Below are positions 1-64,000 of a stretch of 64,000 nucleotides of DNA, in pieces. Numbering within the stretch: the first letter of the stretch is position 1; the number at the start of each line of letters is the position of its first letter. Origin of the DNA: an uncultured bacterium (GTDB taxonomy: Bacteria > Patescibacteriota > Minisyncoccia > Phycocordibacterales > GWA1-40-21). The stretch spans positions 15,398-79,397 of the forward strand of contig CAILDB010000003.1 of the NCBI GenBank assembly GCA_903832855.1, given 5' to 3'. Both the position numbers and the translations under genes were made by a program. The notes beneath the pieces were generated by a model. It searched no databases. It was not told where the DNA came from and saw only the letters and a program-made list of their open reading frames with translations.

Positions 1-237
1 TTCTGCATTTGTCGCAAAAATTGTCTTGCATAAGAAGAAAGCGACTCCACATATCTGCGTTGTCCCTCAGCAAAAATAGTATCAAAAGCAAGAGATGATT
101 TCCCGGAACCAGAAAGTCCCGTGAAGGCGATCATTTTGTTGCGAGGCATTTCCACAGTAATATTCTTCAGATTATTCGTCCGAGCTCCTTTTACTATTAT
201 TTTGTCAGCTATTTCATTAAAACCAGTTTTTGTCATA
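1..237 (-). CDS. uvrA: Excinuclease ABC subunit A (UvrA), N-terminal fragment; gene continues beyond window start
   Basis: Reverse-strand translation from ATG at 235-237 gives [73 protein letters not shown].... This is the UvrA N-terminal ABC Walker-A region; it is absent from the ORF track because it is truncated. Confidence 0.85.
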
Positions 238-390
238 TTATTAAACACTAAATGCCCCAGCGGTAAGCGCTAGGGGTTATCTATGAATTTATATTACTCC
301 CTAAATCATCTTGTTGCAAGATGATCGGGCGAACACTTTTAAAAAAAGTGTTTTAGCCTTTCCCTATCAAAAAGGCAAATTTTCCTTTTT

Positions 391-771
391 TTATTTCAAC
401 ACCTCCAGAAACTGCTCCGCGAGCTCATCAATAGAATAAAGTGCTTTTACGAGAAACTTTTTGGCGCCAAGCTTTAGGCCCATCTCCATATCATTTTTTT
501 GGCCAAGATTTGAGACAATGACAACAGGAATATCTTTTGTATTTACATCCTCTTTCAATTTTCTCAAAATATCAAAACCACTCATTCCTGGAAGCATAAG
601 ATCAAGGCCTATGATATCCACTTTCTGTGTCTTCAAAATTTCAAACATTTCTTCACCACTTTTTGCATTAAAAACAAACTCCCCCATTTCAAAAAGTTTT
701 TTACCAAGTAAACTATTTAAAAATAAATCGTCTTCAACTATTAGAATTCTTTTTTTATTGTCTTCTGTCAT
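391..771 (-). CDS. Response regulator, receiver domain only (CheY-like)
   Basis: 126 aa. ILIVEDD...D-x-x-LPGMSGFDIL...K receiver signature, no output domain. Directly downstream of the histidine kinase. Confidence 0.8.
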   Translation of the reverse strand: MTEDNKKRILIVEDDLFLNSLLGKKLFEMGEFVFNAKSGEEMFEILKTQKVDIIGLDLMLPGMSGFDILRKLKEDVNTKDIPVVIVSNLGQKNDMEMGLKLGAKKFLVKALYSIDELAEQFLEVLK

Positions 772-778
772 ATGTCTA

Positions 779-2062
779 TTATACTTTATCTGCTGAAATT
801 GGTAAAGTGATATCCACAGTCGTACCTTTACTCAAAACCGAGGATAATTTGATCTCACCACCATGCATTTCTATTACTTTGTTTGTGGCATAAAGCCCCA
901 CACCAGTCTCATTTGGGTCTAGAAGCATAGCATTTTTACCTCTAAAGAACTTTTGGAAGATGTATTCCATATCTGCGGAGTCTATTCCTATTCCAGTATC
1001 TTTCACAATTATTTTTGCGCTTGAATTTTCTCTTTCAACTGTTACAAACACTTTTCCTTTTGGCGCGTATCTAAAAGCATTATCAAAAACATTTGTAATA
1101 ACTATACTAAGCATTTTTTCATCGCCATTTATCTTAAATGATTCCATCTTTTCGTAAACTAAATCGATTCCTTTTTCCTCAATCAAAAAGTTAAGATCAT
1201 GAATAACATTTTTGATTAAATCTGTAAGAATAAAATCTTTTCTATTTAATTTGATTTCCCCATCACCCAAATCATATTCCGCCGACTTCAAAAGCTCGCC
1301 CACAATATCAATAGAGTGAACAACTTTACCTAATCCTTCCGTCAAAAGCTCTTTATTTGTGCAATTTTCATCACGAATAGCGGTATCCAGTGCCCACCGA
1401 GCACCTGCAAGCGGAGTTCGTAGCTGGTGAGAGATAGCAGTCAAAAATATTTTCTTTACTTTATCGATTTCGTTTATTTGAACAAATTTCCTTTCAAGTC
1501 TTTCCTTTTCATATCTCTGATAAAGCACATCTTTAATTATCTTATAAAGATAGAAAACCATAAGTGAGTAAAGCGCAAGGTGTAAGATGTGTTTGATAAT
1601 ATAGACAGGATTCGTCAGATAATTTGGATCAAGAAAAATGAGAAGAAATAATGCAACTATAGAAGCAATCCCCATATTTCTGGTTACTCGAATATCCAAA
1701 TACAAGCTTGAAATCAGGGGCACAAAAAACATTGCAAACATCATTGAACTATCCAAATTCCCCGTAGCATATATAAAAAGTGCATAAAAAATTATAAAAA
1801 CATAACCGGTGTGAACCCAAAAGGATGGTTTTTTAAATACTGCGGAGACAATAAAAATAATTACTTGATAAACAAGCATTACTGCAATGATAGTAAAATA
1901 CATTTCTCTATGAATAATCCACGGAAAAAGTGAAGGATAAAAAAGTGGTAATAAAATAAATAGAAGAAAAAATAAAATTGGAATACTTTTTATAATAGAA
2001 GCCAGTCCAACAGATTTTGTAGAGTTATTATCCAAACTTTCTTTTTGTGCGTCATTTTCCAT
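779..2062 (-). CDS. Membrane sensor histidine kinase
   Basis: 427 aa. Multiple N-terminal TM helices, an H-box (ISHQLRTPL) and a C-terminal HATPase_c region (GIGIDSADMEYIFQKFFRG...GLGL). Confidence 0.8.
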   Translation of the reverse strand: MENDAQKESLDNNSTKSVGLASIIKSIPILFFLLFILLPLFYPSLFPWIIHREMYFTIIAVMLVYQVIIFIVSAVFKKPSFWVHTGYVFIIFYALFIYATGNLDSSMMFAMFFVPLISSLYLDIRVTRNMGIASIVALFLLIFLDPNYLTNPVYIIKHILHLALYSLMVFYLYKIIKDVLYQRYEKERLERKFVQINEIDKVKKIFLTAISHQLRTPLAGARWALDTAIRDENCTNKELLTEGLGKVVHSIDIVGELLKSAEYDLGDGEIKLNRKDFILTDLIKNVIHDLNFLIEEKGIDLVYEKMESFKINGDEKMLSIVITNVFDNAFRYAPKGKVFVTVERENSSAKIIVKDTGIGIDSADMEYIFQKFFRGKNAMLLDPNETGVGLYATNKVIEMHGGEIKLSSVLSKGTTVDITLPISADKV

Positions 2063-2095
2063 ACCTCACTATTATACACGATTTTCCTTGCCCAT

Positions 2096-4186
2096 TCAAA
2101 CTTTTTTCTTGAAGAAAGTTTGCGTGGGCTTTTTTTTCTTGTCCACAGCTTTGGCTTTCTTTTCTATAATTATTTCAATTTGAGCGATTTCATCTCGAAG
2201 AAGTGCTGCTGTCTCAAAATCAAGAATTTTTACAGCCTCGGTCATCTGTTTCTGTTTTTCTTTAATTAGAGTTTTGAGCTTATTTCCGTAAATACCGATG
2301 TCAATCTGCATCAATTCTGAGACAGCCTTCTCATGTTCAGTATTCATTTGATCGGTAATATCTTTAATTTTCTTTATAATAGTTTTTGGAGTTATGCCGT
2401 GTTTTGTATTGTAAGCGGTCTGAATTGCTCTTCTTCTATTTGTTTCTGAGATCGCTCTCGTAATTGAGCCGGTAATGTTGTCTGCATAAAGGACAACTTT
2501 TCCTTTCACATTTCTCGCTGCCCTACCGATAGTCTGAATCAATGATGTCTCCGAACGCAAAAACCCTTCTTTGTCGGCATCAAGAATTCCAATAAATTCA
2601 ACCTCCGGCAAGTCCAAACCTTCACGAAGTAAGTTCACACCGACAATACAATCAAACTTCCCTCTTCTAAAATCAGAGAGAATTCCAATTCTATCTATCG
2701 TTTTGATATCGCTGTGCAAATATTCTGCTTTCACACCTTTTTCTTTTAGAAATACGCTCAAATCTTCCGCCATCTTTTTTGTAAGAGTTGTCGCAATTAC
2801 ACGACCGCCGCCTTTTACAACTCTTTCCGTTTCTTCAATGAAATCAAAAACCTGTCCTTTGTAACCGGACTCCTTGCTTTCCGCAATTTTCCTAATCTCA
2901 ACCTCCGGATCAATAAGCCCAGTGGGACGAATTACTTGCTCAACAATATTTTCTGAATTCGCTTTTTCATAATCTCCCGGAGTCGCAGTAGTAAAAATTG
3001 CTTGACCAATTTTATTTTCAAATTCGTCAAATTTCAAAGGTCTGTTGTCCATTGCGCTTGGTAATCTAAAACCATATTCCACAAGTGTTTTTTTTCTTGA
3101 TTTATCACCCTCAAACATTCCTCTGATTTGCGGTATCGTAACATGCGATTCATCTATAATAGTGAGGAAATCTGCCGTTCCATCGGCTTTATGCGGAAAA
3201 TATGAGAGAAGCGTGCTTGGCGCTTCTCCAGCAAGCTGACCAGAAAAATATCTGGAATAATTTTCAATTCCATTACAATAGCCAACTTCACGGATAAGAG
3301 CTAAATCATAATTTGTCCTTCTTTTTAATCTTTCCGCTTCAAGATTTTTTCCATCTTTTTTTAATTCCGCCAATCTTTTTTCCAAATCAATTTTAATTTC
3401 TTTTATTGCCCTCGCCTGTTGTTCCTTACCTGTAATAAAATGCTTGGCAGGAAAAACAAAAATGTCTTTTAGATCTTCTTCAATAATTCTATTTGTGACT
3501 GAATCTATTTTTGCAACTTTAGAAACAAAATCTCCATCAAAAGAAATTTTGTAAATAACTTTTTCGTTTACCGGCATTATTTCCACGGCATTTCCGACTG
3601 CACGAAAGTCTCCCGGACTTAAATCTGCGTTTGTCCTTTCAAAATGAATGTTTACCAGCTTTTTTATTATTTCCTGCCTGCTAGATTTTTCTCCTTTTGA
3701 AATTTTAATATTTACACTTAAATATTCTTCCGGATTTCCAAGATTGTAAATACAGGAAACGGATGCGACAATAATCACATCCTTTCTCGTCAAAAGTGCC
3801 TGTGTAGAAGCGTGACGAAGCCTATCAATTTCCTCATTTATCATTGCCTCCTTTTCAATGTAAGTATCAGTCACCGGCATATAGGCCTCTGGCTGATAAT
3901 AATCATAATAGGAAACAAAATAATGCACAGCGTTATTTGGAAAAAATTCTTTGTATTCTTGAGCAAGTTGAGCCGCGAGAGTTTTGTTGTGTGCAATTAC
4001 AAGAGTTGGTTTATCGTACTGAGCAATCACATTTGCCATTGTAAAAGTTTTTCCTGAACCCGTCACACCAAAAAGAGTTTGCTTCATCGCACCATTTTCT
4101 AGCCCAGAAACAAGCGACTTTATCGCCTCCGGCTGATCCCCAGCTGGTTTCCAATCTGATTTTATTTGAAAATTATGTTGTGACAT
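2096..4186 (-). CDS. uvrB: Excinuclease ABC subunit B
   Basis: 696 aa. GVTGSGKTFTMA Walker A and the conserved UvrB helicase and UvrC-interaction C-terminal coiled coil. Arrangement is uvrA-[two-component system]-uvrB. Confidence 0.95.
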   Translation of the reverse strand: MSQHNFQIKSDWKPAGDQPEAIKSLVSGLENGAMKQTLFGVTGSGKTFTMANVIAQYDKPTLVIAHNKTLAAQLAQEYKEFFPNNAVHYFVSYYDYYQPEAYMPVTDTYIEKEAMINEEIDRLRHASTQALLTRKDVIIVASVSCIYNLGNPEEYLSVNIKISKGEKSSRQEIIKKLVNIHFERTNADLSPGDFRAVGNAVEIMPVNEKVIYKISFDGDFVSKVAKIDSVTNRIIEEDLKDIFVFPAKHFITGKEQQARAIKEIKIDLEKRLAELKKDGKNLEAERLKRRTNYDLALIREVGYCNGIENYSRYFSGQLAGEAPSTLLSYFPHKADGTADFLTIIDESHVTIPQIRGMFEGDKSRKKTLVEYGFRLPSAMDNRPLKFDEFENKIGQAIFTTATPGDYEKANSENIVEQVIRPTGLIDPEVEIRKIAESKESGYKGQVFDFIEETERVVKGGGRVIATTLTKKMAEDLSVFLKEKGVKAEYLHSDIKTIDRIGILSDFRRGKFDCIVGVNLLREGLDLPEVEFIGILDADKEGFLRSETSLIQTIGRAARNVKGKVVLYADNITGSITRAISETNRRRAIQTAYNTKHGITPKTIIKKIKDITDQMNTEHEKAVSELMQIDIGIYGNKLKTLIKEKQKQMTEAVKILDFETAALLRDEIAQIEIIIEKKAKAVDKKKKPTQTFFKKKV

Positions 4187-4206
4187 TTTTGAAAATTTCT
4201 GGCTTG

Positions 4207-4246
4207 CCCCGTAGTGAACCGAGCCTTCGAGGTTCTACTACTGGGG
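4207..4246. repeat. Short copy of palindromic repeat family PR1 (CCCCGTAGTGAA...TTCTACTACTGGGG)
   Basis: Imperfect inverted repeat 21 nt upstream of the uvrB start codon. The arm sequence is shared with copies at 7732, 32646, 33287, 38496, 50710, 53678 and 60227. Confidence 0.5.
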
Positions 4247-4324
4247 TTTGACATACAAGATACGATTATGTTAGATTTTACAAGGAAATGCAAGTACACC
4301 ACAACAAGACAAAGGAGAAATGAA

Positions 4325-4960
4325 ATGGAACGCAAAGGAATAATTGGCTGGGTAAACCCTTATAAAAAGGGCGGTCCGCCTTCGGGACCAGAAAAACGTG
4401 ATGGTGAACAACCAAACGATGGGAATGTTCTGATGAATCGGTTCCTCAGAATGTCGCCATCAATGAGATTCCGGCTTACAACGAAAATGCCGGACGGCAG
4501 ACGGACAGAGCGTTGCCCAGTTCAGGAACGCATCCAGGCCAGAATCAAGAAATTCGCTTGGACAGATGTACCTGAGGAACAAACTGGCTTCCTTAACACA
4601 TTGAGCCAGTTCTTCTCGCCATGGATGATCGTGGACGGCCTTACAAAGGGTGAAGCCCGTCTGCTACACCTCATCGCCATGCACTTTCAAGGCAGGGCTA
4701 TGAGCGGGATTTATCATCCAAAGGAATGGCGATATAAGAAAGGAAAAAGGATCACTCGGGAGCAATTCATGACTGGCCTCGCAAAGTTCATGAGAAGTAT
4801 GATTGCTACAGGTGGGCTCGTATCTGAAAAGAAAGTACGCACTTACCCCAATATCGGTCTAATGTTTTCCCCCCGTGATTGGGCAACTGTAGAGAGGGTT
4901 ATCGAGGGAAAATATTTCTACCAACTCATCGAGTTCATTAATACTGGCCTCAAACACTAA
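4325..4960 (+). CDS. Hypothetical protein, in a GC-rich insert (ORF-track frame opens at 4214)
   Basis: Open frame 4214-4960. The in-frame ATG at 4325 is preceded by AGGAG at 4313-4317. The 5' part of the long ORF overlaps the PR1 hairpin, so a later start is likelier. No recognisable domain. G+C is visibly higher than in uvrB or tgt. Confidence 0.5.
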   Translation: MERKGIIGWVNPYKKGGPPSGPEKRDGEQPNDGNVLMNRFLRMSPSMRFRLTTKMPDGRRTERCPVQERIQARIKKFAWTDVPEEQTGFLNTLSQFFSPWMIVDGLTKGEARLLHLIAMHFQGRAMSGIYHPKEWRYKKGKRITREQFMTGLAKFMRSMIATGGLVSEKKVRTYPNIGLMFSPRDWATVERVIEGKYFYQLIEFINTGLKH

Positions 4961-4977
4961 ACAGTCACCAGACTGTC

Positions 4978-5010
4978 GCACCACGCAATCCAGCGTGGTG
5001 CTTTTTTATT
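4978..5010 (+). terminator. Rho-independent terminator
   Basis: GCACCACGC-aatccag-GCGTGGTGC followed by TTTTTTATT. Confidence 0.6.
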
Positions 5011-5094
5011 GCAATTGACGACAAAAATAATCGTGCTAGTATGTAAAAAGAAGGAAGAGTTCTCCTTAAACAAAGCAAAAGAAAGAAGGTGGGT

Positions 5095-5478
5095 ATGAAG
5101 AAAAAAGAGAAGGAACTGACTCCTGAGCAGAAAGTGGAATTGCTCAAGGAATTCGACGAGGCAATGAAAAAGATCGTCCTGCCCGTAGGCGTATTTTTTG
5201 CGGTAATCAGTCGCGGGCCCAAGAGTGGTATCGATAAAGGTGTAATTATTAGCGTCAGAGAACATGGCTGTTCCTGGTTGTTCACGGACATAAATCAGCA
5301 AAAAGTCCTGAAACAAGGAGGTACGAAACTACTGTTGAAGGATGCGGGTGCATTAGAAAAAAAGGCACGTGCCTCAATTCGGCGAAAATTGAAAAAAAAC
5401 GGTTCGTACGAATTTTATGGACACGGCCCAAGGTGCACTGCAGTCAGAGAGGTTCTCTTCAACACATTCAACCTCTAA
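5095..5478 (+). CDS. Hypothetical protein (GC-rich insert; ORF track starts at GTG 5089)
   Basis: 127 aa from ATG 5095 (MKKKEKELTPEQKVELLKEFDEAMKK...). Preceded by GAAGGTGG, with a candidate TTGACG...TAGTAT promoter around 5020-5050. No known domain. Confidence 0.5.
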   Translation: MKKKEKELTPEQKVELLKEFDEAMKKIVLPVGVFFAVISRGPKSGIDKGVIISVREHGCSWLFTDINQQKVLKQGGTKLLLKDAGALEKKARASIRRKLKKNGSYEFYGHGPRCTAVREVLFNTFNL

Positions 5479-5495
5479 GAGAATCGATTGTGTTT

Positions 5496-5528
5496 GGCCG
5501 TCGCGAGTACGCGACGGCCTTTTTTATT
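5496..5528 (+). terminator. Rho-independent terminator, probably bidirectional since it abuts the tgt stop
   Basis: GGCCGTCGCG-agta-CGCGACGGCC followed by TTTTTTATTTT. Confidence 0.65.
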
Positions 5529-6747
5529 TTAAATATTTCTCCAAAAAGCTTTTCTTAAATTCAAAAAATGTGCCATCAATAATTGACTGACGAATTTGTT
5601 TTACGAGATTTACGAGAAAATAAACATTGTGAATGGAGGCAAGCGTGCCAGCAAGCATTTCCTTGCCATGAAAAAGATGTGAGAGGTATGCTTTGGAATA
5701 ATTTTTGCAGGTGTAACATTCGCAATCATTTTCAATTGGAGAAATATCGGTGCGAAATTCTGTGTTCATGATATGAATTTTGCCGGTTTTTGTATAAATT
5801 GTGCCGTTTCTACCAAGTCGTGTGGGCAAAACACAATCAAAAAGATCCACGCCGTTTTCAATTCCCATAAATAAATCTTCCGGTTCACCAATTCCTAGCA
5901 AGTGCCTTGGCTTATCTTCTGGCAAAATACTATTGACCCATTTTACCGCTGTGGACATATCTTCTTTTGCAAATGAACCACCAATCCCAAATCCGTCAAA
6001 CTTTTTGCCGTCAACCTCAACTTCAGAAATAAATTTTGCCGAATCTTTTCTTAACCTCTCTTCCCTACCACCCTGCACAATTCCAAAAAGTGCAACTTTA
6101 TTTTCAGAATTTAATTTATTATGTTCTTCAAGAGACCTTCGTGCCCAATTATGAGTTCTTTCAAGTGCTTCTTCCTGATATTTCAAATCTTCTGTCGGAG
6201 ATGTGCACTCATCAAAAGCAAAAATAATATCTGCGCCAAGATTGTGTTGAATTTGAATTGATTTTTCCGGAGTAATGTAATGCACCGAGCCATCAAGATG
6301 TGATGTGAAAGAAACCCCATCCTGACCTATTTTTGCAAGCCGTGGCGCATCGGAATCGTCAAATCTTTCAGGAATTAAAAGTGATGGGTCAACAGTCTGA
6401 ACAACTTTTGAAATCCCTTTTTTGTACGCAGCGCCAAGCGAAAAAACTTGAAAGCCGCCAGAGTCGGTCATTGTGGGCCCACTCCAATTCATCATTTTTC
6501 CCAGTCCGCCCATTTTTTTGACCGCTTCATCTCCCGGCTGTAAATATAAATGATAAGTGTTCGCCAAAACAACCTGAGTCCCAGCATCTCGCACTTGTTC
6601 AGGATTGAGCGACTTCACAGTTCCCTTTGTGCCAACTACAACAAAAGCCGGCGTCTCTATCTGGCCGTGTGCCGTCTCCAAAACCCCAGCTCGCGCCAGT
6701 GTGCCTCCCCCGAGCTTGGATTGTATTGTAAATTTAAAACTTGACAT
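5524..6747 (-). CDS. tgt: Queuine tRNA-ribosyltransferase
   Basis: 407 aa. LANTYHLYLQPGD, MTDSGGFQVFSL and the zinc site CxCxxC...H (CECYTCKNYSKAYLSHL). Confidence 0.9.
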   Translation of the reverse strand: MSSFKFTIQSKLGGGTLARAGVLETAHGQIETPAFVVVGTKGTVKSLNPEQVRDAGTQVVLANTYHLYLQPGDEAVKKMGGLGKMMNWSGPTMTDSGGFQVFSLGAAYKKGISKVVQTVDPSLLIPERFDDSDAPRLAKIGQDGVSFTSHLDGSVHYITPEKSIQIQHNLGADIIFAFDECTSPTEDLKYQEEALERTHNWARRSLEEHNKLNSENKVALFGIVQGGREERLRKDSAKFISEVEVDGKKFDGFGIGGSFAKEDMSTAVKWVNSILPEDKPRHLLGIGEPEDLFMGIENGVDLFDCVLPTRLGRNGTIYTKTGKIHIMNTEFRTDISPIENDCECYTCKNYSKAYLSHLFHGKEMLAGTLASIHNVYFLVNLVKQIRQSIIDGTFFEFKKSFLEKYLK

Positions 6748-6806
6748 CTTATTTAGAAAGAATAGTATTATTTTCGGAAGAAAGCAACCAAAAAAGGAGA
6801 ACTGGA

Positions 6807-7027
6807 TGAAAAATGAAGATATTCATGAACGGTCCGTGATGCTGGCAGGTCTTCTGGTTGATGCCGAGAAACTGGTTTCCAGTATAAAGGCACAGCTGGA
6901 AATTGTGCAGGGTGAATGTACACACGAACGTGCCGAAGAATACAGAAGGCACTGGGTTGGATCTTGTCCATACTGTGGGGAAAAGTTCATGGCAAAAGAA
7001 GATGTCGATCGTATATACTCCGAATGA
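6807..7027 (+). CDS. Hypothetical small Cys-containing protein, 73 aa (GC-rich cassette)
   Basis: AAAGGAGA SD 6-7 nt before the ATG at 6807. Protein is MKNEDIHERSVMLAGLLVDAEKL...GECTHERAEEYRRHWVGSCPYCGEKF..., with a CxxH...CxxC possible metal site. Followed by its own terminator. Confidence 0.45.
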
Positions 7028-7046
7028 TCAGAAGAGGTGCAACGCG

Positions 7047-7078
7047 AGCGAGGAAAATATTTCCTCGCTCTTTTTTTA
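7047..7078 (+). terminator. Rho-independent terminator
   Basis: GAGCGAGGAA-aatat-TTCCTCGCTC followed by TTTTTTT. Confidence 0.6.
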
Positions 7079-7084
7079 TTTCGA

Positions 7085-7160
7085 CAAGCAAGGAGCAAAG
7101 TGGAAAATTCTTATTTTACATTTTGTCCGAGCGAAGTCGAAAGAAAGGGTAGGGCCCCTT
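7085..7160. repeat. Copy of GC-rich repeat module (GAGCAAAGTGGAAAATTCTTATTTTACATTTTGTCCGAGCGAAGTCGAAAG)
   Basis: Near-identical to the module inside the composite repeat at 19330-19400 (GAGCAAGGTGGAAAATCTTATTTTACATCTTGTCCGAGCGAAGTCGAAGC). Confidence 0.5.
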
Positions 7161-7654
7161 TATTTCACTCCCAAAAGTTCTATCTCAAAATAAAGAGTTG
7201 AATTTGCAGGAATTGGACCGTTTGAACTTGCACCATATCCTAGATTTGGTGGAATAACGAGAATTCTTTTTCCGCCAACTTTCATACCAGTCACACCAAG
7301 GTCCCAACCTTCAATAACTTGCCCCGCACCAAGTGTAAATGTAAATGGTGTTCCTCTATCAATCGAACTATCAAACTTTGTGCCATCTGTAAGTACCCCG
7401 ACATAATTTACAGTAATACTTTTACCAGCTACTGCTTCTGCACCTGTTCCAACAACTTCATCTTTAATTCCTAATTGTGTATTATTCACTTGATTTAAAT
7501 TATTAGTACCTGTTGCATTTTGATCTACCTCTGCGACTTGCTGTGTGTCAGCTGTTCCCAGAAACTGATCAAAAATTCCACCGACCCATCCGACAAAAAC
7601 TAAGACTACAATAACTGCGATTGTAATTGCTATACCTTTTGTTGTTTTATTCAT
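7160..7654 (-). CDS. FKBP-type peptidyl-prolyl cis-trans isomerase, membrane-anchored
   Basis: 164 aa. N-terminal TM, then an FKBP domain (GDxVxVxYxGxLxDGxxFDSS...FxLGxGxVIxGWDxGVxGMKVGGKRxLxIPP). Confidence 0.8.
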   Translation of the reverse strand: MNKTTKGIAITIAVIVVLVFVGWVGGIFDQFLGTADTQQVAEVDQNATGTNNLNQVNNTQLGIKDEVVGTGAEAVAGKSITVNYVGVLTDGTKFDSSIDRGTPFTFTLGAGQVIEGWDLGVTGMKVGGKRILVIPPNLGYGASSNGPIPANSTLYFEIELLGVK

Positions 7655-7731
7655 AATTTTAAAATACGACTATTAATAATAGTTACCAGTATATCACAAT
7701 GAAAACTTTTACAAAAGCAAATATGTTGATA

Positions 7732-7799
7732 CCCCGTAGTGAAATTTGCCATTGATTTTTAAAAAGTTGAACTTTTTGATGGCAAATTCTACTACGGGG
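7732..7799. repeat. PR1 palindromic repeat (CCCCGTAGTGAAATTTGCCAT ... ATGGCAAATTCTACTACGGGG)
   Basis: 21-bp arms form a near-perfect inverted repeat around a 26-bp spacer. The right arm is immediately followed by TGATATAAT (7801-7809) and the ATG of the next gene at 7815. Confidence 0.6.
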
Positions 7800-7814
7800 T
7801 GATATAATGTTTAT

Positions 7815-8522
7815 ATGAGTATTAAAAATTGGTTCTTAGGACATATTAAAAGAAAAGCAGAAGAAGAACCTGTTACTATTGCTGAACTCAAAAAAATTGT
7901 TGAAAAAAGGATGTCTATTACAAATGATGAATTCCAAAAAGGATACGAGCTCATAGAAAAATATCCTCGTTCTGTCAGCATTTTGGGTTCTGCAAGATTT
8001 AATGAGGACAACAAATATTATCAGGCGGCAAGGTCATTAGGTTATAGAATAGCCAAGGAGCTCAAATATGCTGTCGTGACAGGCGGAGGGCCTGGAATTA
8101 TGGAAGCAGCAAATAGAGGCGCGTATGAGGCAAGAGGCAAATCACTTGGCTTCACAATTAAACTTCCAAAGGAACAGAAAGTAAATAAATATGTGACAGA
8201 GTTTGTTGAATTTGAATATTTCTTTAGCAGAAAGACGATACTTTTCTTTTCCGCCGAATGCTATGTTTATTTTCCGGGAGGATTCGGGACATTGGATGAA
8301 TTACTTGAAATTGTGACTTTAATACAAACAAAAAAGATTCCCAGAACACCGGTTATTTTAGTCGGTAGAGAATTTTGGCAACCATTTATTGATTTAATGA
8401 AAACAAAACTTTTAGACGAAAATGAAACAATCAGTCCAGATGATATTAATATTTATCAAATAGTTGATTCCGAAGACGAAATATTAAAAATAATTAAAAA
8501 CGCTCCGTTTAGACAGGAATAA
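7815..8522 (+). CDS. LOG-family protein (TIGR00730 Rossmann-fold, cytokinin riboside 5'-monophosphate phosphoribohydrolase-like)
   Basis: 235 aa. GGGPGIMEA and PGGFGTLDEL motifs. Confidence 0.8.
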   Translation: MSIKNWFLGHIKRKAEEEPVTIAELKKIVEKRMSITNDEFQKGYELIEKYPRSVSILGSARFNEDNKYYQAARSLGYRIAKELKYAVVTGGGPGIMEAANRGAYEARGKSLGFTIKLPKEQKVNKYVTEFVEFEYFFSRKTILFFSAECYVYFPGGFGTLDELLEIVTLIQTKKIPRTPVILVGREFWQPFIDLMKTKLLDENETISPDDINIYQIVDSEDEILKIIKNAPFRQE

Positions 8523-8523
8523 C

Positions 8524-8683
8524 AAAGCAAAAAGGTTTTTGTAAAAAATAACCTCGTAGCAAAATGCTTTTGAATTGACTTGGGAGCGCGACGGCGCGAG
8601 CACGAGGAATTTTTTAGCAAAAAAATATCCGTGCAATTCAAAAGCTTTTTGTGGAGAGGTTTTTACAAAAACCTTTTTGCTTT
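8524..8683. repeat. Nested palindromic GC-rich repeat, family A core, filling the convergent intergenic gap
   Basis: The outer 24-bp perfect inverted repeat AAAGCAAAAAGGTTTTTGTAAAAA / TTTTTACAAAAACCTTTTTGCTTT encloses the core TTTTGAATTGACTTGGGAGCGCGACGGCGCGAGCACGAGGAATTTTTTAGCAAAAAAATATCCGTGCAATTCAAAAG. The same core is at 23349-23435 and 25838-25925. Confidence 0.55.
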
Positions 8684-8691
8684 CTTTTTCC

Positions 8692-9009
8692 TTATTTAAT
8701 AGAAGTAATCTCCACTTTAAAATATGGCTGTCTGTGTCCGTTCTTTTTAAAATATCTGCTTTTTTGTTTGTAGTGAATAACTGTAACTGTAGGAAGTTTA
8801 CCAATTTCTATGATTTTCCCCTCTACTTTTGCACCATCAATAAAAGGAGTTCCGATAGTAGTATCTTTGCCGTTATCCACAAGCAAAACCTTATCAAAAA
8901 CGACTTTATCGCCTTCTTTGAAGTCATCCCCGAGCTTTTCTATTTCCAAGAAATCGCCCTTTGACGCTTTGTATTGTTTTCCACCTGTTTTTATAACTGC
9001 AAATTCCAT
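8692..9009 (-). CDS. rplU: 50S ribosomal protein L21
   Basis: MEFAVIKTGGKQYKASKGDFLEIEKL... is a typical L21 N-terminus. The ORF-track start at 9045 adds 12 unlikely residues. Confidence 0.85.
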   Translation of the reverse strand: MEFAVIKTGGKQYKASKGDFLEIEKLGDDFKEGDKVVFDKVLLVDNGKDTTIGTPFIDGAKVEGKIIEIGKLPTVTVIHYKQKSRYFKKNGHRQPYFKVEITSIK

Positions 9010-9046
9010 GTAAAATATCTTACACGAAAATCTAGAGAATTGCAAG

Positions 9047-10039
9047 TTATTTTAAATATTTTTCAATATTCGCTAAATGCTCGAGATATGTGACGGCATA
9101 ATGCATATTACCATCCTTATCAGCAATGAAATACAAATATTTTGTTTTAGTTGGAGTTACAGCAGAAATAATTGCGTCAAGTCCTGGATTTGATATTGGT
9201 GTTGGTGGAAGCCCAAGATGTGTGTAACTATTGTATGGGGAATCTATTTTTAAATCATCAGGAGTAATATCAAAAGTTCCCTTACCATTTATATATTTAA
9301 ATGACACATCTACCTGAAGTGGCATTTTCAAGGATATTCTCTTCCAAAGAATTCCAGCAATAATTTCTCTCGTCTCGGTCGTCCTCGCCTCCCCTTCCAA
9401 AATTGAGGCCATCTTAATCACATCACTAATTGGTTTTTTAAATGCGATAATTTGAGAATTTACAGTATCAAGTCTTTTCGTAAAAGTATTTTCCATAATA
9501 CTGATAATATCTGCAACACTTTGGTTTGGTAGAAAATTGTATGTATCAGGGAAAAGATAACCTTCCTTTGGAGTAGCGAGTTTCAAAAATGTTTTTTTAT
9601 CAAAACTTGGTATTTTTTTTACAAGAATATCAGCAATTTCTTTTACATCTAGTCCTTCTGGAATCAAGACCTTAATAGTGATGAGATCATACTCTCCATT
9701 TGCTAGTTTAGAAACAATTTGAAAAAGATTTTGACTTTTTTGCAAATAATAATCCCCCGCCATTATTTTTCCACGCATCAAAATATATGAAAAAGATTTA
9801 AACCAAAATTCTGATTTAATAATCCCTTTTCCCTTCAAAATAGTCGCAGTGGAAGAAAGCGTCTCACCTTTTGAAATTGTCAAAACAATATCTACCGGAA
9901 AATCTTTTGGAGCAGAATTAATAGAAAAAATAAAAACAACCAGAATGACAATTACTACTGCAATTTCCCCAAACAAAATAAAATTTTTACCAGTAGGTCC
10001 TGCATCCATATTATATAGGTAAATTTGAAGGTGCTTCAA
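9047..10039 (-). CDS. mltG: Endolytic murein transglycosylase MltG/YceG family
   Basis: 330 aa. N-terminal TM plus YceG-like domain (ASILEGEA...NPGLDAI). Confidence 0.75.
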   Translation of the reverse strand: MKHLQIYLYNMDAGPTGKNFILFGEIAVVIVILVVFIFSINSAPKDFPVDIVLTISKGETLSSTATILKGKGIIKSEFWFKSFSYILMRGKIMAGDYYLQKSQNLFQIVSKLANGEYDLITIKVLIPEGLDVKEIADILVKKIPSFDKKTFLKLATPKEGYLFPDTYNFLPNQSVADIISIMENTFTKRLDTVNSQIIAFKKPISDVIKMASILEGEARTTETREIIAGILWKRISLKMPLQVDVSFKYINGKGTFDITPDDLKIDSPYNSYTHLGLPPTPISNPGLDAIISAVTPTKTKYLYFIADKDGNMHYAVTYLEHLANIEKYLK

Positions 10040-11300
10040 ACTTTCTTGATGGAATTCTGGTCAATGTCGGTGTCTGAGAGACAATCTGACTAGGAAAGTG
10101 AAATAAAGTCGCAAGTTCTTCGGTGTTTAATATGAATGATTTTGATGGACCAAGATTCCTGTATGGTATTTGAAAAAATGAACGCAATTTGTAAGCATTG
10201 AACATATCCATTCTTAATTCCTCAGCATCACCCTGATATATGGATTTGAAAGGCCAAGGAAATATTCTTATTAAATCTTTTTGCCAATCATCAGTATCAG
10301 TTACATTTAATGGAACAAAACCATTAAGATTTGCTGAATTAAATGACTTCAAACACGAAATTGCAGAACTAATATAGTTTGGCTGAAAACTTTCCTTTTT
10401 AGCAAAATAAATAGTCCTAATTTTACAATCAAACGGCATTTTGTTTGCACTTCTCTCCACTGCAGCGATGGTCTCTGTCTGTACTTTTGTTGGACTTGGA
10501 ATTTTAGAAAATTTATCATCCTTTTCTATCTTCATAAAGTCAGGAATTGTCTCCATTTTTAATTTTTTGACAACATCCTTTATATCCTTCTTCCAATCTT
10601 TCTTACCCATCCATCTGCCATTTAAAAATCTTTTTTCTTCCTGATGTTTCTGTATGAGGATTTGTATCCAAGAATTTTCACCCTTTTTCATTGAGGCGAG
10701 AAATTCAAACAAAGAATTCAACGGATCTATTTTGTATTCGTCCTTCTGATCTGCATCAAGTCCATAATCAATGTATGTTTTTATTGGATAAGGGTCCGGT
10801 TTAGCCAGCCCATATTGTATCCCAAAATATGAGTATGTATCCGTATTATATTCAAACTTTTCTGTATAGTCTGCGACATCATTTATTTCTATGTTTGGAT
10901 ATTGAGCGTATAATTGTGCTTCAACCAAATTTTTGTATTTCTCCCAGGTCCAAATATAAATATGTATTTCTCCCTGATTTGACACAAACTCAAAAGAAAA
11001 CCATGGCTTAACTTTACCATCAAGAAACGCCTCAGTATAGGCCTTTGGTCCGTTCTGTGCGAGAAAGGAAAAAAATGTTTCCATTGAGACAGGTGACTTA
11101 AATATTTCCTTTGGGAGTTTTATTTCAAGTAAAACTTTTTTCATCTTATTCATAAATTTGAGCTGTGCATGTCGTAACCTCAGCATCAAGTAAACAAGAA
11201 TAAACATAATAGGCAGAGCAACAGGAAGAATAATTATTAAATAGTGAAAGACCACTGGAAACAGTCCTGTAGAAATTGATGATAAAAATTGGTTAAACAT
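10011..11300 (-). CDS. Hypothetical membrane-anchored protein
   Basis: 429 aa. N-terminal TM, no recognisable motif. AT-rich like the native genes. Confidence 0.5.
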   Translation of the reverse strand: MFNQFLSSISTGLFPVVFHYLIIILPVALPIMFILVYLMLRLRHAQLKFMNKMKKVLLEIKLPKEIFKSPVSMETFFSFLAQNGPKAYTEAFLDGKVKPWFSFEFVSNQGEIHIYIWTWEKYKNLVEAQLYAQYPNIEINDVADYTEKFEYNTDTYSYFGIQYGLAKPDPYPIKTYIDYGLDADQKDEYKIDPLNSLFEFLASMKKGENSWIQILIQKHQEEKRFLNGRWMGKKDWKKDIKDVVKKLKMETIPDFMKIEKDDKFSKIPSPTKVQTETIAAVERSANKMPFDCKIRTIYFAKKESFQPNYISSAISCLKSFNSANLNGFVPLNVTDTDDWQKDLIRIFPWPFKSIYQGDAEELRMDMFNAYKLRSFFQIPYRNLGPSKSFILNTEELATLFHFPSQIVSQTPTLTRIPSRKFEAPSNLPI

Positions 11301-11342
11301 TACTACTATTATAATTCATAATAAAAGAAAAGGCAAAATCAA

Positions 11343-11377
11343 AAAGCCCGCGAATGAGAATTCGCGGGCTTTTTGAT
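11343..11377. terminator. Bidirectional intrinsic terminator hairpin
   Basis: AAAAAGCCCGCGAATgagaATTCGCGGGCTTTTT. Confidence 0.55.
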
Positions 11378-11384
11378 TTCTGTC

Positions 11385-12422
11385 TTATTTTATAATTTCG
11401 TATTTCCCGTCCTTATTTTTTCTGAAAAACTTTTTGTTTTGTAGGTTTATGATAATCGTATTTTCTTTCACATATCTCTCCTTCAAAACCTTTGTAATTA
11501 CATCCTCTTTTGTCATTGGACCATTCTTTTCTATCAAACCCCTGATGACATCTTTGACCACTCCAGAAGCATAACCCCACTCTTTAAGAGCGTAAAGTCC
11601 TCTTCCGACAAGCACAAATCTAGGATCTTTAATGAGCTCGTTGTGTGTGGTAGCAATGTGCGCTTTTTTATTAAATGTCGCTGTGATTGCTTTTGCAACT
11701 TCTTTGAAGTGAATTGGTGAACCGTGTCTTCTGATGACAAGAAAGGCATAATCCCTCATACCTTTTGTACTGATGTTTGGCGATTCTGTTCTTCCCCATT
11801 CACCGAGAGCATTTTTACCAATTTTTTTGGAAAGAGTAAGCCATCTTTTTGCAATCTCCTGATTTTTGTATTGTTCAGAAACACCTTCAAGATATGTCAA
11901 AAAGTTTTTGATAATATCTTCTTCAGAAAGTAGGTCTTCATATTTCAAACTTTCATAAAGTTTCCTCAAAGCACCGTGGACCTTGTCTGCAAGATCAGCC
12001 TCAATAAACCATCTGTGTTTAAAATCCTCGTCTTCTTTAAATTTATTAAATGGATGTCCGATAACAAGAATAAAGTTCATACAACTCTGTATAGAAGGTT
12101 CAGTAGAAATTGTATCCAATAATTCCTTTTCTGTAACTATTCCACCGAGTTTGTGAATTAATTTTTCTGTCTCTTCAAAAGCCGGCTTTTCTGCACCATA
12201 TTGTTCTGATTTTCTGATAATATCAATAGCGTGATTTTCTATTTGTCTGACTCTTTCTCTGGTAATCCCATATGTTTTACCAATTGCATCAAGAGTCATC
12301 GGCTCAGGATCTTTTCCGAGGCCATATCTTTTTGTAATAATGTCTATAGATCTATCAGATAGAGCTGACAATAATCTCTTCACAACTTGCTTTGGCTTAA
12401 AACTAATTGATGATGTTGACAT
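11385..12422 (-). CDS. Sigma-70 region-4-like HTH domain protein with a long unknown C-terminal domain
   Basis: The N-terminus LDAIGKTYGITRERVRQIENHAIDIIRK matches the sigma-70 region 4 HTH. There is no region 2, and the 250-aa C-terminal part is unassigned. Confidence 0.5.
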   Translation of the reverse strand: MSTSSISFKPKQVVKRLLSALSDRSIDIITKRYGLGKDPEPMTLDAIGKTYGITRERVRQIENHAIDIIRKSEQYGAEKPAFEETEKLIHKLGGIVTEKELLDTISTEPSIQSCMNFILVIGHPFNKFKEDEDFKHRWFIEADLADKVHGALRKLYESLKYEDLLSEEDIIKNFLTYLEGVSEQYKNQEIAKRWLTLSKKIGKNALGEWGRTESPNISTKGMRDYAFLVIRRHGSPIHFKEVAKAITATFNKKAHIATTHNELIKDPRFVLVGRGLYALKEWGYASGVVKDVIRGLIEKNGPMTKEDVITKVLKERYVKENTIIINLQNKKFFRKNKDGKYEIIK

Positions 12423-12508
12423 AAAAAAAATTATTATTAATAAAATACAACCAATGTCTTAAATGCAAGGATACCATTTATCAAAAATAAAGTCAACTGC
12501 TTTACAAT

Positions 12509-14920
12509 TTAGATTATAAAGTTGATAATTTTGTTCTTGACAAAGATCGTTTTTTTAATAGGGGTTTCAAGAGTCCACTTGAAAATATCCTTATTTGATA
12601 AGGCTATTTTGGTGATTTCATCTTCATTTAGGTCGCTATTGACATCTATCACTCCACGCACTTTTCCATTTATCTGAATCGGCATTTTAATTTTTCCGGA
12701 AACAATTTTTGAACTTTCCCATTTTGGCCAGTCCGCCAAAGTAATTGATTTTTTGTTACCAAATTTTGCCCAGATTTCTTCACAAATGTGCGGAGTAAAA
12801 GGTGACAATATTTTTATAAAATCTAAATATGTTTCTCTACTTATTTTTTCTTGATTTTCTAAACCATTTGCAAATATCATCATTCCAGATATAGCAGTAT
12901 TGAAGTTCATACTTTCAATATCCTCACCAACTTTTTTAATTGTTTTGTTAATCAGAGTTATTATTTCTTCACTATCAGAAAAATTGTCCGTTACACGATC
13001 CTGTAATTTCCAAACCTTTTCCAAAAATCTTTTTGAACCAACGATATTATCTGAACTCCATGTAATAGACTGGTCAAATGGCCCCATAAACATTTCATAG
13101 GTTCTTAATGAATCTGCTCCAAGATTTTTTACAATTTCATCTGGGTTTATGACATTTCCTCTGGACTTTGACATTTTTTCTCCGTCTTCACCTAAAACAA
13201 ATCCCTGTGAAGTTCTCTTTTGATAAGGTTCGTTTGTCGGTACTAATTTTAGATCAAAAAGAAACTTATGCCAAAATCTGGAATACAAAAGGTGAAGAGT
13301 CGTGTGTTCCATTCCACCGTTGTACCAATCGACAGGTGTCCAGTATTTTAATTTCTCTATATTTGCAAATTCCTTTTTATTTTTTGGATCTGCATATCGA
13401 AGATAATACCAAGAAGAACCCGCCCAGTTTGGCATTGTATCAGTTTCTCTCTTTGCTTTTCCACCACACTTTGGACATTTTGTATTTACCCATTTTGAAA
13501 TTAATGCTAAAGGAGATTCGCCTGTATCGGTTGGTTGGTATTTTTTTACAAGCGGTAGTTTTAAAGGCAAGTCCTTTTCTTTGAGTGCAACTATTCCACA
13601 CTTCTCACAATGAACGACAGGAATCGGTTCGCCCCAATAATGTTGTCTGGAAAAAATCCAATCACGAAGCTTATAGGTTGTTGTCATTTTTCCACCTGCA
13701 AACTTTGTAATTTCAGACATTATTTCTTCGTTGTTTCGGCCGTTGAATTTTCCAGAATTGATCATTACACCACTTTCAATGTATGCTTGCTCTGCCGACT
13801 TGGAGGCTTCGCCTCCAAGTGAGATAACCTCCTTAATTGGCAAATTGTATTTTTTTGCAAAAGCAAAATCGCGGTCGTCGTGAGCTGGAACAGCCATCAC
13901 GGCACCAGTTCCATATCCGCCTAGGACATAGTCGGCAACAAAAACGGGAAACTCCTCGCCGTTCACAGGATTTATAATTTTGATTCCTTTCAGTTCAATT
14001 CCCGTCTTGTCCTTTCCATCTGCCGTCCTTTCCATCTCAGGTCTACCTTTTACTTCTTTTATATACTTATCTACTTCTTGCCAATTTTTAACCTGTGAAC
14101 TTAATTGTTGAACGAGCTCGTTCTCTGGTGCAAGTACAACATATGTAACACCAAACAAAGTATCTGGTCTTGTTGTAAATACCTTTATTTTTTTATCGCT
14201 ATTTTTTATTTTAAATTCTATTTCTGCACCTTCACTTTTTCCTATCCAATTTCTTTGCTGAATTTTAATTTTTTCCAAATAATTTACATCATCAAGGTCC
14301 TTTTCCAATCTATCTGCGTATTTGGTAATCGCAAGCATCCATTGTTCTTTCTCCTTCTTTTCAACGACTGTGCCACATCTCTCACAACAACCATTGATTA
14401 CCTCTTCATTAGCCAAACCAGTTTTGTCTTTCGGGCACCAGTTTATTAGCATCTTTTTTTTGTATGCCAATCCGTTTTCATATAGCTTCAAAAATATCCA
14501 CTGTGTCCATTTGTAATAATTTGGATCACTGGTATTTATTTCGCGTAACCAATCAAAAGAAAAACCAATTGATTTGAGTTGTCTTCTAAAAGTATTCGTA
14601 TTATTTTTTGTAACTACAGTAGGATGTATCCCGGTCTTAATAGCATAGTTTTCTGTCGGCAATCCAAATGCGTCCCATCCAATCGGATACAAAACATTGT
14701 ATCCCTCCATTCTTTTTTTCCTGCAAATCACATCCATTGCGGTGTCGGTTCGAACATGCCCCATATGAATACCATCACCAGATGGATAAGGAAATTCTAT
14801 AAGACCATAGAACTTTTTCTTTTTTGAATCTTCTTTTACAGAAAAGGTTTTTTCTTTATCCCAAATTTTCTGCCACTTCTTCTCAATTTTCTTGTGATCG
14901 TAATTTTGCGTCTTTTTCAT
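12509..14920 (-). CDS. leuS: Leucyl-tRNA synthetase
   Basis: 803 aa. HMGH and KMSKS motifs, with the CP1 editing domain. Confidence 0.95.
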   Translation of the reverse strand: MKKTQNYDHKKIEKKWQKIWDKEKTFSVKEDSKKKKFYGLIEFPYPSGDGIHMGHVRTDTAMDVICRKKRMEGYNVLYPIGWDAFGLPTENYAIKTGIHPTVVTKNNTNTFRRQLKSIGFSFDWLREINTSDPNYYKWTQWIFLKLYENGLAYKKKMLINWCPKDKTGLANEEVINGCCERCGTVVEKKEKEQWMLAITKYADRLEKDLDDVNYLEKIKIQQRNWIGKSEGAEIEFKIKNSDKKIKVFTTRPDTLFGVTYVVLAPENELVQQLSSQVKNWQEVDKYIKEVKGRPEMERTADGKDKTGIELKGIKIINPVNGEEFPVFVADYVLGGYGTGAVMAVPAHDDRDFAFAKKYNLPIKEVISLGGEASKSAEQAYIESGVMINSGKFNGRNNEEIMSEITKFAGGKMTTTYKLRDWIFSRQHYWGEPIPVVHCEKCGIVALKEKDLPLKLPLVKKYQPTDTGESPLALISKWVNTKCPKCGGKAKRETDTMPNWAGSSWYYLRYADPKNKKEFANIEKLKYWTPVDWYNGGMEHTTLHLLYSRFWHKFLFDLKLVPTNEPYQKRTSQGFVLGEDGEKMSKSRGNVINPDEIVKNLGADSLRTYEMFMGPFDQSITWSSDNIVGSKRFLEKVWKLQDRVTDNFSDSEEIITLINKTIKKVGEDIESMNFNTAISGMMIFANGLENQEKISRETYLDFIKILSPFTPHICEEIWAKFGNKKSITLADWPKWESSKIVSGKIKMPIQINGKVRGVIDVNSDLNEDEITKIALSNKDIFKWTLETPIKKTIFVKNKIINFII

Positions 14921-14957
14921 ATTTTCTTATAATACAACAAAATAAGAAAAGAAAAAA

Positions 14958-14996
14958 GCCCCAATTTTTTTAACCGTTAAAAAATTGGGGCTTTTC
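14958..14996. terminator. Bidirectional intrinsic terminator hairpin
   Basis: AAGCCCCAATTTTTTaaccgttAAAAAATTGGGGCTTTT. Confidence 0.55.
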
Positions 14997-16055
14997 CTAT
15001 TCTTCCATCTCCGGCTTCACCACTTCCAATAATTCCAGTCCAGATTCCTTGCCGGTAATTCTCACAACATCCTTATCTATTTTTTTGAATTCTTTGTTTG
15101 AAGCATTGAAATGATTCACTGTTGTTGCGAGAGAGCTTCCGAGCTTTCCCTGGTATTCTTCATAGCTTCGCAAATGCTTTTGCAAACTTTCCACATTTTT
15201 CCTGATTTCAAGCGCCGATTCTTCTATCTGAAGTGCTTTGAGCCCCTGCAAAACTGTCTGCAAGTATGCAAGGAAAGATGTAGGCGAGACAATGATGACA
15301 TGCTTTTCTTTGAATGCGTACTCTATCAAATCACGAGTATTTATTTTCATTGCACCAACTTGGGAAATGAGAAGATCGTAATAAATCGCTTCGTGCGGAA
15401 TAAACATAAATGCAAAATCCATAGTTCCCTCTTTTGGCTTCACATATTTTGCCGTTTCGTCTATTCTTCTTTTTAAATCATCTCTAAATAATTTCTCCAA
15501 CTTTTCTCTTTCGGCTGGATTTTTTTCTTCAACAAGACGATTGTAATTTTCCAGAGAAAACTTTGAGTCAATGGGAATTATTTTTTCTTTTACAAATACC
15601 ACCGCGTCCACTATCGTGCCATCTGTGAAAGCGTATTGCATTTGATAACTTCCGGTAGGCAAAACATTTTTCAAAAGTGTCTCAAGAAAATATTCGCCAA
15701 GAATTCCCCTTTGTTTTGGATTTTTCAAAACATCTTGAAGTGATTGAAGTTGGTCGGCAAAAGAAACAACCTGCTTGTTAGTCTCATCAAGTCTCGTGAG
15801 CTTTTCTGTAATATCTCGAATTATTTTAAATGACTCACTGGATTGATGTTTGAGTGATTCATTCATTTCTTTTGAGGTATCACCCATTTTCTTATCCACA
15901 GTTCTAGTGAGTTCGTTCATTTGCTCTAAAAGAAGTTTGAGTCCAATCCCTTCGCCGTCAGATGAGCCGGCTTTCCTTTTCAAAAGCATATAAATAACAC
16001 CGAAAAGTAAGATAGCAATAATTGCGAGAAAAATGTAAATCACAACTTGGTTCAT
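14997..16055 (-). CDS. rmuC: DNA recombination protein RmuC-like (ORF extends to 16172; likely start MNQVVIY at 16055)
   Basis: N-terminal TM and coiled coil, with a conserved RmuC-type C-terminal region. Confidence 0.6.
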   Translation of the reverse strand: MNQVVIYIFLAIIAILLFGVIYMLLKRKAGSSDGEGIGLKLLLEQMNELTRTVDKKMGDTSKEMNESLKHQSSESFKIIRDITEKLTRLDETNKQVVSFADQLQSLQDVLKNPKQRGILGEYFLETLLKNVLPTGSYQMQYAFTDGTIVDAVVFVKEKIIPIDSKFSLENYNRLVEEKNPAEREKLEKLFRDDLKRRIDETAKYVKPKEGTMDFAFMFIPHEAIYYDLLISQVGAMKINTRDLIEYAFKEKHVIIVSPTSFLAYLQTVLQGLKALQIEESALEIRKNVESLQKHLRSYEEYQGKLGSSLATTVNHFNASNKEFKKIDKDVVRITGKESGLELLEVVKPEMEE

Positions 16056-16115
16056 AAAAGTATTATAGCACCATGGCAAGACAAAACAAAACGAATATGA
16101 TAATATGTTGTCATT

Positions 16116-16565
16116 ATGATACACACAGAAATAAAACAAAAAGTGAAGGAAGCAATGCTCGCCAAAGATCAAGTCAGACTTTTGGTTTTGAGAAATATGC
16201 TTTCAGCGTTTACAAATGAGCTTGTTGCAAAGAAGAGAAAGCCAGATGAAATGCTAAGTGATGAAGATGCAATAGCAGTAATTAGCAGACTTACAAAGCA
16301 GAGAAAAGATTCCATTGATCAATTTACAAAAGGTGGAAGAATGGATCTTGTTGAAAATGAACAAGCTGAATTAAAAATTCTTGGAACATTCCTACCGCAA
16401 ATGATGAGCAAAGATGAAATCAAAATTGTCGCAGAAAAGAAAAAAGCCGAGCTTGGAATTACAGATAAAACAAAATCGGGAATGCTAATGGCGGGAATTA
16501 TGAAAGAACTCAAGGGAAAGGCGGACGGAAGTGATGTGAAAGAAGTTGTGGAGGGGTTGTTTTAA
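16116..16565 (+). CDS. GatB/YqeY domain protein
   Basis: 149 aa. Typical YqeY helical domain. Confidence 0.7.
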   Translation: MIHTEIKQKVKEAMLAKDQVRLLVLRNMLSAFTNELVAKKRKPDEMLSDEDAIAVISRLTKQRKDSIDQFTKGGRMDLVENEQAELKILGTFLPQMMSKDEIKIVAEKKKAELGITDKTKSGMLMAGIMKELKGKADGSDVKEVVEGLF

Positions 16566-16590
16566 AGAAAGTCAAAAAAGATAGGATCAT

Positions 16591-16628
16591 GGCCCCCGAA
16601 TGCAGCATTCGGGGGCCATTTTCTTTCC
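16591..16628 (+). terminator. Rho-independent terminator
   Basis: GGCCCCCGAatgcagcaTTCGGGGGCC followed by ATTTTCTTT. Confidence 0.6.
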
Positions 16629-16641
16629 CCCAATTTCGTGC

Positions 16642-16671
16642 TTGACAAGGCAATGCCATCTGCGGTATAAT
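16642..16671 (+). promoter_or_regulatory. Canonical sigma-70-type promoter (TTGACA-18-TATAAT)
   Basis: TTGACA at 16642-16647 and TATAAT at 16666-16671. A CAGGAGG SD lies about 10 nt before the ATG at 16719. Confidence 0.5.
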
Positions 16672-16718
16672 GCTGTCTGGGTTGTTCAACATAAACAGTT
16701 AAGTCAGGAGGTATCTAA

Positions 16719-16958
16719 ATGAGGAGAGTGTCAGACGAAACCTTGACCGCAGAAGTGAAAACTCTGTTCAAGGAAGGCAGGTCGGTGAATTGGGCGACGA
16801 AGGTGGCCTTTCATCGGCACGGGATATTCGACCGTCCGAGATTTGGAAGAATTTGTCAGGCGGTCGAAAAAGCGTTGGGGATAAGTCCCCCAGCATCACT
16901 GAAAGTCGAGCAGACCGCGCATGCCCCGTATTATTACGAAACTGGGCAATACGCCTGA
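16719..16958 (+). CDS. Hypothetical 79-aa protein (GC-rich stand-alone cassette)
   Basis: MRRVSDETLTAEVKTLFKEGRSVNWATKVAFHRHGIFDRPRFGRICQAVEKALGISPPASLKVEQTAHAPYYYETGQYA. Own promoter, SD and terminator. Markedly higher G+C than its neighbours. Confidence 0.5.
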   Translation: MRRVSDETLTAEVKTLFKEGRSVNWATKVAFHRHGIFDRPRFGRICQAVEKALGISPPASLKVEQTAHAPYYYETGQYA

Positions 16959-16978
16959 GAAGTTGACCTTCTCTAACG

Positions 16979-17008
16979 CCGAGTGCACCCGCGCTCGGCT
17001 TTTTTATT
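16979..17008 (+). terminator. Rho-independent terminator
   Basis: GCCGAGTGCAcccGCGCTCGGC followed by TTTTTTATT. Confidence 0.6.
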
Positions 17009-17123
17009 GCCGAAAATGATAAAAAATGTTATATTCTTTTAGCGAATGAGATGTTATGGCTAAAACAATTTTTATCTGATAAAAATTGTTCGCCCGAACA
17101 TTTTTGAAGCAAAAATGTTTTAG

Positions 17124-17195
17124 GGCTCTATCGTCTAACGGTTAGGACATAGCCTTCTCAAGGCTAGAATCGCGGTTCGATTCCGCGTAGAGTCA
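17124..17195 (+). tRNA. tRNA-Glu (anticodon CUC)
   Basis: Manual cloverleaf. Acceptor GGCTCTA/TAGAGTC, D-arm GTCT-AACGGTTA-GGAC, anticodon arm TAGCC-TTCTCAA-GGCTA (CTC), T-arm CGCGG-TTCGATT-CCGCG. No CCA encoded. Confidence 0.8.
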
Positions 17196-17363
17196 CAAAA
17201 ATTTGCGGAGCATAATTTTTGTGATTTTTAAACGCAAAAGTTTTTGCGTTTAAAAAGAATCGAAAGACGGAGGCCGACGGGCCGAGTCGGGGTCGCAAGA
17301 TTTTTCAGCAGAAAAATACTTGTGACCGAAAGCGTACTCGCGTTTCCGCGTAGAGTCACAAAT
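17181..17363. repeat. Direct duplication of the tRNA-Glu 3' end (TCCGCGTAGAGTCACAAA at 17181-17198 and 17345-17362) bracketing a ~150-bp GC-rich structured element (module B)
   Basis: The second copy lies 164 nt downstream of the first. The intervening GACGGAGGCCGACGGGCCGAGTCGGGGTCGCAAGATTTTTCAGCAGAAAAATACTTGTGACCGAAAG is homologous to 51130-51205 and 19290-19345. Confidence 0.5.
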
Positions 17364-17467
17364 TTAGTAACTCGTGACTACATAAATAGTTTCCATAATT
17401 TCTATTGCATTTTTTATATAAAAGAATAGTATTGAATTTAGAAGATCTTAAACACAGGAAGGATAAT

Positions 17468-17617
17468 ATGAAAAAGGTGAAGATTGTTTATCGTCTGAAG
17501 AGGTGGATAAGTGAGCCGTCAATTACTTCTTTTGGCTCAAACCAGTATTATCCAAGATGGGAGTCCGTCTTGAAAGATTTAGGATGCCTATTCACACTGG
17601 GTTTATACAAACCGTAA
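17468..17617 (+). CDS. Hypothetical 49-aa basic protein (first gene of a GC-rich two-gene cassette)
   Basis: AGGAAGG SD before the ATG at 17468. Protein is MKKVKIVYRLKRWISEPSITSFGSNQYYPRWESVLKDLGCLFTLGLYKP. The ORF-track version starts further upstream at 17405. Confidence 0.4.
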   Translation: MKKVKIVYRLKRWISEPSITSFGSNQYYPRWESVLKDLGCLFTLGLYKP

Positions 17618-17664
17618 CCGCTCTCACAGAGCGAAGAAACCCGACAAGAAAGGAAACCGTAATG

Positions 17665-17817
17665 ACAAAGCGTGATTACGCACGAAAGGCCGAACTTCTT
17701 GCCGAACTTGCTAGTCTTGAGATTAGGGATAGCGACGAGGGTAACTTCAACATAGCTGATGAGTATCTTGACAGAGCTAAGTCAGCTATCAAAAAAATGC
17801 GGGAAACGCACGAGTGA
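17665..17817 (+). CDS. Hypothetical 50-aa acidic helical protein (second gene of the cassette)
   Basis: AAAGGAAACCGTA-ATG. Protein is MTKRDYARKAELLAELASLEIRDSDEGNFNIADEYLDRAKSAIKKMRETHE, followed by a terminator. Confidence 0.4.
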   Translation, partial: TKRDYARKAELLAELASLEIRDSDEGNFNIADEYLDRAKSAIKKMRETHE

Positions 17818-17833
17818 GTATGAAAGTGAGTGC

Positions 17834-17865
17834 GAGCACATCAGCAATGGTGTGCTCTTTTTTTA
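17834..17865 (+). terminator. Rho-independent terminator
   Basis: GAGCACAtcagcaatggTGTGCTC followed by TTTTTTT. Confidence 0.6.
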
Positions 17866-17904
17866 TCTACTCTTTCCGCAAAAATTTTTGCCAGAACAAA
17901 AACT

Positions 17905-19206
17905 TTACCGGGCAAGCCACTCTTCTTCCTGCCTCACTAGGAGTTCCTCTGCTTTTTCCGGCTCAGCCATTATTTCTAAAACAAATTTTTCCATTCTCAT
18001 TGATTGGGAACCTTTTACCAAAATTAAATCGCCTTCTTTTATTTCATTTTGAAATTCTTTTCCTGCAGTCACGGAGTCATCATATTGGAAAATCTTTCCT
18101 TCATCAAGATTGGCATCAAGTGCACCTTCGGCCAATTTCTTTGACCTCATTCCCACGGTCAAAATCAAATCGCAAAATTCTCCGGCAATTTTTCCGGCAT
18201 TGTAATGTTCCTCAGAAGAAAGCTTCCCAAGTTCCATCATATCTCCAAGAACGGCTATTTTCCTACCTTTTGTTTTAATATCATTGAGAGTTTGCAATGC
18301 AGATGCAACGGCAAGTGGCGAAGAATTGTAAGTATCATCAATAATAGTTGAGCCCTTAATTCCTTTTATCAATTTCATTCTGCCTTTTGGCGTGTCATGC
18401 TCGGCAAACATTTCATTTATTTTTACAGGATTTATTTTATTTACAAAGCCGACAGCGACAGACGCGAGGATAGAATAAATATTTGGAATTCCAACAGAAC
18501 CACGAACAAACATTGGCAAACTATTTCCCTCATAATTTATTCTAAATGAAATACCCATAACTTTTTTATTACTCTCTCCATCCTCATACAAATAATCCAA
18601 ATTTTCTGCCTTTACATTTGCTGGATTATCAAAACCATATTTAATAATTTGACCAGAAAAATCTTTGCTCATCTCTACCGAGTCCTCATCATCGGCATTT
18701 ATTACCAGCGTTCCACCAGTTTTCAGCGCCCGAACAAGATACCATTTTTCATTTATCAAATCGTCTCTAGACTCAAAAAACTCAATATGCACCGGCACTT
18801 TTGCAAATTTTGTAATAACAACAATGTCCGGCTTAAGCCACTTAGTTATTTTTCTAATGTCCCCCGGCCTATCCGCACCCACTTCAAGCACAAGCCACTC
18901 TGGATATTTTTCTTTGAAAATAATAGACGAAAGTCCAACCAAGATATTTTTAATCCACATCAGAGGATTACTCCAAGCATTCTGACATCCGAGAATTGTC
19001 AGTGGAATTCCAATATCGCTATTAAAACTTTTTTCACTTTTTCGGACAAAAAAAGAGCCGGACATTGCAGTGTAAATAGCATCTTTGGTAGATGTCTTAC
19101 CCACACTTCCAGTCACAGCAACAATCTTTGGCTTGTATTTCCTCAAAACCATTCTTGCCTCAAGCTCCATCGTTTTTGAAATTATCTTCTTAAAAATGTC
19201 TTTCAT
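17905..19206 (-). CDS. murF: UDP-N-acetylmuramoyl-tripeptide--D-alanyl-D-alanine ligase
   Basis: 433 aa. VTGSVGKTSTKD P-loop and Mur ligase middle and C domains. Confidence 0.9.
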   Translation of the reverse strand: MKDIFKKIISKTMELEARMVLRKYKPKIVAVTGSVGKTSTKDAIYTAMSGSFFVRKSEKSFNSDIGIPLTILGCQNAWSNPLMWIKNILVGLSSIIFKEKYPEWLVLEVGADRPGDIRKITKWLKPDIVVITKFAKVPVHIEFFESRDDLINEKWYLVRALKTGGTLVINADDEDSVEMSKDFSGQIIKYGFDNPANVKAENLDYLYEDGESNKKVMGISFRINYEGNSLPMFVRGSVGIPNIYSILASVAVGFVNKINPVKINEMFAEHDTPKGRMKLIKGIKGSTIIDDTYNSSPLAVASALQTLNDIKTKGRKIAVLGDMMELGKLSSEEHYNAGKIAGEFCDLILTVGMRSKKLAEGALDANLDEGKIFQYDDSVTAGKEFQNEIKEGDLILVKGSQSMRMEKFVLEIMAEPEKAEELLVRQEEEWLAR

Positions 19207-19225
19207 AACCTAATATTACCACAAA

Positions 19226-19492
19226 AAATCTCGCAAGAAAAATTTGAAAATTTTGCTAGGGGTGGCGATCCTGTTCCTTTTGAAATACATTGCGCAGGCC
19301 GACTGGGCCGAGCATAACAAATTTTCAGCAGAATATTACTTCGACGAGCGAGGAGCAAGGTGGAAAATCTTATTTTACATCTTGTCCGAGCGAAGTCGAA
19401 GCAAGAAGATTCTTATCTTCTTATGTGCGTATTTCAAAAGGAATAGGTCGACAGGACCCCGTGAAATTTTCTAATTTTTCTTGCGAGATTTT
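19226..19492. repeat. Composite GC-rich nested-palindrome repeat (family A ends + module B + 7085-type module)
   Basis: Outer 31-bp inverted repeat AAAAATCTCGCAAGAAAAATTTGAAAATTTT / AAAATTTTCTAATTTTTCTTGCGAGATTTTT (one mismatch). Inner ends GCTAGGGGTGGCGATCCTGTTCCTTTTGAA ... AAAAGGAATAGGTCGACAGGACCCCGTGAAATTTT are shared with the 23333 and 25824 copies. Fills the ftsI-murF gap. Confidence 0.6.
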
Positions 19493-19495
19493 TAC

Positions 19496-21211
19496 CTACC
19501 TATCAGGTGCTATCTCATAATAATTTATTAAAAACTTTGCTGTGTCAATAAATGGCATCGTCAAAGTCTGAGAAGCATAATTTACATTTTTCGGCTCAAC
19601 TGTATAAAGTAAGACCAAAAATCTAGGATTGTAGGCAGGAAAATATCCAAAAAATGAGTGCAAATATCTATCAGGATAATATCCTCCACCTTCCGCTCCT
19701 GGCCTTGCTATCTGCGCTGTCCCCGTCTTTGCAGCAATACTGTAGCGATCCATTTTCACAGCTCCATTCAAAAGTGCCTTGTCCACGACTTCCACAAGCA
19801 TTCTGGTTATTTCATCTGCGGATGATTTCTTGATTACCTGCTGTGCTTCATTTACATATGAAATATTTTTTGCAGGAGCAAGTTCATAATTTATTTTTTT
19901 AACAACATGAGGAGTAATAAGTTTTCCACCATTTGCCAAAACTGAAAGTGCTCTTGCTGTAATTATCGGCGTCATAGAAATTCCCTGACCGAAGGATGCA
20001 TTATAAAATTCTACAGTAGTTTTTACTTTTAGATTTTCTATACTCCCCGCTGCTTCACTTGGCAAATCAATTCCCGTTTCCATTCCAATTCCAAATTTTT
20101 TGAAATATTCTGTAAATTTTTCATTACCCATCTGACTTTCTACAAATGAAGCTCCTGTATTTAATGAATTATTAAGAACTATTTGCATATTCACAACTCC
20201 TCTTCCCGCCCCATCATAATTTGAAACTTTATATCCATCAACCATAAGAAATCCCTTGTCATTATAAGTTGTTTTGGCTGTCACTACACCAGAATCAATT
20301 CCAGAAGCCATTGTGATTGCTTTTATAATAGAACCCATTTCATAGGCGTTACTCACCAAAGGGTTTCCCAAAACAGAAAAATCCGTAACACTTCCGTAAT
20401 CATTTGGATTAAAAGTAGGCGTCGTTGCCATCGCATAAATTTCTCCTGTTTTTGGATCAAGAATTACCCCACCTGTCGTTTTTGAACTCCATGTCTTACT
20501 CACCTCGGCGATTTTTGACTCAAGAAAGCTCTGAACTTCTGGTTCTATGGAAGTCACGATATCACCTTTCTTAGAATCAAATAAATTATTTTTAATATTT
20601 AAAAATATTTCAGCATAAGGGTTCACATACATTTTTGTGTCAGACCTTTCAAGCGTATCATTATAATATTTTTCAAGTCCGTATCTGCCTTCAAGCAAAT
20701 CGCCATTATATCCCACAAAGCCAACTACATTGGATGCTAGCTGTCCACCAGGATAAAACCTAGCCTTATCTGTTCCGATGAAAACACCAGGGATTTTCAT
20801 ATCAGCTATTGCCAGAGCGGACTTTTCCGGAACCTTTTTCATTATTTCTTCATACGGGTCGTTTACTTTCGTAGCTTTTTGTAAAAATGTTGTCTTATCA
20901 ATTTCTAGTATTGATGATATTTTTGTAAAGACTTCATCAGGATTTTTCATTAAAGATGGGTTGACAGATAGAGTGTATTCATTTTTCAAAGCTGCAGCAG
21001 AAATAACTGATCCATCTTTTGATGTAAAGAAAATAGTTCCTCTATCAAAAACACCATTTACATTTATTGTTTGTTTTTTTTCGGAAATAATATTAAATTC
21101 CTCCCCTTTTACTACCTGCAGAAAATATAATCTGACAAATAAAATAAAAGCAATAAGAATAACAAAACCAAATATAATTCTAACCCTAAAAACAAAGTGA
21201 CTAGATTTCAT
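19496..21211 (-). CDS. ftsI: Peptidoglycan D,D-transpeptidase FtsI (PBP3-like class B PBP)
   Basis: 571 aa. N-terminal TM, then SxxK (SIIK), SxN and KTGT motifs. Sits in the dcw position after ftsL. Confidence 0.85.
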   Translation of the reverse strand: MKSSHFVFRVRIIFGFVILIAFILFVRLYFLQVVKGEEFNIISEKKQTINVNGVFDRGTIFFTSKDGSVISAAALKNEYTLSVNPSLMKNPDEVFTKISSILEIDKTTFLQKATKVNDPYEEIMKKVPEKSALAIADMKIPGVFIGTDKARFYPGGQLASNVVGFVGYNGDLLEGRYGLEKYYNDTLERSDTKMYVNPYAEIFLNIKNNLFDSKKGDIVTSIEPEVQSFLESKIAEVSKTWSSKTTGGVILDPKTGEIYAMATTPTFNPNDYGSVTDFSVLGNPLVSNAYEMGSIIKAITMASGIDSGVVTAKTTYNDKGFLMVDGYKVSNYDGAGRGVVNMQIVLNNSLNTGASFVESQMGNEKFTEYFKKFGIGMETGIDLPSEAAGSIENLKVKTTVEFYNASFGQGISMTPIITARALSVLANGGKLITPHVVKKINYELAPAKNISYVNEAQQVIKKSSADEITRMLVEVVDKALLNGAVKMDRYSIAAKTGTAQIARPGAEGGGYYPDRYLHSFFGYFPAYNPRFLVLLYTVEPKNVNYASQTLTMPFIDTAKFLINYYEIAPDR

Positions 21212-21527
21212 TTGTATTCAAAGATAATGATTCACTATTACCTGCCTTTGATACAAAGATTTGTTTTGAATTGTCAATAAAGCCGTCGCCCTTGGCTGTT
21301 TCTAGTGTTATTGCATTTTTTGCCTGTAAATATTGATATTCTAGGCCATTTACCTCCAAAGTAAGAGATGCTGACTTATTTGCGAGCACGGTGTTTTCCC
21401 TGATACTCACTGTAATTTGAATAATTGAAAAGAAATATGATGCGACTAAAAGTCCACAAGAAACTGCCAAAATCCAAAAGATTTTTTTGCTCGGATTATT
21501 TATTTGTTCTTGTATTGCTTTAGTCAT
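21201..21527 (-). CDS. ftsL: Putative cell division protein FtsL (small bitopic protein)
   Basis: 108 aa with a single TM, between rsmH and ftsI. Assignment rests on synteny only. Confidence 0.45.
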   Translation of the reverse strand: MTKAIQEQINNPSKKIFWILAVSCGLLVASYFFSIIQITVSIRENTVLANKSASLTLEVNGLEYQYLQAKNAITLETAKGDGFIDNSKQIFVSKAGNSESLSLNTNEI

Positions 21528-22413
21528 TTTTTTTAAATATTCGCAGTTTAGCGCTTCTTGATCTTGGATTTTCCCTTAATTCATTTTCACTTGCCGTGAT
21601 TGGTTTTTTATTTATCGGTTTTCCTAAACCTTTTTCCTTCCATTCTCTAAAAGTATCTTTTACTATTCTATCTTCCGTACTATGAAATGAAATTATTGCT
21701 ATTCTTCCGCTGGGTGCTAGAAGGTCAATACTCTTTCTCAAACCTTCTTTCAGCGCCTCCACTTCATCATTTACCGCCATTCTGATTGCCTGAAATGTCT
21801 TTGTGGCGAAGTGTATTTTCCCTTTTTCGTAAGACACAGGAACTGCACTTTTAATTATCGCTACAAGCTCATCTGTCATTTCTATCGGTTTCTTTTCTCT
21901 TGCTTCAATTATTTTTCTTGCAATTCTTCTTGAATATTTTTCGTCAGAATATCCGTAAAATATATCTGCGAGTGTCTCCTCTCCCCAAGAATTTAAAATC
22001 ATCTTGGCTGTAATCTGATCTTCTCCGGCAGTGTTTGAGAATGTCATCAGAAGTGGTTCATTGTTTTTGAAAGTGAAACCTCTTCCCGATAAATCCAACT
22101 GGTCGGAACTAAGTCCGAGATCCAGAATTATTCCATTTACATTTTTCACACCTACCTTTTCGAGCACAGAATCAATTTTTCTGTAATCGGAGAGAAAAGC
22201 CTGAAAATCACAACCATCTTTACAAATTTTTGTCGTCGCTCTGTTTATTGCTTCACTATCTCTGTCTGTCGCAATTATTTTTATTTTTGAACCAAACCTT
22301 TTAAAAATTTCTTCGCTATGTCCCCCCGCACCGAGTGTCCCGTCAAAGACCACATTATTTGGCTTCAAATCAAGTCCGTTTATTGTCTCATCCAGTAAAA
22401 CCGCTTTGTGCAT
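21520..22413 (-). CDS. rsmH: 16S rRNA (cytosine1402-N4)-methyltransferase RsmH/MraW
   Basis: 297 aa. DGTLGAGGHS SAM motif. Confidence 0.9.
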   Translation of the reverse strand: MHKAVLLDETINGLDLKPNNVVFDGTLGAGGHSEEIFKRFGSKIKIIATDRDSEAINRATTKICKDGCDFQAFLSDYRKIDSVLEKVGVKNVNGIILDLGLSSDQLDLSGRGFTFKNNEPLLMTFSNTAGEDQITAKMILNSWGEETLADIFYGYSDEKYSRRIARKIIEAREKKPIEMTDELVAIIKSAVPVSYEKGKIHFATKTFQAIRMAVNDEVEALKEGLRKSIDLLAPSGRIAIISFHSTEDRIVKDTFREWKEKGLGKPINKKPITASENELRENPRSRSAKLRIFKKND

Positions 22414-22416
22414 ATT

Positions 22417-22851
22417 TTATAGTGCTCCTGCTTGACCAAGCTTTTCTGCAAGCTGATCTGCTTCTCTTGCGACCTTTTCTTTAACGCCACGCCATACTTC
22501 TTCGTTCCAAATTTCAACTCTGTCCTGAACTCCAACAACTGCAACTTTATTTAAAAGATTTGCTCTCTTGATTAAAAAATCCGGAAGTAACATTCTGCCG
22601 ATTGCGTCCACTTCAGCTTCCACCGCACCTCCAAACATATATCTATTGAAACTTCTATTGTCTGTTTGAAGCATTGAAGACTCTGAAAGTTTTCCTGAAA
22701 TATTTTTCCATTGAGAAAGTGTAAAGACAAAAAGACATCCATCAAGTCCAGGAGTGACGACAATTTTTTTGCCCAATTCTTTTCTAAATTTCACCGGAAG
22801 TGAAATTCTTTTTTTGTCATCTAGCGTATGTGTGTATTCTCCAATTAACAT
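22417..22851 (-). CDS. mraZ: Transcriptional regulator MraZ
   Basis: 144 aa. Two MraZ/SpoVT-AbrB repeats with DxxxR (LDDKKRISLP... and DAIGRMLLP). Confidence 0.9.
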   Translation of the reverse strand: MLIGEYTHTLDDKKRISLPVKFRKELGKKIVVTPGLDGCLFVFTLSQWKNISGKLSESSMLQTDNRSFNRYMFGGAVEAEVDAIGRMLLPDFLIKRANLLNKVAVVGVQDRVEIWNEEVWRGVKEKVAREADQLAEKLGQAGAL

Positions 22852-22878
22852 ATTAGTTTTTGTGAGATTTTTAATTTA

Positions 22879-22923
22879 CCACTTCATCCCACTTCTTATA
22901 CATTTTATAACACTTCATCCCAC
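22879..22923 (-). promoter_or_regulatory. Candidate MraZ operator: two direct repeats GTGGGATGAAGTG upstream of mraZ
   Basis: On the mraZ strand, GTGGGATGAAGTG occurs twice, 31 bp apart, flanking an A/T-rich putative -10. E. coli MraZ binds TGGGN direct repeats. Confidence 0.3.
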
Positions 22924-23065
22924 AGTGCAACACAAAGTTATCCACAGGGTACCTTGCCCTGTTTTATGTGTCAGATTTGGTGTTATTGACTAAAAAAATA
23001 TTAAGTATAATATACCTATCGGATGTTAAATGACCGTTAATTGACTAAACAAAAAGAGGCGAGAA

Positions 23066-23224
23066 ATGATAGCTAACCCTGTACCTGTTGAAACGATACC
23101 TATGTGGTGGCTTATAGGACGGTGGATCATGTTGATCGTTGTTCTTTTCGCACTAGCAATTGTAGCCTGCTTTATCTACTGCATGCGCAAATTCGAGAAG
23201 GAAAAGGAACAAGGCAAATCATGA
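23066..23224 (+). CDS. Hypothetical 52-aa single-TM protein (below the ORF-track length cutoff)
   Basis: ATG at 23066. Protein is MIANPVPVETIPMWWLIGRWIMLIVVLFALAIVACFIYCMRKFEKEKEQGKS. Terminator downstream. G+C higher than flanks. Confidence 0.4.
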   Translation: MIANPVPVETIPMWWLIGRWIMLIVVLFALAIVACFIYCMRKFEKEKEQGKS

Positions 23225-23254
23225 GATGAAATCACAATCAAACAAGACAGTAGT

Positions 23255-23292
23255 CCTCGTTCGGAATTTCCGAGCGAGGGCTTTTTTTATCA
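23255..23292 (+). terminator. Rho-independent terminator
   Basis: CCTCGTTCGGaatttCCGAGCGAGG followed by GCTTTTTTTAT. Confidence 0.55.
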
Positions 23293-23303
23293 AGATACGG
23301 ATG

Positions 23304-23481
23304 ACACAAAATTAAGAGACTGAAAATTTTGTTAGGGGTGGCGATCCTGTTCCTTTTGAACTGACTTGGGAGGCTGACTGAGCCGAGCACGAGGAATTTT
23401 TTAGCAAAAAAATATCCGTGCAGTTCAAAAGGAATAGGTCGACAGGACCCCGTGAAATTTTCAGTCTTTTAATTTTGTGTC
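23304..23481. repeat. Composite nested-palindrome repeat, family A
   Basis: Outer inverted repeat ACACAAAATTAAGAGACTGAAAATTTT / AAAATTTTCAGTCTTTTAATTTTGTGT. Inner sequence GTTAGGGGTGGCGATCCTGTTCCTTTTGAACTGACTTGGGAGGCTGACTGAGCCGAGCACGAGGAATTTTTTAGCAAAAAAATATCCGTGCAGTTCAAAAGGAATAGGTCGACAGGACCCCGTGAAATTTT. Confidence 0.6.
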
Positions 23482-24943
23482 AATTTTTAGGAGGTCTAAG
23501 AAGTGGAAAAATCTGACATTCTTTTGCTGGTTTGTTCATCAAGAAACTAAACAATCTTTCAGAAAGCCCGAAGCCACAAGTTGGTGGCATTCCATATTCC
23601 ATTGCTTCCACAAATTCCCCATCCGTCATCTGCGCCTCCTCATCACCCTCTTCTAAAAGTTTTGCCTGTTCCATAAATCTATCCATCTGATCTATCGGAT
23701 CATTAAGCTCACTAAATCCCTTACCCATTTCAGAACCAGCAAGAATCACCTGAAATCTTTCTACTAAATTTGTATCCTTTTCCATTCTCTTTGCAAGTGG
23801 TTCCATCATCACAGGAACATTTATAAGAAATCCCGGACCTGCGATTTGCTTTCTGCAATATTTCCACAAATTATCTACTGCTCTATTCAAATTAAAACCT
23901 TTTTTATTATCATACTCCACTTTCAATTCCCTAAGTTTTTTTTCAATTTCAGGAAGTTTTGCAGAAGTAACATCCACATCGGTCATTTTTTTAATTATTT
24001 CTACATAATCATAAATTTCCCATTCTTTTTCAAAATCAATTTCAAAATCTTTTATTTTAAACTTCATCGTGCCAAATGTTTCCATCGCAACTCTTCTGTA
24101 AAGTTCTTTTATCAATTCCATTCCCTGATTGTAGTCCGCATACGCCCAGTAAAATTCCATCATTGAATAATCCTGCAAATGTTCGGCATCCATTCCTTCG
24201 TTTCGAAAATTTCTACCAATTTCAAAAACTTTTGGAAAACCAGCAATCATAAGACGCTTGAGCCAAAGCTCAGGAGAAATTCTCAAATAAATATCTAGGT
24301 CAAGTGCATTATGATGTGTGATAAAAGGTCTCGCCTCTGCACCTCCCGGAACAGATTCTAAAATAGGCGTCTCAACTTCCATAAAACTTTTTTCTACCAG
24401 AAAACTTCTGATAGACGCCCAGAATTTTTCTCTTTTTATTATAATCTCTTTTACATCCTCATTAAAAAGAATATCTAAATATCTTTTGCGGAGTTTTTCT
24501 TCTTCATCTTGAAGCCCGTGCCATTTTTCAGGAAGTGGTCGCAAACTTTTTGAAAGCATTTTCCAAGAAGTTACCTGCAATGTTTTCTCGCCTCTTTTGG
24601 TAGTAAAAAGTGTTCCTCCAACCTCTATAAAATCGCCAATATCAATGACTTTTTGGAAAAAATCAAATGTTTCAGCTCCTATATCATCTTTCTTGATAAG
24701 CCCTTGAAACTTGGCCGTGCCATCGTAAATATTAAAAAATACCAAAGCTCCCTGCTCGCGAAGTGACATTAGTCTCCCGGTAAGATGAATATCTTTATTT
24801 TCTAAAAGTGAATCGTATTTTTCTATAACCTCGTTCAATGAAAAATCCCTTCTGGATGATGATGGGTAAGGATTTACTCCAGCATCTCTTAAGATTTTTA
24901 ATTTCTCTATTCTATTATTTCTTATTTCTACTAATGAACTCAT
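23480..24943 (-). CDS. lysS: Lysyl-tRNA synthetase (class II)
   Basis: 487 aa. N-terminal OB anticodon-binding fold and class II motifs 1-3. Confidence 0.95.
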   Translation of the reverse strand: MSSLVEIRNNRIEKLKILRDAGVNPYPSSSRRDFSLNEVIEKYDSLLENKDIHLTGRLMSLREQGALVFFNIYDGTAKFQGLIKKDDIGAETFDFFQKVIDIGDFIEVGGTLFTTKRGEKTLQVTSWKMLSKSLRPLPEKWHGLQDEEEKLRKRYLDILFNEDVKEIIIKREKFWASIRSFLVEKSFMEVETPILESVPGGAEARPFITHHNALDLDIYLRISPELWLKRLMIAGFPKVFEIGRNFRNEGMDAEHLQDYSMMEFYWAYADYNQGMELIKELYRRVAMETFGTMKFKIKDFEIDFEKEWEIYDYVEIIKKMTDVDVTSAKLPEIEKKLRELKVEYDNKKGFNLNRAVDNLWKYCRKQIAGPGFLINVPVMMEPLAKRMEKDTNLVERFQVILAGSEMGKGFSELNDPIDQMDRFMEQAKLLEEGDEEAQMTDGEFVEAMEYGMPPTCGFGLSERLFSFLMNKPAKECQIFPLLRPPKN

Positions 24944-24952
24944 TTTTGTGGA

Positions 24953-25423
24953 TTATTTGATATCCATAATTTTATATTCCATCATACCAGATGGGCAAGT
25001 ATATTTAAAAGAATCGTGTTTGTTTTTCCCGAGGATTGCAGCGCCAAGTGGTGACCTGTTTGAAATTTTCCCTTTTGCCATATCGGCTTCTTCCGAGCCA
25101 ACTATTTGAAAAACCTTTTTTGTTCCGCATCCAGCTTTTTCCAAAGTCACAGTGCTACCTATCATCACATGATCACCGTGTCTGTCTTCAAAAACCGATG
25201 CATTTTTCAAAATTATTTCAAGTTTTGAAATCCTATCCTCAGTATTTGCCTGATTTTCTCTAGCTTCATGATATTCGGCGTTTTCGGACAGGTCGCCAAG
25301 ACCCCTAGCATAATCCAAACTCTCCGCGACCTCCTTTCTCTTATTCGTCTTTAAATCCTTCAGCTCCTCCACGAGTGCATCATACTTCTCCTTTGTTAAA
25401 TATTCTCTTTTTTCATCAGGCAT
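24953..25423 (-). CDS. greA: Transcription elongation factor GreA
   Basis: 156 aa. N-terminal coiled coil (DLSENAEYHEARE) and FKBP-like C-terminal domain. Confidence 0.9.
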   Translation of the reverse strand: MPDEKREYLTKEKYDALVEELKDLKTNKRKEVAESLDYARGLGDLSENAEYHEARENQANTEDRISKLEIILKNASVFEDRHGDHVMIGSTVTLEKAGCGTKKVFQIVGSEEADMAKGKISNRSPLGAAILGKNKHDSFKYTCPSGMMEYKIMDIK

Positions 25424-25554
25424 AATATTATTGGTTAATTATTAAAGTGCCACCATTCTACCAAACTATGGGTTGATAGTCAAAATTTTGCATAAAAAAA
25501 ACGACCCGAACCCCATTACAGGATCCAGGTCGTAGATCGTGTTGTCGGCGAGAA

Positions 25555-25698
25555 TTACTTCGCCTGCCAGCAGATCGTTCCCGAGTTCTTCATACAGAAT
25601 TCTGTCATCTTGTAGCTCTGAGGGTCTGAAACCAAGTGCCACACGATGACTGTGAGAAGAATCGCAGAAACCGACATACAAATAATCAACCTTTTCAT
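25555..25698 (-). CDS. Candidate 47-aa hydrophobic peptide with perfect AGGAGG SD (alternative: overlapping 93-aa ORF 25466..25747)
   Basis: AGGAGG lies 7 nt before the ATG at 25698. Protein is MKRLIICMSVSAILLTVIVWHLVSDPQSYKMTEFCMKNSGTICWQAK. It overlaps, in another frame, the 93-aa ORF listed in the track. The region is GC-rich. Confidence 0.35.
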   Translation of the reverse strand: MKRLIICMSVSAILLTVIVWHLVSDPQSYKMTEFCMKNSGTICWQAK

Positions 25699-25805
25699 CT
25701 TCAATCCTCCTAACTACTAGTATACACCCTTTCGTATCTTTTGTCAAGCATTTTTACATTTTCTTTTTATAAGTCCAAAAATAGCTTGCAAAATAAGGCT
25801 TTTTG

Positions 25806-25958
25806 CCAAAAATTTTGTTAGGGGTGGCGATCCTGTTCCTTTTGAACTGACTTGGGAGCGCGACTGGCGCGAGCACGAGGAATTTTTTAGCAAAAAAATA
25901 TCCGTGCAGTTCAAAAGGAATAGGTCGACAGGACCCCGTGAAATTTTTCGGCTGAAAA
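25806..25958. repeat. Composite nested-palindrome repeat, family A
   Basis: GTTAGGGGTGGCGATCCTGTTCCTTTTGAACTGACTTGGGAGCGCGACTGGCGCGAGCACGAGGAATTTTTTAGCAAAAAAATATCCGTGCAGTTCAAAAGGAATAGGTCGACAGGACCCCGTGAAATTTTT, about 95% identical to the 23333 copy, with short flanking inverted repeats. Confidence 0.6.
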
Positions 25959-25960
25959 TA

Positions 25961-27646
25961 TTATTTAAAATACTCCGGTGTATTTGTTCCCATCCAATCA
26001 AGAAGTCCACGCATTATATACACACCTCCCATAGTATTTGTGACTGGACCTTTTTCCATTATCACAGCAAAAGCGTATTTTGGATTGTCATAAGGGAAAA
26101 AACCGGTGACCCAGGAATTTACAAATTGTTTGTAAACACCAAGCTCGGCAGTTCCTGTCTTTGCAGCGACTTTTACATCAGGAGTATTGAGCCCGACGGC
26201 TACCCCATCCGTCACACCAAGTCGCATTCCCTCTTTTACAACTTTATAATAACCTGAATCAAAATTTAATTTTTCTGATTTTGAAATCTGTGTTGTATCA
26301 CCGAGAAGAATTGTCGGTGCAAGAAGTGTGCCTTCGTTTGCAATACTTGCTACAGCTCTCACTGCCTGAATAGGACTAACCTGAAAACCGTATTGCCCGA
26401 TGGATGTATGATATGTGTCACCAATCCTCCAATCTTCCCCATTAAAATTCGCTTTTTTCCATTCGGGAGTTGGAATTGTTCCGGAAACATTATTAAAAAA
26501 GTCACCGGGAACATCTCGTCCAAAACCAAACATTGTCATATATTTATCTATATTTGCAATTCCTAAACCCTTTTGACCCTCATATCCTCCACCAACTTCA
26601 TAAAAATAAACATCAGAAGATACGGCTAGAGCGTGTCGCATATCCACATAACCTTGCGCTTTCCAATCTTTGAAAATTGTAGGATGAGCTGGATCATAGG
26701 GATTTGCGATTGAAATATATGCGGTACCCAAAATATTTGTAAGCGGGTCAATCACTTTTTCACTCTGTGCTGCCATCGCCATATATGGCTTTACGATAGA
26801 ACCCGGAGTATAAAGCCCGCCGGTAACCCTATCCAAAAAAGGTTTGTTTTTATCTTTTAAATATTTATTCACAGCACTACTGTTTCCGTCGGTCATAGAT
26901 TGCGAATCGTATTCAGGATAACTTGCTGATGCAAGAATTTCTCCAGTATGTATGTCCATTATTACACCTGCTCCACCAGAAAATCCGACTTGTCGAGAAA
27001 GTGCGGAAATTAAATTATAAAATTCGCTTTGAACTCTAGAATCAATGGAAAGTTTTAAATCTTTCCCGTCTACCTCTGAGCGTACGACACTTTCTGTCTG
27101 CACTTTACCGAGAGCGTTTATTTCAACTATTCTTACACCGTTTTGCCCAGAAAGTGCCTGATCGTAGACCTTTTCAACGCCATCTTTACCGACAAAAACA
27201 TCACTATAATAGAAACCGTATTTATCTTTTGAGGGATATTTTAAATATCCGACTGTGTGAGCAAGTCCTGAAATGTTTGCATATGTTCTATCCGGAAATT
27301 CTAGATTATTTTTATTTTCTGTATTCCACGCGAGATTAATATCATTCCTATCAGAGATAACTCCTCTTTTTGCAAAAATAAGAGTGTTTCGCATTATATT
27401 ATTTTCGCTTCTTTGAAAATATGCGAGGCCGTTTACGATTTGTAAATTAAAAACACGAAAAAGAAATAGGACAAAAATTATAACAAAAAATATGGATAAA
27501 AAAATAATTGTTCTGACAGATATTGCCTTCTCTATCCTACCCTCAAACTGATGAACATTAAAATTCGGCAGATTACTGGAATCCAAAGAAATCTCATCCG
27601 GATCAATGTCTTTGATCCTATCTTTATAAAAATTGTTTTTTGCCAT
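25961..27646 (-). CDS. mrdA: Peptidoglycan D,D-transpeptidase MrdA (PBP2)
   Basis: 561 aa. N-terminal TM, SxxK (SIVK), SxD/N and KTGTAE motifs. Follows mreBCD. Confidence 0.9.
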   Translation of the reverse strand: MAKNNFYKDRIKDIDPDEISLDSSNLPNFNVHQFEGRIEKAISVRTIIFLSIFFVIIFVLFLFRVFNLQIVNGLAYFQRSENNIMRNTLIFAKRGVISDRNDINLAWNTENKNNLEFPDRTYANISGLAHTVGYLKYPSKDKYGFYYSDVFVGKDGVEKVYDQALSGQNGVRIVEINALGKVQTESVVRSEVDGKDLKLSIDSRVQSEFYNLISALSRQVGFSGGAGVIMDIHTGEILASASYPEYDSQSMTDGNSSAVNKYLKDKNKPFLDRVTGGLYTPGSIVKPYMAMAAQSEKVIDPLTNILGTAYISIANPYDPAHPTIFKDWKAQGYVDMRHALAVSSDVYFYEVGGGYEGQKGLGIANIDKYMTMFGFGRDVPGDFFNNVSGTIPTPEWKKANFNGEDWRIGDTYHTSIGQYGFQVSPIQAVRAVASIANEGTLLAPTILLGDTTQISKSEKLNFDSGYYKVVKEGMRLGVTDGVAVGLNTPDVKVAAKTGTAELGVYKQFVNSWVTGFFPYDNPKYAFAVIMEKGPVTNTMGGVYIMRGLLDWMGTNTPEYFK

Positions 27647-27655
27647 TTTTTTGGG

Positions 27656-27913
27656 TTAATAGAATTTTAGCATTTTTTTCAGCCAAAATGAAATGAGAAA
27701 AAAAGCTAGAAAAAATACAAAGAAAAAATGACTAAAGCCAAAAAAATGAATACCATTTCCCCCATAAATTGAATCAAATAGATATCCGAGAATAATAGCT
27801 TCTGCAAAAAAATTAAAATAGAAAACTAAACAAATCGCAAATATAAATGTCAGCCACCATGGCAAAACAAAAAAGGATATAAATAAGGCAATTGAAGCAA
27901 ATACTCTTAACAT
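27656..27913 (-). CDS. mreD: Putative rod shape-determining protein MreD (short)
   Basis: 85 aa, fully hydrophobic (2-3 TM), positioned between mreC and mrdA. Assignment rests on synteny only. Confidence 0.4.
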   Translation of the reverse strand: MLRVFASIALFISFFVLPWWLTFIFAICLVFYFNFFAEAIILGYLFDSIYGGNGIHFFGFSHFFFVFFLAFFLISFWLKKMLKFY

Positions 27914-27914
27914 A

Positions 27915-28715
27915 TTATTTTTTCTTCCCTACAATTTCAACAAAACTTAATTCCTGAATATTTACAGGACTCTTAAAAAGCACTGACTGAAAAGAATCTG
28001 TGGATTTTGATTCAACTTTTTCTACAATTCCAAAAATATTTGAACTAATAGAAGGTATGACAATACTATCGCCTTCTTTTATTCCAATCTCTTTCGGAAC
28101 CTGAACTGTAAAATTTCCATCACCCACACCCATAGCTTCCTGTGTCACATTGTTAGGACCAATCAAAACACTTATTTTTTCTCCGGGACTTGAATAAAGT
28201 TTAATTTTTGATGAGTAATCATAGACCTCTACCACCTCGCCGATAAATACAGAAACATCTGCCATCACTTTTTCTCCAACAAAAATACCATCATTTTTAC
28301 CAGCATCTACAATAATAATGTCATAAGGAGAAATTCCTGGCTTTACTAAAATAGAAGCTATCGTTAGATTTTCTGATTGTTTTTTCCTGTTAAAAAAATC
28401 CTTTAGTGTTTCATTTTCCTTTTTTACTAAATCAAAAAACAAGAGGTCCTTACTTGCATTTTCTATTTGCAGAGATAATTTTTTATTTTCTTCAATCAAG
28501 GATTTCTTTGACCTGAATGTTTCTATATTGCTATTCCATATTGTCACGACTGAATTAGAAAATTTCCAAAGTGGAGTCCCTATTTTTAATAAGATATTTT
28601 GAGAAAAATTAGCAGAAAGTAACCATATAAATAAAGCAACAAGAATCAGAATAGCAATTATCTTCAGAAGATTTCTTTGCGGTTTTTTTTCTCTACTTTT
28701 TACGAGGTAATTCAT
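27915..28715 (-). CDS. mreC: Rod shape-determining protein MreC
   Basis: 266 aa. N-terminal TM, coiled coil, C-terminal beta-rich domain. Sits in the mreB-mreC-mreD order. Confidence 0.75.
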   Translation of the reverse strand: MNYLVKSREKKPQRNLLKIIAILILVALFIWLLSANFSQNILLKIGTPLWKFSNSVVTIWNSNIETFRSKKSLIEENKKLSLQIENASKDLLFFDLVKKENETLKDFFNRKKQSENLTIASILVKPGISPYDIIIVDAGKNDGIFVGEKVMADVSVFIGEVVEVYDYSSKIKLYSSPGEKISVLIGPNNVTQEAMGVGDGNFTVQVPKEIGIKEGDSIVIPSISSNIFGIVEKVESKSTDSFQSVLFKSPVNIQELSFVEIVGKKK

Positions 28716-29754
28716 CTTCGTTTAATATTAGGACCTCTTCAAAACCATCTAGATTTTCTATAATAATTCCTGCACCACGAGCGACTGCTGTCAGGGGGTC
28801 TTGTGTCACATAAACAGGAATTTTTAAATAATCAAAAAGCAAAGTGTCTAAACCTTTTATGAGCGCACCACCGCCAATCAAATGAATTCCTCTAGACATA
28901 ACATCTGCCAAAATTTCCGGAGGGGTCGTTTCCAAAACCTCTTTCGTGGCTTCAAGCAAACTTTCAATGGACTGTGACATTGCTTCTCTAATATCTGAAT
29001 CAGTAATAATAACTTCCCTCGGCAAACCTGTAATTAAATCCCTTCCTTTAATAGATGCCTCCATCGGTTCACCGGGAACGACATTACCAACACTCATTTT
29101 AATAATTTCGGCAGTTTTTTCTCCAATCAAAATTTTAAATTCACTTCTGATATAAGAAATAATATCATTATTTAATTTATCTCCGGCTATTCGGACATTT
29201 TTTGACCTGACCACTCCAGAAAGAGAAATAACAGCAATATCCGTGGTACCTCCGCCAATATCAATAATCATATTCCCCACAGGGTCTTTTATCGGCAAAC
29301 GAATTCCGATAGCTCCGGCCATCGGTTGCTCTACAATGTATACTTCTCTTGCTCCAGCATTTTTTGTCGCATCCCGTACTGCGCGAATTTCAACATTTGT
29401 CACTCCGCTTGGCACACCGATGACAACTCTTGGCCCGAGCATTTTCGGTAAATATTCTTCAGCCCTTCTTAAAAGATGTGCAATCATTTCTTCTGTAATT
29501 TCAAAATCAGAAATCACGCCATCCACGAGGGGGCGCACAGCAACAATGTGAGCTGGCGTTCTGCCAAGCATTTCTTTTGCTTGCGTACCTACAGCCACCA
29601 CCCTACCGGTTTTTTGATTGAGTGCTACGACAGATGGCTCATTTATCACGATTCCTTTTCCAGCAATATAAACAAGCGTATTTGCAGTTCCCAAATCTAT
29701 TCCGATATCATTGGAAAGGTATTTTCTTACTTTTTTTTTCGTCTCTTCAAACAT
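28693..29754 (-). CDS. mreB: Rod shape-determining protein MreB
   Basis: 353 aa. IGIDLGTANTLVY...DIGGGTTD actin-fold signatures. Confidence 0.95.
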   Translation of the reverse strand: MFEETKKKVRKYLSNDIGIDLGTANTLVYIAGKGIVINEPSVVALNQKTGRVVAVGTQAKEMLGRTPAHIVAVRPLVDGVISDFEITEEMIAHLLRRAEEYLPKMLGPRVVIGVPSGVTNVEIRAVRDATKNAGAREVYIVEQPMAGAIGIRLPIKDPVGNMIIDIGGGTTDIAVISLSGVVRSKNVRIAGDKLNNDIISYIRSEFKILIGEKTAEIIKMSVGNVVPGEPMEASIKGRDLITGLPREVIITDSDIREAMSQSIESLLEATKEVLETTPPEILADVMSRGIHLIGGGALIKGLDTLLFDYLKIPVYVTQDPLTAVARGAGIIIENLDGFEEVLILNEDELPRKK

Positions 29755-29755
29755 T

Positions 29756-31012
29756 TTATTTATTCTTTTCTACGAATTCCAGAATGTCTTTCTCTTTCAC
29801 CATTTCTACTTTTCCACTCGCTCTATCCTTTACTTCAAAAACTCCTTCGGCTAAACCTTTCTCGCTCACCACAATCCTAAGTGGAATTCCAAGCAAATCC
29901 GAATCATTAAACTTTTCACCTGCACGAAGGTCGCGGTCGTCATAAAGCGTTTCTATGCCCATTTTTTCTAGCTTTTCATACAAATCTTTGGCCGATTTCT
30001 TAACCTTATCACTATCTCCGGAAATTTCAATGATGTGCACAGAAAATGGCGCAATAGCTTTTGGCCAGACCAAACCCTTGTCATCGGCAAAAACCTCCAC
30101 CACGGTTCCCATTACTCTACCCGGACCAATACCATAACACCCCATAAATACCGATAATTTTTCATTTTTCTCGTTCACATAATAAAGGCCTAGCGGTTCG
30201 GAAAATTTTGTTCCTAATGTAAAAATATTTCCAACTTCAGAAGCTTTCTTCTCTACTAATTTTGTATTTCCGCATTTAGGACATGCCGGCTGTTCCTTGA
30301 TAACTTCAGAATTTACTGCGATCATACATTTATCACAGCAATTAATAATATCCTCTCCAGCAGAAGTGACTGTCTGAAATTCGTGAGAATATTTTGAAAA
30401 ACTTCCTCCGGAAGCAAAAGTAATGTAGGTAATATCTCCAAGTCCAACTTTTTCAAAAACCTTTTTGTATGCTATTTTTGCTTTTTCATAAAAAATATTG
30501 TGTTCATTTTCATCCTTGGAAAAAGAATACAAATCTTTCATCAAAAATTCTCTACTACGCATTATTCCACTTTTTGCACGGGCTTCATTTCTAAATTTTG
30601 TTTGAATTTGGTATGGATAAGTCGGCAAGTCTCTGAAAGATCTGATATGATTTTTCATAAGAGCAGTAAGCGGTTCCTCGTGAGTAAAGGCAAGACCAAG
30701 TTCCGTATTATTTAAAAGTTTTGTCTTAAACCAAATGTCCATTTTTTGTGAATCCCATCTGTCAGTCGCTTTCCAAGGTGCACTATCTTGAAGAGCTGTG
30801 AGAAAAAGTTCTTGCCCACCAATTGCGTTCATTTCTTCCCTGATGATATTATTTATTTTATTTAAAACTCGTAAGCCAAGTGGTAAATAAGAGTAGACTC
30901 CCGCTATTTCTTTGTTTACATATCCGGCTCGTGTCAAAAGAATCGCATTTTTTGAAACCTCATCTTTTGGCCCATCCTTCCTTGTTTTTGTAAGTAATTT
31001 ACTTTGTAACAT
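29756..31012 (-). CDS. proS: Prolyl-tRNA synthetase (short form without editing insertion)
   Basis: 418 aa. Class II core and C-terminal anticodon-binding domain. Confidence 0.85.
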   Translation of the reverse strand: MLQSKLLTKTRKDGPKDEVSKNAILLTRAGYVNKEIAGVYSYLPLGLRVLNKINNIIREEMNAIGGQELFLTALQDSAPWKATDRWDSQKMDIWFKTKLLNNTELGLAFTHEEPLTALMKNHIRSFRDLPTYPYQIQTKFRNEARAKSGIMRSREFLMKDLYSFSKDENEHNIFYEKAKIAYKKVFEKVGLGDITYITFASGGSFSKYSHEFQTVTSAGEDIINCCDKCMIAVNSEVIKEQPACPKCGNTKLVEKKASEVGNIFTLGTKFSEPLGLYYVNEKNEKLSVFMGCYGIGPGRVMGTVVEVFADDKGLVWPKAIAPFSVHIIEISGDSDKVKKSAKDLYEKLEKMGIETLYDDRDLRAGEKFNDSDLLGIPLRIVVSEKGLAEGVFEVKDRASGKVEMVKEKDILEFVEKNK

Positions 31013-31128
31013 AATATGTGAATATTACATTAAAATTTAATAAAAACAAACACTTGACCTAAAATGATAAGTATGCTAGTTTAATTTAGGATAGAAGGTA
31101 CAACAACAACACTAAAAGGAGACTTGAT

Positions 31129-31461
31129 ATGCATGATCATCACAAATGGGCAAATCTGACATTTGCACGAATGCAAATAATGGAGAACATTATAGCGGTG
31201 ATATTCCTGTTTACAGGGATAATCCGTGAATATCATCTGGGCCATTTCGCCTACCATACGCATTCAAAGCTGGGACTTTTCTGTGACTATATGGAAAAAG
31301 TGGCAGAAAATGACGGGCTTTGGAACGCGCTTGAGAAAAAAAGAAAAAAACTGATGGGAGCGAAAAAACTCATCATTTACGAGATATCAGCGTTTAACAC
31401 CGTCTTCGCAAGGCAAAAGTTGAGAAGGGTTCTCAACCAATGCAAGACAAAACATCAGTGA
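31129..31461 (+). CDS. Hypothetical 110-aa protein (GC-enriched stand-alone cassette)
   Basis: AAAGGAGAC SD before the ATG. Protein is MHDHHKWANLTFARMQIMENIIAVIFLF.... Terminator follows. Confidence 0.45.
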   Translation: MHDHHKWANLTFARMQIMENIIAVIFLFTGIIREYHLGHFAYHTHSKLGLFCDYMEKVAENDGLWNALEKKRKKLMGAKKLIIYEISAFNTVFARQKLRRVLNQCKTKHQ

Positions 31462-31477
31462 GATTCTGTTCTCACAC

Positions 31478-31510
31478 CCGCGCCCCACAAGGCGCGGTTT
31501 TATTTTGCTG
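31478..31510 (+). terminator. Rho-independent terminator
   Basis: CCGCGCCccacaaGGCGCGG followed by TTTTATTTT. Confidence 0.55.
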
Positions 31511-31511
31511 A

Positions 31512-32630
31512 TTACTTTATCAATCTACCAATATCCTTAAATGTCAAAACAATCATAAGTAAAATTAGAAGACCGAAGCCAATCGTATTTAAAATGTTTG
31601 CAATTATCGGTTTAATATTTTTTCTTGTTATTCCTTCAATCGCTACAAAAAGCACTCGCCCACCATCAAGCGCCGGAAAAGGCACAAGATTTATCATTCC
31701 AAGATTGATTGAGATGAGAGCGATGAATCCGAGAAAATATGAAAGGCCAAAATATTTTGCTTGACCTACCATTTCCGCAATTCCCACTGGCCCAGTCACT
31801 TGAGAAAAATCCGCCTTGCCTACTATCGCATTTTTTATCAAATCATAAATTCCAACGATTACTTTTCCTGAAGTTATGATAGTCGTTTTTCCTCCTTCAT
31901 AAAAAGAACGCAAAATTCCAAATTTAATGATGCCTACAGTATCCATTCCAATACCTATCACTCGCACTCCTCCGGAAATATCCGGAATGATATCAAGCTC
32001 AGTCTGTTTGCCACTTCTTTCATAAATAATTTTTACAGATGAGACAGAATCCTTCACAACTTTTTGGACTTCCGCGAGTGTCGGCACAGTAAAACTTTCC
32101 GTCCCATTTGAAATACTGGAAATTCTGTCACCAATTGTAATTCCTGCTTTTTCCGCAGGAGAATTTTTCATTACAGAAAGAACAATCGTAGAAATATTTG
32201 TTGCGACATTTTTGTATTCAGAGTCCACAGAGGAAATAAGTCCAACAGCAAAAGATGAAGAAATTAAAATCCATGCAAAAATTAAATTAAATAAAATTCC
32301 GGAAAGCAAAATCGCAACTTGTTTCCATTTTGAGACATTTACAAAACTTTTTCCTTTTCCGTCTTTGCGAGGAAGCTCCTGACGAAGCAATCCATCCGCT
32401 TCTTCTGTAACTCCGTCTTCCCCAAAAATCTTCACAAATCCCCCGAAAGGAATCGCCCCGATAGAATATTTCGTCCCCCCTTTCCCCCACGACAAAATCC
32501 TTGGTGGAAACCCCACACAAAATTCATCCACCCTCACCCCACACATTTTTGCCACTATGAAATGCCCCAGCTCGTGCACAAAAACAAGCATAGCGAGAAC
32601 CACGAGAAAAAGTATTATTGTTAGTATCAT
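31512..32630 (-). CDS. rseP: Site-2 protease RseP (zinc metalloprotease with PDZ)
   Basis: 372 aa. HELGHF zinc motif in TM1, PDZ domain, LDGG motif. Confidence 0.9.
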   Translation of the reverse strand: MILTIILFLVVLAMLVFVHELGHFIVAKMCGVRVDEFCVGFPPRILSWGKGGTKYSIGAIPFGGFVKIFGEDGVTEEADGLLRQELPRKDGKGKSFVNVSKWKQVAILLSGILFNLIFAWILISSSFAVGLISSVDSEYKNVATNISTIVLSVMKNSPAEKAGITIGDRISSISNGTESFTVPTLAEVQKVVKDSVSSVKIIYERSGKQTELDIIPDISGGVRVIGIGMDTVGIIKFGILRSFYEGGKTTIITSGKVIVGIYDLIKNAIVGKADFSQVTGPVGIAEMVGQAKYFGLSYFLGFIALISINLGMINLVPFPALDGGRVLFVAIEGITRKNIKPIIANILNTIGFGLLILLMIVLTFKDIGRLIK

Positions 32631-32645
32631 TTAGATATTCTATCA

Positions 32646-32716
32646 CCCCGTAGTGAATTTTGCCATCAGGTTTTCAGAAAAACCCAATGTTTTCAAATGG
32701 CAAAATCTACTACAGG
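32646..32716. repeat. PR1 palindromic repeat (CCCCGTAGTGAATTTTGCCAT ... ATGGCAAAATCTACTACAGGG)
   Basis: 21-bp inverted arms. On the rseP strand the arm is followed by TGATAGAAT and then the rseP ATG about 15 nt on. Confidence 0.6.
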
Positions 32717-32734
32717 GTATCAAAAAAACTGAAA

Positions 32735-33286
32735 CTACAAAGAAACCTCTTTCTCTTTTTTTGCCAAAGTTGCTTCTAGATTTTTGTTGCCTTCGTCAAT
32801 TGTTTTTTGCATTTCGTCTTTCAAACGGAATTTGTCGTCCTCACCCATTCCGCCAAGTTTTTCTCGGGCTTGAATTTCATTCCAAATCACATCTCGAATA
32901 CCTCGCAATGAAACCTTTGCATCTTCCATTTTTGATTTGGCGGTCTTCAAAAGAAGTGTGCGTCTGTCTGCGGTAAGTTCTGGAAAAGAAACTCTCACGC
33001 CTTTGTCATCTGCCGTGACTGACACGCCAAGATCTGAAACCAAAATTGCTTTTTCTATTTCTTTTGTCTGACCTTTGTCCCAAGGAGAAATACGAAGAGA
33101 GCGAGCATCTTCAATATTTACACTTGCCATTTGATTGATAGGCATTTTCTGGCCGTACACTTCTACTAGCACTCCATCAAGAAGCGCTGGACTCGCCATC
33201 CCCGTCCTAATACTCAAAAATTCTTTTTTCAACCATTCCTCCACACCCTTCACTTCATCCTTCAATTTTTTAAAATCGTATAACAT
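32735..33286 (-). CDS. frr: Ribosome recycling factor
   Basis: 183 aa, typical Frr throughout. Confidence 0.95.
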   Translation of the reverse strand: MLYDFKKLKDEVKGVEEWLKKEFLSIRTGMASPALLDGVLVEVYGQKMPINQMASVNIEDARSLRISPWDKGQTKEIEKAILVSDLGVSVTADDKGVRVSFPELTADRRTLLLKTAKSKMEDAKVSLRGIRDVIWNEIQAREKLGGMGEDDKFRLKDEMQKTIDEGNKNLEATLAKKEKEVSL

Positions 33287-33417
33287 CCCGATAGTAAAAT
33301 TTCAAATTGTTTTTATATTTATGAAAACTTTTTGAAATTTTTATTATTTTTAATAATATTTCGACACATTTAGCATGACCTATAGTAAAAACAAAATGAT
33401 TTGAAATTTACTACGGG
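33287..33417. repeat. PR1 repeat, long-spaced form (CCCGATAGTAAAATTTCAAATTG ... TGATTTGAAATTTACTACGGG)
   Basis: The left arm starts 1 nt upstream of the frr ATG. Arms are homologous to those of the 38496 copy, with an AT-rich spacer of about 80 bp. Confidence 0.5.
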
Positions 33418-33454
33418 ACAAGTCCTGATAAATTTTCTTCACTTAATATTATCA

Positions 33455-33500
33455 CGAAAAGAGTAAAAGAAAAAGGGCTCGCTGTCATGATGACTAGCGA
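33455..33500 (-). terminator. Rho-independent terminator (minus strand)
   Basis: On the minus strand, GGGCTCGCTagtcatcatgacAGCGAGCCC followed by TTTTTC, just after the 33526 stop. Confidence 0.55.
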
Positions 33501-33525
33501 GCCCGGTACCGGCAGAAATGCCACA

Positions 33526-33936
33526 CTACTTGATTGGGCTTTGGGAGGTGAGGATTTTGTCGTAAATGCACTCGCCTCCAGTCGGGTTTTTGAACTCAAC
33601 AAACTTCCTCACAACGATGTATATTCCACCGTTTGTAACCAAGTTGTCGCCTGCCAAACTAAAAAGTCTGGGCGGGCAAATTATTGCAGGAATACCAGGT
33701 GCCTTGAGAAAGGCGTAACGCCTGTCCGAAACCATGATGATTCCCACAACCTCGTTAGTAGTACCTACCACGAGGTTCTCGTTGTAGTTCGGATAGCCGA
33801 GGGCTTCGGCTTTTCCAAAAGCTCTACCAGAATCAAAACCCTTAAGAGGCAGTAAGAATCCAATAGCAATCAAAACTACAATTACTACGACGAGCATTAT
33901 CAATCCAATCGCCGTAATTCCACTTTTCATTTTCAT
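33526..33936 (-). CDS. Hypothetical secreted or membrane-anchored protein (GC-rich cassette)
   Basis: 136 aa. AAGGAGAAG SD. N-terminal hydrophobic anchor MKMKSGITAIGLIMLVVVIVVLIAIGFLL. No known domain. G+C higher than its neighbours frr and holB. Confidence 0.5.
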   Translation of the reverse strand: MKMKSGITAIGLIMLVVVIVVLIAIGFLLPLKGFDSGRAFGKAEALGYPNYNENLVVGTTNEVVGIIMVSDRRYAFLKAPGIPAIICPPRLFSLAGDNLVTNGGIYIVVRKFVEFKNPTGGECIYDKILTSQSPIK

Positions 33937-34064
33937 AAAGAACTTCTCCTTATTTTCTATTTAGTTCGTCTGAAGGACCGCCTTCAGATTCTGAATTTAC
34001 TATATCAAGAACATCCTTAAGAGTAAAGCTCGCCAATGGCAAGGTCTGACCTTGCCATTAAATT

Positions 34065-34778
34065 TTAAATAATTAAAGCGAGATGTTCTAGGAGGATTTT
34101 GAGAGATGGAGCGGGGTCACTTGCATATGAACGACATTTTTCTAGTTCCTCAAGAATGAAAAGTTCTTTGGGAGTGGCTTGAGAGATTTGAGTTTTTTTG
34201 TAAAATTCTGATTCCAAGGAATTGAGAAAATTAATTGCTTGAATTCGGCTTTCTTTTTCGTCGGAGATATCGTCAAGCAAGTCCTTGATTAGTTTGAGAC
34301 GCTCGCCGAGATTTGATGAAAGAAAATCCTTTGGGTTAATTTGGGAATCAGCGGTGGCGGATGATTTTTGCGAGCCCAGATCAGGGCTCACAAAAATCAT
34401 CCTTGACTTGAGCGTCGGCAAAAGATTCCCCGCCGAAGGTGAGATAAGAAAAAAACAAGTTCCGCCAGATGGTTCTTCAAACATTTTGAGCATTGCGTTT
34501 TGTGCTTGTTCGGTAATAAAATTTGCATAAATTACAGAAATTCGTAAATCGCCCATCGTCGGCTTTTGAAAATGATTATCTTTTATCATTCTTCCAGACT
34601 CCACATTTAATGTATCAAATTCCGCAAACCAAAAATCCGGATTGCCTTGCGTCTTAAATCCAATTTCTTTTTCAACAAAATCAAAAACCTGCTTTTTCAC
34701 TTCCTCACCGGAAGCATTTATGCAATAAGCGTGGTGCAACTTGCCAGTTTTTTTATAAAAATCTTTTAACTGTTTCAT
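34065..34778 (-). CDS. holB: DNA polymerase III delta' subunit-like clamp-loader protein
   Basis: 237 aa. AAA+ lid region NAMLKMFEEPSGGTCFFLIS...LPTLKSR. Confidence 0.7.
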   Translation of the reverse strand: MKQLKDFYKKTGKLHHAYCINASGEEVKKQVFDFVEKEIGFKTQGNPDFWFAEFDTLNVESGRMIKDNHFQKPTMGDLRISVIYANFITEQAQNAMLKMFEEPSGGTCFFLISPSAGNLLPTLKSRMIFVSPDLGSQKSSATADSQINPKDFLSSNLGERLKLIKDLLDDISDEKESRIQAINFLNSLESEFYKKTQISQATPKELFILEELEKCRSYASDPAPSLKILLEHLALII

Positions 34779-34807
34779 CTTGGTAATATTACCACATCTG
34801 TCTCATA

Positions 34808-34930
34808 ATTTCTGTCATTCCCGTGCATACGGGAATCCATCCCCTCCGTCTTTGCGAGGGTATTCCCGAAGCAACCTAGTTCTGATTCTCTAGATTGCCA
34901 CGTCGGAAACCTCCTCGCAATGACAGACAA
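34808..34930. repeat. GTCATTCC hairpin repeat (family 2) with flanking TTTNTGTCATT inverted ends
   Basis: TCTGTCATTCCCGtgcataCGGGAATCCATCCC... Hairpin units of the same design recur at 37795 and 38371. Confidence 0.5.
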
Positions 34931-34962
34931 AAAAAAGAGCCCCGACCAGAGCGTCGGGCTCT
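34929..34962 (-). terminator. Rho-independent terminator (minus strand) for the 34998..35183 gene
   Basis: Minus strand reads AGAGCCCGACgctctgGTCGGGGCTC followed by TTTTTTTT. Confidence 0.5.
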
Positions 34963-34997
34963 TTGTCGGGGATCACTTCCAATAATCACGATAACTC

Positions 34998-35183
34998 TCA
35001 ATACCGATACTCGCGTATTGCCGAGTTATCACAATCAAGGCACTTACGCCGACTTCGCACGACTCTCCCCAACCTCATCGGATGTGTGCCTCTTCTGCTT
35101 GATGGCAACGAACCCGTGCGCCATCTTACATTAATACACTTTTCACATAGTGCCATTCGTCTTACCTTGACCTTTTTAGCCAT
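34998..35183 (-). CDS. Hypothetical 61-aa basic zinc-ribbon protein (GC-rich)
   Basis: GGAG SD before the ATG at 35183. Protein is MAKKVKVRRMALCEKCINVRWRTGSLPSSRRGTHPMRLGRVVRSRRKCLDCDNSAIREYRY, with CxxC...CxxC. It does not align convincingly to L28, L33 or S14. Confidence 0.45.
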   Translation of the reverse strand: MAKKVKVRRMALCEKCINVRWRTGSLPSSRRGTHPMRLGRVVRSRRKCLDCDNSAIREYRY

Positions 35184-35250
35184 AAGAACACTCCTTTCTT
35201 TTCTCCTAAAAAATACTAGCACAATCAAGTCATAGCAACAAGCGAATGAG

Positions 35251-35410
35251 TGTTGCCATATTTCAGTGTCCGCAGGCGAGCTTGCAAGGCGCGATGTGGT
35301 GTAATTTTGTTGAGCGTAATCGCGAGACAAAACTATACCAACAGCGCAAGCCGCCGAGGATTAGGAAATTTTCCGGCTGGGGAAAATTTCTGCACTGAAA
35401 TATGGCAATA
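35251..35410. mobile_element. 160-bp GC-rich structured element (family 3, copy 1) with 18-bp terminal inverted repeats and flanking 8-bp direct repeat CGAATGAG
   Basis: Terminal inverted repeats TGTTGCCATATTTCAGTG / CACTGAAATATGGCAATA. CGAATGAG sits at 35243-35250 and again at 35411-35418. About 95% identical to 40956-41115. Confidence 0.5.
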
Positions 35411-35421
35411 CGAATGAGCCT

Positions 35422-36441
35422 CTATCTCTTCGCAATAATAGATTTCTTGTAAACATCCAAATGTTCCAGAGCAATTCCTGTACCTTTTGCCACACAGTAA
35501 AGCGGATCTTTTGCCACGACGGCTTTCACACCAGTTCTGCGAAAAACGAGCTCCGCCATATTGCGAAGCATTGATGAACCGCCTGTCAAAATAATTCCCC
35601 TGTCAATAATATCTGCAGAAAGTTCCGGTGGCGTCTCTTGCAAAACATCTTTTATCGCTTTTATCATATCTCGAAGCTCGCGTGAAATTGCTTTTACAAT
35701 TTCATTTGTTTTTATTTCTGTTGAACGAGGAAGTCCTGTCAGAAAATCGCGTCCTTTGATAGTCAGCGAAAGTTCTTCTTCCATCGGCACAGCACTTCCA
35801 ATTTTTATTTTAATTTCTTCAGCAGTTTTATCTCCAATTGCAAGATTGAAAGTTTTTTTAATATAATCGGCAATAGCAGCATCAATTTTATTTCCAGCAC
35901 ATTTCACGGAAGTTGAAGAAACAATTCCTCCAAGAGAAATCACCGCCACATCTGTCGTCCCTCCGCCAATATCCACCACCATATTTCCCATCGGTTCGTA
36001 AATTGGAATTCCTGCGCCGATAGCAGCGAGAATCGGCTCTTTGACAACATAAGCATTTTTGGCTCCTGCTTTTATTGCAGCTTCTATCACCGCGCGTCTT
36101 TCTGTGGAAGTCACACCAGCTGGAACAGAAATCATAACTTCTGGTTTAAAAATATTCCATTTGCCGAGTGCTTTGTTTATAAAATATTTGAGCATTGCTT
36201 CCGTCACGCGATAATCAGCGATAACTCCGTCTTTCATCGGTCTGTAAGCGATAATGCTATCTGGCGTTTTTCCAATCATTTTTTTTGCTTCTTCACCGAC
36301 GGCGAGAATTTTGTTGTCTTGTTCAGAAACCGCAACCACAGATGGCTCAAAGAGAACCACACCTTTCCCCGGCAAAAAAACGAGAGTGCTCGTTGTTCCT
36401 AAGTCAATTCCAATTTTTCTGATAAAAAATGACATATTCAC
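35422..36441 (-). CDS. Second MreB/Mbl-like actin homologue
   Basis: 339 aa. IGIDLGTTSTLVF...DIGGGTTD. Distinct from the mreB at 28693. Confidence 0.85.
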   Translation of the reverse strand: MNMSFFIRKIGIDLGTTSTLVFLPGKGVVLFEPSVVAVSEQDNKILAVGEEAKKMIGKTPDSIIAYRPMKDGVIADYRVTEAMLKYFINKALGKWNIFKPEVMISVPAGVTSTERRAVIEAAIKAGAKNAYVVKEPILAAIGAGIPIYEPMGNMVVDIGGGTTDVAVISLGGIVSSTSVKCAGNKIDAAIADYIKKTFNLAIGDKTAEEIKIKIGSAVPMEEELSLTIKGRDFLTGLPRSTEIKTNEIVKAISRELRDMIKAIKDVLQETPPELSADIIDRGIILTGGSSMLRNMAELVFRRTGVKAVVAKDPLYCVAKGTGIALEHLDVYKKSIIAKR

Positions 36442-36492
36442 TTCAATATATCACTTCTTATTTTTTTTACAATCTTATGTTATACTCGCCGT

Positions 36493-37788
36493 ATGAATTT
36501 ACAAATTGAAGGCGGAAGAAAACTTCACGGTACAATAGTCACAAAAACATCAAAAAATGGAGCGATGGGAATTATTTGTGCTTCCCTTTTAAACAAAGGC
36601 AAAACGATAATAAAAAATGTTCCTAAAATTGAAGAGGTTTTCAGAATGATTGAAGTTTTGGAAAGCATCGGCGTGGCAATCAAATGGAACGAAAATGATC
36701 TTGAAATTGAACCCAAGAAACTTGACCTGAAAAAAATTAACAAGGAATCTGCCGAAAAAACCAGAAGCGTCATAATGCTCATCGGCCCGCTTATGCACTT
36801 TTTCAAGAAGTTTTCATTGCCACAGTCCGGTGGTTGCAAACTCGGCGCCCGCACTCTCACTCCGCACTTTTTTGCCCTTGAGAATTACGGCCTAAAAATT
36901 GAAACGAAATCAAAAAGCTATGAAATTACTGCTAAGAAACTCAAACCCGCTGAATTCGCCCTTTACGAATCCGGCGACACTGTCACAGAAAATGCAATAA
37001 TGGGAGCCGTACTTATCCCCGGGAAAACCGTCATCAAATTCGCCTCTCCAAACTATATGGTTCAGGACCTTTGTTTTTTCCTACAAGATTTGGGAGTAAA
37101 AATTGAAGGTGTTGGCACAAGCACACTTGTAATTTACGGACAAAAAGAAATTAATAAAAATATTACATATTGTCTCGGCGAAGATCCGATTGACTCAATG
37201 TTTTTCATCTCTTCTGCCATCCTCACCAATTCCACAATTGAAATAAAAAGATGCCCGATTGATTTTCTTGAAATTGAACTTCTTAAACTCAAAAAAATGG
37301 GCTTCAAATACAAACTTTCAAAAACTTACAAAGGACTAAACGGCAGAATAAATTTGGTTGATATAAAAACATTTCCTTCCAAGCTCACTGCACTCGCCGA
37401 TAAAATAGAAGCCCATCCATACCCCGGAATGAATATAGACAACCTTCCATTTTTTGTTGTTATCGCGACACAAGCAAAAGGTCAAACTTTGATTCACGAT
37501 TGGGTTTATGAAAAACGCGCGATTCATTATAAAGAATTGGACAAGCTCGGTGCCGACACCATACTCGCCGACCAACACAGATTTTATGTAAATGGAAAAA
37601 CAGAGCTTAAACCCGCAGAAGTTATTTGCCCACCAGCTCTAAGGCCCGCCGCCATCATCCTCATCGGGATGCTTTCTGCAAAAGGCACATCCATTTTACG
37701 AAATGTTTACAGCATCAATCGCGGGTATGAAGAAATATCAAAACGACTTAATTCTATTAGAGCAAAAATAAAAGTTTTTAGAGAATAG
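36493..37788 (+). CDS. murA: UDP-N-acetylglucosamine 1-carboxyvinyltransferase
   Basis: 431 aa, EPSP-synthase fold with the catalytic Cys region. Confidence 0.9.
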   Translation: MNLQIEGGRKLHGTIVTKTSKNGAMGIICASLLNKGKTIIKNVPKIEEVFRMIEVLESIGVAIKWNENDLEIEPKKLDLKKINKESAEKTRSVIMLIGPLMHFFKKFSLPQSGGCKLGARTLTPHFFALENYGLKIETKSKSYEITAKKLKPAEFALYESGDTVTENAIMGAVLIPGKTVIKFASPNYMVQDLCFFLQDLGVKIEGVGTSTLVIYGQKEINKNITYCLGEDPIDSMFFISSAILTNSTIEIKRCPIDFLEIELLKLKKMGFKYKLSKTYKGLNGRINLVDIKTFPSKLTALADKIEAHPYPGMNIDNLPFFVVIATQAKGQTLIHDWVYEKRAIHYKELDKLGADTILADQHRFYVNGKTELKPAEVICPPALRPAAIILIGMLSAKGTSILRNVYSINRGYEEISKRLNSIRAKIKVFRE

Positions 37789-37794
37789 TTCTCC

Positions 37795-37830
37795 TCTGTC
37801 ATTCCTGCGTAGGCAGGAATCAAGAATAAA
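37795..37830. repeat. GTCATTCC hairpin repeat (family 2) unit
   Basis: TCTGTCATTCCTGCgtagGCAGGAATCA immediately after the murA stop. Confidence 0.45.
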
Positions 37831-37859
37831 AGGTACCTGACCCCATTATCCCCTAAATA

Positions 37860-38276
37860 CTAATCACCATTGCCCTCTACATGATAACAAAACGCCTTAA
37901 AACGTTTTCCTCCCTCATGAAACTTGTTAAGTCCTGTAGGAACTTCGGAAGGATCAACACTAAGAATACCATCTTTGTCCTTTACTATTTTATAAGCAGA
38001 AACATGATATGTCCAAAAGATATCACCAACAGAAAAATGATGTCCGCCACTTTTACTATCCTCAGCCACAATCTTTTGTAATACCTGTAGGTTTGGAAGA
38101 TTCCAGTAACTATAGCCACCGGGTGCAATTTTACCAGTATCCTTAAACGTATAATGATTTAATTTCATTTGCAGGTCATTAGCTTCTTCCCAAGACAAAT
38201 CATCGTATACAGTCGACAATTTTAATTTAGGAGCAACTTCAATATTTTCTGTCTGTGCCAATATTTTTTCTTTCAT
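37860..38276 (-). CDS. Hypothetical protein
   Basis: 138 aa, no recognisable domain, AT-rich native composition. Confidence 0.5.
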   Translation of the reverse strand: MKEKILAQTENIEVAPKLKLSTVYDDLSWEEANDLQMKLNHYTFKDTGKIAPGGYSYWNLPNLQVLQKIVAEDSKSGGHHFSVGDIFWTYHVSAYKIVKDKDGILSVDPSEVPTGLNKFHEGGKRFKAFCYHVEGNGD

Positions 38277-38320
38277 ATTTTTATAAAATTTTATTTATTA
38301 ATTTCGACAACTTCATTCTA

Positions 38321-38344
38321 CTCTCTCTCTCTCTCTCTCTCTCT
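38321..38344. repeat. (CT)12 dinucleotide microsatellite
   Basis: CTCTCTCTCTCTCTCTCTCTCTCT read directly. Confidence 0.9.
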
Positions 38345-38370
38345 TGCAAGTTCGGGTTTGTGGACAACTT

Positions 38371-38437
38371 CTCTGGATTCCCGCCTTCGCGGGAATGACA
38401 GAAGGGATGGATTCCGTTCTCCAACGGAATGACGGAG
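38371..38437. repeat. Two tandem GTCATTCC-type hairpin units (family 2, opposite orientation)
   Basis: GGATTCCCGCcttcGCGGGAATGAC then ...GGATTCCGTTctccaaCGGAATGAC. Stem bases co-vary relative to the 34814 and 37800 copies. Confidence 0.45.
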
Positions 38438-38495
38438 AATGCAAGTACAGATATTGAAAAAGAAGCTGTTTTGTGGCAGAATGCTAAGAATGAAT

Positions 38496-38631
38496 CCCGT
38501 AGTAGAATTTCAAATTACTGCCTTTCGTTTTTTACTATAGGGTTGCCATTTTATCGAAATTATCAACATATTAATTAGAGTTTCAAATTGTAAATAGGGC
38601 AGTAAAAAACAATTTGAAATTTCACTACAGG
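38496..38631. repeat. PR1 repeat, long-spaced form (CCCGTAGTAGAATTTCAAATT ... AATTTGAAATTTCACTACAGG)
   Basis: The right arm ends at 38631, and the priA ATG is at 38632. Confidence 0.55.
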
Positions 38632-40533
38632 ATGAAACTTATTGAAGTCATACCTATTTCTAGGGGCATACCAAAGGAGTCGTTGAACTATTTTTCGTCT
38701 GTTGCCGTGCCTGTGGGCTCGGTGGTGAAAGTTCCTCTTCGAAAGAAAATTATTCCAGCAATTGTCGTGTCGGAAAGAGATGTGGAAGAAGCAAAATCAG
38801 ATATCAAGAATTCTTCTTTTCCGCTCAGGAAAATTGAGAAAGCAAAATTCGCGAAATTTTTGACTTCGGATTTTGTGGAGGCCGGAAGAGAGACGGCAAA
38901 ATATTTTGCTGGCTCCACGGGCTCCGTTTTGTTTTCTTTGGTTCCAAAAGTTCTGCTTGAAAATGTGGAAAAAATAAAAATTCATAAGATTGAAGAGGCA
39001 GAAAATAAAAAAACTCAACATCATGAAAAATATGTTGTGCAGGCAACCGACGAAGAAAGATACGCAAATTATAAAAGTTTGATAAGAGAAGAGTTTGCAA
39101 AAAACTTGTCTGTTTTCTTTTGCTTGCCGACAATTCAAGATATTAAAAAAGCAACCGAAAAACTGCAGAAAGGAATAGAAAAATACACTTACATTTTGCA
39201 CGGTTCATTGAACGAAAAAGAAATAATAGAAACAGTCAATAAAATTCTCGCTGAAACACACCCTGTCTTGATCATAGGCACAGGAGGCTTTCTATCCATA
39301 CCAAGGTCCGACCTTGGCACTCTCATAATAGACAGAGAAAATTCTAGAGCATACAAAAATCAAGGACGACCATATCTAGATATCAGATATTTTGCGGAAA
39401 AGTATGCCGAACAAGCAAAAATAAAATTGGTATTTGGCGACTTACTTTTAAGGACGGAAACAATCTGGCGATTTAAAAATGGAGAGTTAGTAGAAATTTC
39501 TCCTTTGAAATTCAGATCACTTTCCACTATGACCGAGGAAATTATAGAAATGAAAGAAATTTCAGAAAATTCACTAGAGAAAAAGAAATTCAGAGTGATA
39601 AGTGACAGGTTGGAGGGCTTAATAAAGAAAAATATAGAAAATAACGAGCATCTTTTTATTTTTGTCGGTAAAAGAGGTCTCTCGCCTTCTGTCGTTTGCG
39701 CTGATTGCGGGACGATAGTGGCCTGTAGAACCTGTGGTGCTCATACCGTGCTTCACAAAGCATCGGAGGAAAACTTTTTCCTTTGTCATAAATGCGGAGA
39801 AAGGAGAAGTGCACTAGAAAAATGCGCAAAATGCGATAGCTGGAAACTCACGACTCTTGGAATTGGTTCAGAGCTCATTGAACAAATGCTTTTAGAAAAA
39901 TTCCCCAACCAAAAAATATTTAAACTTGACTCGGATAGTTCGCCAACACACAAAAAGGCCTCACAAATAATAGAAAAGTTTTATGCCTCTCCGCAAGGAA
40001 TTCTCATCGGTACAGAAATGGCACTTTTGTATCTTACAGAGAAAATTGAAAATTCTGCGGTTGTTTCAATGGATTCTTTTTTCTCAATTCCTGATTATAG
40101 AATAAATGAAAGAGTTTTAAATATTTTGCTTAAAATTAGGTCAATTACAGACAGAAATTTTATTATTCAGACAAGGGACTCTTCACAAAAGGTCTTTGAC
40201 TATGCTTCCAAAGGAAATCTCATTGATTTTTATAAAGATGAAATTTATATGAGAGAAAAACTCGGCTATCCACCTTTTTCTGTACTTATAAAAATAATAA
40301 TTGCCGGAACAAAAAATGAGGTTTTACAAAGTGTGGAATATTTACAAAAAGAACTCACACCATTTGAAATAAATGTTTTTCCTGCTTTCATCCCCGGAGC
40401 CAAAGGCAAATATGCCGTCAATGGAATTGTAAAAATCCCAAAAAAGGACTGGCCAAATGAAAAAATTCTCGGTGTCCTCAAAACCCTTCCACCAAACTTC
40501 TCGGTAAATATAGATCCGGAGAGTTTACTTTAA
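38632..40533 (+). CDS. priA: Primosomal protein N' (PriA)-like, with degenerate Walker A / DExH motifs
   Basis: ORF-track frame starts at 38614; the ATG at 38632 is the likely start. C-terminal CxxC zinc-binding cluster CADCGTIVACRTCGAHTVLHKASEENFFLCHKCGERRSALEKCAKC. Motif I is HGSLNEKE instead of GxGKT, and motif II is LIIDRENS instead of DEEH. Confidence 0.75.
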   Translation: MKLIEVIPISRGIPKESLNYFSSVAVPVGSVVKVPLRKKIIPAIVVSERDVEEAKSDIKNSSFPLRKIEKAKFAKFLTSDFVEAGRETAKYFAGSTGSVLFSLVPKVLLENVEKIKIHKIEEAENKKTQHHEKYVVQATDEERYANYKSLIREEFAKNLSVFFCLPTIQDIKKATEKLQKGIEKYTYILHGSLNEKEIIETVNKILAETHPVLIIGTGGFLSIPRSDLGTLIIDRENSRAYKNQGRPYLDIRYFAEKYAEQAKIKLVFGDLLLRTETIWRFKNGELVEISPLKFRSLSTMTEEIIEMKEISENSLEKKKFRVISDRLEGLIKKNIENNEHLFIFVGKRGLSPSVVCADCGTIVACRTCGAHTVLHKASEENFFLCHKCGERRSALEKCAKCDSWKLTTLGIGSELIEQMLLEKFPNQKIFKLDSDSSPTHKKASQIIEKFYASPQGILIGTEMALLYLTEKIENSAVVSMDSFFSIPDYRINERVLNILLKIRSITDRNFIIQTRDSSQKVFDYASKGNLIDFYKDEIYMREKLGYPPFSVLIKIIIAGTKNEVLQSVEYLQKELTPFEINVFPAFIPGAKGKYAVNGIVKIPKKDWPNEKILGVLKTLPPNFSVNIDPESLL

Positions 40534-40545
40534 ATTAAAGCGAGG

Positions 40546-40573
40546 TTGACAAGTTTAGTCAGAAATGTATAAT
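40546..40573 (+). promoter_or_regulatory. Canonical sigma-70-type promoter (TTGACA-16-TATAAT)
   Basis: TTGACA at 40546-40551 and TATAAT at 40568-40573. AAAAGGAGGT SD before the ATG at 40612. Confidence 0.5.
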
Positions 40574-40611
40574 TTTATTGGATGTAAATAGTAAACAAAA
40601 GGAGGTACACA

Positions 40612-40866
40612 ATGCCAATTCTAGGCGTAAAGATAGTAATAGTTCCAGATCAAGAAAACGGAATAGTGAAAATCATAAATGATCATCCAGGTTCGCAGTC
40701 TATGATATACAACCATATCTTGATCATCTATGATGATGGTACTTTCAAACTCATAGCAGCAATAGCGAAATCTTTCGGGCAGCATGGGGCCCGCACAATT
40801 GCTCTGGGAGTATCGTATGGTCTGCCGATTGAAACCGATCCAGACTTCTACAAAAAACTCAAGTAA
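40612..40866 (+). CDS. Hypothetical 84-aa protein (stand-alone cassette)
   Basis: MPILGVKIVIVPDQENGIVKIINDHPGSQSMIYNHILIIYDDGTFKLIAAIAKSFGQHGARTIALGVSYGLPIETDPDFYKKLK. Own promoter and terminator. Confidence 0.5.
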   Translation: MPILGVKIVIVPDQENGIVKIINDHPGSQSMIYNHILIIYDDGTFKLIAAIAKSFGQHGARTIALGVSYGLPIETDPDFYKKLK

Positions 40867-40870
40867 GCTA

Positions 40871-40920
40871 CCCACCAACGGGAAGGAAAATTCATCCTTC
40901 TGTGCGGTGGGTTTTTCTTT
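40871..40920 (+). terminator. Rho-independent terminator
   Basis: CCCACCaacgGGAAGGAaaattcaTCCTTCtgtgcGGTGGG followed by TTTTTCTTTT. Confidence 0.55.
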
Positions 40921-40955
40921 TGCAAAAATTTTGCTAAATAAAATAAACGAGCCAG

Positions 40956-41115
40956 TGTTGTCATATTTCTGTGTCCGCAGGCGAGCTTGCATGGCGCGAT
41001 GTGGTGTAATTTTGCGAAGTGTATTCACGAGCAAAACTATACCAACAGCGCAAGCCGCCGAGGATTAAGAAATTTTCCGGCTGGGGAAAATTTCTGCACA
41101 AAAATATGACAATAC
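40956..41115. mobile_element. 160-bp GC-rich structured element (family 3, copy 2)
   Basis: Terminal inverted repeats TGTTGTCATATTTCTGTG / CACAAAAATATGACAATA. Interior is about 95% identical to 35251-35410, and terminal-stem and internal-hairpin positions carry compensatory changes. Confidence 0.5.
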
Positions 41116-41155
41116 TGGCGAGTTTTTATTTAACAAAATTTTTGTAAAAGAAAAC

Positions 41156-41977
41156 CTACCTTAAATCATAGTGCACCTTGTTGCCATAACGAAGATCTAG
41201 ATGATTGAGTTTGCTTAGAAACGCTGTGCTTGTGCTGATGGCATTACTTTGCAACATTGCGTCAATGTCACTCAAGCTTGTTTCAAATGTTTGAGATTCG
41301 TTGAAATTTATTTGTCCGCCAGCTTCAAGGTCAATTTCGTATTCATTATCGGGAAGCGATGACAAACTGACTGGTGCGAAACCAAGCTCTTTCAATTTAT
41401 TCATAAAAGCATAAAGTCGTAAAAATTTTGGATTGCCAACATAGGTATTGCCGATTGGATTTTCAAAAGTTCCGCCATAAAAATACAAAAAAGAATTACC
41501 AATAATTTCCGGAGCTTCCGTGTAAATAAATCCACTCTTGTCCAAAAAGTAACAGCTCTTTACTCCCCTTTCTTTGGACTCACACCAAATGCCGACAGGT
41601 GTCCTTTCCGAAATAATTATTTTAATAGAATTTTTGCCCGTAATTCTCACCAACGCTCTATCCACTTTTAGAAAATCCTTTTTCAACGAATTTCCTATTG
41701 TCATCCACGGTAGAATCAAAACATTAGAACGAGAAAAAAGCCCAAGGTATCTGCCATCCAAAGTCTTTTGCACATTTTGAGCCAAGTCATCTGCATTCAA
41801 GGTGGTCATCCCAACTACCTCTATCTTTTTTACATTCAAAACTCCGCTTCCAGAAAACCACGCAAGTGTTCCAAATAAAACAATAAATAAAACCAAAAAC
41901 CAAAGAAATTTTCTTCCCCAAATTATTCTCCTTCTCTGTTTCAGAGAATGTCTTATGTCTCTCGGCGAATTTGTCAT
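41156..41977 (-). CDS. ftsQ: Cell division protein FtsQ/DivIB-like
   Basis: 273 aa. N-terminal TM, then POTRA-like and FtsQ beta domains. Confidence 0.65.
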   Translation of the reverse strand: MTNSPRDIRHSLKQRRRIIWGRKFLWFLVLFIVLFGTLAWFSGSGVLNVKKIEVVGMTTLNADDLAQNVQKTLDGRYLGLFSRSNVLILPWMTIGNSLKKDFLKVDRALVRITGKNSIKIIISERTPVGIWCESKERGVKSCYFLDKSGFIYTEAPEIIGNSFLYFYGGTFENPIGNTYVGNPKFLRLYAFMNKLKELGFAPVSLSSLPDNEYEIDLEAGGQINFNESQTFETSLSDIDAMLQSNAISTSTAFLSKLNHLDLRYGNKVHYDLR

Positions 41978-41983
41978 TAAAAA

Positions 41984-43264
41984 TTAGGACTTTTTTCCGA
42001 TGTATTCTGCACCCCCCATATATTTTCTCAAAACCTCCGGAATCTTAATACTTCCGTCTTCTTGCTGATTATTTTCTACAATCTGAATAAGAATTCTCGG
42101 AGTTGCAAGCGCAGTATTATTGAGTGAGTGAGCAAATTTCATTTTTCCATCATCGTCTTTGTATCTGGTATTTAATCTTCTGCATTGGAAATCATGGAAA
42201 TACGAGCAGGAATGCGTCTCACCATATTTATTTTGAGATGGACGCCAAACCTCCACATCATACTTTTTCACCTGACCAAGCCCGAGATCTCCTCCACAAT
42301 TTGCAACCACATGATAAGGCAAATTTAAAGCTTGCAAAAGTTCTTCAACGTTCGAAAGAAGCTCTTCGTGAAGTGCAACGCTTTTTTCATGGCTTGCTTC
42401 ACACCATATTACTTGCTCAAATTTATAAAATTCGTGAAGTCTGTAAAGCCCCTTGACATCCTTGCTATAACTGCCCGCCTCCCTTCTGAAACACGGCGAA
42501 AATGCGAGTTTTTTGATAGGTAAATCTTTCTTGTCAAGTACCTTGTCAGCATTGTAGCTCATAGTCGCCACTTCGGCAGTTCCGGCAAGATAATCATTGT
42601 CTTGAGTCTTGTACAAATCATCCTCCCCCTGTGGCAAATATCCAGTTCCCAGAAGTGTTTCTCTACGCACGAGTGATGGCACAAACAAAAGCTTGTATTC
42701 ACTTTTCTTTTCTCTGAAAAAGTCCATCACAAATTGCCAAAGCGCAAATTCCATAAGTGCACCTTCGTTTTTCAAAAAGTATCCACGGAATCCGGCAACC
42801 TTTGCGCCAATTTCAAAATCCGCCAAATCCAATTTCTCCATCAGTTCAATATGATCTTTTGGTCTGTAAGTAAAATTTGGCTTCTCACCCCAAGCACGCA
42901 CTTCCACATTATCCGCGTCGCTATCGCCTTCTGGCACAGACATATCTGGAATATTTGGAACCTGAAGCATAAGAGCTTGCCAAACTTTCATAACTTCCTT
43001 CATTTTTTCTTCTTCTTTTTGAAGCTCATCTTTCAGAAGCTTCATATCTTCAAGTAGATTTTTCTTTTCTAGGGCGTCCTTCATAGAAGGTAATCTCTTG
43101 CTTGCTTCATTTTGTTTTGCTCTTTTTTCTTCAACCAAAAGTGTAAGAGCTTTTCTCTCATCATCGGCTTTAATAAGCGCCTCCACATCAAACTTCAAAT
43201 GCTTTTTCTTTGCACCCTCCGCAATCAACTCTTTATTTTCTCGTATAAATTTTATATCTAACAT
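41984..43264 (-). CDS. serS: Seryl-tRNA synthetase
   Basis: 426 aa. N-terminal coiled-coil arm and class II core. Confidence 0.95.
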   Translation of the reverse strand: MLDIKFIRENKELIAEGAKKKHLKFDVEALIKADDERKALTLLVEEKRAKQNEASKRLPSMKDALEKKNLLEDMKLLKDELQKEEEKMKEVMKVWQALMLQVPNIPDMSVPEGDSDADNVEVRAWGEKPNFTYRPKDHIELMEKLDLADFEIGAKVAGFRGYFLKNEGALMEFALWQFVMDFFREKKSEYKLLFVPSLVRRETLLGTGYLPQGEDDLYKTQDNDYLAGTAEVATMSYNADKVLDKKDLPIKKLAFSPCFRREAGSYSKDVKGLYRLHEFYKFEQVIWCEASHEKSVALHEELLSNVEELLQALNLPYHVVANCGGDLGLGQVKKYDVEVWRPSQNKYGETHSCSYFHDFQCRRLNTRYKDDDGKMKFAHSLNNTALATPRILIQIVENNQQEDGSIKIPEVLRKYMGGAEYIGKKS

Positions 43265-43315
43265 AATTCATATATTATCAAGAAAATACAAAATAGACAA
43301 CTCTTTTGCACATAT

Positions 43316-43344
43316 TTGACTTTTGATAAAATACCGAATAATAT
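43316..43344 (+). promoter_or_regulatory. Candidate sigma-70-type promoter (TTGACT-17-TAATAT) driving the 16S-like element
   Basis: TTGACT at 43316-43321, 17-nt spacer, TAATAT at 43339-43344. Confidence 0.4.
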
Positions 43345-43350
43345 AACATT

Positions 43351-43558
43351 AGGCACAAACTGGGAAATAGATGAGCAATACGCGAGTTATCTTCGGTAGG
43401 CATCAGCTACGGCCGAAAAGGAGCTCTCGTCCCATCAGCTTGTTGGCGAGGTAATGGCTCACCAAGGCTCACGGGTAGCTAGCGCGAGAGGGTCGCTGGC
43501 CATGCAGTTTGCGCTTAGCTCCGTTCCAATGTAATGTTGGGCGGAGCGCCTTTTTTTT
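43351..43558 (+). ncRNA. Putative ~210-nt small RNA whose body mimics 16S rRNA (E. coli positions ~180-310, helices h8-h12), with its own intrinsic terminator
   Basis: CCCATCAGCTTGTTGGCGAGGTAATGGCTCACCAAGGCTCACGGGTAGCTAGCGCGAGAGGGTCGCTGGCCAT compares with the bacterial 16S consensus GATTAGCTAGTTGGTGAGGTAATGGCTCACCAAGGCGACGATCCGTAGCTGGTCTGAGAGGATGATCAGCC. Ends in GCGCT..CCG/CGGAGCGCC followed by TTTTTTTT (43509-43558). Intergenic between serS and dprA. Confidence 0.35.
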
Positions 43559-43600
43559 ATTTCTACTTTTCATAAAAATAATATATAATCATTTGCAGAT

Positions 43601-44476
43601 ATGTCATTAAAAGATTTTGAAGTTTATACAATTAAGAAGGCAGAGATGCCCGAATTGCTTCAGGAAATTCCGGATTGCCCGGAAAAACTTTTTGTTCAGG
43701 GTAAGATGCCGGGACCAGAAACCAAATTGCTTTGTGTTGTTGGCTCTCGCAAATTCACACCATACGGAAAAGAGGCCTGCGAGAAGCTTATCTCTGGTCT
43801 TCGCGGATATGACATTACTATTGTTTCTGGACTTGCAATGGGAATTGACGGTATTGCACATCAAGCAGCACTTTCTGCAGGACTAAAAACTATCGCAGTT
43901 CCGGGTTCAGGACTTTCAGAAAAAGTTTTATCACCACGAACAAATATTCCTATTGCAAATAAAATTTTGGAATCAGGTGGTGCGATGCTTTCCGAATTTG
44001 AAATGGATTTCATCGCCACACCATATAGCTTTCCACAAAGAAACAGAATTATGGCGGGGCTTTCTCACGCCACACTTGTCATAGAAGCGGAAATAAAATC
44101 TGGCACACTCATCACTTCCAAATACGCGACAGAATACAACAGAGATGTCTTTACTGTGCCAGGCTCAATTTTTTCAAAAAATTCTGATGGCCCAAACATG
44201 CTTATCAGACTTGGTGCGACACCCATTCGCACAAGTTCAGATATTTTGGAAGCCCTTGGCTTCAAAACAGATGAGGAACCGCAAAATCTTACGCTGAAAT
44301 ATTCTGATTGCTCACCCGAAGAATTACTTGTAGTTGAAATTCTGCAAAATCCAATGTCAAAAGACGACCTCGTCAGAAAAATGAAAATGCCAATTTCACA
44401 AGCGAGTGCTGTAATTTCAATAATGGAAATAAAAGGATTGCTCGAAGAAAGTATGGGAGAAATGCGTTTGATTTAA
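43601..44476 (+). CDS. dprA: DNA processing protein DprA/Smf
   Basis: 291 aa. Rossmann-like DprA core (VVGSRKFTPYGKEACEKLISGLRGYDITIVSGLAMGIDGIAHQAAL) and C-terminal winged helix. Confidence 0.85.
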   Translation: MSLKDFEVYTIKKAEMPELLQEIPDCPEKLFVQGKMPGPETKLLCVVGSRKFTPYGKEACEKLISGLRGYDITIVSGLAMGIDGIAHQAALSAGLKTIAVPGSGLSEKVLSPRTNIPIANKILESGGAMLSEFEMDFIATPYSFPQRNRIMAGLSHATLVIEAEIKSGTLITSKYATEYNRDVFTVPGSIFSKNSDGPNMLIRLGATPIRTSSDILEALGFKTDEEPQNLTLKYSDCSPEELLVVEILQNPMSKDDLVRKMKMPISQASAVISIMEIKGLLEESMGEMRLI

Positions 44477-44481
44477 ATTTC

Positions 44482-44509
44482 TTGACTTTATTTTCATAAG
44501 TAGTATAGT
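44482..44509 (+). promoter_or_regulatory. Canonical sigma-70-type promoter (TTGACT-16-TATAGT)
   Basis: TTGACT at 44482-44487 and TATAGT at 44504-44509. AAAAAGGAGAAG SD before the ATG at 44552. Confidence 0.5.
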
Positions 44510-44551
44510 TTTCAGGTACTGTTCTAGGAAACCGAGAAAAAAGGAGAAGTT

Positions 44552-44815
44552 ATGTCTAGGCGTCATGGATATGGTGAAAAGCCGAAAGTCAAAGGACGGG
44601 AGAACATGTCCAAAAGAGAAATAACGAGGTACGAGAACAAGGTCGTCTTGGTCGCTGGACAGGAAGTCATGTATGCGACCGAAAAGAAGACCGGGACCGT
44701 GGCTTCTGTGGAAGCAACCGCGTGCAATCTCGCGCTTGAAAAAAGCGGGTTTGTCGCCGTCTCGTTCGATGACGGACAACTGTGGATCGAACACGATAAA
44801 CTTGCGGCGATCTGA
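44552..44815 (+). CDS. Hypothetical 87-aa protein (GC-rich stand-alone cassette)
   Basis: MSRRHGYGEKPKVKGRENMSKREITRYENKVVLVAGQEVMYATEKKTGTVASVEATACNLALEKSGFVAVSFDDGQLWIEHDKLAAI. Own promoter and terminator. Confidence 0.5.
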   Translation: MSRRHGYGEKPKVKGRENMSKREITRYENKVVLVAGQEVMYATEKKTGTVASVEATACNLALEKSGFVAVSFDDGQLWIEHDKLAAI

Positions 44816-44835
44816 AATAGCGATCGACCAAACCC

Positions 44836-44866
44836 CCGGCGCATGTAATTGCGCCGGTTTTTTTTG
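44836..44866 (+). terminator. Rho-independent terminator
   Basis: CCGGCGCatgtaattGCGCCGG followed by TTTTTTTT. Confidence 0.55.
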
Positions 44867-44922
44867 TAAAAAATAAAAAAAAATTTGCAACAAATGATAT
44901 TTGTGTGTAATACTATACATTA

Positions 44923-47100
44923 ATGAAATTATTAATTGTAGAATCGCCTTCAAAAGCGAAAACAATAGAAAAATATTTGGAAGGAGAATTTGTCGTCAAA
45001 GCGAGCGTAGGACACATTCGCGACCTTCCAAAAAGTAACAAACAAGCCATCGATATTCCCGGTGGTTTTATTCCCCATTATGAAATTTCCCCTGGGAAAG
45101 AAAAAGTTGTAGCTGAAATCCGTTCCCTTTCCAAAAAAGCTGATGAGGTATTGCTCGCAACCGACCCTGACCGAGAAGGAGAAGCTATTGCATGGCACAT
45201 CAAAGAGGCAGTGGGACTGAAAAATCCAAAAAGAATTTGTTTCTATGAAATTACGAAAGATGCGGTCAAAGAAGCGATTAAAAATCCTCGCGAAATAGAT
45301 GACAATTTGAGAAAAGCCCAAGAAGCGCGACGCGTGCTGGATAGAATTGTCGGATATGATTTGTCCGGTATGATTTGGAAAAAGGTGCGATATGGACTTT
45401 CTGCTGGACGCGTGCAATCCCCTGCCCTCCGTATAATAATGGAAAGAGAAAGAGAAATCCGCGCGTTTATTCCGGAAAAATTTTGGGTAATTACCGCAGA
45501 CACTGAAGCAAACAAAAAAGATTTGATTTCTTTTGTCTGTGAAAAAGAACCTCGTGATATTAAAGAAGTTGAAAAGATTCTTGAGGTTGGCAAAAAAGAA
45601 AAATGGACGATAAAAAGTGTAAATGAAACAGAAGCCAAAAGAAGTCCAAAAGCGCCATTTACAACTTCTACTTTGCAACAAACTGCAAGTACACGACTCG
45701 GTTTTGCTCCATCAAAGACGATGGGTGTGGCACAGAAGCTCTACGAGGCCGGTCTTATCACATACATGAGGACAGACAGCACAAATATGAGTGTGGTTGC
45801 ACTTGACCAAATTTCCGCAGTTGTAAACAAAGAATACGGTGCAGATTTTGCAAAAAGAAATGTTTACGTAACAAAAAGCAAAAATGCTCAGGAGGCTCAC
45901 GAAGCTGTAAGACCAACAGATATGAGTAAAAAGGTTGCAGGATTTACAGATGAACAAAAAAGACTTTATCGTTTGATTTGGCAGAGAACAATCGCTTCAC
46001 AAATGACAGATGCAAAAATTTTGAGAACAAAAATAACCGCACAAGTCGGTGATGGCACACAAACTCCGGATTTTTCTACAAATGGTTCGCGAACACTTTT
46101 TGAAGGCTGGCTCAAAGCTGACCCAGAAGCCAGAGGCGAAGATGTAGAACTTCCTGTAGTCAAAGATGGCGATGAAGTTAAATTACTTGAATTAAACAGC
46201 GAAGAAAAATCCACCGAACCACCAAACAGATACACCGAAGCTGGCCTCATTAAGGAACTAGAAAAAAGAGGTATTGGAAGACCTTCCACATATGCATCAA
46301 TTATGAAAACTCTTGATGAAAGAGACTACGTCAGAAAAGAAGGTAAGACGTTAATACCGACAGACACAGGAGATGTCGTAAGCACATTTCTTGAAAATAA
46401 TTTCGCAAACTATATCAGTGATACCTTTACTGCAGAAATGGAAGATGAGCTCGATGATATTGCAACTGGAAAAAGAGAATATTTAAAAACTCTTAAAGAT
46501 TTTTACGGACCTTTTGCAAAAGAAGTAAAAGAAAAAAATAAAATTGAAAAAGTAAATAATCTCGGCGAAGCGGATGAAAAACACAAATGTCCTGTCTGCG
46601 GTGGGCCGATGGTAATCAAACTTTCCAAAACTGGAAGATTTATGAGTTGTGCAAAATTCCCAGATTGTGTGGGAGCGAGAAAAATAGACGGCGAAGAAAT
46701 GGCTGGGCCAAAGGAAACCGGCGAAATGTGTCCGGAATGTAAAAAAGGTAAACTCGTAGAAAGAGAAGGCCGTTTTGGCAAATTTATTTCTTGTTCAAAT
46801 TATCCAAAATGTAAATTTATCAAAAAAGATGCCGAGCTCGAAAGACAAAATAGCACCGGTGTCGCCTGCCCAATTTGCAAAACAGGAATGATGACCGAGA
46901 GACGAGGAAGATTTGGTAACTTTTACAGTTGTTCAAATTATCCAAAATGCAAAAATATTACAAAAGCAAAACCAACCGGCAACATCTGCCCTACTTGTGG
47001 TGCCCTGATGATGGCCGGAACAAAAACAATTCCGGAAAGATGCTCAAACAACAAATGTCCAAACAACAGACCGGATAAATTGGAGAAAAAACAATCTTAG
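44923..47100 (+). CDS. topA: DNA topoisomerase I
   Basis: 725 aa. TOPRIM (LLIVESPSKAKTI...DPDREGE), catalytic Tyr region and three C-terminal CxxC zinc ribbons. Confidence 0.95.
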   Translation: MKLLIVESPSKAKTIEKYLEGEFVVKASVGHIRDLPKSNKQAIDIPGGFIPHYEISPGKEKVVAEIRSLSKKADEVLLATDPDREGEAIAWHIKEAVGLKNPKRICFYEITKDAVKEAIKNPREIDDNLRKAQEARRVLDRIVGYDLSGMIWKKVRYGLSAGRVQSPALRIIMEREREIRAFIPEKFWVITADTEANKKDLISFVCEKEPRDIKEVEKILEVGKKEKWTIKSVNETEAKRSPKAPFTTSTLQQTASTRLGFAPSKTMGVAQKLYEAGLITYMRTDSTNMSVVALDQISAVVNKEYGADFAKRNVYVTKSKNAQEAHEAVRPTDMSKKVAGFTDEQKRLYRLIWQRTIASQMTDAKILRTKITAQVGDGTQTPDFSTNGSRTLFEGWLKADPEARGEDVELPVVKDGDEVKLLELNSEEKSTEPPNRYTEAGLIKELEKRGIGRPSTYASIMKTLDERDYVRKEGKTLIPTDTGDVVSTFLENNFANYISDTFTAEMEDELDDIATGKREYLKTLKDFYGPFAKEVKEKNKIEKVNNLGEADEKHKCPVCGGPMVIKLSKTGRFMSCAKFPDCVGARKIDGEEMAGPKETGEMCPECKKGKLVEREGRFGKFISCSNYPKCKFIKKDAELERQNSTGVACPICKTGMMTERRGRFGNFYSCSNYPKCKNITKAKPTGNICPTCGALMMAGTKTIPERCSNNKCPNNRPDKLEKKQS

Positions 47101-47107
47101 TTGATTT

Positions 47108-48637
47108 TTGCCACCAAATCTATACTATATAGATATGGCCACCATAAAAGAAATAACCGACTTGATGGATCTACCATCAAAAGAAAATGTAGACCTCGTA
47201 ACAAAGGCCTATAATTTTGCTGAGAAAGCACACGAGGGACAGAAGAGATTTTCTGGTGAACCTTACTTTATCCATGTGTATGAGACTGCCAAAATTCTTG
47301 CGGAGATGAAAATGGATGCCGCCACTATTTCAGCTGGGCTTTTACACGACTCCATAGAAGATGGCGTCGCCACAGAAGAATGTATCAAGACAGAATTTGG
47401 TGATGAAATTTTATTTCTTGTAAATGGTGTAACAAAACTCGGAAAAGTTAAATACAGAGGTGCTGAAAGACACATTGAAAGTTTAAAAAAGTTTTTGGTT
47501 GCAATCGCACAGGATCTCAGGGTTTTGATTATTAAACTTGCGGACCGTCTTCACAATATGCGAACGCTTGAGTTTGTCCGTGAGGATAAACAGCAAAGAA
47601 TCGCACTCGAGACATTACAGATTTATGCTCCGCTCGCCTACCGACTTGGTATTAGAAAAGTATCTAGGGAACTTGAAGACTTAGCCTTCAAAAATTTAAA
47701 TCCGAAAGAATATGAGGAAACCCTTAAATTTGTAAAAGCAAAGAAAGAACAGGATTTACCAAAGCTGGAAAAATTTGTGAAATCCGTGAAAAAAGCTTTG
47801 GCATTAGAGGGATTCACTACAATAAAAACCGACTATAGGTTAAAAGGTATTTATAGTTTACACAGAAAGCTTGGAGAAAAAGGTCAAGACATAGATAAAG
47901 TTTATGACATTCTTGCCCTTAGAGTTTGCGTAGAAACAGTGGCGGACTGTTATGCCGTTCTAGGCATTATTCATGGCATCTGGAGGCCATTACCCGGAAG
48001 AATCAAGGATTACATCGCCTTTCCAAAGCCAAACGGCTACCAAAGCTTGCACACCACTATTTTTACTGGTGACGGCTCCATAGTAGAAGTGCAAATCAGG
48101 ACAAATGAAATGCATCAGAAAGCTGAGTACGGTATTGCCTCCCACATTGTTTACAAGGAAAATGGAAGTACCAAAAAAGCTGAAACTGTAAATTGGTTCA
48201 AATATTTTTTGCCAAAGTTTATCAACTTTGCAAAAACAAACGAGGAAAAAGATATTCCGGGGTGGGTGGCAGAACTTGCCGAATCAACCCGCGACAATAA
48301 TGGCGAAGATAAGGAAGACTACTTGGAGGATTTAAAGGCAGACGTTTTTTCACACAGAATTTTTATTTTTACTCCAAAAGGAGAAGTGGTAGACCTACCA
48401 GTAGGCTCAAGTATCCTTGATTACGCATATATGATCCACTCAGATATCGGCAACCATACCAATAGTGCTAAAATAAATGGCAAGATTGCGGCAATTAAAA
48501 CCGAATTAAAAAATGGTGATATTGTGGAAATCATTACAAAAGAAAGTAGTAAACCAAGTACAAAATGGATAGAAATGGTAAAGACTTCAATGGCAAAAAG
48601 ACACATTAAGGAATTTTTGGAGAAAGAGAAAAAGTGA
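47108..48637 (+). CDS. Short bifunctional (p)ppGpp synthetase/hydrolase Rel/SpoT homologue (HD + synthetase + TGS, no ACT or C-terminal regulatory region)
   Basis: 509 aa. HD motif (HD...LHDSIEDG), synthetase core and TGS domain near the C-terminus. The start may be the ATG at 47135 (MATIKEI). Confidence 0.8.
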   Translation: MPPNLYYIDMATIKEITDLMDLPSKENVDLVTKAYNFAEKAHEGQKRFSGEPYFIHVYETAKILAEMKMDAATISAGLLHDSIEDGVATEECIKTEFGDEILFLVNGVTKLGKVKYRGAERHIESLKKFLVAIAQDLRVLIIKLADRLHNMRTLEFVREDKQQRIALETLQIYAPLAYRLGIRKVSRELEDLAFKNLNPKEYEETLKFVKAKKEQDLPKLEKFVKSVKKALALEGFTTIKTDYRLKGIYSLHRKLGEKGQDIDKVYDILALRVCVETVADCYAVLGIIHGIWRPLPGRIKDYIAFPKPNGYQSLHTTIFTGDGSIVEVQIRTNEMHQKAEYGIASHIVYKENGSTKKAETVNWFKYFLPKFINFAKTNEEKDIPGWVAELAESTRDNNGEDKEDYLEDLKADVFSHRIFIFTPKGEVVDLPVGSSILDYAYMIHSDIGNHTNSAKINGKIAAIKTELKNGDIVEIITKESSKPSTKWIEMVKTSMAKRHIKEFLEKEKK

Positions 48638-48638
48638 A

Positions 48639-49616
48639 CTAAATAGAAAAATTACTTACAGAATACAAATCATCATCTGCGGATTTTTTATCATCTGCCG
48701 ATCTATCATCCACAGGTGCTTCGGCGGGATTAATTGACAAACCTTCAATATGTTTCTCTAGCATTTCATTACCATTTTTCTTTTCGCCTTTTTGTCTTTC
48801 CACAACTTCAAGAATTGCACGCAAATCCTCATTTGAAAAATAATCTATTGTAATCTTTCCACCAATTTCTTTTTGCTCTATTTGAACTCTGGTACCAAAG
48901 GATTCTGTGAGCTTACCTTCAATTTCCATTATCACAGGGTCAAACATTCTCTCTTTCTTTCTGGCTCTTTCAAAAGCGATTTTTCTGGCAACAAGCTCAG
49001 CCTCTCTGACAGTCATTTTCTTATAAATAATTTCTCGGAACACTGTTTCCTGCTCTTCTTTCCTGTCAGCAAGCATAAGAAGGGGTCTGGTATGACCTTC
49101 GGAAATTTTACCTGCAGAAAGTGCCTCAAGCATATGTTCCGGCAAATCAAGAATTCTTAAACTGTTTGAAACATATTCTCTACTTTTACCGATTTTTTGT
49201 GCAACTTGAATGTGTTTAAATCCAAATTCATCTGTAAGTTTTTTAAATGCCTTTGCCCTATCCACAGCATTCAAATCTTCTCTTTGTAAATTTTCAATAA
49301 TTGCAAGTTCAAGTTTCATCAAATCGCTTTCATCAGAAGAACGAATGACCACCGGCACTTGAGCAATCCCTGCGAGCTTGGAAGCGCGCAATCTTCTCTC
49401 ACCGGAAATAAGCTCGTACTCCACAGCAAGTCCACCCTCCTCGGTTTGAATTTCTTTTCTCGTCACAACAAGAGGCTGTAGCACACCATACTGTTTGATG
49501 GAGTCCGCAAGATCTCGCAGTCGTGCTTCATCAAACTCCTTCCTCGGCTGAAAAGGATTTGGATTTACTTTTCCCGTATCTACCCAAAAAATTGAATCGC
49601 TATAAAATTGTGTCAT
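48639..49616 (-). CDS. parB: ParB/Spo0J-like partition protein (no adjacent parA)
   Basis: 325 aa. ParB box LQPLVV...GERRLRA, HTH, and a C-terminal acidic tail. Confidence 0.8.
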   Translation of the reverse strand: MTQFYSDSIFWVDTGKVNPNPFQPRKEFDEARLRDLADSIKQYGVLQPLVVTRKEIQTEEGGLAVEYELISGERRLRASKLAGIAQVPVVIRSSDESDLMKLELAIIENLQREDLNAVDRAKAFKKLTDEFGFKHIQVAQKIGKSREYVSNSLRILDLPEHMLEALSAGKISEGHTRPLLMLADRKEEQETVFREIIYKKMTVREAELVARKIAFERARKKERMFDPVIMEIEGKLTESFGTRVQIEQKEIGGKITIDYFSNEDLRAILEVVERQKGEKKNGNEMLEKHIEGLSINPAEAPVDDRSADDKKSADDDLYSVSNFSI

Positions 49617-49715
49617 GTTGTTTAATTATTTGTCTTCTATTTTAGCACAAATTTTTCAAAACAAGAAAGTCCCCGCGCTTTATTTTTTCACAGAAATAAG
49701 CTATATTATAAGTAC

Positions 49716-49801
49716 GCCAGAGTGTTGAAATGGTAAACAAACTCGACTCAAAATCGAGCGCTCGTAAGGGCTTGTGGGTTCAAGTCCCACCTCTGGCACC
49801 A
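49716..49801 (+). tRNA. tRNA-Leu (anticodon CAA), CCA encoded
   Basis: Acceptor GCCAGAG/CTCTGGC, 3-bp D-stem, anticodon arm CTCGA-CTCAAAA-TCGAG (CAA), long variable arm, T-arm GTGGG-TTCAAGT-CCCAC, discriminator A plus CCA. Confidence 0.85.
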
Positions 49802-49808
49802 GAACAAA

Positions 49809-50708
49809 ATGAAACCTAAAATTCTTGTAATCCTCGGCCCCACGGCCACAGGCAAAAGTGACCTTGCGGTGGATTTGGCTTTGAAATTTAACGGCGAAAT
49901 TATTTCTGCGGATTCAAGACAAGTTTACAAAGGAATGGATCTCGGTACAGGGAAAATTACAAAAAATGAAATGCTGGGTGTTCCCCACTATATGTTGGAC
50001 ATTGTAAATCCAAAAACTGTTTACAATGTTGCAAAATATAAAGCTAGAGCCGACAAAATAATTGCCGACATAATCAAAAGAGGAAAACTGCCAATAATTT
50101 GTGGAGGTACAGGTTTTTACATTGATTCGGTGGTCAAAAATATTACTCTGCCAGATGTTCCACCAAACGACAAACTCAGAGAAAAACTGGAGAAAGAAAG
50201 CATCGAAAAATTACTGAAGCTCCTAAATAAACTTGATCCTGAAATTTCCAAAACAATTGATTCAAAAAACAAAAGAAAGATAATTCGTGCTATTGAAATA
50301 GCAAAAGTTCTTGGAAAAGTTCCACCTATTAAAACGGAGTCAAGATACGATGCAATTCAAATTGGCCTTATAGCACCTGATCAAATCCTAAAAGATAGAA
50401 TATTTAAACGCCTTGTCAAGAGGATTGACATCGGCATGCTCAAAGAGGGGCAAAGACTTCACAAACAAGGTTTGAGTTTCAAAAGAATGGAAGCTCTGGG
50501 ACTAGAATACAGATATATGGCGAGATATTTGAGTGGACAAATTACGAAGGAACAAATGATTACCGAACTCAATTCAAAAATCTGGCAATTCGCCCGTCGC
50601 CAAAAAACTTGGTTTAAAAGAAACAAGCAAATATACTGGTTTGATATTATAAAAAAGAATAGTATAATTAAAGTCAATAATATTGTAAATAAGTTTTTAA
50701 AAGCGTAG
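49809..50708 (+). CDS. miaA: tRNA dimethylallyltransferase
   Basis: 299 aa. GPTATGKS P-loop. Starts 8 nt after the tRNA-Leu. Confidence 0.9.
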   Translation: MKPKILVILGPTATGKSDLAVDLALKFNGEIISADSRQVYKGMDLGTGKITKNEMLGVPHYMLDIVNPKTVYNVAKYKARADKIIADIIKRGKLPIICGGTGFYIDSVVKNITLPDVPPNDKLREKLEKESIEKLLKLLNKLDPEISKTIDSKNKRKIIRAIEIAKVLGKVPPIKTESRYDAIQIGLIAPDQILKDRIFKRLVKRIDIGMLKEGQRLHKQGLSFKRMEALGLEYRYMARYLSGQITKEQMITELNSKIWQFARRQKTWFKRNKQIYWFDIIKKNSIIKVNNIVNKFLKA

Positions 50709-50709
50709 T

Positions 50710-50745
50710 CCCGTAGTAAGAAATTCTTATTTCTTTACTACTGGG
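50710..50745. repeat. PR1-related short palindrome (CCCGTAGTAAGAAAT / ATTTCTTTACTACTGGG)
   Basis: Immediately after the miaA stop. Arms share the CCCGTAGTA motif. Confidence 0.45.
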
Positions 50746-50786
50746 ATAAAGAAAAAATAACAGAAGCGTTAGGATGGTATGGCGTT

Positions 50787-50984
50787 GTGGCGGTTGTGGG
50801 AGCCTATGCTCTGCTCAGTCTGGGCTTCGTAAACAGCGATTCCCTTTTCTTTCAATTATTAAACCTTACTGGTGCTATCGGAATTGCGATTGATGCTTAT
50901 TATGACAAAGATACTCAGCCAGTGGTTCTAAATGTAATTTGGGCAATAATAGCAATCATTGCAATAGTGAAAATACTTTTTTAG
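50787..50984 (+). CDS. Hypothetical 65-aa two-TM peptide (GTG start in ORF track)
   Basis: Hydrophobic throughout, no strong SD. Low support. Confidence 0.3.
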   Translation: MAVVGAYALLSLGFVNSDSLFFQLLNLTGAIGIAIDAYYDKDTQPVVLNVIWAIIAIIAIVKILF

Positions 50985-51025
50985 AGTTTATTTATTAATG
51001 ATTTTGTGCTATATTTTACTGGCAC

Positions 51026-51096
51026 GGGAGATTAGTGAAATGGTATCACAAGGCACTCCAAACGCTTTAGTGGGGGTTCGATTCCTCCATCTCCCG
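51026..51096 (+). tRNA. tRNA-Trp (anticodon CCA)
   Basis: Acceptor GGGAGAT/ATCTCCC, D-arm GTGA-AATGGTA-TCAC, anticodon arm AGGCA-CTCCAAA-CGCTT (CCA; 31-39 mismatch), T-arm GGGGG-TTCGATT-CCTCC, discriminator G. Boundaries +/-1 nt. Confidence 0.7.
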
Positions 51097-51227
51097 CAAA
51101 AAATCTCATTTATGAGTTTTTTTATGGAGGAATCGAAGACCGGAGCGCGACGGCGCGAGGCGGGGTCGAGCAAATTTTCAGCAGAAAATTATGCGTGACC
51201 GAACTTCCTACATCTCCCGCAATAATC
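51081..51227. repeat. Direct duplication of the tRNA-Trp 3' end (TTCCTCCATCTCCCGCAAAAAATC / CTTCCTACATCTCCCGCAATAATC) bracketing a ~105-bp GC-rich module-B element
   Basis: The inserted GACCGGAGCGCGACGGCGCGAGGCGGGGTCGAGCAAATTTTCAGCAGAAAATTATGCGTGACCGAAC is homologous to 17268-17340 (at tRNA-Glu), with compensatory GGCC/GGCC to GCGC/GCGC hairpin changes. Confidence 0.5.
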
Positions 51228-51231
51228 AAAA

Positions 51232-51262
51232 AGCCCCGCGTAATCGCGGGGCCTTTTGAATT
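51232..51262 (+). terminator. Rho-independent terminator
   Basis: GCCCCGCGtaatCGCGGGGC followed by CTTTTGAATT. Confidence 0.5.
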
Positions 51263-51480
51263 GATTATTTTTTTACTTCCTTGTGCGGAGTTGATTTTCT
51301 GCACCATTTGCAAAACTTCTTGAGCTCAATTTTGCGCTCAACTTTTTTCTTGTTTTTTCTGCTCCAATAATTGACCCTTTTACAGGTTTTGCAAGCAAGT
51401 TTGATTAATTGTATTTGTGACATAATTTAAATGTTAGGTGTCTAATATAACTTAAATTGAGATAAAATGCAAATCCTAAA

Positions 51481-53160
51481 TTACAATTCAATAGTTTCCG
51501 GAACCACAGTCTTGACCCTCCAAAACTTCTTGTGAAGTGTTTGCCCAGTCTCTTCAAGCTCCTTGCTACCCAAAAGATGCAGAATAATAACACCAGAAAT
51601 AATACCGATAATTCCGGAAAAGAATCCCTGACTCAAAATTCCAAGGAAAGTATTAATATGAAAGATTTTAACAAAAATATTCAAACACAAATAGGAAACA
51701 GCCCCCATTATCACTGAAGCTGAAAAACTCTGAAAAAGCACACCAAGGACATTCCCTGAAAAACCTTTAAAATCTTTTTCAAACATAAGCCAAAGCATTA
51801 TGCAGTTTATGATACTTGCGAGTGAAAAGCCAAGCGCAAGCATCAAAACAGAAGTATCGGCGAGCCCGTCCACCCTGAAAAGATGTTCTATAAAATATTT
51901 GAAGAAAAGTGATGAATTAAAAAGTTGAACCAATCCGAATGAAAAAGCTATGGTAAATACACCGGATAAAACACTAGTCCAAAGAGATTTACTCGTATTC
52001 CCCATCGCATAATATCCACGGACAAAAAGAAGTACTAGTGACTGTGCAACCACAGAAATTGAAAAAATGGCAAGGGTCGCAGCCACAAGCTTTGTGCTAG
52101 ACCAATCAAAATTCCCCGCTCCATAAATAACCCTGACTATTTGTGCACGAAGGACAATAAACAAAATACTTATCGGTACAGACCAAAAGATAATGTGTCT
52201 TGCACCAGTAATAATATGACTCAAAAAAGTCTCTCTGTTACCATCTGCAAAAAGTTTTGAAAGCATTGGAAAAGCTGCGATGGAATAACTTACACCAATT
52301 ATAGATAGCGGTACTGATTGTAAATTAAAAGCAAAATTAAAAACGGTAATTGAACCACTTTCCATAAGAGATGCGATACCAAGAAGAATAAGTACGGAAA
52401 ACTGTGACATTCCCAAAGTAATAGTTCGTGGTATAGAAACAATGACTATTTTTTTGACTTCCTGCCAGTTAATTTTGATTGATTTTAATGAGAAAATTCC
52501 GCTAGCCGAAACGAACGGAAGTTGAATGGCTAAATGCATAAGTGCACCCAGAATTACTCCATAAACAAGGCCGTAAATACCATAGATTGGATAGAAAAAG
52601 ACAATACCAATAATTATTCCTAAATTATAAAAAATTGGGCTAAGAGCATAAATCAAAAATCTTTTTCCTATCTGAGTAATACTCGCAAAGAAGTTTGAAA
52701 AACCAAGAAGAATTGGTGACAAAAGAAGAATTCTTGTCATCAAAATAAGTTCTGCTAGATGAGGACTGTTCTGCATTCCCTTAAAAATAAATGGGATAAG
52801 ATATGGAATCAAGAAAAATGCAATAATGCTTGTTGTAACAATTAAAATAGCAAAAAAGGAAAAGATACTGCCGATAAATTTTTTAGCATCTTCACTGCTT
52901 TGATTCATCTTTTCTGTAATAAACGGGATAAGAACCGAAAGAGAAACAATAGACGCAACAGAAACAAAAATAAAATCAGGAATTCTAAAAGAAGAATAAT
53001 AAATATCCAAAAATTGTCCAGTACCAAAAGATGATGCGAGCATTCTATCTCGAACGAGTCCTAAAATTTGAGACATTAAAGCAAAAAGCCCTAGCAAATA
53101 TGCCGCCTCGTGCAAGCCGTTTATTTCTCTATAAAAAACCTTGAAAAATCTTTTGACCAT
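51481..53160 (-). CDS. murJ: Lipid II flippase MurJ/MviN
   Basis: 559 aa, about 14 TM helices, MurJ-type N-terminal region. Confidence 0.85.
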   Translation of the reverse strand: MVKRFFKVFYREINGLHEAAYLLGLFALMSQILGLVRDRMLASSFGTGQFLDIYYSSFRIPDFIFVSVASIVSLSVLIPFITEKMNQSSEDAKKFIGSIFSFFAILIVTTSIIAFFLIPYLIPFIFKGMQNSPHLAELILMTRILLLSPILLGFSNFFASITQIGKRFLIYALSPIFYNLGIIIGIVFFYPIYGIYGLVYGVILGALMHLAIQLPFVSASGIFSLKSIKINWQEVKKIVIVSIPRTITLGMSQFSVLILLGIASLMESGSITVFNFAFNLQSVPLSIIGVSYSIAAFPMLSKLFADGNRETFLSHIITGARHIIFWSVPISILFIVLRAQIVRVIYGAGNFDWSSTKLVAATLAIFSISVVAQSLVLLFVRGYYAMGNTSKSLWTSVLSGVFTIAFSFGLVQLFNSSLFFKYFIEHLFRVDGLADTSVLMLALGFSLASIINCIMLWLMFEKDFKGFSGNVLGVLFQSFSASVIMGAVSYLCLNIFVKIFHINTFLGILSQGFFSGIIGIISGVIILHLLGSKELEETGQTLHKKFWRVKTVVPETIEL

Positions 53161-53220
53161 TTTACCCTAAAAAATTAAATTTATATCTTAGTTAGTATAA
53201 ATAAAAAATGACATAAAAGC

Positions 53221-53250
53221 AAAGTTCCACCTGTTGTAGGTGGAACTTCG
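53221..53250 (-). terminator. Rho-independent terminator of rnpB (minus strand)
   Basis: Minus strand reads GTTCCACCTacaacAGGTGGAAC followed by TTTGCTTTT. Confidence 0.5.
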
Positions 53251-53252
53251 TT

Positions 53253-53634
53253 GTATTGCCCTTGCGCCTATAAGCCGAATTCTGTCCACTCGTTTTTACA
53301 CGAGATGTACGATTATTTGTCTGGGCCAAATGTTGCCACTTGGCTCGTGCGACAACTCCTCTTGCGAGGCACGTGTCTTGCTCTCAGGTAAGGATTTAGC
53401 CGTTGCATTTTTGCCTTTCGACAAAACTATTCCCGAAGGAACCCTAGCCTTTCGGCATCGGCGTTTCTGTTCGCACCTCTTAGATTTCTCTATGCGGGCG
53501 TTACCCGCTACCCTTGTTCGCGGAATTTTTCGGCTCTGTCTCAGAGCCAAAAAATTCCGCGAGCCGAGAGTTCGGACTTTCCTCCAAACATCACCGAAGT
53601 GATGTTCAGCAATCGTCCAGCGCAATGGCAAAAA
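53253..53634 (-). ncRNA. rnpB: RNase P RNA, bacterial type
   Basis: Minus strand contains GGAGGAAAGTCCGAACTC (P4 5' strand), AAGGGTAGCGGGTAACGCCCGC, AACAGAAACGCCGATG and ACAGAATTCGGCTTAT (P4 3' strand). P1 pairs TTGCCATTGCGCTGG with AGGCGCAAGGGCAA. Both ORF-track ORFs here (53240..53602 + and 53296..53655 -) are spurious. Confidence 0.8.
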
Positions 53635-53677
53635 ACATAATATCATAGCCCCCAAAATAACGCAAGTTTTACCTTGA

Positions 53678-53813
53678 CCCCGTAGTAGATTTTTGGCTTG
53701 ATTTTTTTTGGGCCGACACGAGTATTCTATCCATATTTATAGCCATTTTTTATATTTTGATACACAATTGCTTAGTTGAAAAAAATCGGCCAAAGCCAAA
53801 AATTCACTACAGA
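53678..53813. repeat. PR1 repeat, long-spaced form (CCCCGTAGTAGATTTTTGGC ... GCCAAAAATTCACTACAGAG)
   Basis: Arms are about 100 bp apart, between the rnpB 5' end and the promoter of the 53906 operon. Confidence 0.5.
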
Positions 53814-53814
53814 G

Positions 53815-53843
53815 TTGACTTTTAACCTCAAAGGTGCTATTAT
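53815..53843 (+). promoter_or_regulatory. Canonical sigma-70-type promoter (TTGACT-17-TATTAT)
   Basis: TTGACT at 53815-53820 and TATTAT at 53838-53843, upstream of the GC-rich operon. Confidence 0.5.
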
Positions 53844-53905
53844 CTAACTTGGAGTTCTTTGACACAAAAAGTGTCAGTAGAAGCTAAAAATGTCGGTAAA
53901 CAAAA

Positions 53906-55183
53906 GTGCGAAAGCACAAAGGAGAAGACGCAATGAAAACGCTAGTATTCACGCTGTTCTTGATCTGTGCAATTATTATTGTACTTGCACCATTCGTGCT
54001 AATTGTAATGTGGGCCTATAAAAAGGCAGACATTCCACTTGGGCCAGAGACAAACTGGTTCGCTAAATGCCGCCCTGGTAAGTTTATGGGCGTCCTCTTA
54101 GGAGGAGACATCTCGAAATGGTTGAGTAATGTAAATGGGTTGAGCATAAAAGGTAAGGAAGGAATGTTCACCTATAACGAGGGTGACGACCCTACCATCA
54201 AGTTGATCGAGTCTGAGAATGAGGAAGAAGGTGGCAAAATCGGTCATCTTCCAAAACGCTTCTATGAGGCTCTGAATCAACCGCCCAAAAGAACATCGCT
54301 AGCCATGTCTGGTATCCATTGGATCTGGTTTAAACCAGTTGGTGGAATTCTTAAGAAGATGTCTAGGTGGCTCGAGTGGGTGGAAGTCTTGTCGGACGAA
54401 AAGAAAGACAAGAAAGAGACAGGGAAGAGTAACCAGATACTTGCGCAAAGAGTGAAACTACGCGAGGAGTTCATTTGGGACTTCTCCATCGGAATGCAGG
54501 TGTTGATGGTTGCTCTCGATATTGAGGCTGGTAAGGCAGACCCTGTAACTACGGGGGGCAAGAAAATGATTGGGGATCTGGTGGCTGAAAAAATCGCACT
54601 AGATTTCTATGCCGTGTTCACAGTGTACATCCTTTGCCCGTACAAGGCGGTGATCATCGCTGACTGGGTCAAGGCACTGAAAGCAGAATGGGAAGCAGTT
54701 TGTACAGATTATGCAAAGGCACATTCTGTTGATCAAGCCTTCATGAAGGAGCATCTCGATACAGAAGTCATCGATAAACTCTTCCAGAGTAACCCGAAAC
54801 TCCTCCAGAAGTACGGGTTCGTGATTGGCAATATTCAGTACGAAGGTGCTGGATTTAGCGGAGATAACGAAAAATTCCGTGATGCTAGTGGTATGGCATG
54901 GATGGCTCAACAGGAAGCTGCGGCGATTAAAACCAAGGCAGATGCTTCTGCTTATGAGATATTAACCAAAGCAACTGCAACAGGAAAAGCGAACAGGCTA
55001 GAAATAGCCGGCCTTCTAAAAAACCCAGAAATGGGGAAAGCGCTATTGTGGCAACGCGCCGTCAGCGGTCACAAAGGACCTTTGTTCCTCGGAAAAGGGT
55101 CCGGAAATGGCATGCTGATACAAGACACAGCGGAGAAGGAGCCCGCTCCTGTACCCACAACAAAAGAAGGAGTTAAGAAATGA
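53906..55183 (+). CDS. Hypothetical membrane-anchored protein, possibly SPFH/band-7-like (GC-rich)
   Basis: 425 aa. N-terminal TM (LVFTLFLICAIIIVLAPFVLIVMWAY). The C-terminal Ala/Glu-rich helical region (AQQEAAAIKTKADASAYEILTKATATGKANRLEIAGLLKN) is reminiscent of SPFH C-termini. Weak assignment. Confidence 0.45.
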   Translation: MRKHKGEDAMKTLVFTLFLICAIIIVLAPFVLIVMWAYKKADIPLGPETNWFAKCRPGKFMGVLLGGDISKWLSNVNGLSIKGKEGMFTYNEGDDPTIKLIESENEEEGGKIGHLPKRFYEALNQPPKRTSLAMSGIHWIWFKPVGGILKKMSRWLEWVEVLSDEKKDKKETGKSNQILAQRVKLREEFIWDFSIGMQVLMVALDIEAGKADPVTTGGKKMIGDLVAEKIALDFYAVFTVYILCPYKAVIIADWVKALKAEWEAVCTDYAKAHSVDQAFMKEHLDTEVIDKLFQSNPKLLQKYGFVIGNIQYEGAGFSGDNEKFRDASGMAWMAQQEAAAIKTKADASAYEILTKATATGKANRLEIAGLLKNPEMGKALLWQRAVSGHKGPLFLGKGSGNGMLIQDTAEKEPAPVPTTKEGVKK

Positions 55184-56187
55184 TAGCAAACATGTGGAGT
55201 ATGATATCCCCATGGATATGGTGGGTATTTACAATCACCATTGTGGTGCTTGTGACCTATCTTTGCTGGTGGTTCCGACATGTCATACGAAAAAAGTGGC
55301 AGTGGATTGTGAAGGTTCCATGGGGTCTCTTCATAAAACCAATTGGTCACAGTGTGAAGATAAAAATAAGCGAAAAGTTTTCGCGTCTTCGCACAAAGGT
55401 GCCGGTCATGACGATCAAGCAACCCGAGAAGAAGTTCTCGTGGTGGTTGCTAATCGGTGTAGGGTTCCTTGTCCTCATCATTTGGGGACTCTGGCGCCTT
55501 GCACTTAAAGTCGTGGGTCTTGGACACACGATAGCATCAGGAGGAAATGGTGGCTGGGGTATGTTGTGGGTACTGCTGCCCATAGCCATTGCAGGATTCC
55601 TGGTTGTACAACTGGTCCGTGTGTTCAAGCCAGCCAAAAGGAAAGAAGAAAAAAAAGCCGACGAGCTGGCAGATGAACAGACCAATAGACTGAGAGGAAA
55701 AGATTCCGCCAAGTCGAAAGTCGGCTGGGTGGGAGTGATTCTCAAGGTAGTAGGTTGGTTGATTCTCGCCGGCCTTGTGGTTGATATGGTCTCATATGTG
55801 AGATCGTGTAATGATGATAAGGTCAGGGTTGAAATGGCGCAGGTACAGGAGCAAGAAAAATCAACCCTTGGTGATTGGACATACTCATGGGAGTTACCAC
55901 CCGAGGGAGGTATTGGTTCCTGCCAAATAATAGAAAAGGGCTGGTGCAAGGCCCGAGTTCAAGAAGATAACATCAACCAGTGGCTGATCGTCGCATCCGA
56001 CGAATACAAACATAAAATCCATATGGTTGGAAAAAGAAATGGAGAAAAAGGGTCTGGACACTGGACCCAAAATACAGGTGAGTATGGAGATTGGGAATTA
56101 GAGAGGGTTTCTCGAAGAAGATGGGAGGGTTGGGCAACCACCTCAGAACATCCGGGAAAAAAGTTAGACATTGCCCTCTACAAATAA
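55180..56187 (+). CDS. Hypothetical polytopic membrane protein (GC-rich; ATGA overlap with upstream gene)
   Basis: 335 aa. Four predicted TM segments, a Lys/Glu-rich loop and a ~130-aa Trp/Gly-rich soluble C-terminal domain. No known domain. Confidence 0.45.
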   Translation: MIANMWSMISPWIWWVFTITIVVLVTYLCWWFRHVIRKKWQWIVKVPWGLFIKPIGHSVKIKISEKFSRLRTKVPVMTIKQPEKKFSWWLLIGVGFLVLIIWGLWRLALKVVGLGHTIASGGNGGWGMLWVLLPIAIAGFLVVQLVRVFKPAKRKEEKKADELADEQTNRLRGKDSAKSKVGWVGVILKVVGWLILAGLVVDMVSYVRSCNDDKVRVEMAQVQEQEKSTLGDWTYSWELPPEGGIGSCQIIEKGWCKARVQEDNINQWLIVASDEYKHKIHMVGKRNGEKGSGHWTQNTGEYGDWELERVSRRRWEGWATTSEHPGKKLDIALYK

Positions 56188-56195
56188 AGCAACCG

Positions 56196-56296
56196 GGACT
56201 GCCAGACATTCGTGTCTAGGCAGTCCCTTTTTTTGTAAAAAATTTGTTTTACAAAATACAAAACAGCCCGCCTGAGGCGGGCTGTTTTGTATTTTA
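56196..56296. terminator. Two tandem intrinsic terminator hairpins (bidirectional)
   Basis: GGGACTGCCagacattcgtgtctaGGCAGTCCC followed by TTTTTTTG, then AACAGCCCGCCtgaGGCGGGCTGTT followed by TTGTATTTT. Confidence 0.55.
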
Positions 56297-56303
56297 CTTT
56301 TTC

Positions 56304-56567
56304 TTAACCCTTTATTGTCCCCAAAATAAGATTTATTATTCCCAATACAGAAAACATTATGGCCATACCTACAAGACCCCATATCATACTACTCTTGCCA
56401 TTTTTCCTACCTTCTTCACTATCCGCTTTCCAAAGAAATTGTAATACACCATAAATAAAATAAACTGTCGCTAGACCAAACAGTACCCAAAGAATAGGCT
56501 CAATAATTTGAGTATTTATATTCTTCAAAAGTTGGTCAAAACTAATTCCTACAGTAGCAAAATTCAT
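56304..56567 (-). CDS. VirB2/TrbC-type T4SS pilin-like small membrane protein, paralogue 1 (no obvious signal peptide)
   Basis: 87 aa. Two hydrophobic helices separated by the charged loop KADSEEGRKNGK. Aligns with its neighbours: IYFIYGVLQFLWKADSEEGRKNGKSSMIWGLVGMAIMFSVLG. Confidence 0.5.
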   Translation of the reverse strand: MNFATVGISFDQLLKNINTQIIEPILWVLFGLATVYFIYGVLQFLWKADSEEGRKNGKSSMIWGLVGMAIMFSVLGIINLILGTIKG

Positions 56568-56617
56568 TTTGTTTAATGTAATTTCAAATTAATGAGAAAG
56601 AAAATTTTGTACGAGAA

Positions 56618-56986
56618 TTAGTGGAGATTTGATGGTAATTCTACTTTCTGTGCTGTCCCCCCCTCAGTAGTAAAGGTATTTTGTAAAACAGTCACAAGTC
56701 CCCAAATAGAGAATATAACAGCTATTCCTACTACTGCATAAATAATATTTGTCTTTGATTTTTTCTTTGCTTCCTCATCTCCAGCAATCGTGTATTGAAT
56801 AACTTCCCAAATAAAATACAAAATAGCAACAGAGCTCAATAAAGGAATACCCCATGCGACAACACCTGAAAAAAATGTCATCCATTTTCCAAGACCTGTT
56901 GATGGTATTTGCGTTGTTACTTGTGCAAATGCCAACATAGGAGAAAGAGTAACCAAACCTAACGAAGAAACTAATAATTTTTTCAT
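56618..56986 (-). CDS. VirB2/TrbC-type T4SS pilin-like protein, paralogue 2
   Basis: 122 aa. Signal peptide MKKLLVSSLGLVTLSPMLAFA, then helix, charged loop AGDEEAKKKSK and helix: IYFIWEVIQYTIAGDEEAKKKSKTNIIYAVVGIAVIFSIWGLVTVLQNTF. Confidence 0.55.
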   Translation of the reverse strand: MKKLLVSSLGLVTLSPMLAFAQVTTQIPSTGLGKWMTFFSGVVAWGIPLLSSVAILYFIWEVIQYTIAGDEEAKKKSKTNIIYAVVGIAVIFSIWGLVTVLQNTFTTEGGTAQKVELPSNLH

Positions 56987-57088
56987 AATCTTTCTAATAA
57001 ATTAAACCTAATAAATTAATAAACGACCTTATAATTCTACCATACTATTATACCATAACAAATATAGATATCCACAACCCAATAAACC

Positions 57089-57454
57089 TTAAGGTGTCGT
57101 GAGGTTATTAAGATCTATATTTGTTGGTATTTTTGTAGTACTATTTAAATCAAAAGTTTTTTGAAGTACTGCCACCAAACCCCATATAGAAAACACTACA
57201 GCGATAGCAATAACGCCCCAAAGCATAAATTGTTTACCCTCTTCTTTTTTTGTTGAGTCCTCTGCTCGTATAAATTTTATTACCCCCCAGATAAAAACAA
57301 TGATTAGCAAACCAGTAAGTATAGGAACAACGGGTTTAATAAACTGATTAATAACGACATTTTGCATCAAGTCCTTAAATGTATTGCTGACAGCAAAAGC
57401 AAAAAAGGGTGTAAGGCCAGAAATTAAAGCTAAAGAAATAATTATTTTTTTCAT
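57089..57454 (-). CDS. VirB2/TrbC-type T4SS pilin-like protein, paralogue 3
   Basis: 121 aa. Signal peptide MKKIIISLALISGLTPFFAFA. IVFIWGVIKFIRAEDSTKKEEGKQFMLWGVIAIAVVFSIWGLVAVLQKTF is about 55% identical to paralogue 2. Confidence 0.55.
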   Translation of the reverse strand: MKKIIISLALISGLTPFFAFAVSNTFKDLMQNVVINQFIKPVVPILTGLLIIVFIWGVIKFIRAEDSTKKEEGKQFMLWGVIAIAVVFSIWGLVAVLQKTFDLNSTTKIPTNIDLNNLTTP

Positions 57455-57457
57455 ATT

Positions 57458-57844
57458 TTATGGTTTTGTTATGGCATCAACCGTGCCTTTTATAATGACT
57501 GCGAGAACTTGTGCACCCAAAAGTAATGCAATACCGACGATGGTCCACAATAGCATATCGTGTGCTTTGGATATTTTGTCTGAATTTCCCATCGCCGAAA
57601 CGTATTTAAAACCGACAAAAACAAGTGCAAGAACACAGAGAACAGCTCCAACTTTTACAATTTCAGATAATGCATCTGATATAAACTTGATTAAGTCATT
57701 AGTTTTAAGAGGATTTGATATTCCCGTAGCACTTGATGGTTGTGCATTACCTGCTGCAAAAGACAGAGAAACACAAAACAATGTTGAAAGTATTATAAAT
57801 GCCATTAAAGAAATTGCTGTTTTTTTAAAAAAATTATTTTTCAT
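57458..57844 (-). CDS. VirB2/TrbC-type T4SS pilin-like protein, paralogue 4
   Basis: 128 aa. Signal peptide and helix-loop-helix core (VLCVLALVFVGFKYVSAMGNSDKISKAHDMLLWTIVGIALLLGAQVLAVII). Confidence 0.5.
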   Translation of the reverse strand: MKNNFFKKTAISLMAFIILSTLFCVSLSFAAGNAQPSSATGISNPLKTNDLIKFISDALSEIVKVGAVLCVLALVFVGFKYVSAMGNSDKISKAHDMLLWTIVGIALLLGAQVLAVIIKGTVDAITKP

Positions 57845-57846
57845 TT

Positions 57847-58257
57847 TTATGGTTTAAAAAATCTTAAATAATCTCCATTACCTGAAGCGAAAGTATTCAT
57901 TATAGTATAAACGATAAGCCACGCTCCTGCAACTAAAAGTATACCTGTAAAAATACTTCTAAACATATGCATTGCCGCCTCTCTTTCTGCTGGCTTATCT
58001 GGATGTGCAATGATTTTTGCTCCGGACCACATCATACCTATTGCAGCAAGTGGACCCGCAATTATAAGAAACCATTTTAATATAGCATTTATCATAGTGG
58101 TCAGATCAGAAAATGAGCAGGGCTGTTCTGGTGCTGGACCACCACAGGGAACCAAATTTGCTGCAAGAACCAAAACTGGTAAAAAGAAAAGCGCTGGCAA
58201 TACCCAAATTATTATTTTTCTAATCCCGTTAGAGATCTTTTGGTTATGAATTGTCAT
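57847..58257 (-). CDS. VirB2/TrbC-type T4SS pilin-like protein, paralogue 5 (divergent)
   Basis: 136 aa. Signal anchor, then AIGMMWSGAKIIAHPDKPAEREAAMHMFRSIFTGILLVAGAWLIVYTIM, the same helix-loop-helix topology. Confidence 0.45.
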   Translation of the reverse strand: MTIHNQKISNGIRKIIIWVLPALFFLPVLVLAANLVPCGGPAPEQPCSFSDLTTMINAILKWFLIIAGPLAAIGMMWSGAKIIAHPDKPAEREAAMHMFRSIFTGILLVAGAWLIVYTIMNTFASGNGDYLRFFKP

Positions 58258-58337
58258 CTTGTTTAAATATTAACATAATTTTTTTCTAAATTCGATACTC
58301 GGATTATCTACGGAAACAATCCGATTGTTTCCTATCT

Positions 58338-59621
58338 CTAACGGGATAGCAAATTATCTATAAGTCCGCTTGCGTCTTTGACTGAGCTACCGACATCTGA
58401 TCTACCAGAGGAAATATTTTCTATCATATTTTGGAAAATTTTGGATGTTTGAGCTGAATCTGGATCAAGCCAACCCTTTGACATAAGTGCGGAAGAATAA
58501 AAGACCGATTGAATAGCGTCACTTGGCAAAGCGGACAAAAGGTCATTTCTCGTCGGAGTTAAACCAGTTACAGAAGCGAAAGTATTTTCTATACTATTTG
58601 AAGTGAAAAGATAAATCATAGAAAGTGCTTGTGCAATATTTGGAGATGTCTTCAAAACACCAAAAGAATAGATATTTCCGAAGGTTGATTTTGTTTTACT
58701 TGTATCAAGCTGGGGAAGGTTTGCAACATCAAAATTTAGATTTGGGTTTTTGGCTTTTATATCATTGTATTCGGAAGCAAAACCAAAATACATCGCCAAA
58801 TCGCCACTCAAGAAAGAATTTTTTGAAGATGGTAATGCCCTGTTCCATGAATAGACGACTTTGAGAGGATTTGAAAAATCAGTGTAAAATTTGACAGCAG
58901 GTGATGAATCAGAATTGCCGAGTGTTGATTGTGCACCATCTACGCTATTACTAACTATCGGATTTCCTGTTTGAAAAATAAGAGAGGAAATTATTTCTTT
59001 TGCATTATCTACATTTTTAAATTCACCAAAGGCAACGGCACTCCTCGTGATATTTGAATTCACATCACTCTTTGTAATTCTACTAGCAAGGTCAGGAAAT
59101 TCTGACCACTTTTTCGGTGTCTGTGCTACGCCAGCGTCTGTAAAAATGTCTTTGTTAAAATACATTACTAGAGGGTCAACGACAAATGGAATTGCATAAA
59201 TGCCATCTGATTTTAAATAAACAGAAGAACCGTCTGTAAAAGTGTCCCTAAATAATCTTTCTTGATAACTCGTGAAAGGGATAGTGAAAAGTTTGATGCC
59301 ATCTTTATAAATAAAGTCCTGTGTAACAAGGACGACATCTGGGCCAACACCATTTGCAAGGGCATTTACTAAATCGCTTTCAAAAGTATCCTTGCTTTTT
59401 GCGGTGTAAGTCATTAAAAATCCGGTAACTCCGTCTTGACTTAATTTGGAGGTGAATGCATTGAAATCAGCCGAACTTATGGTGCCCCAGACCTTCAAAT
59501 TCACAAGCGCTGCACCACTTTGCCTACTTTTGTAAGTTGCAAAAAGGACAAGTCCGAGGACAATAAAAAAACCAAACACGGCGACGACTATTAGTTGAAA
59601 ATTGTTGTTGGAATTGTTCAT
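58338..59621 (-). CDS. Membrane-anchored extracellular solute-binding protein-like (SBP family 1 / MalE-like fold?)
   Basis: 427 aa. N-terminal TM, then an alpha/beta region whose motif spacing resembles sugar-binding SBPs (GPDVVLV...AIPFVVDPLVMYFNKDIF...KKWSEF). Moderate support. Confidence 0.45.
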   Translation of the reverse strand: MNNSNNNFQLIVVAVFGFFIVLGLVLFATYKSRQSGAALVNLKVWGTISSADFNAFTSKLSQDGVTGFLMTYTAKSKDTFESDLVNALANGVGPDVVLVTQDFIYKDGIKLFTIPFTSYQERLFRDTFTDGSSVYLKSDGIYAIPFVVDPLVMYFNKDIFTDAGVAQTPKKWSEFPDLASRITKSDVNSNITRSAVAFGEFKNVDNAKEIISSLIFQTGNPIVSNSVDGAQSTLGNSDSSPAVKFYTDFSNPLKVVYSWNRALPSSKNSFLSGDLAMYFGFASEYNDIKAKNPNLNFDVANLPQLDTSKTKSTFGNIYSFGVLKTSPNIAQALSMIYLFTSNSIENTFASVTGLTPTRNDLLSALPSDAIQSVFYSSALMSKGWLDPDSAQTSKIFQNMIENISSGRSDVGSSVKDASGLIDNLLSR

Positions 59622-59670
59622 TTGTTTGATTAGGGCCGAATTTTTTGCGGCAAAAAATTCGGCCCTTTAA

Positions 59671-60198
59671 TTATTTGTTCCTAAATATTATCCCATAATG
59701 CTGTGCCCCAGCACTAATTTCCCTATCATATTCAAAACCATTTTTCTTGAAAAGTTCTTTGGCTTTTTCCGCATCAAAAACAGAACTGCTGTGAGGTCCG
59801 ATGCCACCGAATGAACTTGCCCAATCCACGAGGAGCACCCTGCCACCTTTTTTCAAAATTCTTTTCATTTCCAAACATGGGTTGTCTTTATTTTCAAATT
59901 GGAAAAAAATATTTGCAGCAATCACGGCGTCCAAAGACATTGAACGAAGCTTCGTTCCACCCACATGTTCCAAATCCGCCCAAATCACATCCACATTTCT
60001 TTTGTGTTGAGAGTTTGCAAGATTTTTAATTTTCAAAAGCAAATCCTTCTGCACATCTATTGCATAAACCTTACCGTCGGGACCCACGGCATCTGACGCA
60101 GCCAATGTATAAAAACCCGAACCCGCACCAAAATCCGCCACGAAATTCCCCGGGCCTAAACTAAATTGTTTTACATTATCTCTTGGATCAGAAAACAT
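59671..60198 (-). CDS. Class I SAM-dependent methyltransferase
   Basis: 175 aa. Motif I VADFGAGSGFYT, motif II YAIDV, post-I acidic residue. Confidence 0.8.
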   Translation of the reverse strand: MFSDPRDNVKQFSLGPGNFVADFGAGSGFYTLAASDAVGPDGKVYAIDVQKDLLLKIKNLANSQHKRNVDVIWADLEHVGGTKLRSMSLDAVIAANIFFQFENKDNPCLEMKRILKKGGRVLLVDWASSFGGIGPHSSSVFDAEKAKELFKKNGFEYDREISAGAQHYGIIFRNK

Positions 60199-60226
60199 GA
60201 TTATTTTTAATGTGTTAATTATACCA

Positions 60227-60247
60227 CCCCGTAATAGAATTTGCCAT
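60227..60247. repeat. Single PR1 arm (CCCCGTAATAGAATTTGCCAT) fused to TGGTATAAT on the methyltransferase strand
   Basis: The minus strand reads ATGGCAAATTCTATTACGGGG-TGGTATAAT-(20 nt)-ATG of the 59671..60198 gene. No partner arm was found. Confidence 0.35.
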
Positions 60248-60279
60248 CAAAAGACTTTGTTGATAACTCAAAATCTATC

Positions 60280-60579
60280 TCAAACCTGAGATACATCCAT
60301 GTCGGTAGACAAACCTTGCACCAAAAGATCCAATCTTTCTTTTGTATTTTTCAAGATAACTTCTTTTTCTTCACGAAGCTCGGCTAAATATTCCTCTTCA
60401 GTTATATTGTTATCATTAAATTTCGCATCAAGATTTGCTGTAGCTCTGACCAGCTCTTCTTTAGAATCAGAAAGAATTTGTTCTATTTCTTTTTTAAACA
60501 AAGTAAGTTCTGCCTCTTTATCTTCGATTTTTTTTACATACTCGTCTATTAAATTTTTTATTTCTTGATCAATATCCAT
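60280..60579 (-). CDS. Hypothetical coiled-coil protein
   Basis: 99 aa, Glu/Lys-rich heptads, no known domain. Confidence 0.45.
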   Translation of the reverse strand: MDIDQEIKNLIDEYVKKIEDKEAELTLFKKEIEQILSDSKEELVRATANLDAKFNDNNITEEEYLAELREEKEVILKNTKERLDLLVQGLSTDMDVSQV

Positions 60580-60583
60580 ATTT

Positions 60584-60940
60584 TTATACTTTAAATAATT
60601 GTCTAACTCCTATTTTTGCACCTTGTCCGACAAGATGAACGGCATTAGCCGCCACTCTAAATGTCTTGTGTGCAACGCCTTCTTTGCCAAAAAAAAGTTT
60701 AAATGCACCTTGAGTATAATTACCAAATTTATAATCTTTCTTATACAAAGTTTTCATAGCATTAAGAAATAAAGCTGTGGGAGTTTTTAATACAATACCC
60801 ACTCCAGCATCAAGTGTATTATTTCCAAGATCGCCCAAAATATTCATAAATTCGGCATTCTCCCTTGCTATCTCAGCCTGAAAAGCAGGACTATGATCTC
60901 TTGCCTCTCTTGCCGCCATCATTGTATCTAAAATACTCAT
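60584..60940 (-). CDS. Hypothetical protein
   Basis: 118 aa, no known domain. Co-directional with and adjacent to 60280..60579. Confidence 0.45.
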   Translation of the reverse strand: MSILDTMMAAREARDHSPAFQAEIARENAEFMNILGDLGNNTLDAGVGIVLKTPTALFLNAMKTLYKKDYKFGNYTQGAFKLFFGKEGVAHKTFRVAANAVHLVGQGAKIGVRQLFKV

Positions 60941-61043
60941 ATGTTTATGATATCATACAATTAATTGTATGCATATGCTTTTATTTTAACATAAATATGG
61001 ATTATGGAAATGATTTCGAATATTTCATGATATAATTATAACC

Positions 61044-61544
61044 ATGGAAAATAAATTGATAAAAATATCTGCTTTAATATTTATCGTGCTGATTGCCGTT
61101 TGGGGTATTTATTTTTATTTTAATAAAAATTTACCAATTTCAATCGGAGATAAACTTGGTGGTATGAAAATAGTAAAAATTGAACCATATTCAAAAGAAA
61201 GTGAGATACCATTTGGGCCAAATAATATAAAAGTACTTTTAAAAGGACCGATTACTGTAAGCGGTGAATATGATCCTGCTGAGCCGTCGCCAGATATTCC
61301 ATGGTGGGAAAATTGTGTCGGTATCTTTAAACTTGATAAGGCGTCTGTTTCTCTTTTACCACAATTACCCTGGTTTAAAAGTGAAGGTTTAAATGGAGTC
61401 TGTTTTAATAATCAAGATTTTGCAAAAAGTATATTAGGTGAAAAGAAGAAAATGGTTACCATAAAAATCGATAATTATGAATTAAATGACTACCCGTCTA
61501 ATGTACAAAATGTAGTGGATTTTGTAGAGGTTGCAAACGAGTAG
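61044..61544 (+). CDS. Hypothetical membrane-anchored protein
   Basis: 166 aa, N-terminal TM (ISALIFIVLIAVWGIYFYF), no known domain. Confidence 0.45.
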   Translation: MENKLIKISALIFIVLIAVWGIYFYFNKNLPISIGDKLGGMKIVKIEPYSKESEIPFGPNNIKVLLKGPITVSGEYDPAEPSPDIPWWENCVGIFKLDKASVSLLPQLPWFKSEGLNGVCFNNQDFAKSILGEKKKMVTIKIDNYELNDYPSNVQNVVDFVEVANE

Positions 61545-61577
61545 GTTGCGGGAAAGAAAATTTTTGCAAAAGAAAAC

Positions 61578-63989
61578 CTAGATAAGCGTCACCGATGCAA
61601 GAGAATCCCCTTCACGGAGTTTCATTATGCGGACGCCTTGTGTTTGGCGACCGAGAGAAGGAATTTCTTTTATGTCCACGCGAATAACTTGACTCTTTTT
61701 TGAAATAGCAGCAATTTCTTCTTCGGTCTCACGCACAACTCTGGAAGAAATAATTTCACCGGTTTTTGCCGTAACTTTCATTGTCTTAATTCCCGAACCG
61801 CCTCTGTTTTGAACTTTGTATTCTTTCAGTGCCGTCTTTTTACCATAACCATTTGCACTCACGACGAGAAGCTCTGGATTTACATCACCTTTTTTGACAA
61901 TATCTGTGCCCACAATAAAGTCCCCTTTTTTAAGTTTCATCGCTCTCACGCCAGATGCATTTCTGCCCATCACTCGAATACTTTTATCTTTGAAATGGAT
62001 TGCCTGACCTTTTGCAGAAGTAATTACGACTTCATCACCTTCAGAAACAAACAAAGCAGAACGAAGTTCATCATTATCGTGAAGCGCGATAGCAAGCAAA
62101 CCATTTCTGCGAACATCTTTGAAACTTTCTGCATCCACTCTTTTTGCCGTACCGTTTTTGGTAACAAAAATAAGAGAGAGTTTCAAACTCTTGAGTTCTT
62201 TTGGCATTGCAAGGACGGAAGTTATTTTTTCTTCAGGAGAAATTGAAAGATAATTTACAATTGCCTTGCCTTTTGTGGCGCGTTTTCCTTCTGGCAAATC
62301 AAACATTTTAATCTGATACGCCTTACCTTTGTCTGAGAAGAAAAGAATGTCGTTGTGTGTGGAAGCGGTCAAGAAATGGGTGATAAAATCCTCTTCTTTT
62401 GTATCAAGATCCACCACACCCACCCCACCTCTTTTCTGCTTTCTGTATTCATCCGGATTTGTCCTCTTGACATATCCGCCAGAAGTCAAAACCAAAATAC
62501 TTTCTTCATCTGGAATCATATCTTCGTCAGACATTGCAGTCACACCGGATTTTACAACTTTTGTTCTTCTTTCATCACCATATTTTGCTTTGGCATCAGT
62601 CAGTTCGGTTTTTACAATTTCCAAAATTCTTCTTGGTTTTGACAAAATATCTGTGAGGTCTTTGATAAGAGCCTGCACTTCGGCGAGTTCATCTTCAATT
62701 TTCTTTCTTTCAAGTCCAGCGAGCTTTTGCAATTTCATTTCCAAAATTGCGTTTGCTTGAATTTCACTAAACTTGAAAGTCTTCATCAAATTCACTCTTG
62801 CCTCATCCACATCTTTGGACTTTTTGATAAGTTTAATAATCTCGTCAATATGATCCAGTGCTTTTTTCAAACCTAGCAAAATGTGTTCTCTGGCTTCTGC
62901 TTTTCTCAAATCAAATTCTGTGCGTCTCTTGATGACGACTTTTCTGTGACCGACGAAATGTTCCAAATATGTCTTCAATGACAAAGTTCTTGGCACACCA
63001 TCCACGAGTGCGAGCATATTGTAATGAAATGTCTCCTCAAGCTGTGTGTGTTTGTATAAAAAATTCAAAACTTTTTGTGGCTGAGCTCCAGCTTTCAGGT
63101 CAATTGCAATTCTAATATCTTTTGCGGACTCATCTCGAAGGCCTTTGATACCTTCCACTTTTTTCTCACGAACCAAGTCGGCGATTGCGATAATTAATTC
63201 AGCTTTATTTACTCTGAAAGGAATTGAGGTAATAATTATTTGAAATGTTCCTTTTTTGTCTTCCACAATTTCGGCAACTCCACGGCAAACCACACCTCCA
63301 CGGCCGTTTGTGTAAGCGTGAGTAATGTCTGTCTGATTGTAAACAATTCCGCCAATCGGAAAGTCCGGCCCTTTTATAAATTTAAGCAAATCATCTGTAG
63401 TCGCATCGCTGTTGTCTATTAGATGAAGAGTGGCGTCCACGACTTCGTTTAGATTGTGCGGAGGAATGTTGGTTGCCATACCGACTGCAATTCCCAAAGT
63501 TCCATTTAAAAGTAAGTTTGGCAAACCGGAAGGCAAAACAGATGGCTCTTTTTTTGTATTGTCATAGTTTGGAATAAAATTGACTGTGTCTTTGTCCAAA
63601 TCACGGAGCATTTCTCCGGCAATTTTAGACATTTTTGCTTCAGTGTATCTCATAGCAGCGGCAGAATCGCCATCAATATTTCCAAAGTTTCCTTGACCGA
63701 TAATCAGAGGATATCTGTAAGAAAAATCCTGCGCCATTTTCACCATTGTGTCATAGACGGCCACATCTCCGTGAGGGTGATAATTACCTAGCACTTCACC
63801 GACGACGGCTGCGGACTTTCTGGTTTTTGCACTTGAAGTAAGGCCGATTTCTTGCATCGCAAAAAGAATTCTTCTGTGCACGGGCTTGAGACCATCGCGA
63901 ACATCAGGAAGTGCGCGGTCAGTAATGACAGACATAGCATAGTCAATAAACGACTCTTTCATTTCAGTCGTGATGCTTCTGTCGGTCAT
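61578..63989 (-). CDS. gyrA: DNA gyrase subunit A
   Basis: 803 aa. N-terminus [45 protein letters not shown], catalytic Tyr region, and a C-terminal beta-pinwheel with repeated GxGG blades. Confidence 0.95.
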
Positions 63990-64000
63990 TTTTAAATCCA

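What the first reader, a model, noticed from the sequence alone, without database searches (positions are those of the whole stretch)
19226..19492. Modular GC-rich nested-palindrome repeats (family A/B), each enclosed by its own copy-specific outer inverted repeat
Copies at 8524-8683, 19226-19492, 23304-23481 and 25806-25958 share a core (TTTTGAACTGACTTGGGAGCGCGAC.GGCGCGAGCACGAGGAATTTTTTAGCAAAAAAATATCCGTGCAGTTCAAAAG) and/or the ends (GTTAGGGGTGGCGATCCTGTTCC ... GGAATAGGTCGACAGGACCCCGTGAAATTTT). Each copy is wrapped in a long outer inverted repeat whose sequence is unique to that locus. Examples are AAAAATCTCGCAAGAAAAATT at 19226, ACACAAAATTAAGAGACTGAAAATTTT at 23304 and AAAGCAAAAAGGTTTTTGTAAAAA at 8524. 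The 19226 copy also carries module B (also at the two tRNAs) and a 7085-type module. One explanation is an element that inserts into the loops of pre-existing terminator hairpins. Another is a structured RNA whose closing stem co-varies. The elements fill convergent or tandem gene junctions in the dcw and mre clusters, where they may act as terminators or attenuators.
Basis: seen in the sequence. Interest (0 to 1): 0.55.

Follow-up and report, generated by a model that had tools for sequence, protein, structure and literature searches.

The report
Hairpin-capping structured repeat of Patescibacteria
The GC-rich repeats are copies of a small three-armed folded element, absent from Rfam 15 and the searchable literature, that occurs many times per genome across the ultra-small Patescibacteria, either at the tip of long locus-specific hairpins at gene ends or beside tRNA genes, and that seems to spread by insertion.

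Summary
The window holds six copies of one core, all on the + strand. The fourth (25806) is weak at 73%.

The core is not lineage-specific. An exact-pattern scan found at least 119 loci, and all but two chance hits are in Patescibacteria. It is a roughly 65-80 nt three-way junction with very strong covariation and a conserved G.U pair, and it has no Rfam match.

There are two classes. Class A sits on a 17-49 bp locus-specific helix at protein-gene ends, in either orientation. Class B lies beside tRNA genes on the same strand (42:2), often followed by a 12-23 nt direct copy of the tRNA 3' end.

Relatives at about 80% and 60% protein identity lack the element at the orthologous sites. One relative has a plain hairpin at ftsI-murF. 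The same X+C composite sits at a different locus in that relative's genome.

Best reading: a modular, non-autonomous, insertional structured element that lands in or builds hairpin apices, nesting like Russian dolls. Some copies, especially tRNA-linked ones, are conserved as RNA. The mobilising machinery and the molecular function are unknown.

The parts
19224..19244 (+). Outer locus-specific inverted repeat, left arm (AAAAATCTCGCAAGAAAAATT). It lies 18 nt upstream of the start codon of the Mur ligase gene (here called murF; its first base is 19206, minus strand).
   Evidence: The homologous plain hairpin arm in relative L002 is shown.
19473..19493 (+). Outer inverted repeat, right arm (AATTTTTCTTGCGAGATTTTT). 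It begins 3 nt from the ftsI stop codon (19496-19498, minus strand).
19247..19277 (+). E module, 5' half (AAAATTTTGCTAGGGGTGGCGATCCTGTTCC). It is a lineage-specific extension of the closing helix.
   Evidence: (D6). It is found only in this species and close relatives.
19440..19470 (+). E module, 3' half (GGAATAGGTCGACAGGACCCCGTGAAATTTT).
   Evidence: (D3)
19278..19439 (+). X-type three-way-junction core carrying a nested insert. P1 is 19278-19288 / 19429-19439. The short arm hp1 is 19297-19309. The apical part of the long arm hp2 is 19319-19338.
   Evidence: Model R1 hit at 19278-19348 (26 bits, E 2.4e-5). Uninterrupted 76-77 nt X cores occur in L157, L174 and L187.
19340..19400 (+). Module C nested in the 3' strand of hp2. 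It is 92% identical to the free-standing copy at 7080-7141.
   Evidence: (D16). The same X+C composite sits at a different locus in relative L201.
19401..19424 (+). Small extra hairpin (AAGAAGAT/ATCTTCTT) that is part of the nested insert.
8524..8683 (+). Class A copy without E. The core is 8567-8644. There are two layers of locus-specific stem (8524-8547 / 8660-8683 and 8548-8566 / 8645-8659). It lies between the convergent LOG-family gene and rplU.
23302..23482 (+). Class A copy with E. The core is 23352-23432. The outer arms are 23302-23322 / 23462-23482, and the right arm includes the lysS stop codon.
25791..25966 (+). Class A copy with E. The core is 25838-25918. The outer inverted repeat is weak (73%). 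It lies downstream of the PBP2 gene.
17253..17362 (+). Class B copy (core 17253-17337), located 57 nt after tRNA-Glu(ctc) (17124-17196). It is followed by a 19-nt direct repeat of the tRNA 3' end (17344-17362, matching 17181-17199).
   Evidence: 93.8 bits
51126..51222 (+). Class B copy (core 51126-51210) after tRNA-Trp (51026-51097). The 5' flank GGAGGAATCGAA (51127-51138) is the exact inverted copy of the tRNA T-loop and T-stem. The 3' flank (51205-51222) is a diverged direct copy of the tRNA 3' end (51082-51099).
   Evidence: D19; 86.3 bits
7080..7141 (+). Free-standing copy of module C, directly after a terminator-like hairpin.

Best explanation
The 19226-19492 feature is one copy of a Patescibacteria-wide, multi-copy, modular structured element. 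Its invariant heart is a roughly 65-80 nt three-way junction with three parts:
- a closing helix P1;
- a short arm, made of a 3-bp P2, a GGA/GA internal loop, and a 4-bp stem with a GAC(N)G loop;
- a long arm, made of a GC-rich base, an A/UA asymmetric loop, four invariant U-A pairs, a C-G or U-A closing pair, and an AGCA tetraloop.

The element is non-autonomous and insertional. New copies appear at the apex of hairpin-forming sequences: long AT-rich hairpins at gene 3' ends for class A, and the T-loop region of tRNA genes for class B.

When a copy moves it carries part of its former stem. Copies therefore accumulate concentric layers: core, then a lineage-specific layer such as E, then the present locus's own hairpin. 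Other small hairpin modules (C) can in turn insert into it.

After insertion the arms are kept paired, by compensatory change or by arm-to-arm template switching.

The strand that carries GGAG...GAC...GAG is the one that must fold. This is probably an RNA, because tRNA-linked copies lie inside tRNA transcription units and evolve under structure-preserving selection.

At ftsI-murF the result is a 270-nt branched rod followed by a U-run on the dcw mRNA strand. Whatever the core itself does, this structure should act as an intercistronic terminator or attenuator, or as a double-strand-specific RNase site.

**Shown:** family membership, structure, covariation, insertion polymorphism, nesting, tRNA linkage and target duplication.

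**Inferred:** insertion into hairpin apices, carry-over of stems, an RNA intermediate or RNA function, and the effect on the operon.
For: **Family and structure**
- At least 119 loci match the pattern, and all but two chance hits are Patescibacteria MAGs. Only 2 hits occur in 2.9 million viral contigs.
- No Rfam family matches.
- Class B: 97.1% of cells are paired, against 78% when shuffled and 37-51% when slid. Sixteen of 23 pairs show compensatory changes. The pair at columns 45-73 is G.U in 58 of 76 sequences and G-C in 1.
- Class A: hp1 is 99% paired and hp2 98% paired, both with covariation.
- For the class A closing stems, the sense strand folds better in 34 loci against 9. The same holds for the window copies.

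**Multi-copy**
- Six copies in 64 kb.
- 140 model hits in 709 kb of loci.

**Insertional**
- The syntenic loci L002, L003, L004 and L126 have zero copies. Their spacers are short: ftsI-murF is 70, 22, 22 and 52 nt against 290 nt in the window.
- tRNA-Glu(ctc) in L126 has no class B copy.

**Hairpin targets**
- L002 has a plain hairpin followed by T6 at ftsI-murF.
- The LOG-rplU junction holds a long hairpin with a different apical module in each of the window, L200 and L201.
- The window itself has plain perfect palindromes.

**Mobility of composites**
- E+core sits at three window loci and four metagenome loci, each with different flanks.
- X+C is at ftsI-murF in the window but at LOG-rplU in the genome of L002/L201.
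- Uninterrupted X cores exist.

**tRNA linkage**
- Same strand in 42 cases against 2 on the opposite strand.
- Direct repeats of the tRNA 3' end, 12-23 nt long, in 13 of 69 copies. Class A has none.

**Selection in place**
- The orthologous tRNA-Lys-B loci L043 and L045 have flanks 72.5% identical. Their cores are about 88% identical, and the differences almost all preserve the structure.

**Orientation**
- Class A orientation relative to neighbouring genes is close to random, as expected for insertions.
Against: - No transposase, integrase or reverse transcriptase is encoded in the window or seen next to copies, so the mobilising activity is unknown.
- Class A copies have no target-site duplication.
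- No empty hairpin with exactly the window's arms was found in metagenomes.
- Three of four relatives have no hairpin at ftsI-murF. The L002 hairpin could therefore be a remnant left after loss of the core.
- At tRNAs the 5' arm is an inverted copy of the target. This argues that arms can be generated on insertion rather than pre-exist.
- In one subfamily (L008, L012, L118, L120) the outermost 9-11 bp of the stem (TTACGAAA / TTTCGTAA; GAATTACGAAA / TTTCGTAATTC in L012 and L118) are shared between non-orthologous loci, while the middle of the stem is variable. This needs an extra assumption, namely a common target palindrome.
- The deep sequence conservation of the core, and the retention of tRNA-linked copies at orthologous positions, fit a host function at least as well as selfish spread.
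- My sample is biased towards intact copies, because it was retrieved with an exact motif.
Confidence: 0.5

Rival explanations
1. A fixed family of functional small RNA genes, not a mobile element. The three-way-junction core is the active RNA, and it is released in two ways. Class B copies are released from tRNA operon transcripts by the tRNA-processing enzymes RNase P and RNase Z. Class A copies are released by RNase III cutting in the long perfect stem. The stems are processing signals that co-vary, and new copies arise by ordinary duplication.
For: - Covariation is very strong and a G.U pair is conserved.
- Class B lies on the tRNA strand in 42 cases against 2.
- Many class B copies sit 27-30 nt after one tRNA and about 50-60 nt before the next.
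- Orthologous copies evolve by structure-preserving changes while their flanks diverge.
- Class A stems are 17-49 bp, long enough for RNase III.
- Paralogues in one genome differ by compensatory and wobble changes (L039/L080 and L088).
Against: - About half of class A copies point against both neighbouring genes (19 antisense tandem contexts against 13 sense). No promoter is evident.
- Nearly identical E+core composites carry unrelated outer stems in one genome.
- Presence/absence polymorphism is seen between close relatives.
- The X+C composite is at different loci in two relatives.
- Nested modules exist.
- Direct duplications of tRNA 3' ends of variable length are insertion signatures.
- Tens of copies per roughly 1-Mb genome is unusual for an RNA gene.
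Confidence: 0.25
2. A DNA-level repeat of the REP/REPIN or MITE kind. The folded form is single-stranded DNA that a trans-acting enzyme encoded elsewhere in the genome recognises, for example a HUH/Y1 transposase or a recombinase. RNA plays no part.
For: - The element is multi-copy, extragenic and palindromic, and it sits at gene ends.
- One strand must fold, as with IS200/IS605-type and REP elements.
- All six window copies are on one strand.
- There is a mild bias of class A towards the C-rich (lagging) strand: 27 against 13.
- The stems are perfect, which suggests DNA-level copying between arms.
Against: - No such enzyme gene lies in the window or next to copies.
- The arms are not conserved, unlike REP or MITE ends.
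- G.U (G.T) pairs are frequent, and one is conserved.
- Co-orientation with tRNA genes, and position inside tRNA operons, fit RNA better.
- The core sequence is conserved across a whole superphylum, whereas REP families are species-specific.
- Copies within one contig are not always co-oriented.
Confidence: 0.15
3. Ordinary intrinsic terminators, partly bidirectional, whose loops happen to hold GC-rich sequence. The repeats are convergent terminator designs.
For: - Copies lie directly after stop codons at tandem and convergent junctions.
- The 19226 arms have an A-run before and a T-run after, as does the L002 hairpin.
- A strong promoter follows the 25806 copy on the gene strand.
Against: - There is no T enrichment after class A hairpins across 49 loci (T 0.27, A 0.37).
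- Conserved unpaired nucleotides and a covarying three-way junction are not terminator features.
- The copies at tRNAs come after a separate terminator-like hairpin.
- Relatives use ordinary GC-rich terminators at the same places.
Confidence: 0.05

Closest known systems
REP / BIME and REPIN elements of proteobacteria, with their RAYT transposases (own knowledge; review PMC3184786 found)
   Same: They are multi-copy, extragenic and hairpin-forming. They sit at gene 3' ends and convergent junctions. One strand is the active folded strand. They can stabilise or terminate transcripts.
   Different: REP arms are the conserved part and are species-specific. Here the arms are unique to each locus and the apical core is conserved across a superphylum. 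The core is a three-way junction, not a simple hairpin. No GTAG-type 5' motif and no RAYT gene was seen.
Insertion sequences that target palindromic repeats, for example IS1397/ISKpn1 inserting into the loops of REP/BIME palindromes (own knowledge, not tested here)
   Same: A mobile sequence ends up at the apex of a pre-existing palindrome, so it is flanked by an inverted repeat that is not its own.
   Different: Those are kilobase insertion sequences that encode a transposase, and their targets are one repeat family. Here the insert is 65-270 nt, non-coding, and the flanking palindromes differ at each locus.
Modular small repeats: BOX elements of Streptococcus pneumoniae, Correia elements of Neisseria, enterobacterial RU/ERIC (own knowledge; PMC2229807 found)
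   Same: They have a modular build with combinable boxes, an extragenic location, a strong predicted RNA structure, and effects on neighbouring gene expression.
   Different: Their modules are arranged linearly with conserved terminal repeats. Here the modules are concentric (nested palindromes), and the outermost layer is not conserved.
Hairpin-forming selfish repeats of organelle genomes: yeast mitochondrial GC clusters (own knowledge), sponge repetitive hairpin-forming elements (PMC2800124), Volvox palindromic repeats (PMC2670323)
   Same: They are GC-rich palindromic modules that invade AT-rich spacers of small genomes. They nest within each other and have no encoded mobility protein.
   Different: Those families are species-specific and show no deeply conserved, covarying core. 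They also have no linkage to tRNA 3' ends with target duplication.
Integrative elements that target the 3' part of tRNA genes (own knowledge)
   Same: Class B copies are flanked by the intact tRNA on one side and a displaced direct copy of its 3' end, from the T-loop onwards, on the other. In L025 a 6.9-kb defence island lies between two copies of such a composite.
   Different: The 'island' here is usually only about 100-230 nt and encodes nothing. No integrase was found. The repeat length varies (12-23 nt). An inverted copy of the same tRNA segment is also present.
Intervening sequences (IVS) in 23S rRNA helices (own knowledge)
   Same: They are sporadically distributed extended stem-loops that replace the tip of an existing hairpin and are removed by RNase III.
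   Different: IVS lie inside rRNA, are not conserved in sequence across phyla, and are not multi-copy outside rRNA operons.

Membership tests
Any Rfam 15 family, including the self-cleaving ribozyme families curated in Rfam, Y RNA, tRNA-like RNAs and riboswitches | A covariance-model match at or near the family's gathering score. | tested here: not met
   At the gathering threshold the window yields only three tRNAs. The E-value scan of 17000-26100 gives only chance-level microRNA-type hairpin hits over the copies (E about 1-2, 19-23 bits against thresholds of 50-211).
Intrinsic (Rho-independent) terminator | A GC-rich stem of about 5-15 bp with a short loop, followed directly by a U-tract. 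| tested here: not met
   No T enrichment in the 10 nt after 49 class A hairpins. Stems are 17-49 bp and enclose a core of about 62 nt. The 19226 copy alone has A- and T-runs at its base, so a terminator-like effect at that locus is not excluded.
REP / REPIN (RAYT-mobilised) | A conserved palindromic arm sequence shared by all copies in a genome. | tested here: not met
   The outer arms are unrelated between the loci compared, in the window and in L157 and L186.
REP / REPIN (RAYT-mobilised) | A RAYT (Y1 HUH transposase) gene in the genome, typically flanked by REPs. | tested here: inconclusive
   None among the Pfam-scanned genes of the 64-kb window. The rest of the genome was not available.
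MITE | Conserved terminal inverted repeats plus a fixed-length target-site duplication. | tested here: not met
   The window copies have no conserved termini. Class A has no flanking direct repeat beyond chance. Class B repeats vary from 12 to 23 nt. One subfamily (L008, L012, L118, L120) does share the outermost part of its stem.
tRNA-targeting integrative element | A direct repeat of the tRNA 3' end flanking the insert, with the intact tRNA at one side. | tested here: met
   19-nt repeat at tRNA-Glu and about 18 nt at tRNA-Trp in the window. Repeats of 12-23 nt in 13 of 69 class B loci.
tRNA-targeting integrative element | An integrase (tyrosine or serine recombinase) encoded within or next to the insert. 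| tested here: not met
   The inserts are about 100-230 nt and non-coding. No recombinase is in the window. None is in the 6.9-kb L025 island.
Conserved structured RNA motif (general criterion) | Base pairs supported by compensatory changes well above shuffled and slid controls. | tested here: met
   Class B covariation score is 0.555, against 0.179 shuffled and 0.05-0.11 slid, with 0 of 500 shuffles reaching it. Class A scores 0.473 against 0.157.
Conserved structured RNA motif (general criterion) | Evidence that the element is transcribed in the sense orientation. | not testable with these tools
   Only indirect evidence exists: class B is on the tRNA strand in 42 cases against 2 and often lies between two same-strand tRNAs. 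Class A orientation is random relative to its neighbours.

The most novel reading that the evidence does not exclude
The three-way-junction core is a new class of small RNA, possibly catalytic or the RNA part of a conserved ribonucleoprotein, universal to Patescibacteria. It is produced by two routes: tRNA-operon punctuation, and cutting of long perfect stems. It also propagates as DNA copies that enter hairpin loops, including tRNA T-loops, with target duplication and palindrome building. That would make it a bacterial counterpart of the RNA-gene-derived repeats (SINE-like) of eukaryotes, with a new insertion mechanism.
Probability: 0.22. Interest if true: 0.88.

Novelty: new variant of a known kind. 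Interest (0 to 1): 0.68.

Why it matters
Patescibacteria make up a large share of bacterial diversity. They have tiny genomes with little room for non-coding DNA, and almost nothing is known about their RNA biology.

This element is present in tens of copies per genome and is conserved in sequence and fold across the whole group. It is tied to tRNA genes and gene ends, and it is absent from Rfam. It is therefore either an important unrecognised RNA or a very successful genomic parasite of minimal genomes.

The concentric layering gives a readable record of successive insertions. The tRNA-linked copies, with their direct and inverted copies of the target, point to an insertion mechanism that is not explained by known transposases or integrases.

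In practical terms, these 100-270 nt hairpins break operons such as dcw and mre, and they create assembly and annotation artefacts (spurious ORFs over the repeats).

Tried and rejected
- **Known RNA family:** rejected.
- **Phage origin:** rejected. Only 2 hits in the viral collection.
- **Group I intron or tRNA intron:** considered because of the recent Patescibacteria paper (PMC13011429). Rejected because those introns sit at position 35/36 of the anticodon loop and are much larger, whereas here the tRNA upstream is intact.
- **A third, direct copy of the arm for class A (a switch-like 1:2 / 2:3 design):** not found.
- **Terminator U-tract:** not found in general.
- **Own promoter in front of the window copies:** nothing convincing.
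- **Empty hairpin allele with the window's exact arms in metagenomes:** 0 hits.
- **Strict co-orientation of copies, or a link to replication direction:** only a weak trend (27 against 13), and mixed orientations occur within contigs.
- **Orthology of the four loci that share outermost stem sequence (L008, L012, L118, L120):** rejected, because their flanking proteins are unrelated.
- **Integrase in the L025 island:** not found.
- **Literature:** six searches for any description of such an element in Patescibacteria or the candidate phyla radiation found nothing. Two 2026 preprints on intergenic features do not mention it.
- **E 5' end as a scan pattern:** 67 of 72 metagenome hits were chance matches in high-GC DNA. 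Four carried the E 3' end as well, and one further low-GC hit lacked it.
- **K-turn, anticodon-loop mimicry and loop-loop kissing:** considered by eye for the core. None fits the conserved nucleotides.
Full report
**1. The observation**

- Direct-repeat search and blastn show the A core at 8567-8644, 23352-23432 and 25838-25918, at 92-96% identity.
- The two halves of an 'ends' module (called E here) flank the centre at 19257/19440, 23330/23431 and 25816/25917.
- Three of the four copies have a long outer inverted repeat whose sequence is unique to the locus: 30 nt at 97%, 33 nt at 94% and 28 nt at 96%. The fourth (25806) reaches only 73%.
- The whole structures fold far better than shuffles, with z-scores of -11 to -14.
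- The + strand folds 13-21 kcal/mol better than its complement, because of G.U pairs.

A covariance model built later finds six copies in the window, all on the + strand. Two are next to tRNA-Glu and tRNA-Trp (17253 and 51126). Three are A copies. The sixth is the centre of the 19226 copy, at 26 bits.

That centre is a variant core (X) interrupted by a nested insert. The insert comprises module C (19340-19400, 92% identical to the free-standing copy at 7080-7141) plus a small hairpin. Uninterrupted 76-77 nt X cores between E ends exist in metagenome contigs L157, L174 and L187.

**2. Organism and gene context**

The window encodes housekeeping genes. These include mraZ-mraW-ftsL-ftsI and the adjacent Mur ligase gene (here called murF), mreB-mreC-PBP2, greA, lysS, rplU, leuS, gyrA and topA. 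No transposase, integrase or reverse transcriptase is present.

FtsI homologues carry names from Minisyncoccia and Paceibacterota MAGs, so this is a Patescibacteria (candidate phyla radiation) genome of about 37% G+C.

The copies fill the spacers exactly:
- The 19226 hairpin runs from 3 nt after the ftsI stop to 18 nt before the murF start.
- The 23304 hairpin includes the lysS stop codon.
- The 8524 hairpin spans from the last codons of the LOG-family gene to the rplU stop.

**3. The core is a superphylum-wide structured element**

The A, B and X copies share GGAG-NNN-GAC(N)G-N'N'N'-CGAG, followed by a hairpin with the apex TTTTYAGCARAA. A pattern of these features matches 5 times in the window against 0 expected.

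All but two chance hits are Patescibacteria MAGs. Their record titles name Paceibacterota, Nomura-, Kaiser-, Uhr-, Wildermuth-, Yonath-, Niyogi- and Taylorbacteria, and many are labelled Saccharibacteria. The viral collection holds only two matches. Rfam 15 has no matching family, and six literature searches found no description.

The hits fall into two classes.

*Class B (76 sequences)* fits a three-way junction.
- 97.1% of pair cells are standard pairs, against 78% after shuffling and 37-51% when partners are slid.
- 16 of 23 pairs show changes on both sides.
- The covariation score is 0.555 against 0.179.
- Four U-A pairs and the AGCA loop never vary.
- One pair is G.U in 58 of 76 sequences, A-U in 13 and G-C in only 1.

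*Class A (49 sequences)* has the same short arm (99% paired) and the same upper long arm (98% paired), both with covariation.

The model finds 140 matches in 709 kb of retrieved loci. Together with the six copies in this window, that suggests tens of copies per roughly 1-Mb genome.

**4. The two architectures**

*Class A* sits on a closing helix with a median of 28 bp and a range of 17-49 bp. Control positions give 11 bp.
- The helix sequence differs at almost every locus.
- The sense strand folds better in 34 loci against 9.
- Orientation relative to neighbouring genes is nearly random: 19 antisense tandem, 13 sense tandem, 9 convergent and 4 divergent.
- No T-tract follows the hairpin.
- No extra direct repeat flanks it.

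*Class B* has only a short closing helix (median 12 bp) and lies next to tRNA genes.
- The nearest tRNA within 200 nt is on the same strand in 42 cases and on the opposite strand in 2.
- That tRNA is upstream in 32 cases.
- Many copies sit 27-30 nt after one tRNA and about 50-60 nt before the next.
- In 13 of 69 copies the core is followed by a 12-23 nt direct copy of the tRNA 3' end, starting in the T-loop.
- The 5' flank of the core is an inverted, less perfect copy of the same segment.
- In the window, GGAGGAATCGAA (51127-51138) is the exact complement of the tRNA-Trp T-loop and T-stem. TTCCGCGTAGAGTCACAAA occurs both at the end of tRNA-Glu and after the core.

**5. Insertion polymorphism and empty sites**

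Contigs of relatives were fetched through FtsI and LOG homologues.

The syntenic loci L002 (80% FtsI identity), L003 and L004 (79%) and L126 (about 61%) contain no copy of the core. The same stretch of the window has four.

The ftsI-murF spacer is 290 nt in the window, 70 nt in L002, 22 nt in L003 and L004, and 52 nt in L126.
- L002 carries a plain hairpin there: AAAAATCTTCAAaAAAAA / TTTTTcTTGAAGATTTTT, with a 20-nt AT-rich loop, followed by T6. It is homologous in position and partly in sequence to the window's outer arms, AAAAATCTCGCAAGAAAAATT / AATTTTTCTTGCGAGATTTTT.
- The other three relatives have no hairpin.

After lysS, L002 and L003 have ordinary GC-rich terminators. The PBP2-greA spacer of L002 is short (69 nt) and holds no element.

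tRNA-Glu(ctc) in L126 has no class B copy.

The convergent LOG-rplU junction is especially telling:
- The window has an A core in a two-layer hairpin.
- L200 has a hairpin of about 27 bp capped by a different small GC-rich hairpin.
- L201 is from the same MAG as L002. It has an X core with the nested C module and an E 3' fragment, close in sequence to the interior of the window's ftsI-murF copy and wrapped in other inverted repeats.

So the X+C composite occupies different loci in two related genomes.

A scan for an empty hairpin with exactly the window's arms found nothing. The window itself contains plain 20-21 bp perfect palindromes without a GC core.

**6. How the stems evolve**

Paralogous and closely related copies differ in their stems by changes on both arms, or through G.U intermediates on the sense strand. 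Examples are L039/L080 in one genome, L089/L100, and the copies in L088.

The orthologous tRNA-Lys-B loci L043 and L045 have flanks only 72.5% identical. Their cores are about 88% identical, and almost all the differences preserve the structure.

By contrast, E+core composites that are 90-100% identical carry unrelated outer stems.

In one subfamily (L008, L012, L118, L120) the outermost 9-11 bp of the stem are shared between loci whose flanking genes are unrelated, while the middle of the stem differs.

The picture is one of concentric layers of different age.

**7. Interpretation**

The data fit a modular, non-autonomous element whose conserved three-way junction must fold in one strand. New copies appear at hairpin apices: gene-end hairpins for class A and tRNA T-loops for class B. 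Each copy takes along part of its former stem and is sometimes invaded by other small hairpin modules.

Whether the outer arms always pre-exist is open. The L002 hairpin and the LOG-rplU series say they can. The tRNA-linked copies say they can also be made from the target.

The conserved G.U pair, the tRNA-strand bias, the position inside tRNA operons and the structure-preserving evolution at orthologous sites favour an RNA role for at least the tRNA-linked copies. The random orientation of class A, the polymorphism and the nesting favour selfish insertion for the gene-end copies.

No mobilising protein was identified.

For the dcw operon, the practical consequence is a 270-nt branched rod followed by UUUUUU on the mRNA strand between ftsI and murF. 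This is a likely attenuator or a site for double-strand-specific RNase cleavage. That remains an inference.

**8. Comparison and novelty**

The element resembles REP/REPIN, BOX and Correia-type repeats and organelle hairpin elements in habit. It resembles tRNA-targeting islands in the duplicated tRNA end.

It fails the defining features of each:
- It has no conserved arms.
- It has no fixed target duplication.
- It has no associated transposase or integrase.

It also differs from all of them in having a deeply conserved, covarying core under locus-specific stems.

I rate it a new variant of a known kind, namely bacterial interspersed structured repeats. There is a real chance that the core is a new RNA class.

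Noticed in passing
window 35237-35411 and 40942-41115 (outer inverted repeat 40913-40943 / 41124-41154): A second, unrelated GC-rich repeat family (D, 83-95% identical). The copy at 40905-41160 folds into a branched rod (-125.8 kcal/mol, z -14) and has its own 31-nt AT-rich outer inverted repeat. It follows the same 'GC core in a locus-specific stem' design. It was not found in any other fetched locus.
   Followed up: partly
window 7731-7752/7779-7800, 32645-32666/32697-32718 and 60226-60247; weaker at 38494/38611 and 53677/53793: A 22-nt motif, ACCCCGTAGTAGAATTTGCCAT. It has 5 copies with at most 3 mismatches against 0 expected. They occur mostly as facing inverted pairs in intergenic spacers. 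It may be a promoter or operator motif.
   Followed up: partly
L025 288-7801: A 6.9-kb defence island (GmrSD/HNH-like, EcoRI-like methylase, AbiEii/AbiEi toxin-antitoxin, protease). It lies next to tRNA-Asn between two 274-nt, 97% identical direct repeats. Each repeat consists of the last 10 nt of the tRNA, a terminator hairpin and a composite class B element. No integrase was detected.
   Followed up: partly
window 17370-17378 and L025 668-690: Downstream of the duplicated tRNA end lies a short sequence (TTAGTAACTCGTGAC[C]). It resembles the 3' end of a class B long arm and is shared between two distant genomes. It may be a remnant of an older copy, which would mean successive insertions at the same tRNA. 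A second shared motif, GYGTACTCRCG, occurs in the window (17333-17343), L030 and L025.
   Followed up: no
L200 1347-1435: At the LOG-rplU junction of a relative at 79% identity there is a hairpin of about 27 bp (one mismatch). Only its basal AAAAAGG / CCTTTTT is shared with the window's hairpin. Its apex is a different small GC-rich hairpin (GUCUGG...CCGGAC), possibly a further minimal module family.
   Followed up: partly
L008, L012, L118 and L120 (class A loci): Four loci in different genomes, with unrelated flanking genes, share the outermost 9-11 bp of their stems (TTACGAAA / TTTCGTAA). The middle of the stem differs while staying almost perfectly paired, up to 45 bp. This is either a common target palindrome or conserved element ends around a hypervariable palindromic segment.
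   Followed up: partly
window 49716-49801: tRNA-Leu(caa) has no class B copy here, and the IPP-transferase (miaA-like) gene starts 8 nt later. Four other Patescibacteria (L026, L059, L072, L077) carry one after their tRNA-Leu(caa).
   Followed up: no
window 56253-56295, 11336-11379 and 33296-33341: Plain 20-22 bp palindromes with loops of 1-4 nt and A/T runs at their bases. The first two are perfect, and the third (33296-33341) is 86% complementary. They are bidirectional-terminator-like hairpins without any GC core, and they are possible unoccupied targets.
   Followed up: no
window 8484-8804 (-), 8575-8964 (+), 34998-35330 (-), 40621-41034 (-): Mechanical ORFs of 106-137 aa run across the repeat elements. 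They are likely to be spurious gene calls in automatic annotation.
   Followed up: no
window 23100-23260 (+) and 25550-25702 (-): Small ORFs lie next to two of the copies, each with its own terminator: a 52-aa hydrophobic peptide, and a peptide of about 50 aa behind a strong promoter. Both are absent or different in relatives.
   Followed up: no

What the first reader, a model, noticed from the sequence alone, without database searches (positions are those of the whole stretch)
35243..35418. 160-bp GC-rich element in two ~95%-identical copies with 18-bp terminal inverted repeats, an 8-bp flanking direct repeat, and compensatory base changes (MITE or structured ncRNA)
The copies at 35251-35410 and 40956-41115 have identical length. 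Their termini TGTTGCCATATTTCAGTG/CACTGAAATATGGCAATA and TGTTGTCATATTTCTGTG/CACAAAAATATGACAATA pair 16/16 and 15/16, with the differences between copies being compensatory (C-G to T-A, A-T to T-A). An internal hairpin switches GCG-taat-CGC to GTG-tatt-CAC, again compensatory, and a perfect GAAATTTTCC-ggctg-GGAAAATTTC hairpin is conserved. Copy 1 is flanked by the direct repeat CGAATGAG on both sides, which looks like a target-site duplication. Copy 2 lacks it. Compensatory substitutions argue for selection on base-pairing, as in an RNA or a cruciform. The putative duplication argues for transposition. It could be a non-autonomous element derived from an IS-associated guide or omega-type RNA, or a mobile sRNA gene.
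Basis: seen in the sequence. Interest (0 to 1): 0.6.

Follow-up and report, generated by a model that had tools for sequence, protein, structure and literature searches.

The report
Mobile hairpin repeat in a Patescibacteria genome
A 160-base non-coding element that folds into a Y-shaped hairpin sits at different gene ends in two related ultra-small (Minisyncoccia) bacteria; it behaves like a small mobile repeat whose base-pairing is kept by selection, a known kind of element in a phylum where I found none described.

Summary
Copy 1 is 35251-35410 and copy 2 is 40956-41114. They are 91% identical (not 95%) and 160 and 159 nt long. Copy 1 has an exact 8-bp flanking direct repeat, CGAATGAG.

The element folds into a closing stem plus two arms (-81 kcal/mol, z -8.6). 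Four base pairs differ between the copies by compensatory double changes (P about 1e-6 by simulation). No Rfam family matches, and the 64-kb window encodes no transposase.

Copy 2 is nested inside a further ~40-bp AT-rich inverted-repeat shell. A third copy, 93-96% identical and carrying the same shell, lies in the loop of the gyrA terminator hairpin of a related Minisyncoccia species. Related genomes lack the element at all three sites, although synonymous sites between the two species are nearly saturated.

Best reading: a low-copy, non-autonomous, structure-constrained mobile repeat of the MITE / bcr1 type. It belongs to a wider set of nested hairpin repeats in this genome that sit in terminator loops. 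The omega-RNA / IS200-IS605 idea is not supported.

I could not determine transcription, the mobilising enzyme, an exact empty site, or the genome-wide copy number.

The parts
35251..35410 (+). Core element, copy 1 (160 nt), without the outer shell. The + strand is the better-folding 'top' strand.
   Evidence: model R1, 185.6 bits. dG is -81.1 kcal/mol on + (z -8.6) and -69.5 on -.
35243..35250 (.). Left copy of the 8-bp direct repeat CGAATGAG, a putative target-site duplication.
   Evidence: The chance of an exact 8-mer at fixed positions is 5.7e-5.
35411..35418 (.). Right copy of the 8-bp direct repeat CGAATGAG. It ends 3 nt before the MreB stop codon (35422-35424, - strand).
35251..35269 (+). 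5' strand of the 19-bp closing stem, which is the left terminal inverted repeat. It pairs with 35392-35410.
   Evidence: helix 1: two double-sided changes; G.U at pairs 2/160 and 19/143 in all copies.
35392..35410 (+). 3' strand of the closing stem, which is the right terminal inverted repeat.
35270..35359 (+). Long GC-rich arm made of stacked helices, with an apical GCG-UAAU-CGC hairpin that reads GUG-UAUU-CAC in copy 2.
   Evidence: helices 2-5.
35364..35391 (+). AT-rich 11-bp hairpin, GGAAATTTTCC-GGCTGG-GGAAAATTTCT.
   Evidence: helix 6; pair 115/142 changes from G.U to A-U.
40956..41114 (+). Core element, copy 2 (159 nt).
   Evidence: 185.7 bits.
40913..40955 (+). Left arm of the outer AT-rich inverted-repeat shell around copy 2 (TTTTCTTTTGCAAAAATTTTGCTAAATAAAATAAACGAGCCAG).
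   Evidence: (I2, I4). The inner ~30 nt are shared with the L020/L008 copy.
41115..41154 (+). Right arm of the shell (CTGGCGAGTTTTTATTTAACAAAATTTTTGTAAAAGAAAA). A T-run follows the stem on both strands, so it looks like a bidirectional terminator.
   Evidence: The terminator reading is inference.

Best explanation
This is a low-copy, non-autonomous mobile DNA repeat of Minisyncoccia (Patescibacteria). It is about 160 bp, non-coding, and almost wholly self-complementary: a 19-bp terminal stem encloses a long GC-rich arm and an AT-rich hairpin.

Shown:
- Copies lie at non-orthologous gene-end sites in two related species and are missing from those sites in relatives.
- Base pairing is maintained by compensatory changes.
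- One copy is flanked by an 8-bp direct repeat.
- Two copies sit inside an AT-rich palindromic shell. In one case that shell occupies the loop of a host terminator hairpin whose empty form is seen in a relative.

Inferred:
- It is moved in trans by an enzyme encoded elsewhere. The terminal repeats and the 8-bp duplication suggest staggered-cut insertion.
- Insertions persist where a self-folding insert is harmless or useful, that is, at gene 3' ends and in the apical loops of terminator hairpins. There the insert draws the terminator arms together, and the composite still reads as a large bidirectional terminator.
- The pairing constraint acts on a single-stranded form of one particular strand. 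G.U wobbles are kept on the top strand, so this form is either the transcript or a single-stranded mobility intermediate.
For: Structure:
- dG is -81 and -71 kcal/mol with z about -8.7, and no shuffle folds as well.
- 98% of cells are paired, against 36-53% when the partners are slid.
- There are four compensatory double changes, with P about 1.5e-6 under random substitution.

Mobility:
- A third copy in L008/L020/L021 is 93-96% identical, and the shell is shared at 95% over 219 nt.
- That host's gyrA is only 80% identical in nucleotides and 54% at third codon positions.
- The gyrA-methyltransferase gap is empty in L023/L024 and in L027/L028. L027 keeps the intact hairpin AAAGAAAAAAGT-CGAGTAAAA-ACTTTTTTCTTT. 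In L025 a different repeat family occupies the same hairpin loop.
- The closest relative has a 6-nt MreB-delta' gap and a 74-nt PriA-FtsQ-like gap where the window has copies 1 and 2.
- The chance of the 8-bp direct repeat is 5.7e-5.

Other points:
- No coding capacity and no Rfam match.
- Strand polarity: G.U pairs at 2/160, 19/143, 52/87 and 115/142 on the + strand, against one A.C. The sister family shows the same polarity, and the polarity flips with the element in L013.
- Precedent: bcr1 of the Bacillus cereus group is ~155 bp, has 5-bp direct repeats, a non-conserved distribution, is transcribed and shows compensatory changes (review PMC3184786, read).
Against: - Only three copies are known: two in this window and one in a relative.
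- An exact 20-mer invariant in the three copies had no true match in 185,579 species-representative genomes. A second such 20-mer had a single true match in the JGI metagenome contigs. The family is therefore rare, which is unlike a typical MITE burst.
- Only one of the three copies shows the 8-bp direct repeat. No exact empty site was found for copy 1.
- No transposase with matching ends was found.
- Orientation relative to flanking transcription is inconsistent. The top strand of copy 1 is antisense to mreB, so RNA-level selection by read-through is not clearly supported.
- Three sequences give little statistical power. In the tool's own shuffle control, 25 of 500 shuffles reached the observed covariation.
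Confidence: 0.6

Rival explanations
1. It is a classical double-stranded cut-and-paste MITE. A DDE transposase encoded elsewhere binds the two terminal inverted repeats and makes an 8-bp staggered cut. The hairpin potential is a by-product. Matched changes in the two ends reflect co-evolution with the transposase, or arm-to-arm correction within the palindrome, rather than selection on folding.
For: 18-19-bp terminal repeats and an exact 8-bp direct repeat at copy 1. Dispersed, non-orthologous copies. Two of the four compensatory pairs lie in the terminal repeats, where concerted change of both ends is also expected under protein recognition.
Against: Two compensatory pairs lie in internal helices far from the ends (66/73 and the UUUUGU stem). 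G.T wobbles are conserved on one strand only, which neither double-stranded recognition nor arm-to-arm repair predicts. No transposase was found, and copies 2 and L020 show no 8-bp duplication.
Confidence: 0.2
2. It is a functional small RNA or cis-acting RNA gene that has been duplicated. The Y-shaped RNA is the product, for example a protein-binding RNA, an RNase III substrate or an unusual terminator. Its scattered positions would reflect gene duplication and loss rather than transposition.
For: Strong fold and compensatory changes. Unpaired positions are nearly as conserved as paired ones: 5 of 39 vary against 11 of 122. G.U pairs favour one strand. All copies lie at gene ends.
Against: No Rfam family matches. 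No convincing promoter for the top strand. The orientation to neighbouring genes differs between copies. The element is absent from close relatives at all three sites. There is a flanking direct repeat. Its 93-96% identity across species contrasts with saturated synonymous sites and non-orthologous positions.
Confidence: 0.12
3. It is a non-autonomous derivative of an IS200/IS605-type element (a PATE, or an omega/reRNA remnant), or a REP/REPIN mobilised by a RAYT. These move as single-stranded DNA through an HUH (Y1) transposase.
For: Strand-specific folding signal. Residence in hairpin contexts. A separate REP-like 25-nt hairpin family exists in the window.
Against: The element has true terminal inverted repeats that pair end to end, and a flanking 8-bp direct repeat. 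By established knowledge, IS200/IS605 ends are non-identical subterminal hairpins and leave no duplication. No TnpA, TnpB or IscB domain was found in 64 kb. The element is far larger than a REP and has no 5' GTAG.
Confidence: 0.05
4. The similarity results from a local segmental duplication or an assembly artefact and has no biological meaning.
For: The copies are only 5.7 kb apart.
Against: The same two copies are present in an independent ENA metagenome assembly (L001). A third copy exists in another species from independent JGI and ENA assemblies. The similarity stops sharply at the element or shell ends. The covariation is non-random.
Confidence: 0.01

Closest known systems
bcr1 repeats of the Bacillus cereus group (Klevan et al. 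2007 and Kristoffersen et al. 2011, as summarised in Delihas 2011, PMC3184786)
   Same: About 155-160 bp and non-coding. Non-conserved genomic distribution between related genomes. Flanked by a short direct repeat. Folds into a long cruciform-like structure kept by compensatory base changes.
   Different: bcr1 has a 5-bp direct repeat, tens to hundreds of copies, and shown transcription. Here the repeat is 8 bp and seen at one copy only, only 3 copies are known, and transcription is untested. There is no sequence similarity and the phylum is different.
Bacterial MITEs with stable RNA folds: Correia/NEMIS (Neisseria), ERIC/IRU (enterobacteria), RUP/BOX/SPRITE (pneumococcus) (PMC3184786; details from my own knowledge)
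   Same: Small intergenic elements with terminal inverted repeats, located at gene ends, that fold as long hairpins. Some act as terminators (SPRITE, Correia) or are modular or nested (BOX; ERIC with internal inserts).
   Different: No sequence relation. Those families have known or suspected IS partners and high copy numbers. The Y-shaped three-helix layout and the AT-rich shell are particular to this element.
IS1397/ISKpn1-type insertion into the loops of REP palindromes, and IS110/IS1111 elements that target REPs (from my own knowledge, not tested)
   Same: Insertions end up in the apex of pre-existing hairpins, so the host palindrome flanks the insert, as in L020 against L027 and in L025.
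   Different: Those are autonomous IS elements with transposase genes. Here the inserts are 100-240-bp non-coding hairpins. Whether loop residence reflects targeting or merely survival is not known.
GC-rich palindromic selfish repeats of AT-rich organelle genomes: yeast mitochondrial GC clusters, double-hairpin elements of chytrid mitochondrial DNA, Volvox palindromic repeats (PMC2670323 listed; the rest from my own knowledge)
   Same: GC-richer, self-folding short elements scattered in the intergenic DNA of an AT-rich small genome. They are often nested, and the mobilising enzyme is unidentified.
   Different: Organellar rather than bacterial, usually shorter and in very high copy number. No sequence relation.
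REP/REPIN-RAYT systems
   Same: Structure-conserved extragenic palindromes at gene ends, with strand polarity.
   Different: REPs are 20-40 nt with a 5' GTAG and occur in hundreds of copies next to a single RAYT gene. The 160-nt element lacks these features. A separate REP-like family does exist in the window.

Membership tests
Bacterial MITE | Short (<~400 bp) with no coding capacity | tested here: met
   159-160 nt. Only spurious overlapping ORFs.
Bacterial MITE | Terminal inverted repeats | tested here: met
   Ends match 17/18 and 16/18 and form a 19-bp closing stem (I25).
Bacterial MITE | Target-site duplication flanking the copies | tested here: inconclusive
   Exact 8-bp CGAATGAG at copy 1 (chance 5.7e-5). 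Copies 2 and L020 have none of that length. At most there is a 4-bp CGAG outside a CCAG/CTGG extension, with a 4-mer chance of 6.7e-3. No alignable empty site was found.
Bacterial MITE | Dispersed copies with presence/absence differences between related genomes | tested here: met
   Three copies at three non-orthologous sites in two species. Absent at the orthologous sites of relatives.
Bacterial MITE | A cognate autonomous IS with matching ends | not testable with these tools
   No transposase in the 64-kb window or in the fetched loci.
Structured RNA-level repeat (bcr1/ERIC type) | Compensatory changes that keep the fold | tested here: met
   Four double-sided changes. P about 1.5e-6.
Structured RNA-level repeat (bcr1/ERIC type) | Transcribed | not testable with these tools
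   No expression data. The promoter scan is not informative.
IS200/IS605-derived element (PATE, omega/reRNA) | Different subterminal hairpins at the two ends, no terminal inverted repeat, no duplication | tested here: not met
   The ends pair with each other along 19 bp, and copy 1 has an 8-bp direct repeat.
IS200/IS605-derived element (PATE, omega/reRNA) | Associated tnpA, tnpB or iscB gene | tested here: not met
   None in the window by Pfam or by the precomputed Pfam calls. The rest of the genome was not seen.
Any described RNA family (Rfam 15) | Covariance-model match | tested here: not met
   No match at gathering score or at E <= 10 over the element.
Retron msr-msd RNA | Adjacent reverse-transcriptase gene | tested here: not met
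   The neighbours are mreB, a 61-aa ORF, holB-like delta', an 84-aa ORF and an FtsQ-like gene. No RT domain was found.
Intrinsic (Rho-independent) terminator | Stable hairpin followed directly by a T-run | tested here: inconclusive
   The shell-plus-core composite has CTGGCGAG followed by TTTTTATTT on +, and a T-run on - as well. The scanner cannot call it because the 'loop' is 160 nt. Copy 1, without the shell, has no T-run on either strand.

The most novel reading that the evidence does not exclude
The element may be one member of a superfamily of strand-specific, structure-recognised mobile hairpins in Patescibacteria. Under this reading they insert into the apical loops of existing hairpins: terminators, other copies of themselves, and T-arm-like stems next to tRNA genes. 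This would build nested hairpin-in-hairpin composites. They would move through a single-stranded DNA or RNA intermediate, by an enzyme not yet identified. That would be a mode of transposition not described for non-coding bacterial repeats.
Probability: 0.15. Interest if true: 0.75.

Novelty: new member of a known kind. Interest (0 to 1): 0.45.

Why it matters
Patescibacteria (CPR) genomes are small and are usually thought to be poor in mobile DNA. Two full-text searches of the held library found no paper describing MITE-like or palindromic repeats in them.

This window shows at least four families of structured repeats (A, B, C and a short REP-like hairpin) with compensatory evolution, nested in terminator hairpins. 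One family is shared at 93-96% identity by two species whose synonymous sites are saturated. That points to ongoing exchange of small selfish elements within CPR communities.

It also offers a tractable case for two questions: how self-folding inserts coexist with transcription terminators, and which enzyme moves them.

On the practical side, such repeats break assemblies, mislead ncRNA screens, and could serve as strain markers.

Tried and rejected
- **Rfam.** Searched the whole window at gathering score and at E <= 0.5, and the element at E <= 10. Nothing fell on the element.
- **Exact-pattern scans.** A 27-mer and the 26-nt hairpin in viral contigs gave no match. A 20-mer in JGI metagenome contigs gave 10 matches, of which only L008 is a real copy. 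Another 20-mer in one genome per GTDB species gave one chance match, in Nemorincola.
- **BLAST of the 242-nt composite** against phage and plasmid collections gave no match.
- **Covariance model R1**, run over about 175 kb of Minisyncoccia DNA, found no further copy. It gave only a weak structural hit to family B (25.6 bits).
- **Exact-protein look-ups for strain variants.** MurA and MreB returned only one haplotype of this locus, so no presence/absence polymorphism could be read. The first look-up failed because I used the wrong start codon.
- **Empty-site test for copy 1.** Flanks in the relatives L015, L016, L029 and L030 are too diverged or rearranged to align.
- **Shell-only copies.** None in the held sequence.
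- **Target-motif idea.** The 8-mer CGAATGAG also sits at the apex of an intact terminator at 11336-11379. However, 4 occurrences against 1.75 expected is not significant, and the fourth occurrence is not in a hairpin.
- **Diversity-generating retroelement (template/variable repeat pair).** Rejected because the differences between the copies are not adenine-specific.
- **Replication-strand explanation** for the common orientation of all six large hairpins in the window. Left open, because a family-B copy in L013 is inverted.

Full report
**1. Observation.** The two copies are real. Copy 1 is 35251-35410 (160 nt) and copy 2 is 40956-41114 (159 nt, with a 1-nt deletion). They are 146/160 = 91% identical, not ~95%. 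The ends are inverted repeats, matching 17/18 in copy 1 and 16/18 in copy 2. CGAATGAG abuts both ends of copy 1, at 35243-35250 and 35411-35418. The empirical chance of such an 8-mer repeat at a fixed pair of positions in this window is 5.7e-5. The element is 47.5% G+C in a 37.6% window.

**2. Fold and covariation.**
- The + strand folds into a 19-bp closing stem, a long GC-rich arm of stacked helices and an 11-bp AT-rich hairpin.
- Copy 1 gives -81.1 kcal/mol (z -8.6) and copy 2 gives -70.9 (z -8.7). The - strand is weaker, at -69.5 and -65.8.
- With the third copy (section 5), 98% of pair cells are standard pairs, against 36-53% when the partners are slid by 1-3 columns.
- Three pairs change on both sides: 6/156 CG<->UA, 15/147 AU<->UA and 66/73 CG<->UA. 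A fourth (U-A<->C-G in the UUUUGU/ACAAAA stem) is hidden by a misplaced alignment gap but is plain from the two folds.
- Of the 14 differences between copies 1 and 2, 8 make up these four pairs, one turns G.U into A-U, one breaks a pair (C.A) and the rest are unpaired.
- With 13 random substitutions, P(>=3 compensated pairs) = 2e-4 and P(>=4) = 1.5e-6.
- Caveat: with three sequences the tool's own shuffle control is weak. In it, 25 of 500 shuffles reach the observed score.
- G.U pairs at 2/160, 19/143, 52/87 and 115/142 lie on the + strand, against a single A.C. The folding signal therefore has a strand.

**3.
- Copy 2 is wrapped in a second inverted repeat, 40913-40955 / 41115-41154. The whole 242-nt composite folds at -114.8 kcal/mol.
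- The arms are A/T-rich and end in CGAGCCAG | core | CTGGCGAG followed by TTTTTATTT. On either strand this reads as a stem followed by a T-run.
- If [CCAG-core-CTGG] and one CGAG are removed, the arms form a plain AT hairpin with CGAG in its loop (-26.4 kcal/mol). This reconstruction is an inference.
- Copy 1 has no such shell.

**4. Context and organism.**
- The neighbouring genes are housekeeping genes: mreB, murA, priA, an FtsQ-like gene, serS and a delta'-like holB.
- Sources name the nearest homologues Minisyncoccia or Paceibacterota, which belong to Patescibacteria.
- Copy 1 begins 11 nt after the mreB stop codon. It lies upstream of a promoter-like TTGTTG-17-TAGTAT, which I read by eye, and of a 61-aa CxxC...CxxC ORF.
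- Copy 2 lies between an 84-aa ORF, which has a perfect TTGACA-16-TATAAT promoter and its own terminator, and the convergent FtsQ-like gene.
- Pfam scans of the window's ORFs of 130 aa or more outside the stretch covered by L001, and the precomputed Pfam calls for the genes inside it, show no transposase, integrase, RT, TnpB or IscB domain. Several ORFs have no Pfam hit at all.

**5. Distribution.**
- An independent ENA assembly carries the same locus with both copies (L001).
- One true further copy was found, in JGI contig Ga0247841_10033804 (L008 = L021) and ENA contig L020. It is 93% identical to copy 1 and 96% to copy 2, and it shares the shell at 95% over 219 nt.
- Its host is a relative. 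GyrA is 90% identical in amino acids. The gyrA gene is 80% identical in nucleotides and only 54% at third codon positions. The element is therefore far better conserved than neutral DNA, and it is not at an orthologous site.
- That copy lies between gyrA and a methyltransferase gene. In the window the same gap holds 1.3 kb of other sequence.
- At that gap, L023/L024 have 79 nt and no element. L027/L028 have 83 nt (84 nt from stop to start as printed) with an intact hairpin, AAAGAAAAAAGT-CGAGTAAAA-ACTTTTTTCTTT. L020 has the composite inside the loop of that hairpin. L025 has a different repeat (family B, section 6) inside the same loop.
- At the window's own sites, relatives have ordinary terminators after mreB (L015, L016). 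L030 has a different small ORF there, and in L029 delta' starts 6 nt after mreB. L013 has only 74 nt between priA and the FtsQ-like gene.
- Relatives thus lack the element at all three occupied sites, but the flanks are too diverged to give a base-exact empty site for copy 1.
- The family is rare. An invariant 20-mer has no true match in one genome per GTDB species. Another has one true match in the JGI metagenome contigs. Phage, plasmid and viral collections give nothing. A covariance model finds no further copy in about 175 kb of related loci.

**6. The wider class.**
- The window holds at least five other long structured repeats. They are at 8515-8692, 19224-19493, 23302-23482 and about 25807-25953 (family B, with an inner Y-shaped module and outer layers), and at 17257-17330 and 51130-51203 (family C, next to tRNA-Glu and tRNA-Trp).
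- Four of them (8515, 19224, 23302 and the copy-2 composite) are clearly flanked by further palindromic arms that differ from site to site, that is, by host hairpins. The 25807 copy shows this only partly, and the two family-C copies are flanked instead by a direct repeat of the tRNA 3' end.
- All fold better on the + strand, with 2-5 G.U pairs on + against 0-3 on -. A family-B copy in L013 is inverted, and its G.U-rich strand is inverted with it. The polarity therefore belongs to the element.
- Family C at tRNA-Trp is present at the orthologous site in L020 with a fully compensated hairpin (GCGC-GACG-GCGC against GGCA-GACG-TGCC). It is absent in L022.
- The 12-mer AAAATTTTGYTA occurs exactly five times in the window, each time at an end of a repeat element.

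**7. How it most likely works.**
- *Shown:* the element is dispersed, absent from relatives, structurally constrained and strand-polar. It resides at gene ends. In at least one case it lies inside the loop of a terminator hairpin that exists empty elsewhere.
- *Inferred:* it is non-autonomous and moved in trans. The terminal repeats plus an 8-bp duplication fit a staggered-cut insertion.
- *Inferred:* insertions persist where a self-folding insert does no harm. Terminator loops are such places, because the insert folds on itself, brings the terminator arms together and leaves an A-run / stem / T-run architecture.
- *Open:* whether loop residence reflects targeting or merely survival. Because the G.U polarity is inherited by copies in either orientation to local transcription, the constraint probably acts on the propagating lineage, that is, on a single-stranded mobility intermediate or a top-strand transcript, rather than on each resident copy. 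I give the general statement 0.6 and leave the enzyme unknown.

**8. Comparison with known systems.**
- It works like the structured MITE-type repeats. The best match is bcr1 of the Bacillus cereus group: ~155 bp, short direct repeats, non-conserved positions, compensatory changes (PMC3184786).
- It also resembles Correia, ERIC and SPRITE-type elements, and in its nesting the GC-rich palindromic repeats of AT-rich organelle genomes (my own knowledge for the last point).
- It shares no sequence with any of them.
- It fails the defining features of IS200/IS605-derived elements and omega RNAs, of REPs, of retron RNAs and of every Rfam family.
- Membership as a MITE is met for size, terminal repeats and dispersed presence/absence. 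It is inconclusive for the target-site duplication and untestable for a partner IS.

**9. Verdict.** This is a real feature and a new family of a known kind, in a phylum where I found no such repeats described. Interest is moderate at 0.45. The nested hairpin-in-hairpin pattern, the strand polarity and the between-species identity are the parts worth following up.

Noticed in passing
window 8515-8692, 19224-19493, 23302-23482, 25807-25953; L013 859-1017 (inverted); L025 9792-9941: Family B. These structured repeats have an inner Y-shaped module: closing stem TTTTGAAYTG/CARTTCAAAA, unpaired CUUGGGAG, a small GC hairpin whose stem covaries (GGCT..AGCC against GCGC..GCGC), and an AT-rich hairpin GGAATTTTTTAGCAAAAAAATATCC. 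They also carry optional outer layers and are nested in site-specific palindromes. dG is -69 to -126 kcal/mol, and G.U pairs fall mostly on one strand.
   Followed up: partly
window 17197-17365 (after tRNA-Glu 17124-17196) and 51098-51225 (after tRNA-Trp 51026-51097); L020 about 11850-12000: Family C. A ~75-nt two-hairpin module (GGAG-stem-GACG-stem-GAG plus an AT hairpin with a CAGCAG loop) follows two different tRNA genes. Each is followed by a direct repeat of that tRNA's own 3' end (TTCCGCGTAGAGTCACAAA; CATCTCCCGCAA). The module starts with GAATCGAA, the reverse complement of the T-loop. The tRNA-Trp copy is orthologous in L020 with a fully compensated stem, and is absent in L022. The mechanism is unexplained.
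   Followed up: partly
window 34814-34838 (-), 37798-37822 (-), 38375-38399 (+), 38408-38436 (+): A REP-like short hairpin family, GGATTCCCG-N6-CGGGAATGAC(A/G)GA. Two of them are in tandem upstream of priA (I3, 89, 98). A (CT)n microsatellite lies beside them at about 38318-38345.
   Followed up: partly
window 7731-7800, 32645-32718, 60226-60247 (also 38494-38633 and 53677-53815): A conserved 22-nt motif, ATGGCAAATTCTACTACGGGGT, often occurs as a divergent palindromic pair and runs into G(A/G)TATAAT. It looks like a shared promoter or operator box.
   Followed up: no
window 53255-53628 (-): A bacterial RNase P RNA of class A scores 92.7 bits, just under Rfam's gathering score of 100, so the default scan misses it.
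   Followed up: no
window 43366-43503 (+), between serS and dprA: An intergenic stretch resembles a fragment of small-subunit rRNA (CCCATCAGCTTGTTGGCGAGGTAATGGCTCACCAAGGC...; Rfam SSU model positions 82-247, 33.9 bits, E 8e-6). A promoter-like TTGACT lies upstream and a terminator hairpin with a T-run follows it. It may be a small RNA that mimics 16S rRNA.
   Followed up: no
window 40546-40866; 34998-35183 (-): Two small lineage-specific ORFs lie next to the two copies. One is an 84-aa ORF with a perfect TTGACA-16-TATAAT promoter and is absent in the closest relative, L013. The other is a 61-aa CxxC...CxxC ORF with a strong ribosome-binding site. Relatives carry unrelated small ORFs at that position (L030, L016) but keep a homologous terminator. 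Neither ORF has a Pfam hit.
   Followed up: partly
window 61557-61575 (-) and 40914-40932 (+), 41135-41153 (-): The 19-mer TTTCTTTTGCAAAAATTTT, which forms the outermost layer of the copy-2 composite, also occurs alone just after the gyrA stop codon. In the relative L020 that position holds the composite. There are 3 matches against 0.06 expected.
   Followed up: partly
window 11336-11379: An intact bidirectional terminator, AAATCAAAAAGCCCGCGAAT-GAGA-ATTCGCGGGCTTTTTGATTT, carries at its apex the same 8-mer (CGAATGAG) that flanks copy 1. This is not statistically significant: 4 occurrences against 1.75 expected.
   Followed up: yes

What the first reader, a model, noticed from the sequence alone, without database searches (positions are those of the whole stretch)
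43316..43558. Promoter-to-terminator unit whose transcript would mimic 16S rRNA helices h8-h12
Between serS and dprA, a TTGACT-17-TAATAT promoter is followed about 200 nt later by a GC hairpin plus T8 terminator. The intervening sequence is GC-rich and aligns with the 16S rRNA 5' domain: ...AAAAGGAGCTCTCGTCCCATCAGCTTGTTGGCGAGGTAATGGCTCACCAAGGC is near-identical to the 16S consensus. The following helix is diverged but still pairs (AGCG-cgagagggt-CGCT, versus 16S GGTC-tgagaggatga-TCAG). A processed pseudogene would not keep the helix while changing its sequence. So this looks like a maintained structural mimic. It may be a decoy or autoregulatory binding site for a 5'-domain r-protein such as S20, S17 or S16, or a small RNA derived from rDNA.
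Basis: partly seen in the sequence, partly recalled or inferred. Interest (0 to 1): 0.55.

Follow-up and report, generated by a model that had tools for sequence, protein, structure and literature searches.

The report
Stand-alone miniature 16S rRNA subdomain gene
A Patescibacteria genome carries a species-specific, apparently self-contained small-RNA gene that is a trimmed copy of one folding unit of 16S ribosomal RNA (helices 7, 11 and 12), and the same trimmed unit turns up unannotated in several Streptomyces phages, which suggests an undescribed kind of ribosomal-RNA decoy.

Summary
Window 43371-43503 (+) matches the bacterial SSU rRNA model (52.6 bits, E 2.6e-14). It follows promoter-like hexamers and precedes a strong hairpin plus U8 terminator. 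The helix labels need correcting: it covers model positions 106-311 (h7, h11, h12), and h8-h10 are the part that is missing.

The unit is a roughly 300-bp insertion specific to this lineage. The serS<->dprA spacer is 38-60 bp in the closest relative (93% DprA identity), and no copy lies in 80 other Paceibacterota loci. It is therefore not conserved in its own clade.

The same architecture recurs elsewhere. It has identical model boundaries, h8-h10 replaced by a short cap, and a closing helix. It occurs in Streptomyces phages Omar and Stella and in two IMG/VR contigs. Across the five sequences, 14 of 36 pairs show compensatory changes. Shorter units, with h11 inside a closing stem, occur in another Paceibacterota contig, lambdoid prophages, Jedunavirus phages and a Shewanella phage. 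None is annotated or has its own Rfam family.

Best reading (about 0.5): a trans-acting mini-rRNA-domain RNA, probably a decoy for an h11 binder such as uS17. Main rival (about 0.3): an inert rDNA-derived insertion. The organism's own 16S could not be retrieved.

The parts
43265..43298 (+). Ancestral serS-dprA spacer remnant (old dprA promoter region); aligns with the 38-60 bp spacer of relatives
   Evidence: Alignment with L083, L003, L005 and L012. Relatives run ...AAATAAACAAC-AATG straight into dprA.
43299..43606 (+). Lineage-specific insertion of about 300 bp. It replaces 'AATG' of relatives and supplies a new dprA start (ATG TCA).
   Evidence: the spacer is 38 bp in L083 (93% DprA identity). 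There is no second copy in the window or in the relatives' loci. Imperfect direct repeats TCTTTTGCACATAT (43302-15) and TCATTTGCAGATAT (43589-602) flank it.
43316..43344 (+). Promoter-like site TTGACT-17-TAATAT. An alternative is TTTGCA (43305-10)-16-TAAAAT (43327-32) with a TG extension.
   Evidence: Consensus scan, 9 of 12 matches each. This is a consensus match only; transcription is not shown.
43350..43362 (+). 5' strand of the extra closing stem (UAGGCACAAACUG), non-16S sequence
   Evidence: Inverted repeat I1, MFE fold. Duplex -16.1 kcal/mol, reached by 10 of 5000 shuffles.
43371..43503 (+). Miniature 16S 5'-subdomain: 3-bp closing helix (43371-73 with 43501-03), h7 (43380-97 with 43412-30) with a short apex and possible h10 remnant (43398-43411), h11 (43431-75), h12 (43478-43500)
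   Evidence: Rfam SSU_rRNA_bacteria model 106-311, 52.6 bits, E 2.6e-14. A covariance model built from the four phage copies alone gives 61 bits over its full length. The MFE reproduces these helices.
43505..43517 (+). 3' strand of the extra closing stem (CAGUUUGCGCUUA)
43517..43558 (+). Intrinsic-terminator-like hairpin (-17.5 kcal/mol) followed by GCC and U8
43587..43603 (+). Re-created dprA promoter -10 (TATAAT, 43587-92) and new dprA start codon (43601). The -10 to ATG distance is similar to that in relatives.
   Evidence: Direct reading of the sequence and comparison with relatives. This is inference.

Best explanation
The unit is an independently transcribed small RNA gene of roughly 170-210 nt. 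It entered this lineage after the split from its closest sampled relative.

Its RNA folds into a miniature copy of one autonomous folding unit of the 16S 5' domain. That unit is the junction of h7, h11 and h12. The peripheral helices h8-h9(-h10) are trimmed away, an added 13-bp closing stem clamps the domain, and an intrinsic terminator ends the transcript.

It most likely acts in trans as a molecular mimic, or decoy, of that part of 16S rRNA. The target would be a factor that recognises h11 and h7. The best candidate is ribosomal protein uS17.

The same design occurs at the head of the right-arm operon of Streptomyces phages. Simpler units, with h11 in a closed junction, occur in other phages and prophages. 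The design therefore seems to have been captured repeatedly from host-type 16S genes and then retained, mostly by mobile elements.

**Shown:** sequence and structure likeness, the boundaries, the insertion status, the existence of analogous units, and covariation among them.

**Inferred:** transcription, action in trans, the protein partner, and the route of acquisition.
For: - **Domain-exact boundaries.** The 16S likeness begins and ends at the paired positions 106-108 and 309-311. The internal deletion removes whole helices.
- **Independent copies with the same design.** Stella (78.6 bits) and Omar (68.4 bits) match the same model span, 106-311, with 95-97 model positions deleted. Two further IMG/VR members were found. 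The h7 caps are UACG, UUCG, GAAA and CUUCGG.
- **Covariation.** RNAalifold on the five sequences recovers the closing helix, h7, h11 and h12. It predicts 36 pairs, 14 with compensatory changes. In the pair count, 91.7% of cells are paired against 33-46% in slid controls, and 0 of 500 shuffles reach any measure.
- **Extra closing stem.** It is made of non-16S sequence and is unlikely by chance. Comparable closing stems occur in L093, the lambdoid unit (fold z -4.5), ZCEC13 and Y11.
- **Transcription signals.** The unit has its own promoter-like site and a strong terminator.
- **Real CPR-type 16S genes keep h8-h10.** This holds for L105, L086, L087, L108 and L128, so the trimming is a derived feature.
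- **Time for decay.** The flanking genes are 86-87% identical in DNA to the nearest relative. There has been time for a neutral insert to decay, yet nearly all helices are intact.
- **Partner.** S17 interacts with h11, while S20 binds h6, h8, h9 and h10, which are absent here (PMC4604426).
Against: - There is no conservation in the organism's own clade. The unit is absent from the 93% relative and from 80 related loci around dprA. The analogous L093 unit is likewise absent from its relatives at 74-90% RNase R identity.
- The organism's own 16S was not retrievable. How far the copy has diverged from its source is unknown.
- Part of the covariation among the five sequences may have been inherited from different source 16S genes, rather than arising after capture.
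- Only five sequences were available, and the structure was predicted on the same alignment.
- The MFE z-score of the whole unit is modest, at -2.2.
- Promoter-like matches are common in this AT-rich spacer.
- There are no expression data and no binding data.
- The window copy keeps a 29-nt h7 apex rather than a clean tetraloop, and its h11-h12 linker is 2 nt short. It may therefore be an independent derivative and not a homologue of the phage units.
Confidence: 0.5

Rival explanations
1. An inert rDNA-derived insertion. A piece of a 16S gene, the organism's own or from imported DNA, was captured by illegitimate recombination in a spacer that tolerates insertions. An internal deletion followed. 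The promoter-like and terminator-like flanks are incidental.
For: - The unit is lineage-specific and single-copy.
- The same spacer carries other unrelated insertions in relatives L004, L006, L007 and L009.
- A second lineage-specific, GC-rich insertion lies just downstream of dprA.
- Truncated 16S pieces joined to unrelated sequence exist in other contigs (L109, L112).
- The h11 copies resemble host-lineage 16S.
Against: - The boundaries fall exactly on a paired helix, and the deletion removes whole helices.
- A significant closing stem is formed from non-16S flanks.
- The same architecture occurs in four phage sequences with covariation.
- The helices remain intact despite 13% DNA divergence of the flanking genes from the nearest relative.
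Confidence: 0.3
2. A cis-acting leader or attenuator of dprA. The RNA is the 5' untranslated region of dprA, and the terminator is a regulated attenuator.
For: It has the same orientation as dprA. The terminator lies 43 nt upstream of the dprA start.
Against: - Relatives express dprA from a promoter about 10 nt upstream of the start codon, with no leader.
- A TATAAT box is re-created between the terminator and the new ATG.
- The phage and L093 units precede unrelated genes.
- No alternative anti-terminator pairing is evident in the fold.
Confidence: 0.07
3. A genuine piece of the ribosome. The organism's 16S gene lacks this subdomain, which is supplied in trans, giving a fragmented rRNA gene like those of some organelles.
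For: - CPR 16S genes carry large insertions flanking this region (L128).
- The piece is a complete folding unit with its own promoter and terminator.
- Organellar precedents exist (PMC3382252, PMC10948144; listed).
Against: - The nearest relative lacks the unit, so it would need an intact 16S.
- The copy lacks h8-h9, departs from the conserved GAGUAA motif (GAGCAA), and has a linker 2 nt short.
- The phage copies cannot be explained this way.
Confidence: 0.05
4. An antisense or serS-leader element read from the minus strand, or an assembly chimera.
For: - serS lies downstream on the minus strand.
- A minus-strand promoter-like site lies at 43607-43580.
Against: - No T-box or other family matches on either strand.
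- The terminator works only on the plus strand.
- The structure is that of sense 16S.
- The sequence is identical in independent assemblies.
Confidence: 0.03

Closest known systems
Ribosomal-protein autoregulatory mRNA leaders that mimic rRNA binding sites (for example the S8/spc, S15, S4, S7, L1, L10 and L20 leaders)
   Same: An RNA outside the ribosome copies the rRNA site of a ribosomal protein, and can therefore bind that protein.
   Different: - Those leaders are cis-acting parts of ribosomal-protein mRNAs and usually share only a small motif with rRNA.
- This unit stands alone between serS and dprA and ends at its own terminator.
- It copies a whole three-helix subdomain. The h11 stretch (about 40 nt) matches real bacterial 16S genes almost base for base.
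- No ribosomal-protein gene is adjacent.
Unannotated mini-16S units of Streptomyces phages Omar (NC_054662.1, about 48633-48750, minus strand) and Stella (OP751154.1, about 45525-45633, minus strand), and of IMG/VR contigs L230 and L231. These were found here.
   Same: - Same SSU model span, 106-311.
- h8-h10 excised and h7 capped.
- Closing helix, h11 and h12 kept, with covariation.
   Different: - The phage units cap h7 with a clean tetraloop. They sit in a long non-coding, hairpin-rich region at the head of a phage operon.
- The window copy is chromosomal and keeps a 29-nt apex with a possible h10 remnant.
- The window copy has an extra 13-bp clamp and its own terminator.
- Its sequence is of CPR type, so common descent with the phage units is not shown.
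Partial or orphan rRNA gene fragments (rRNA pseudogenes)
   Same: The sequence derives from a 16S gene and lies outside an rRNA operon.
   Different: The boundaries are domain-exact. Whole helices are excised. A clamp stem and transcription signals have been added.
Fragmented rRNA genes of organelles (Plasmodium and Toxoplasma mitochondria; PMC3382252, PMC10948144)
   Same: Short, separately transcribed RNAs corresponding to blocks of rRNA helices.
   Different: In organelles the pieces together make up the only rRNA. Here a normal 16S gene is expected, though this is unverified, and the nearest relative lacks the piece.
Protein-sequestering or mimic small RNAs (6S RNA, CsrB/RsmZ)
   Same: The proposed mode of action: a trans-acting RNA that imitates the natural nucleic-acid ligand of a protein.
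   Different: There is no sequence or structural relationship to them. The partner here is unknown.

Membership tests
Bacterial SSU rRNA gene (Rfam RF00177) | Score at or above the family gathering threshold | tested here: met
   52.6 bits against a gathering score of 50 in the local search. It was missed at gathering threshold on the whole window. In the whole-window E-value search the same spot was reported under the microsporidial SSU model, at 33.9 bits.
Bacterial SSU rRNA gene (Rfam RF00177) | Full-length molecule with all domains, about 1500 nt | tested here: not met
   Only model positions 106-311 are present, with h8-h10 missing. No other SSU piece is found in the 64 kb at E<=0.01.
Ribosomal-protein autoregulatory leader (rRNA mimic in cis) | Lies in the leader or intergenic region of a ribosomal-protein operon | tested here: not met
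   The flanking genes are serS and dprA. The unit ends at its own terminator.
Ribosomal-protein autoregulatory leader (rRNA mimic in cis) | Reproduces the rRNA binding site of the regulating protein | tested here: inconclusive
   h11 and h7 are reproduced, and S17 interacts with h11 (PMC4604426). Binding itself cannot be tested with these tools.
Mini-16S 5'-subdomain RNA (provisional group: Omar, Stella, L230, L231) | 16S likeness bounded by the 106-108/309-311 helix | tested here: met
   The same model span appears. The phage-only covariance model aligns over its full length (1-115) at 61 bits.
Mini-16S 5'-subdomain RNA (provisional group: Omar, Stella, L230, L231) | h8-h10 replaced by a short stable cap on h7 | tested here: inconclusive
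   The block is removed, but 29 nt remain (a UUCGG-containing stem plus a small hairpin) rather than a 4-nt loop. The span is 139 nt, against 109-118 nt in the phage units and 190-225 nt in real 16S genes.
Mini-16S 5'-subdomain RNA (provisional group: Omar, Stella, L230, L231) | Helices kept through compensatory changes | tested here: met
   14 of 36 pairs have double changes, and 91.7% of cells are paired. Caveats: only 5 sequences, and some variation may predate capture.
Mini-16S 5'-subdomain RNA (provisional group: Omar, Stella, L230, L231) | Carried by a phage or other mobile element | tested here: not met
   It is a chromosomal 300-bp insertion with no mobile-element genes next to it. Its lineage-specific status is compatible with horizontal acquisition but does not prove it.
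Fragmented rRNA gene piece | The main 16S gene of the same genome lacks this segment | not testable with these tools
T-box leader of serS | Match to the T-box model upstream of an aminoacyl-tRNA synthetase gene, on its strand | tested here: not met
   No T-box match appeared on either strand, including at E<=10 in the local search.
Independent transcription unit (sigma-70 promoter plus intrinsic terminator) | Consensus promoter and a GC hairpin with a U tract in the right order and strand | tested here: met
   These are consensus matches only; function is not shown.

The most novel reading that the evidence does not exclude
The unit belongs to an undescribed, repeatedly evolved class of trans-acting 'mini-rRNA-domain' RNAs. 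Phages, prophages and some reduced bacteria capture the h11-centred subdomain of host-type 16S rRNA. They trim it to a self-folding core and clamp it with a closing stem. They then express it to titrate uS17 or another early 30S assembly factor, and so manipulate ribosome biogenesis or a ribosome-linked defence.
Probability: 0.3. Interest if true: 0.8.

Novelty: new variant of a known kind. Interest (0 to 1): 0.62.

Why it matters
Mimicry of rRNA is so far known mainly from cis-acting leaders of ribosomal-protein operons. A free-standing gene that consists of a trimmed, self-folding 16S subdomain would add a new kind of rRNA decoy. That it recurs in phages of unrelated hosts strengthens the case.

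It would also point to the h11/uS17 step of 30S assembly as a target during infection or in reduced symbionts.

The phage copies sit in cultivable Streptomyces phages (Omar and Stella) and in E. coli prophages, which makes the idea directly testable.

If the unit instead proves inert, it still documents repeated capture of the same rRNA segment. It also warns against reading such fragments as 16S genes in metagenome bins.

Tried and rejected
- **Conservation by synteny.** 80 GTDB loci around dprA and the 93% relative all lack the unit.
- **Other copies in the window or in relatives.** None was found.
- **Metagenome scan for 'h11 plus T-run'.** It returned 48 hits. Nearly all were real CPR or DPANN 16S genes, whose GGAATTTTTTGCAATG motif supplies the T-run. 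Only L093 was analogous. The window species itself was not hit.
- **Test of whether L093's unit is conserved.** Relatives at 74-90% RNase R identity lack it. Some carry only a small basic-protein gene in that gap.
- **Search for the organism's own 16S.**
  - Walking off the left window end found UvrA, UvrC and Ddl but no rRNA.
  - The protein at the right window end is not on record.
- **The idea that CPR 16S naturally lack h8-h10.** This came from a covariance-model hit of 110 nt in L128. Reading the sequence shows that h7 5', h8 and h10 are all present around insertions, so the idea was rejected.
- **The phage-only covariance model.** It cannot separate mini units from real 16S by score. Only the length of the span separates them.
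- **Moraxella phage Mcat16 hit.** It is a long 16S-like stretch, probably contamination or a chimera.
- **Link between the unit and the neighbouring orphan ORF87.** ORF87 has no homologues anywhere.
- **Literature searches.** None found a description of such units.
- **A correction to my own notes.** An early note said the lambdoid h11 differs from its host's at 6 positions. That holds only for my recollection of E. coli K-12. It differs from Salmonella 16S at about 2 positions within the hairpin.

Full report
**What is in the window**

The spacer between serS (minus strand, 41984-43264) and dprA (plus strand, 43601-44476) is 336 bp long. Both genes were identified by Pfam hits on the called genes.

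The spacer contains a G+C-rich island, at 47-59% G+C against about 30% around it.

Rfam cmscan on the spacer places 43371-43503 (+) on the bacterial SSU rRNA model at 52.6 bits, E 2.6e-14. The match covers model positions 106-311.

- The alignment keeps the 3-bp helix that closes this subdomain, h7, h11 and h12.
- Within h11, a stretch of about 40 nt matches real bacterial 16S genes almost base for base.
- About 80 model positions, corresponding to h8-h10, are replaced by about 29 nt.
- The h11-h12 linker is 2 nt short.

The helices kept are h7, h11 and h12.

So is an overlapping alternative with a TG extension. Such matches are frequent in this AT-rich spacer.

Downstream lies a hairpin of -17.5 kcal/mol followed by U8.

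The minimum-free-energy fold reproduces the 16S-type helices. It also shows a 13-nt closing stem formed by non-16S flanks, 43350-62 pairing with 43505-17. That duplex, at -16.1 kcal/mol, is reached by only 10 of 5000 shuffles and by 2 of 1676 equally spaced positions in the window.

**Who owns it, and is it conserved**

DprA homologues identify the organism as a Patescibacteria member (Paceibacterota/Minisyncoccia).

The divergent serS/dprA arrangement is kept in the relatives whose spacers I read (L003-L007, L009, L012, L083). The 16S-like unit is not.

- In the closest relative (93% DprA identity, 86-87% DNA identity in both genes) the spacer is 38 bp.
- In L003, L005 and L012 the spacer is about 45-110 bp.
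- nhmmer and an h11-h12 profile find no copy in 80 GTDB loci.
- There is no second copy in the window.

The alignment defines an insertion of about 300 bp (43299-43606). It replaces 'AATG' and brings a new dprA start codon together with a TATAAT box at the ancestral distance. Short imperfect direct repeats flank it.

The stretch is identical in two independent assemblies, so it is not a chimera.

The same spacer holds other, unrelated small insertions in other relatives.

**Looking for relatives elsewhere**

A metagenome scan for 'h11 followed by a T-run' mostly hit genuine 16S genes. It did yield one analogous unit, L093, from another Paceibacterota organism (Vogelbacteria-like).

- In L093, h11 and h12 (SSU 237-308, 49.5 bits) are enclosed by a 7-bp closing stem and followed by a terminator-like hairpin.
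- The unit lies between smc and a convergent RNase R gene.
- It is again lineage-specific. Relatives at 74-90% RNase R identity lack it.

Scans of viral contigs and of isolated phage genomes were more informative.

Streptomyces phages Stella and Omar each carry a unit that matches the same SSU span, 106-311, at 78.6 and 68.4 bits. In both, 95-97 model positions (h8-h10) are deleted. A pattern that requires the shortened distance between GAGUAAC and h11 found two more members in IMG/VR, L230 and L231.

The h7 apex is capped differently in each:

| Sequence | h7 cap |
|---|---|
| Stella | UACG |
| L230 | UUCG |
| L231 | GAAA |
| Omar | CCUC-UUCG-GAGG |

In Omar and Stella the unit lies in an unannotated stretch 0.5-1 kb from the right genome end. 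It sits at the head of a leftward operon of small hypothetical genes.

RNAalifold on the window copy plus these four recovers the closing helix, h7, h11 and h12 without being told the structure. It predicts 36 pairs, 14 of them with compensatory changes. In the pair count, 91.7% of cells are paired against 33-46% when partners are slid. No shuffle out of 500 reaches any measure.

A covariance model built from the four phage copies alone aligns the window copy over its full length, at 61 bits. That model also matches real 16S genes by tolerating a 104-114-nt insert, so score alone does not prove membership. The span does distinguish them:

| Sequence | Span matched |
|---|---|
| Window copy | 139 nt |
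| Phage units | 109-118 nt |
| Real 16S genes | 190-225 nt |

Simpler units, with h11 alone plus one other hairpin inside a long closing stem, occur in three further settings:

- More than 80 enterobacterial lambdoid prophage contigs. The unit lies in the early-left operon, its fold z-score is -4.5, and it is full-length in 13 of 5426 E. coli genomes.
- Jedunavirus phages such as ZCEC13. These show a compensatory U-A to A-U swap and have their own terminator.
- Shewanella phage Y11.

None of these units is annotated as an RNA. For those scanned against Rfam (the window, L093, one lambdoid locus, Omar, Stella, ZCEC13 and Y11), no family matches except the SSU models themselves. Four literature searches found no description.

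The h11 copies resemble the 16S of their host lineages. For example, the lambdoid copy differs from Salmonella 16S at about two positions within the hairpin. This points to repeated, independent capture from host-type rRNA genes.

**Is the trimming simply how CPR 16S looks?**

No evidence supports that. The real CPR-type 16S genes recovered (L105, L086, L087, L108, L128) all keep h8-h10.

A misleading 110-nt model hit in L128 was resolved by reading the sequence. That gene has h7, h8 and h10, interrupted by an IVS-protein insert, an AT-rich insert and a LAGLIDADG intron.

L128 does show that the h12 stem sequence varies naturally.

**Interpretation**

Several features are hard to reconcile with a random, decaying rDNA fragment:

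- the domain-exact ends;
- the removal of whole peripheral helices;
- the added clamp;
- the unit's own transcription signals;
- the recurrence of the same design, with covariation, in phages.

I therefore favour a trans-acting RNA that presents a self-folding copy of the h7-h11-h12 junction (confidence about 0.5).

The likeliest ligand is uS17, which interacts with h11. bS20 is unlikely, because its helices (6, 8, 9, 10) are the ones removed (PMC4604426). The partner and the effect are inferences. Possible effects include titration of an assembly protein, interference with 30S biogenesis, or a decoy for a ribosome-directed factor.

Against a maintained function in this genome stands the absence of the unit from every sampled relative. 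It is either a recent acquisition or evolutionary noise. The inert-insertion rival keeps about 0.3.

Less likely rivals are a dprA leader (0.07), a true rRNA piece of a fragmented 16S gene (0.05), and minus-strand or artefact readings (0.03).

The key missing datum is the organism's own 16S gene, which the available scans could not reach.

**Verdict**

- The unit is best filed as a new variant of rRNA mimicry. It is a possible member, or a convergent analogue, of an undescribed group of miniature 16S-subdomain RNAs carried mostly by phages.

Noticed in passing
L226 550-667 (Streptomyces phage Omar NC_054662.1, about 48633-48750, minus strand); L229 609-717 (phage Stella OP751154.1, about 45525-45633, minus strand); L230 about 7383-7490; L231 about 692-800: Unannotated miniature 16S subdomains (SSU model 106-311, h8-h10 replaced by tetraloop caps) in Streptomyces phages and IMG/VR contigs. 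In Stella, an annotated ORF (gene 90) on the opposite strand overlaps the unit.
   Followed up: yes
L138-L224 (IMG/VR); L213 4001-4141 (E. coli M37H, NZ_CP092233.1 1573971-1574111): A conserved unit of about 100 nt in enterobacterial lambdoid prophages. A 15-bp closing stem encloses a 45-nt copy of 16S h11 plus a second hairpin. It lies in the early-left operon upstream of DUF2528, gam, recT and exo, and is unannotated. It is full-length in 13 of 5426 E. coli genomes.
   Followed up: partly
L228 about 1450-1660 (Escherichia phage ZCEC13 NC_071140.1; also Klebsiella phages SBP and SCNJ1-Y); L227 about 1485-1590 (Shewanella phage vB_SbaS_Y11): Further units with h11 inside a closed junction. ZCEC13 has a compensatory U-A to A-U swap in h11 and its own U12 terminator, and it overlaps a 32-aa 'hypothetical protein' call.
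   Followed up: partly
L093 265-486: A second Paceibacterota contig with a stand-alone h11-h12 copy (49.5 bits), a closing stem and a terminator-like hairpin, between smc and RNase R. It is absent from relatives, which instead carry only a small Lys/Pro-rich ORF there.
   Followed up: yes
L226 1717-1781 (phage Omar): A type II hammerhead ribozyme match (47.8 bits, gathering score 37) between two small phage genes, about 1 kb downstream of the mini-16S unit.
   Followed up: no
window 44480-44870: A second lineage-specific, G+C-rich, self-contained unit just downstream of dprA. It has a promoter-like site, a ribosome-binding site, an 87-aa ORF (44552-44815, +) and a terminator (CCCCCGGCGC...GCGCCGG-T8). 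The ORF has no homologue in 5.8 billion proteins and no Pfam or PHROG family. The automatic gene call in the source contig is a 167-aa ORF on the opposite strand.
   Followed up: partly
window 53255-53628 (-): RNase P RNA (class A) at 92.7 bits, just under the Rfam gathering score of 100, so it is missed at default thresholds.
   Followed up: no
L004, L006, L007, L009 about 2750-3000 (serS-dprA spacer of relatives): The same spacer carries other lineage-specific insertions of 100-370 bp with hairpins and short repeats. L004 and L009 share TTTTTAAyGAACGAAG...CACCCyGTG, and L007 has repeated TACGAAT. The spacer therefore seems to be a hot spot for small insertions.
   Followed up: no
L108 1923-3350 (-): An otherwise complete 16S gene (1291 bits) that lacks about 61 model positions covering h12-h14, including the universal 338 region. 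This is either a misassembly or a very unusual rRNA.
   Followed up: no
L128 680-3640: A CPR 16S gene interrupted by an IVS-protein (four-helix-bundle) insert, an AT-rich insert in h9, a LAGLIDADG-encoding insert in h13 and a group I intron (50.3 bits).
   Followed up: partly
L225 (Moraxella phage Mcat16 KR093640.1, about 3500-3900): The phage record contains a long stretch that reads like a genuine 16S 5' domain, continuing to the 338 region, in an unannotated part. This is probably contamination or a chimera rather than a mini unit.
   Followed up: no
window 11300-11378 (+) and 56257-56335 (-): Two weak matches to the Thr operon leader model (35-37 bits, gathering score 55), probably chance.
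   Followed up: no
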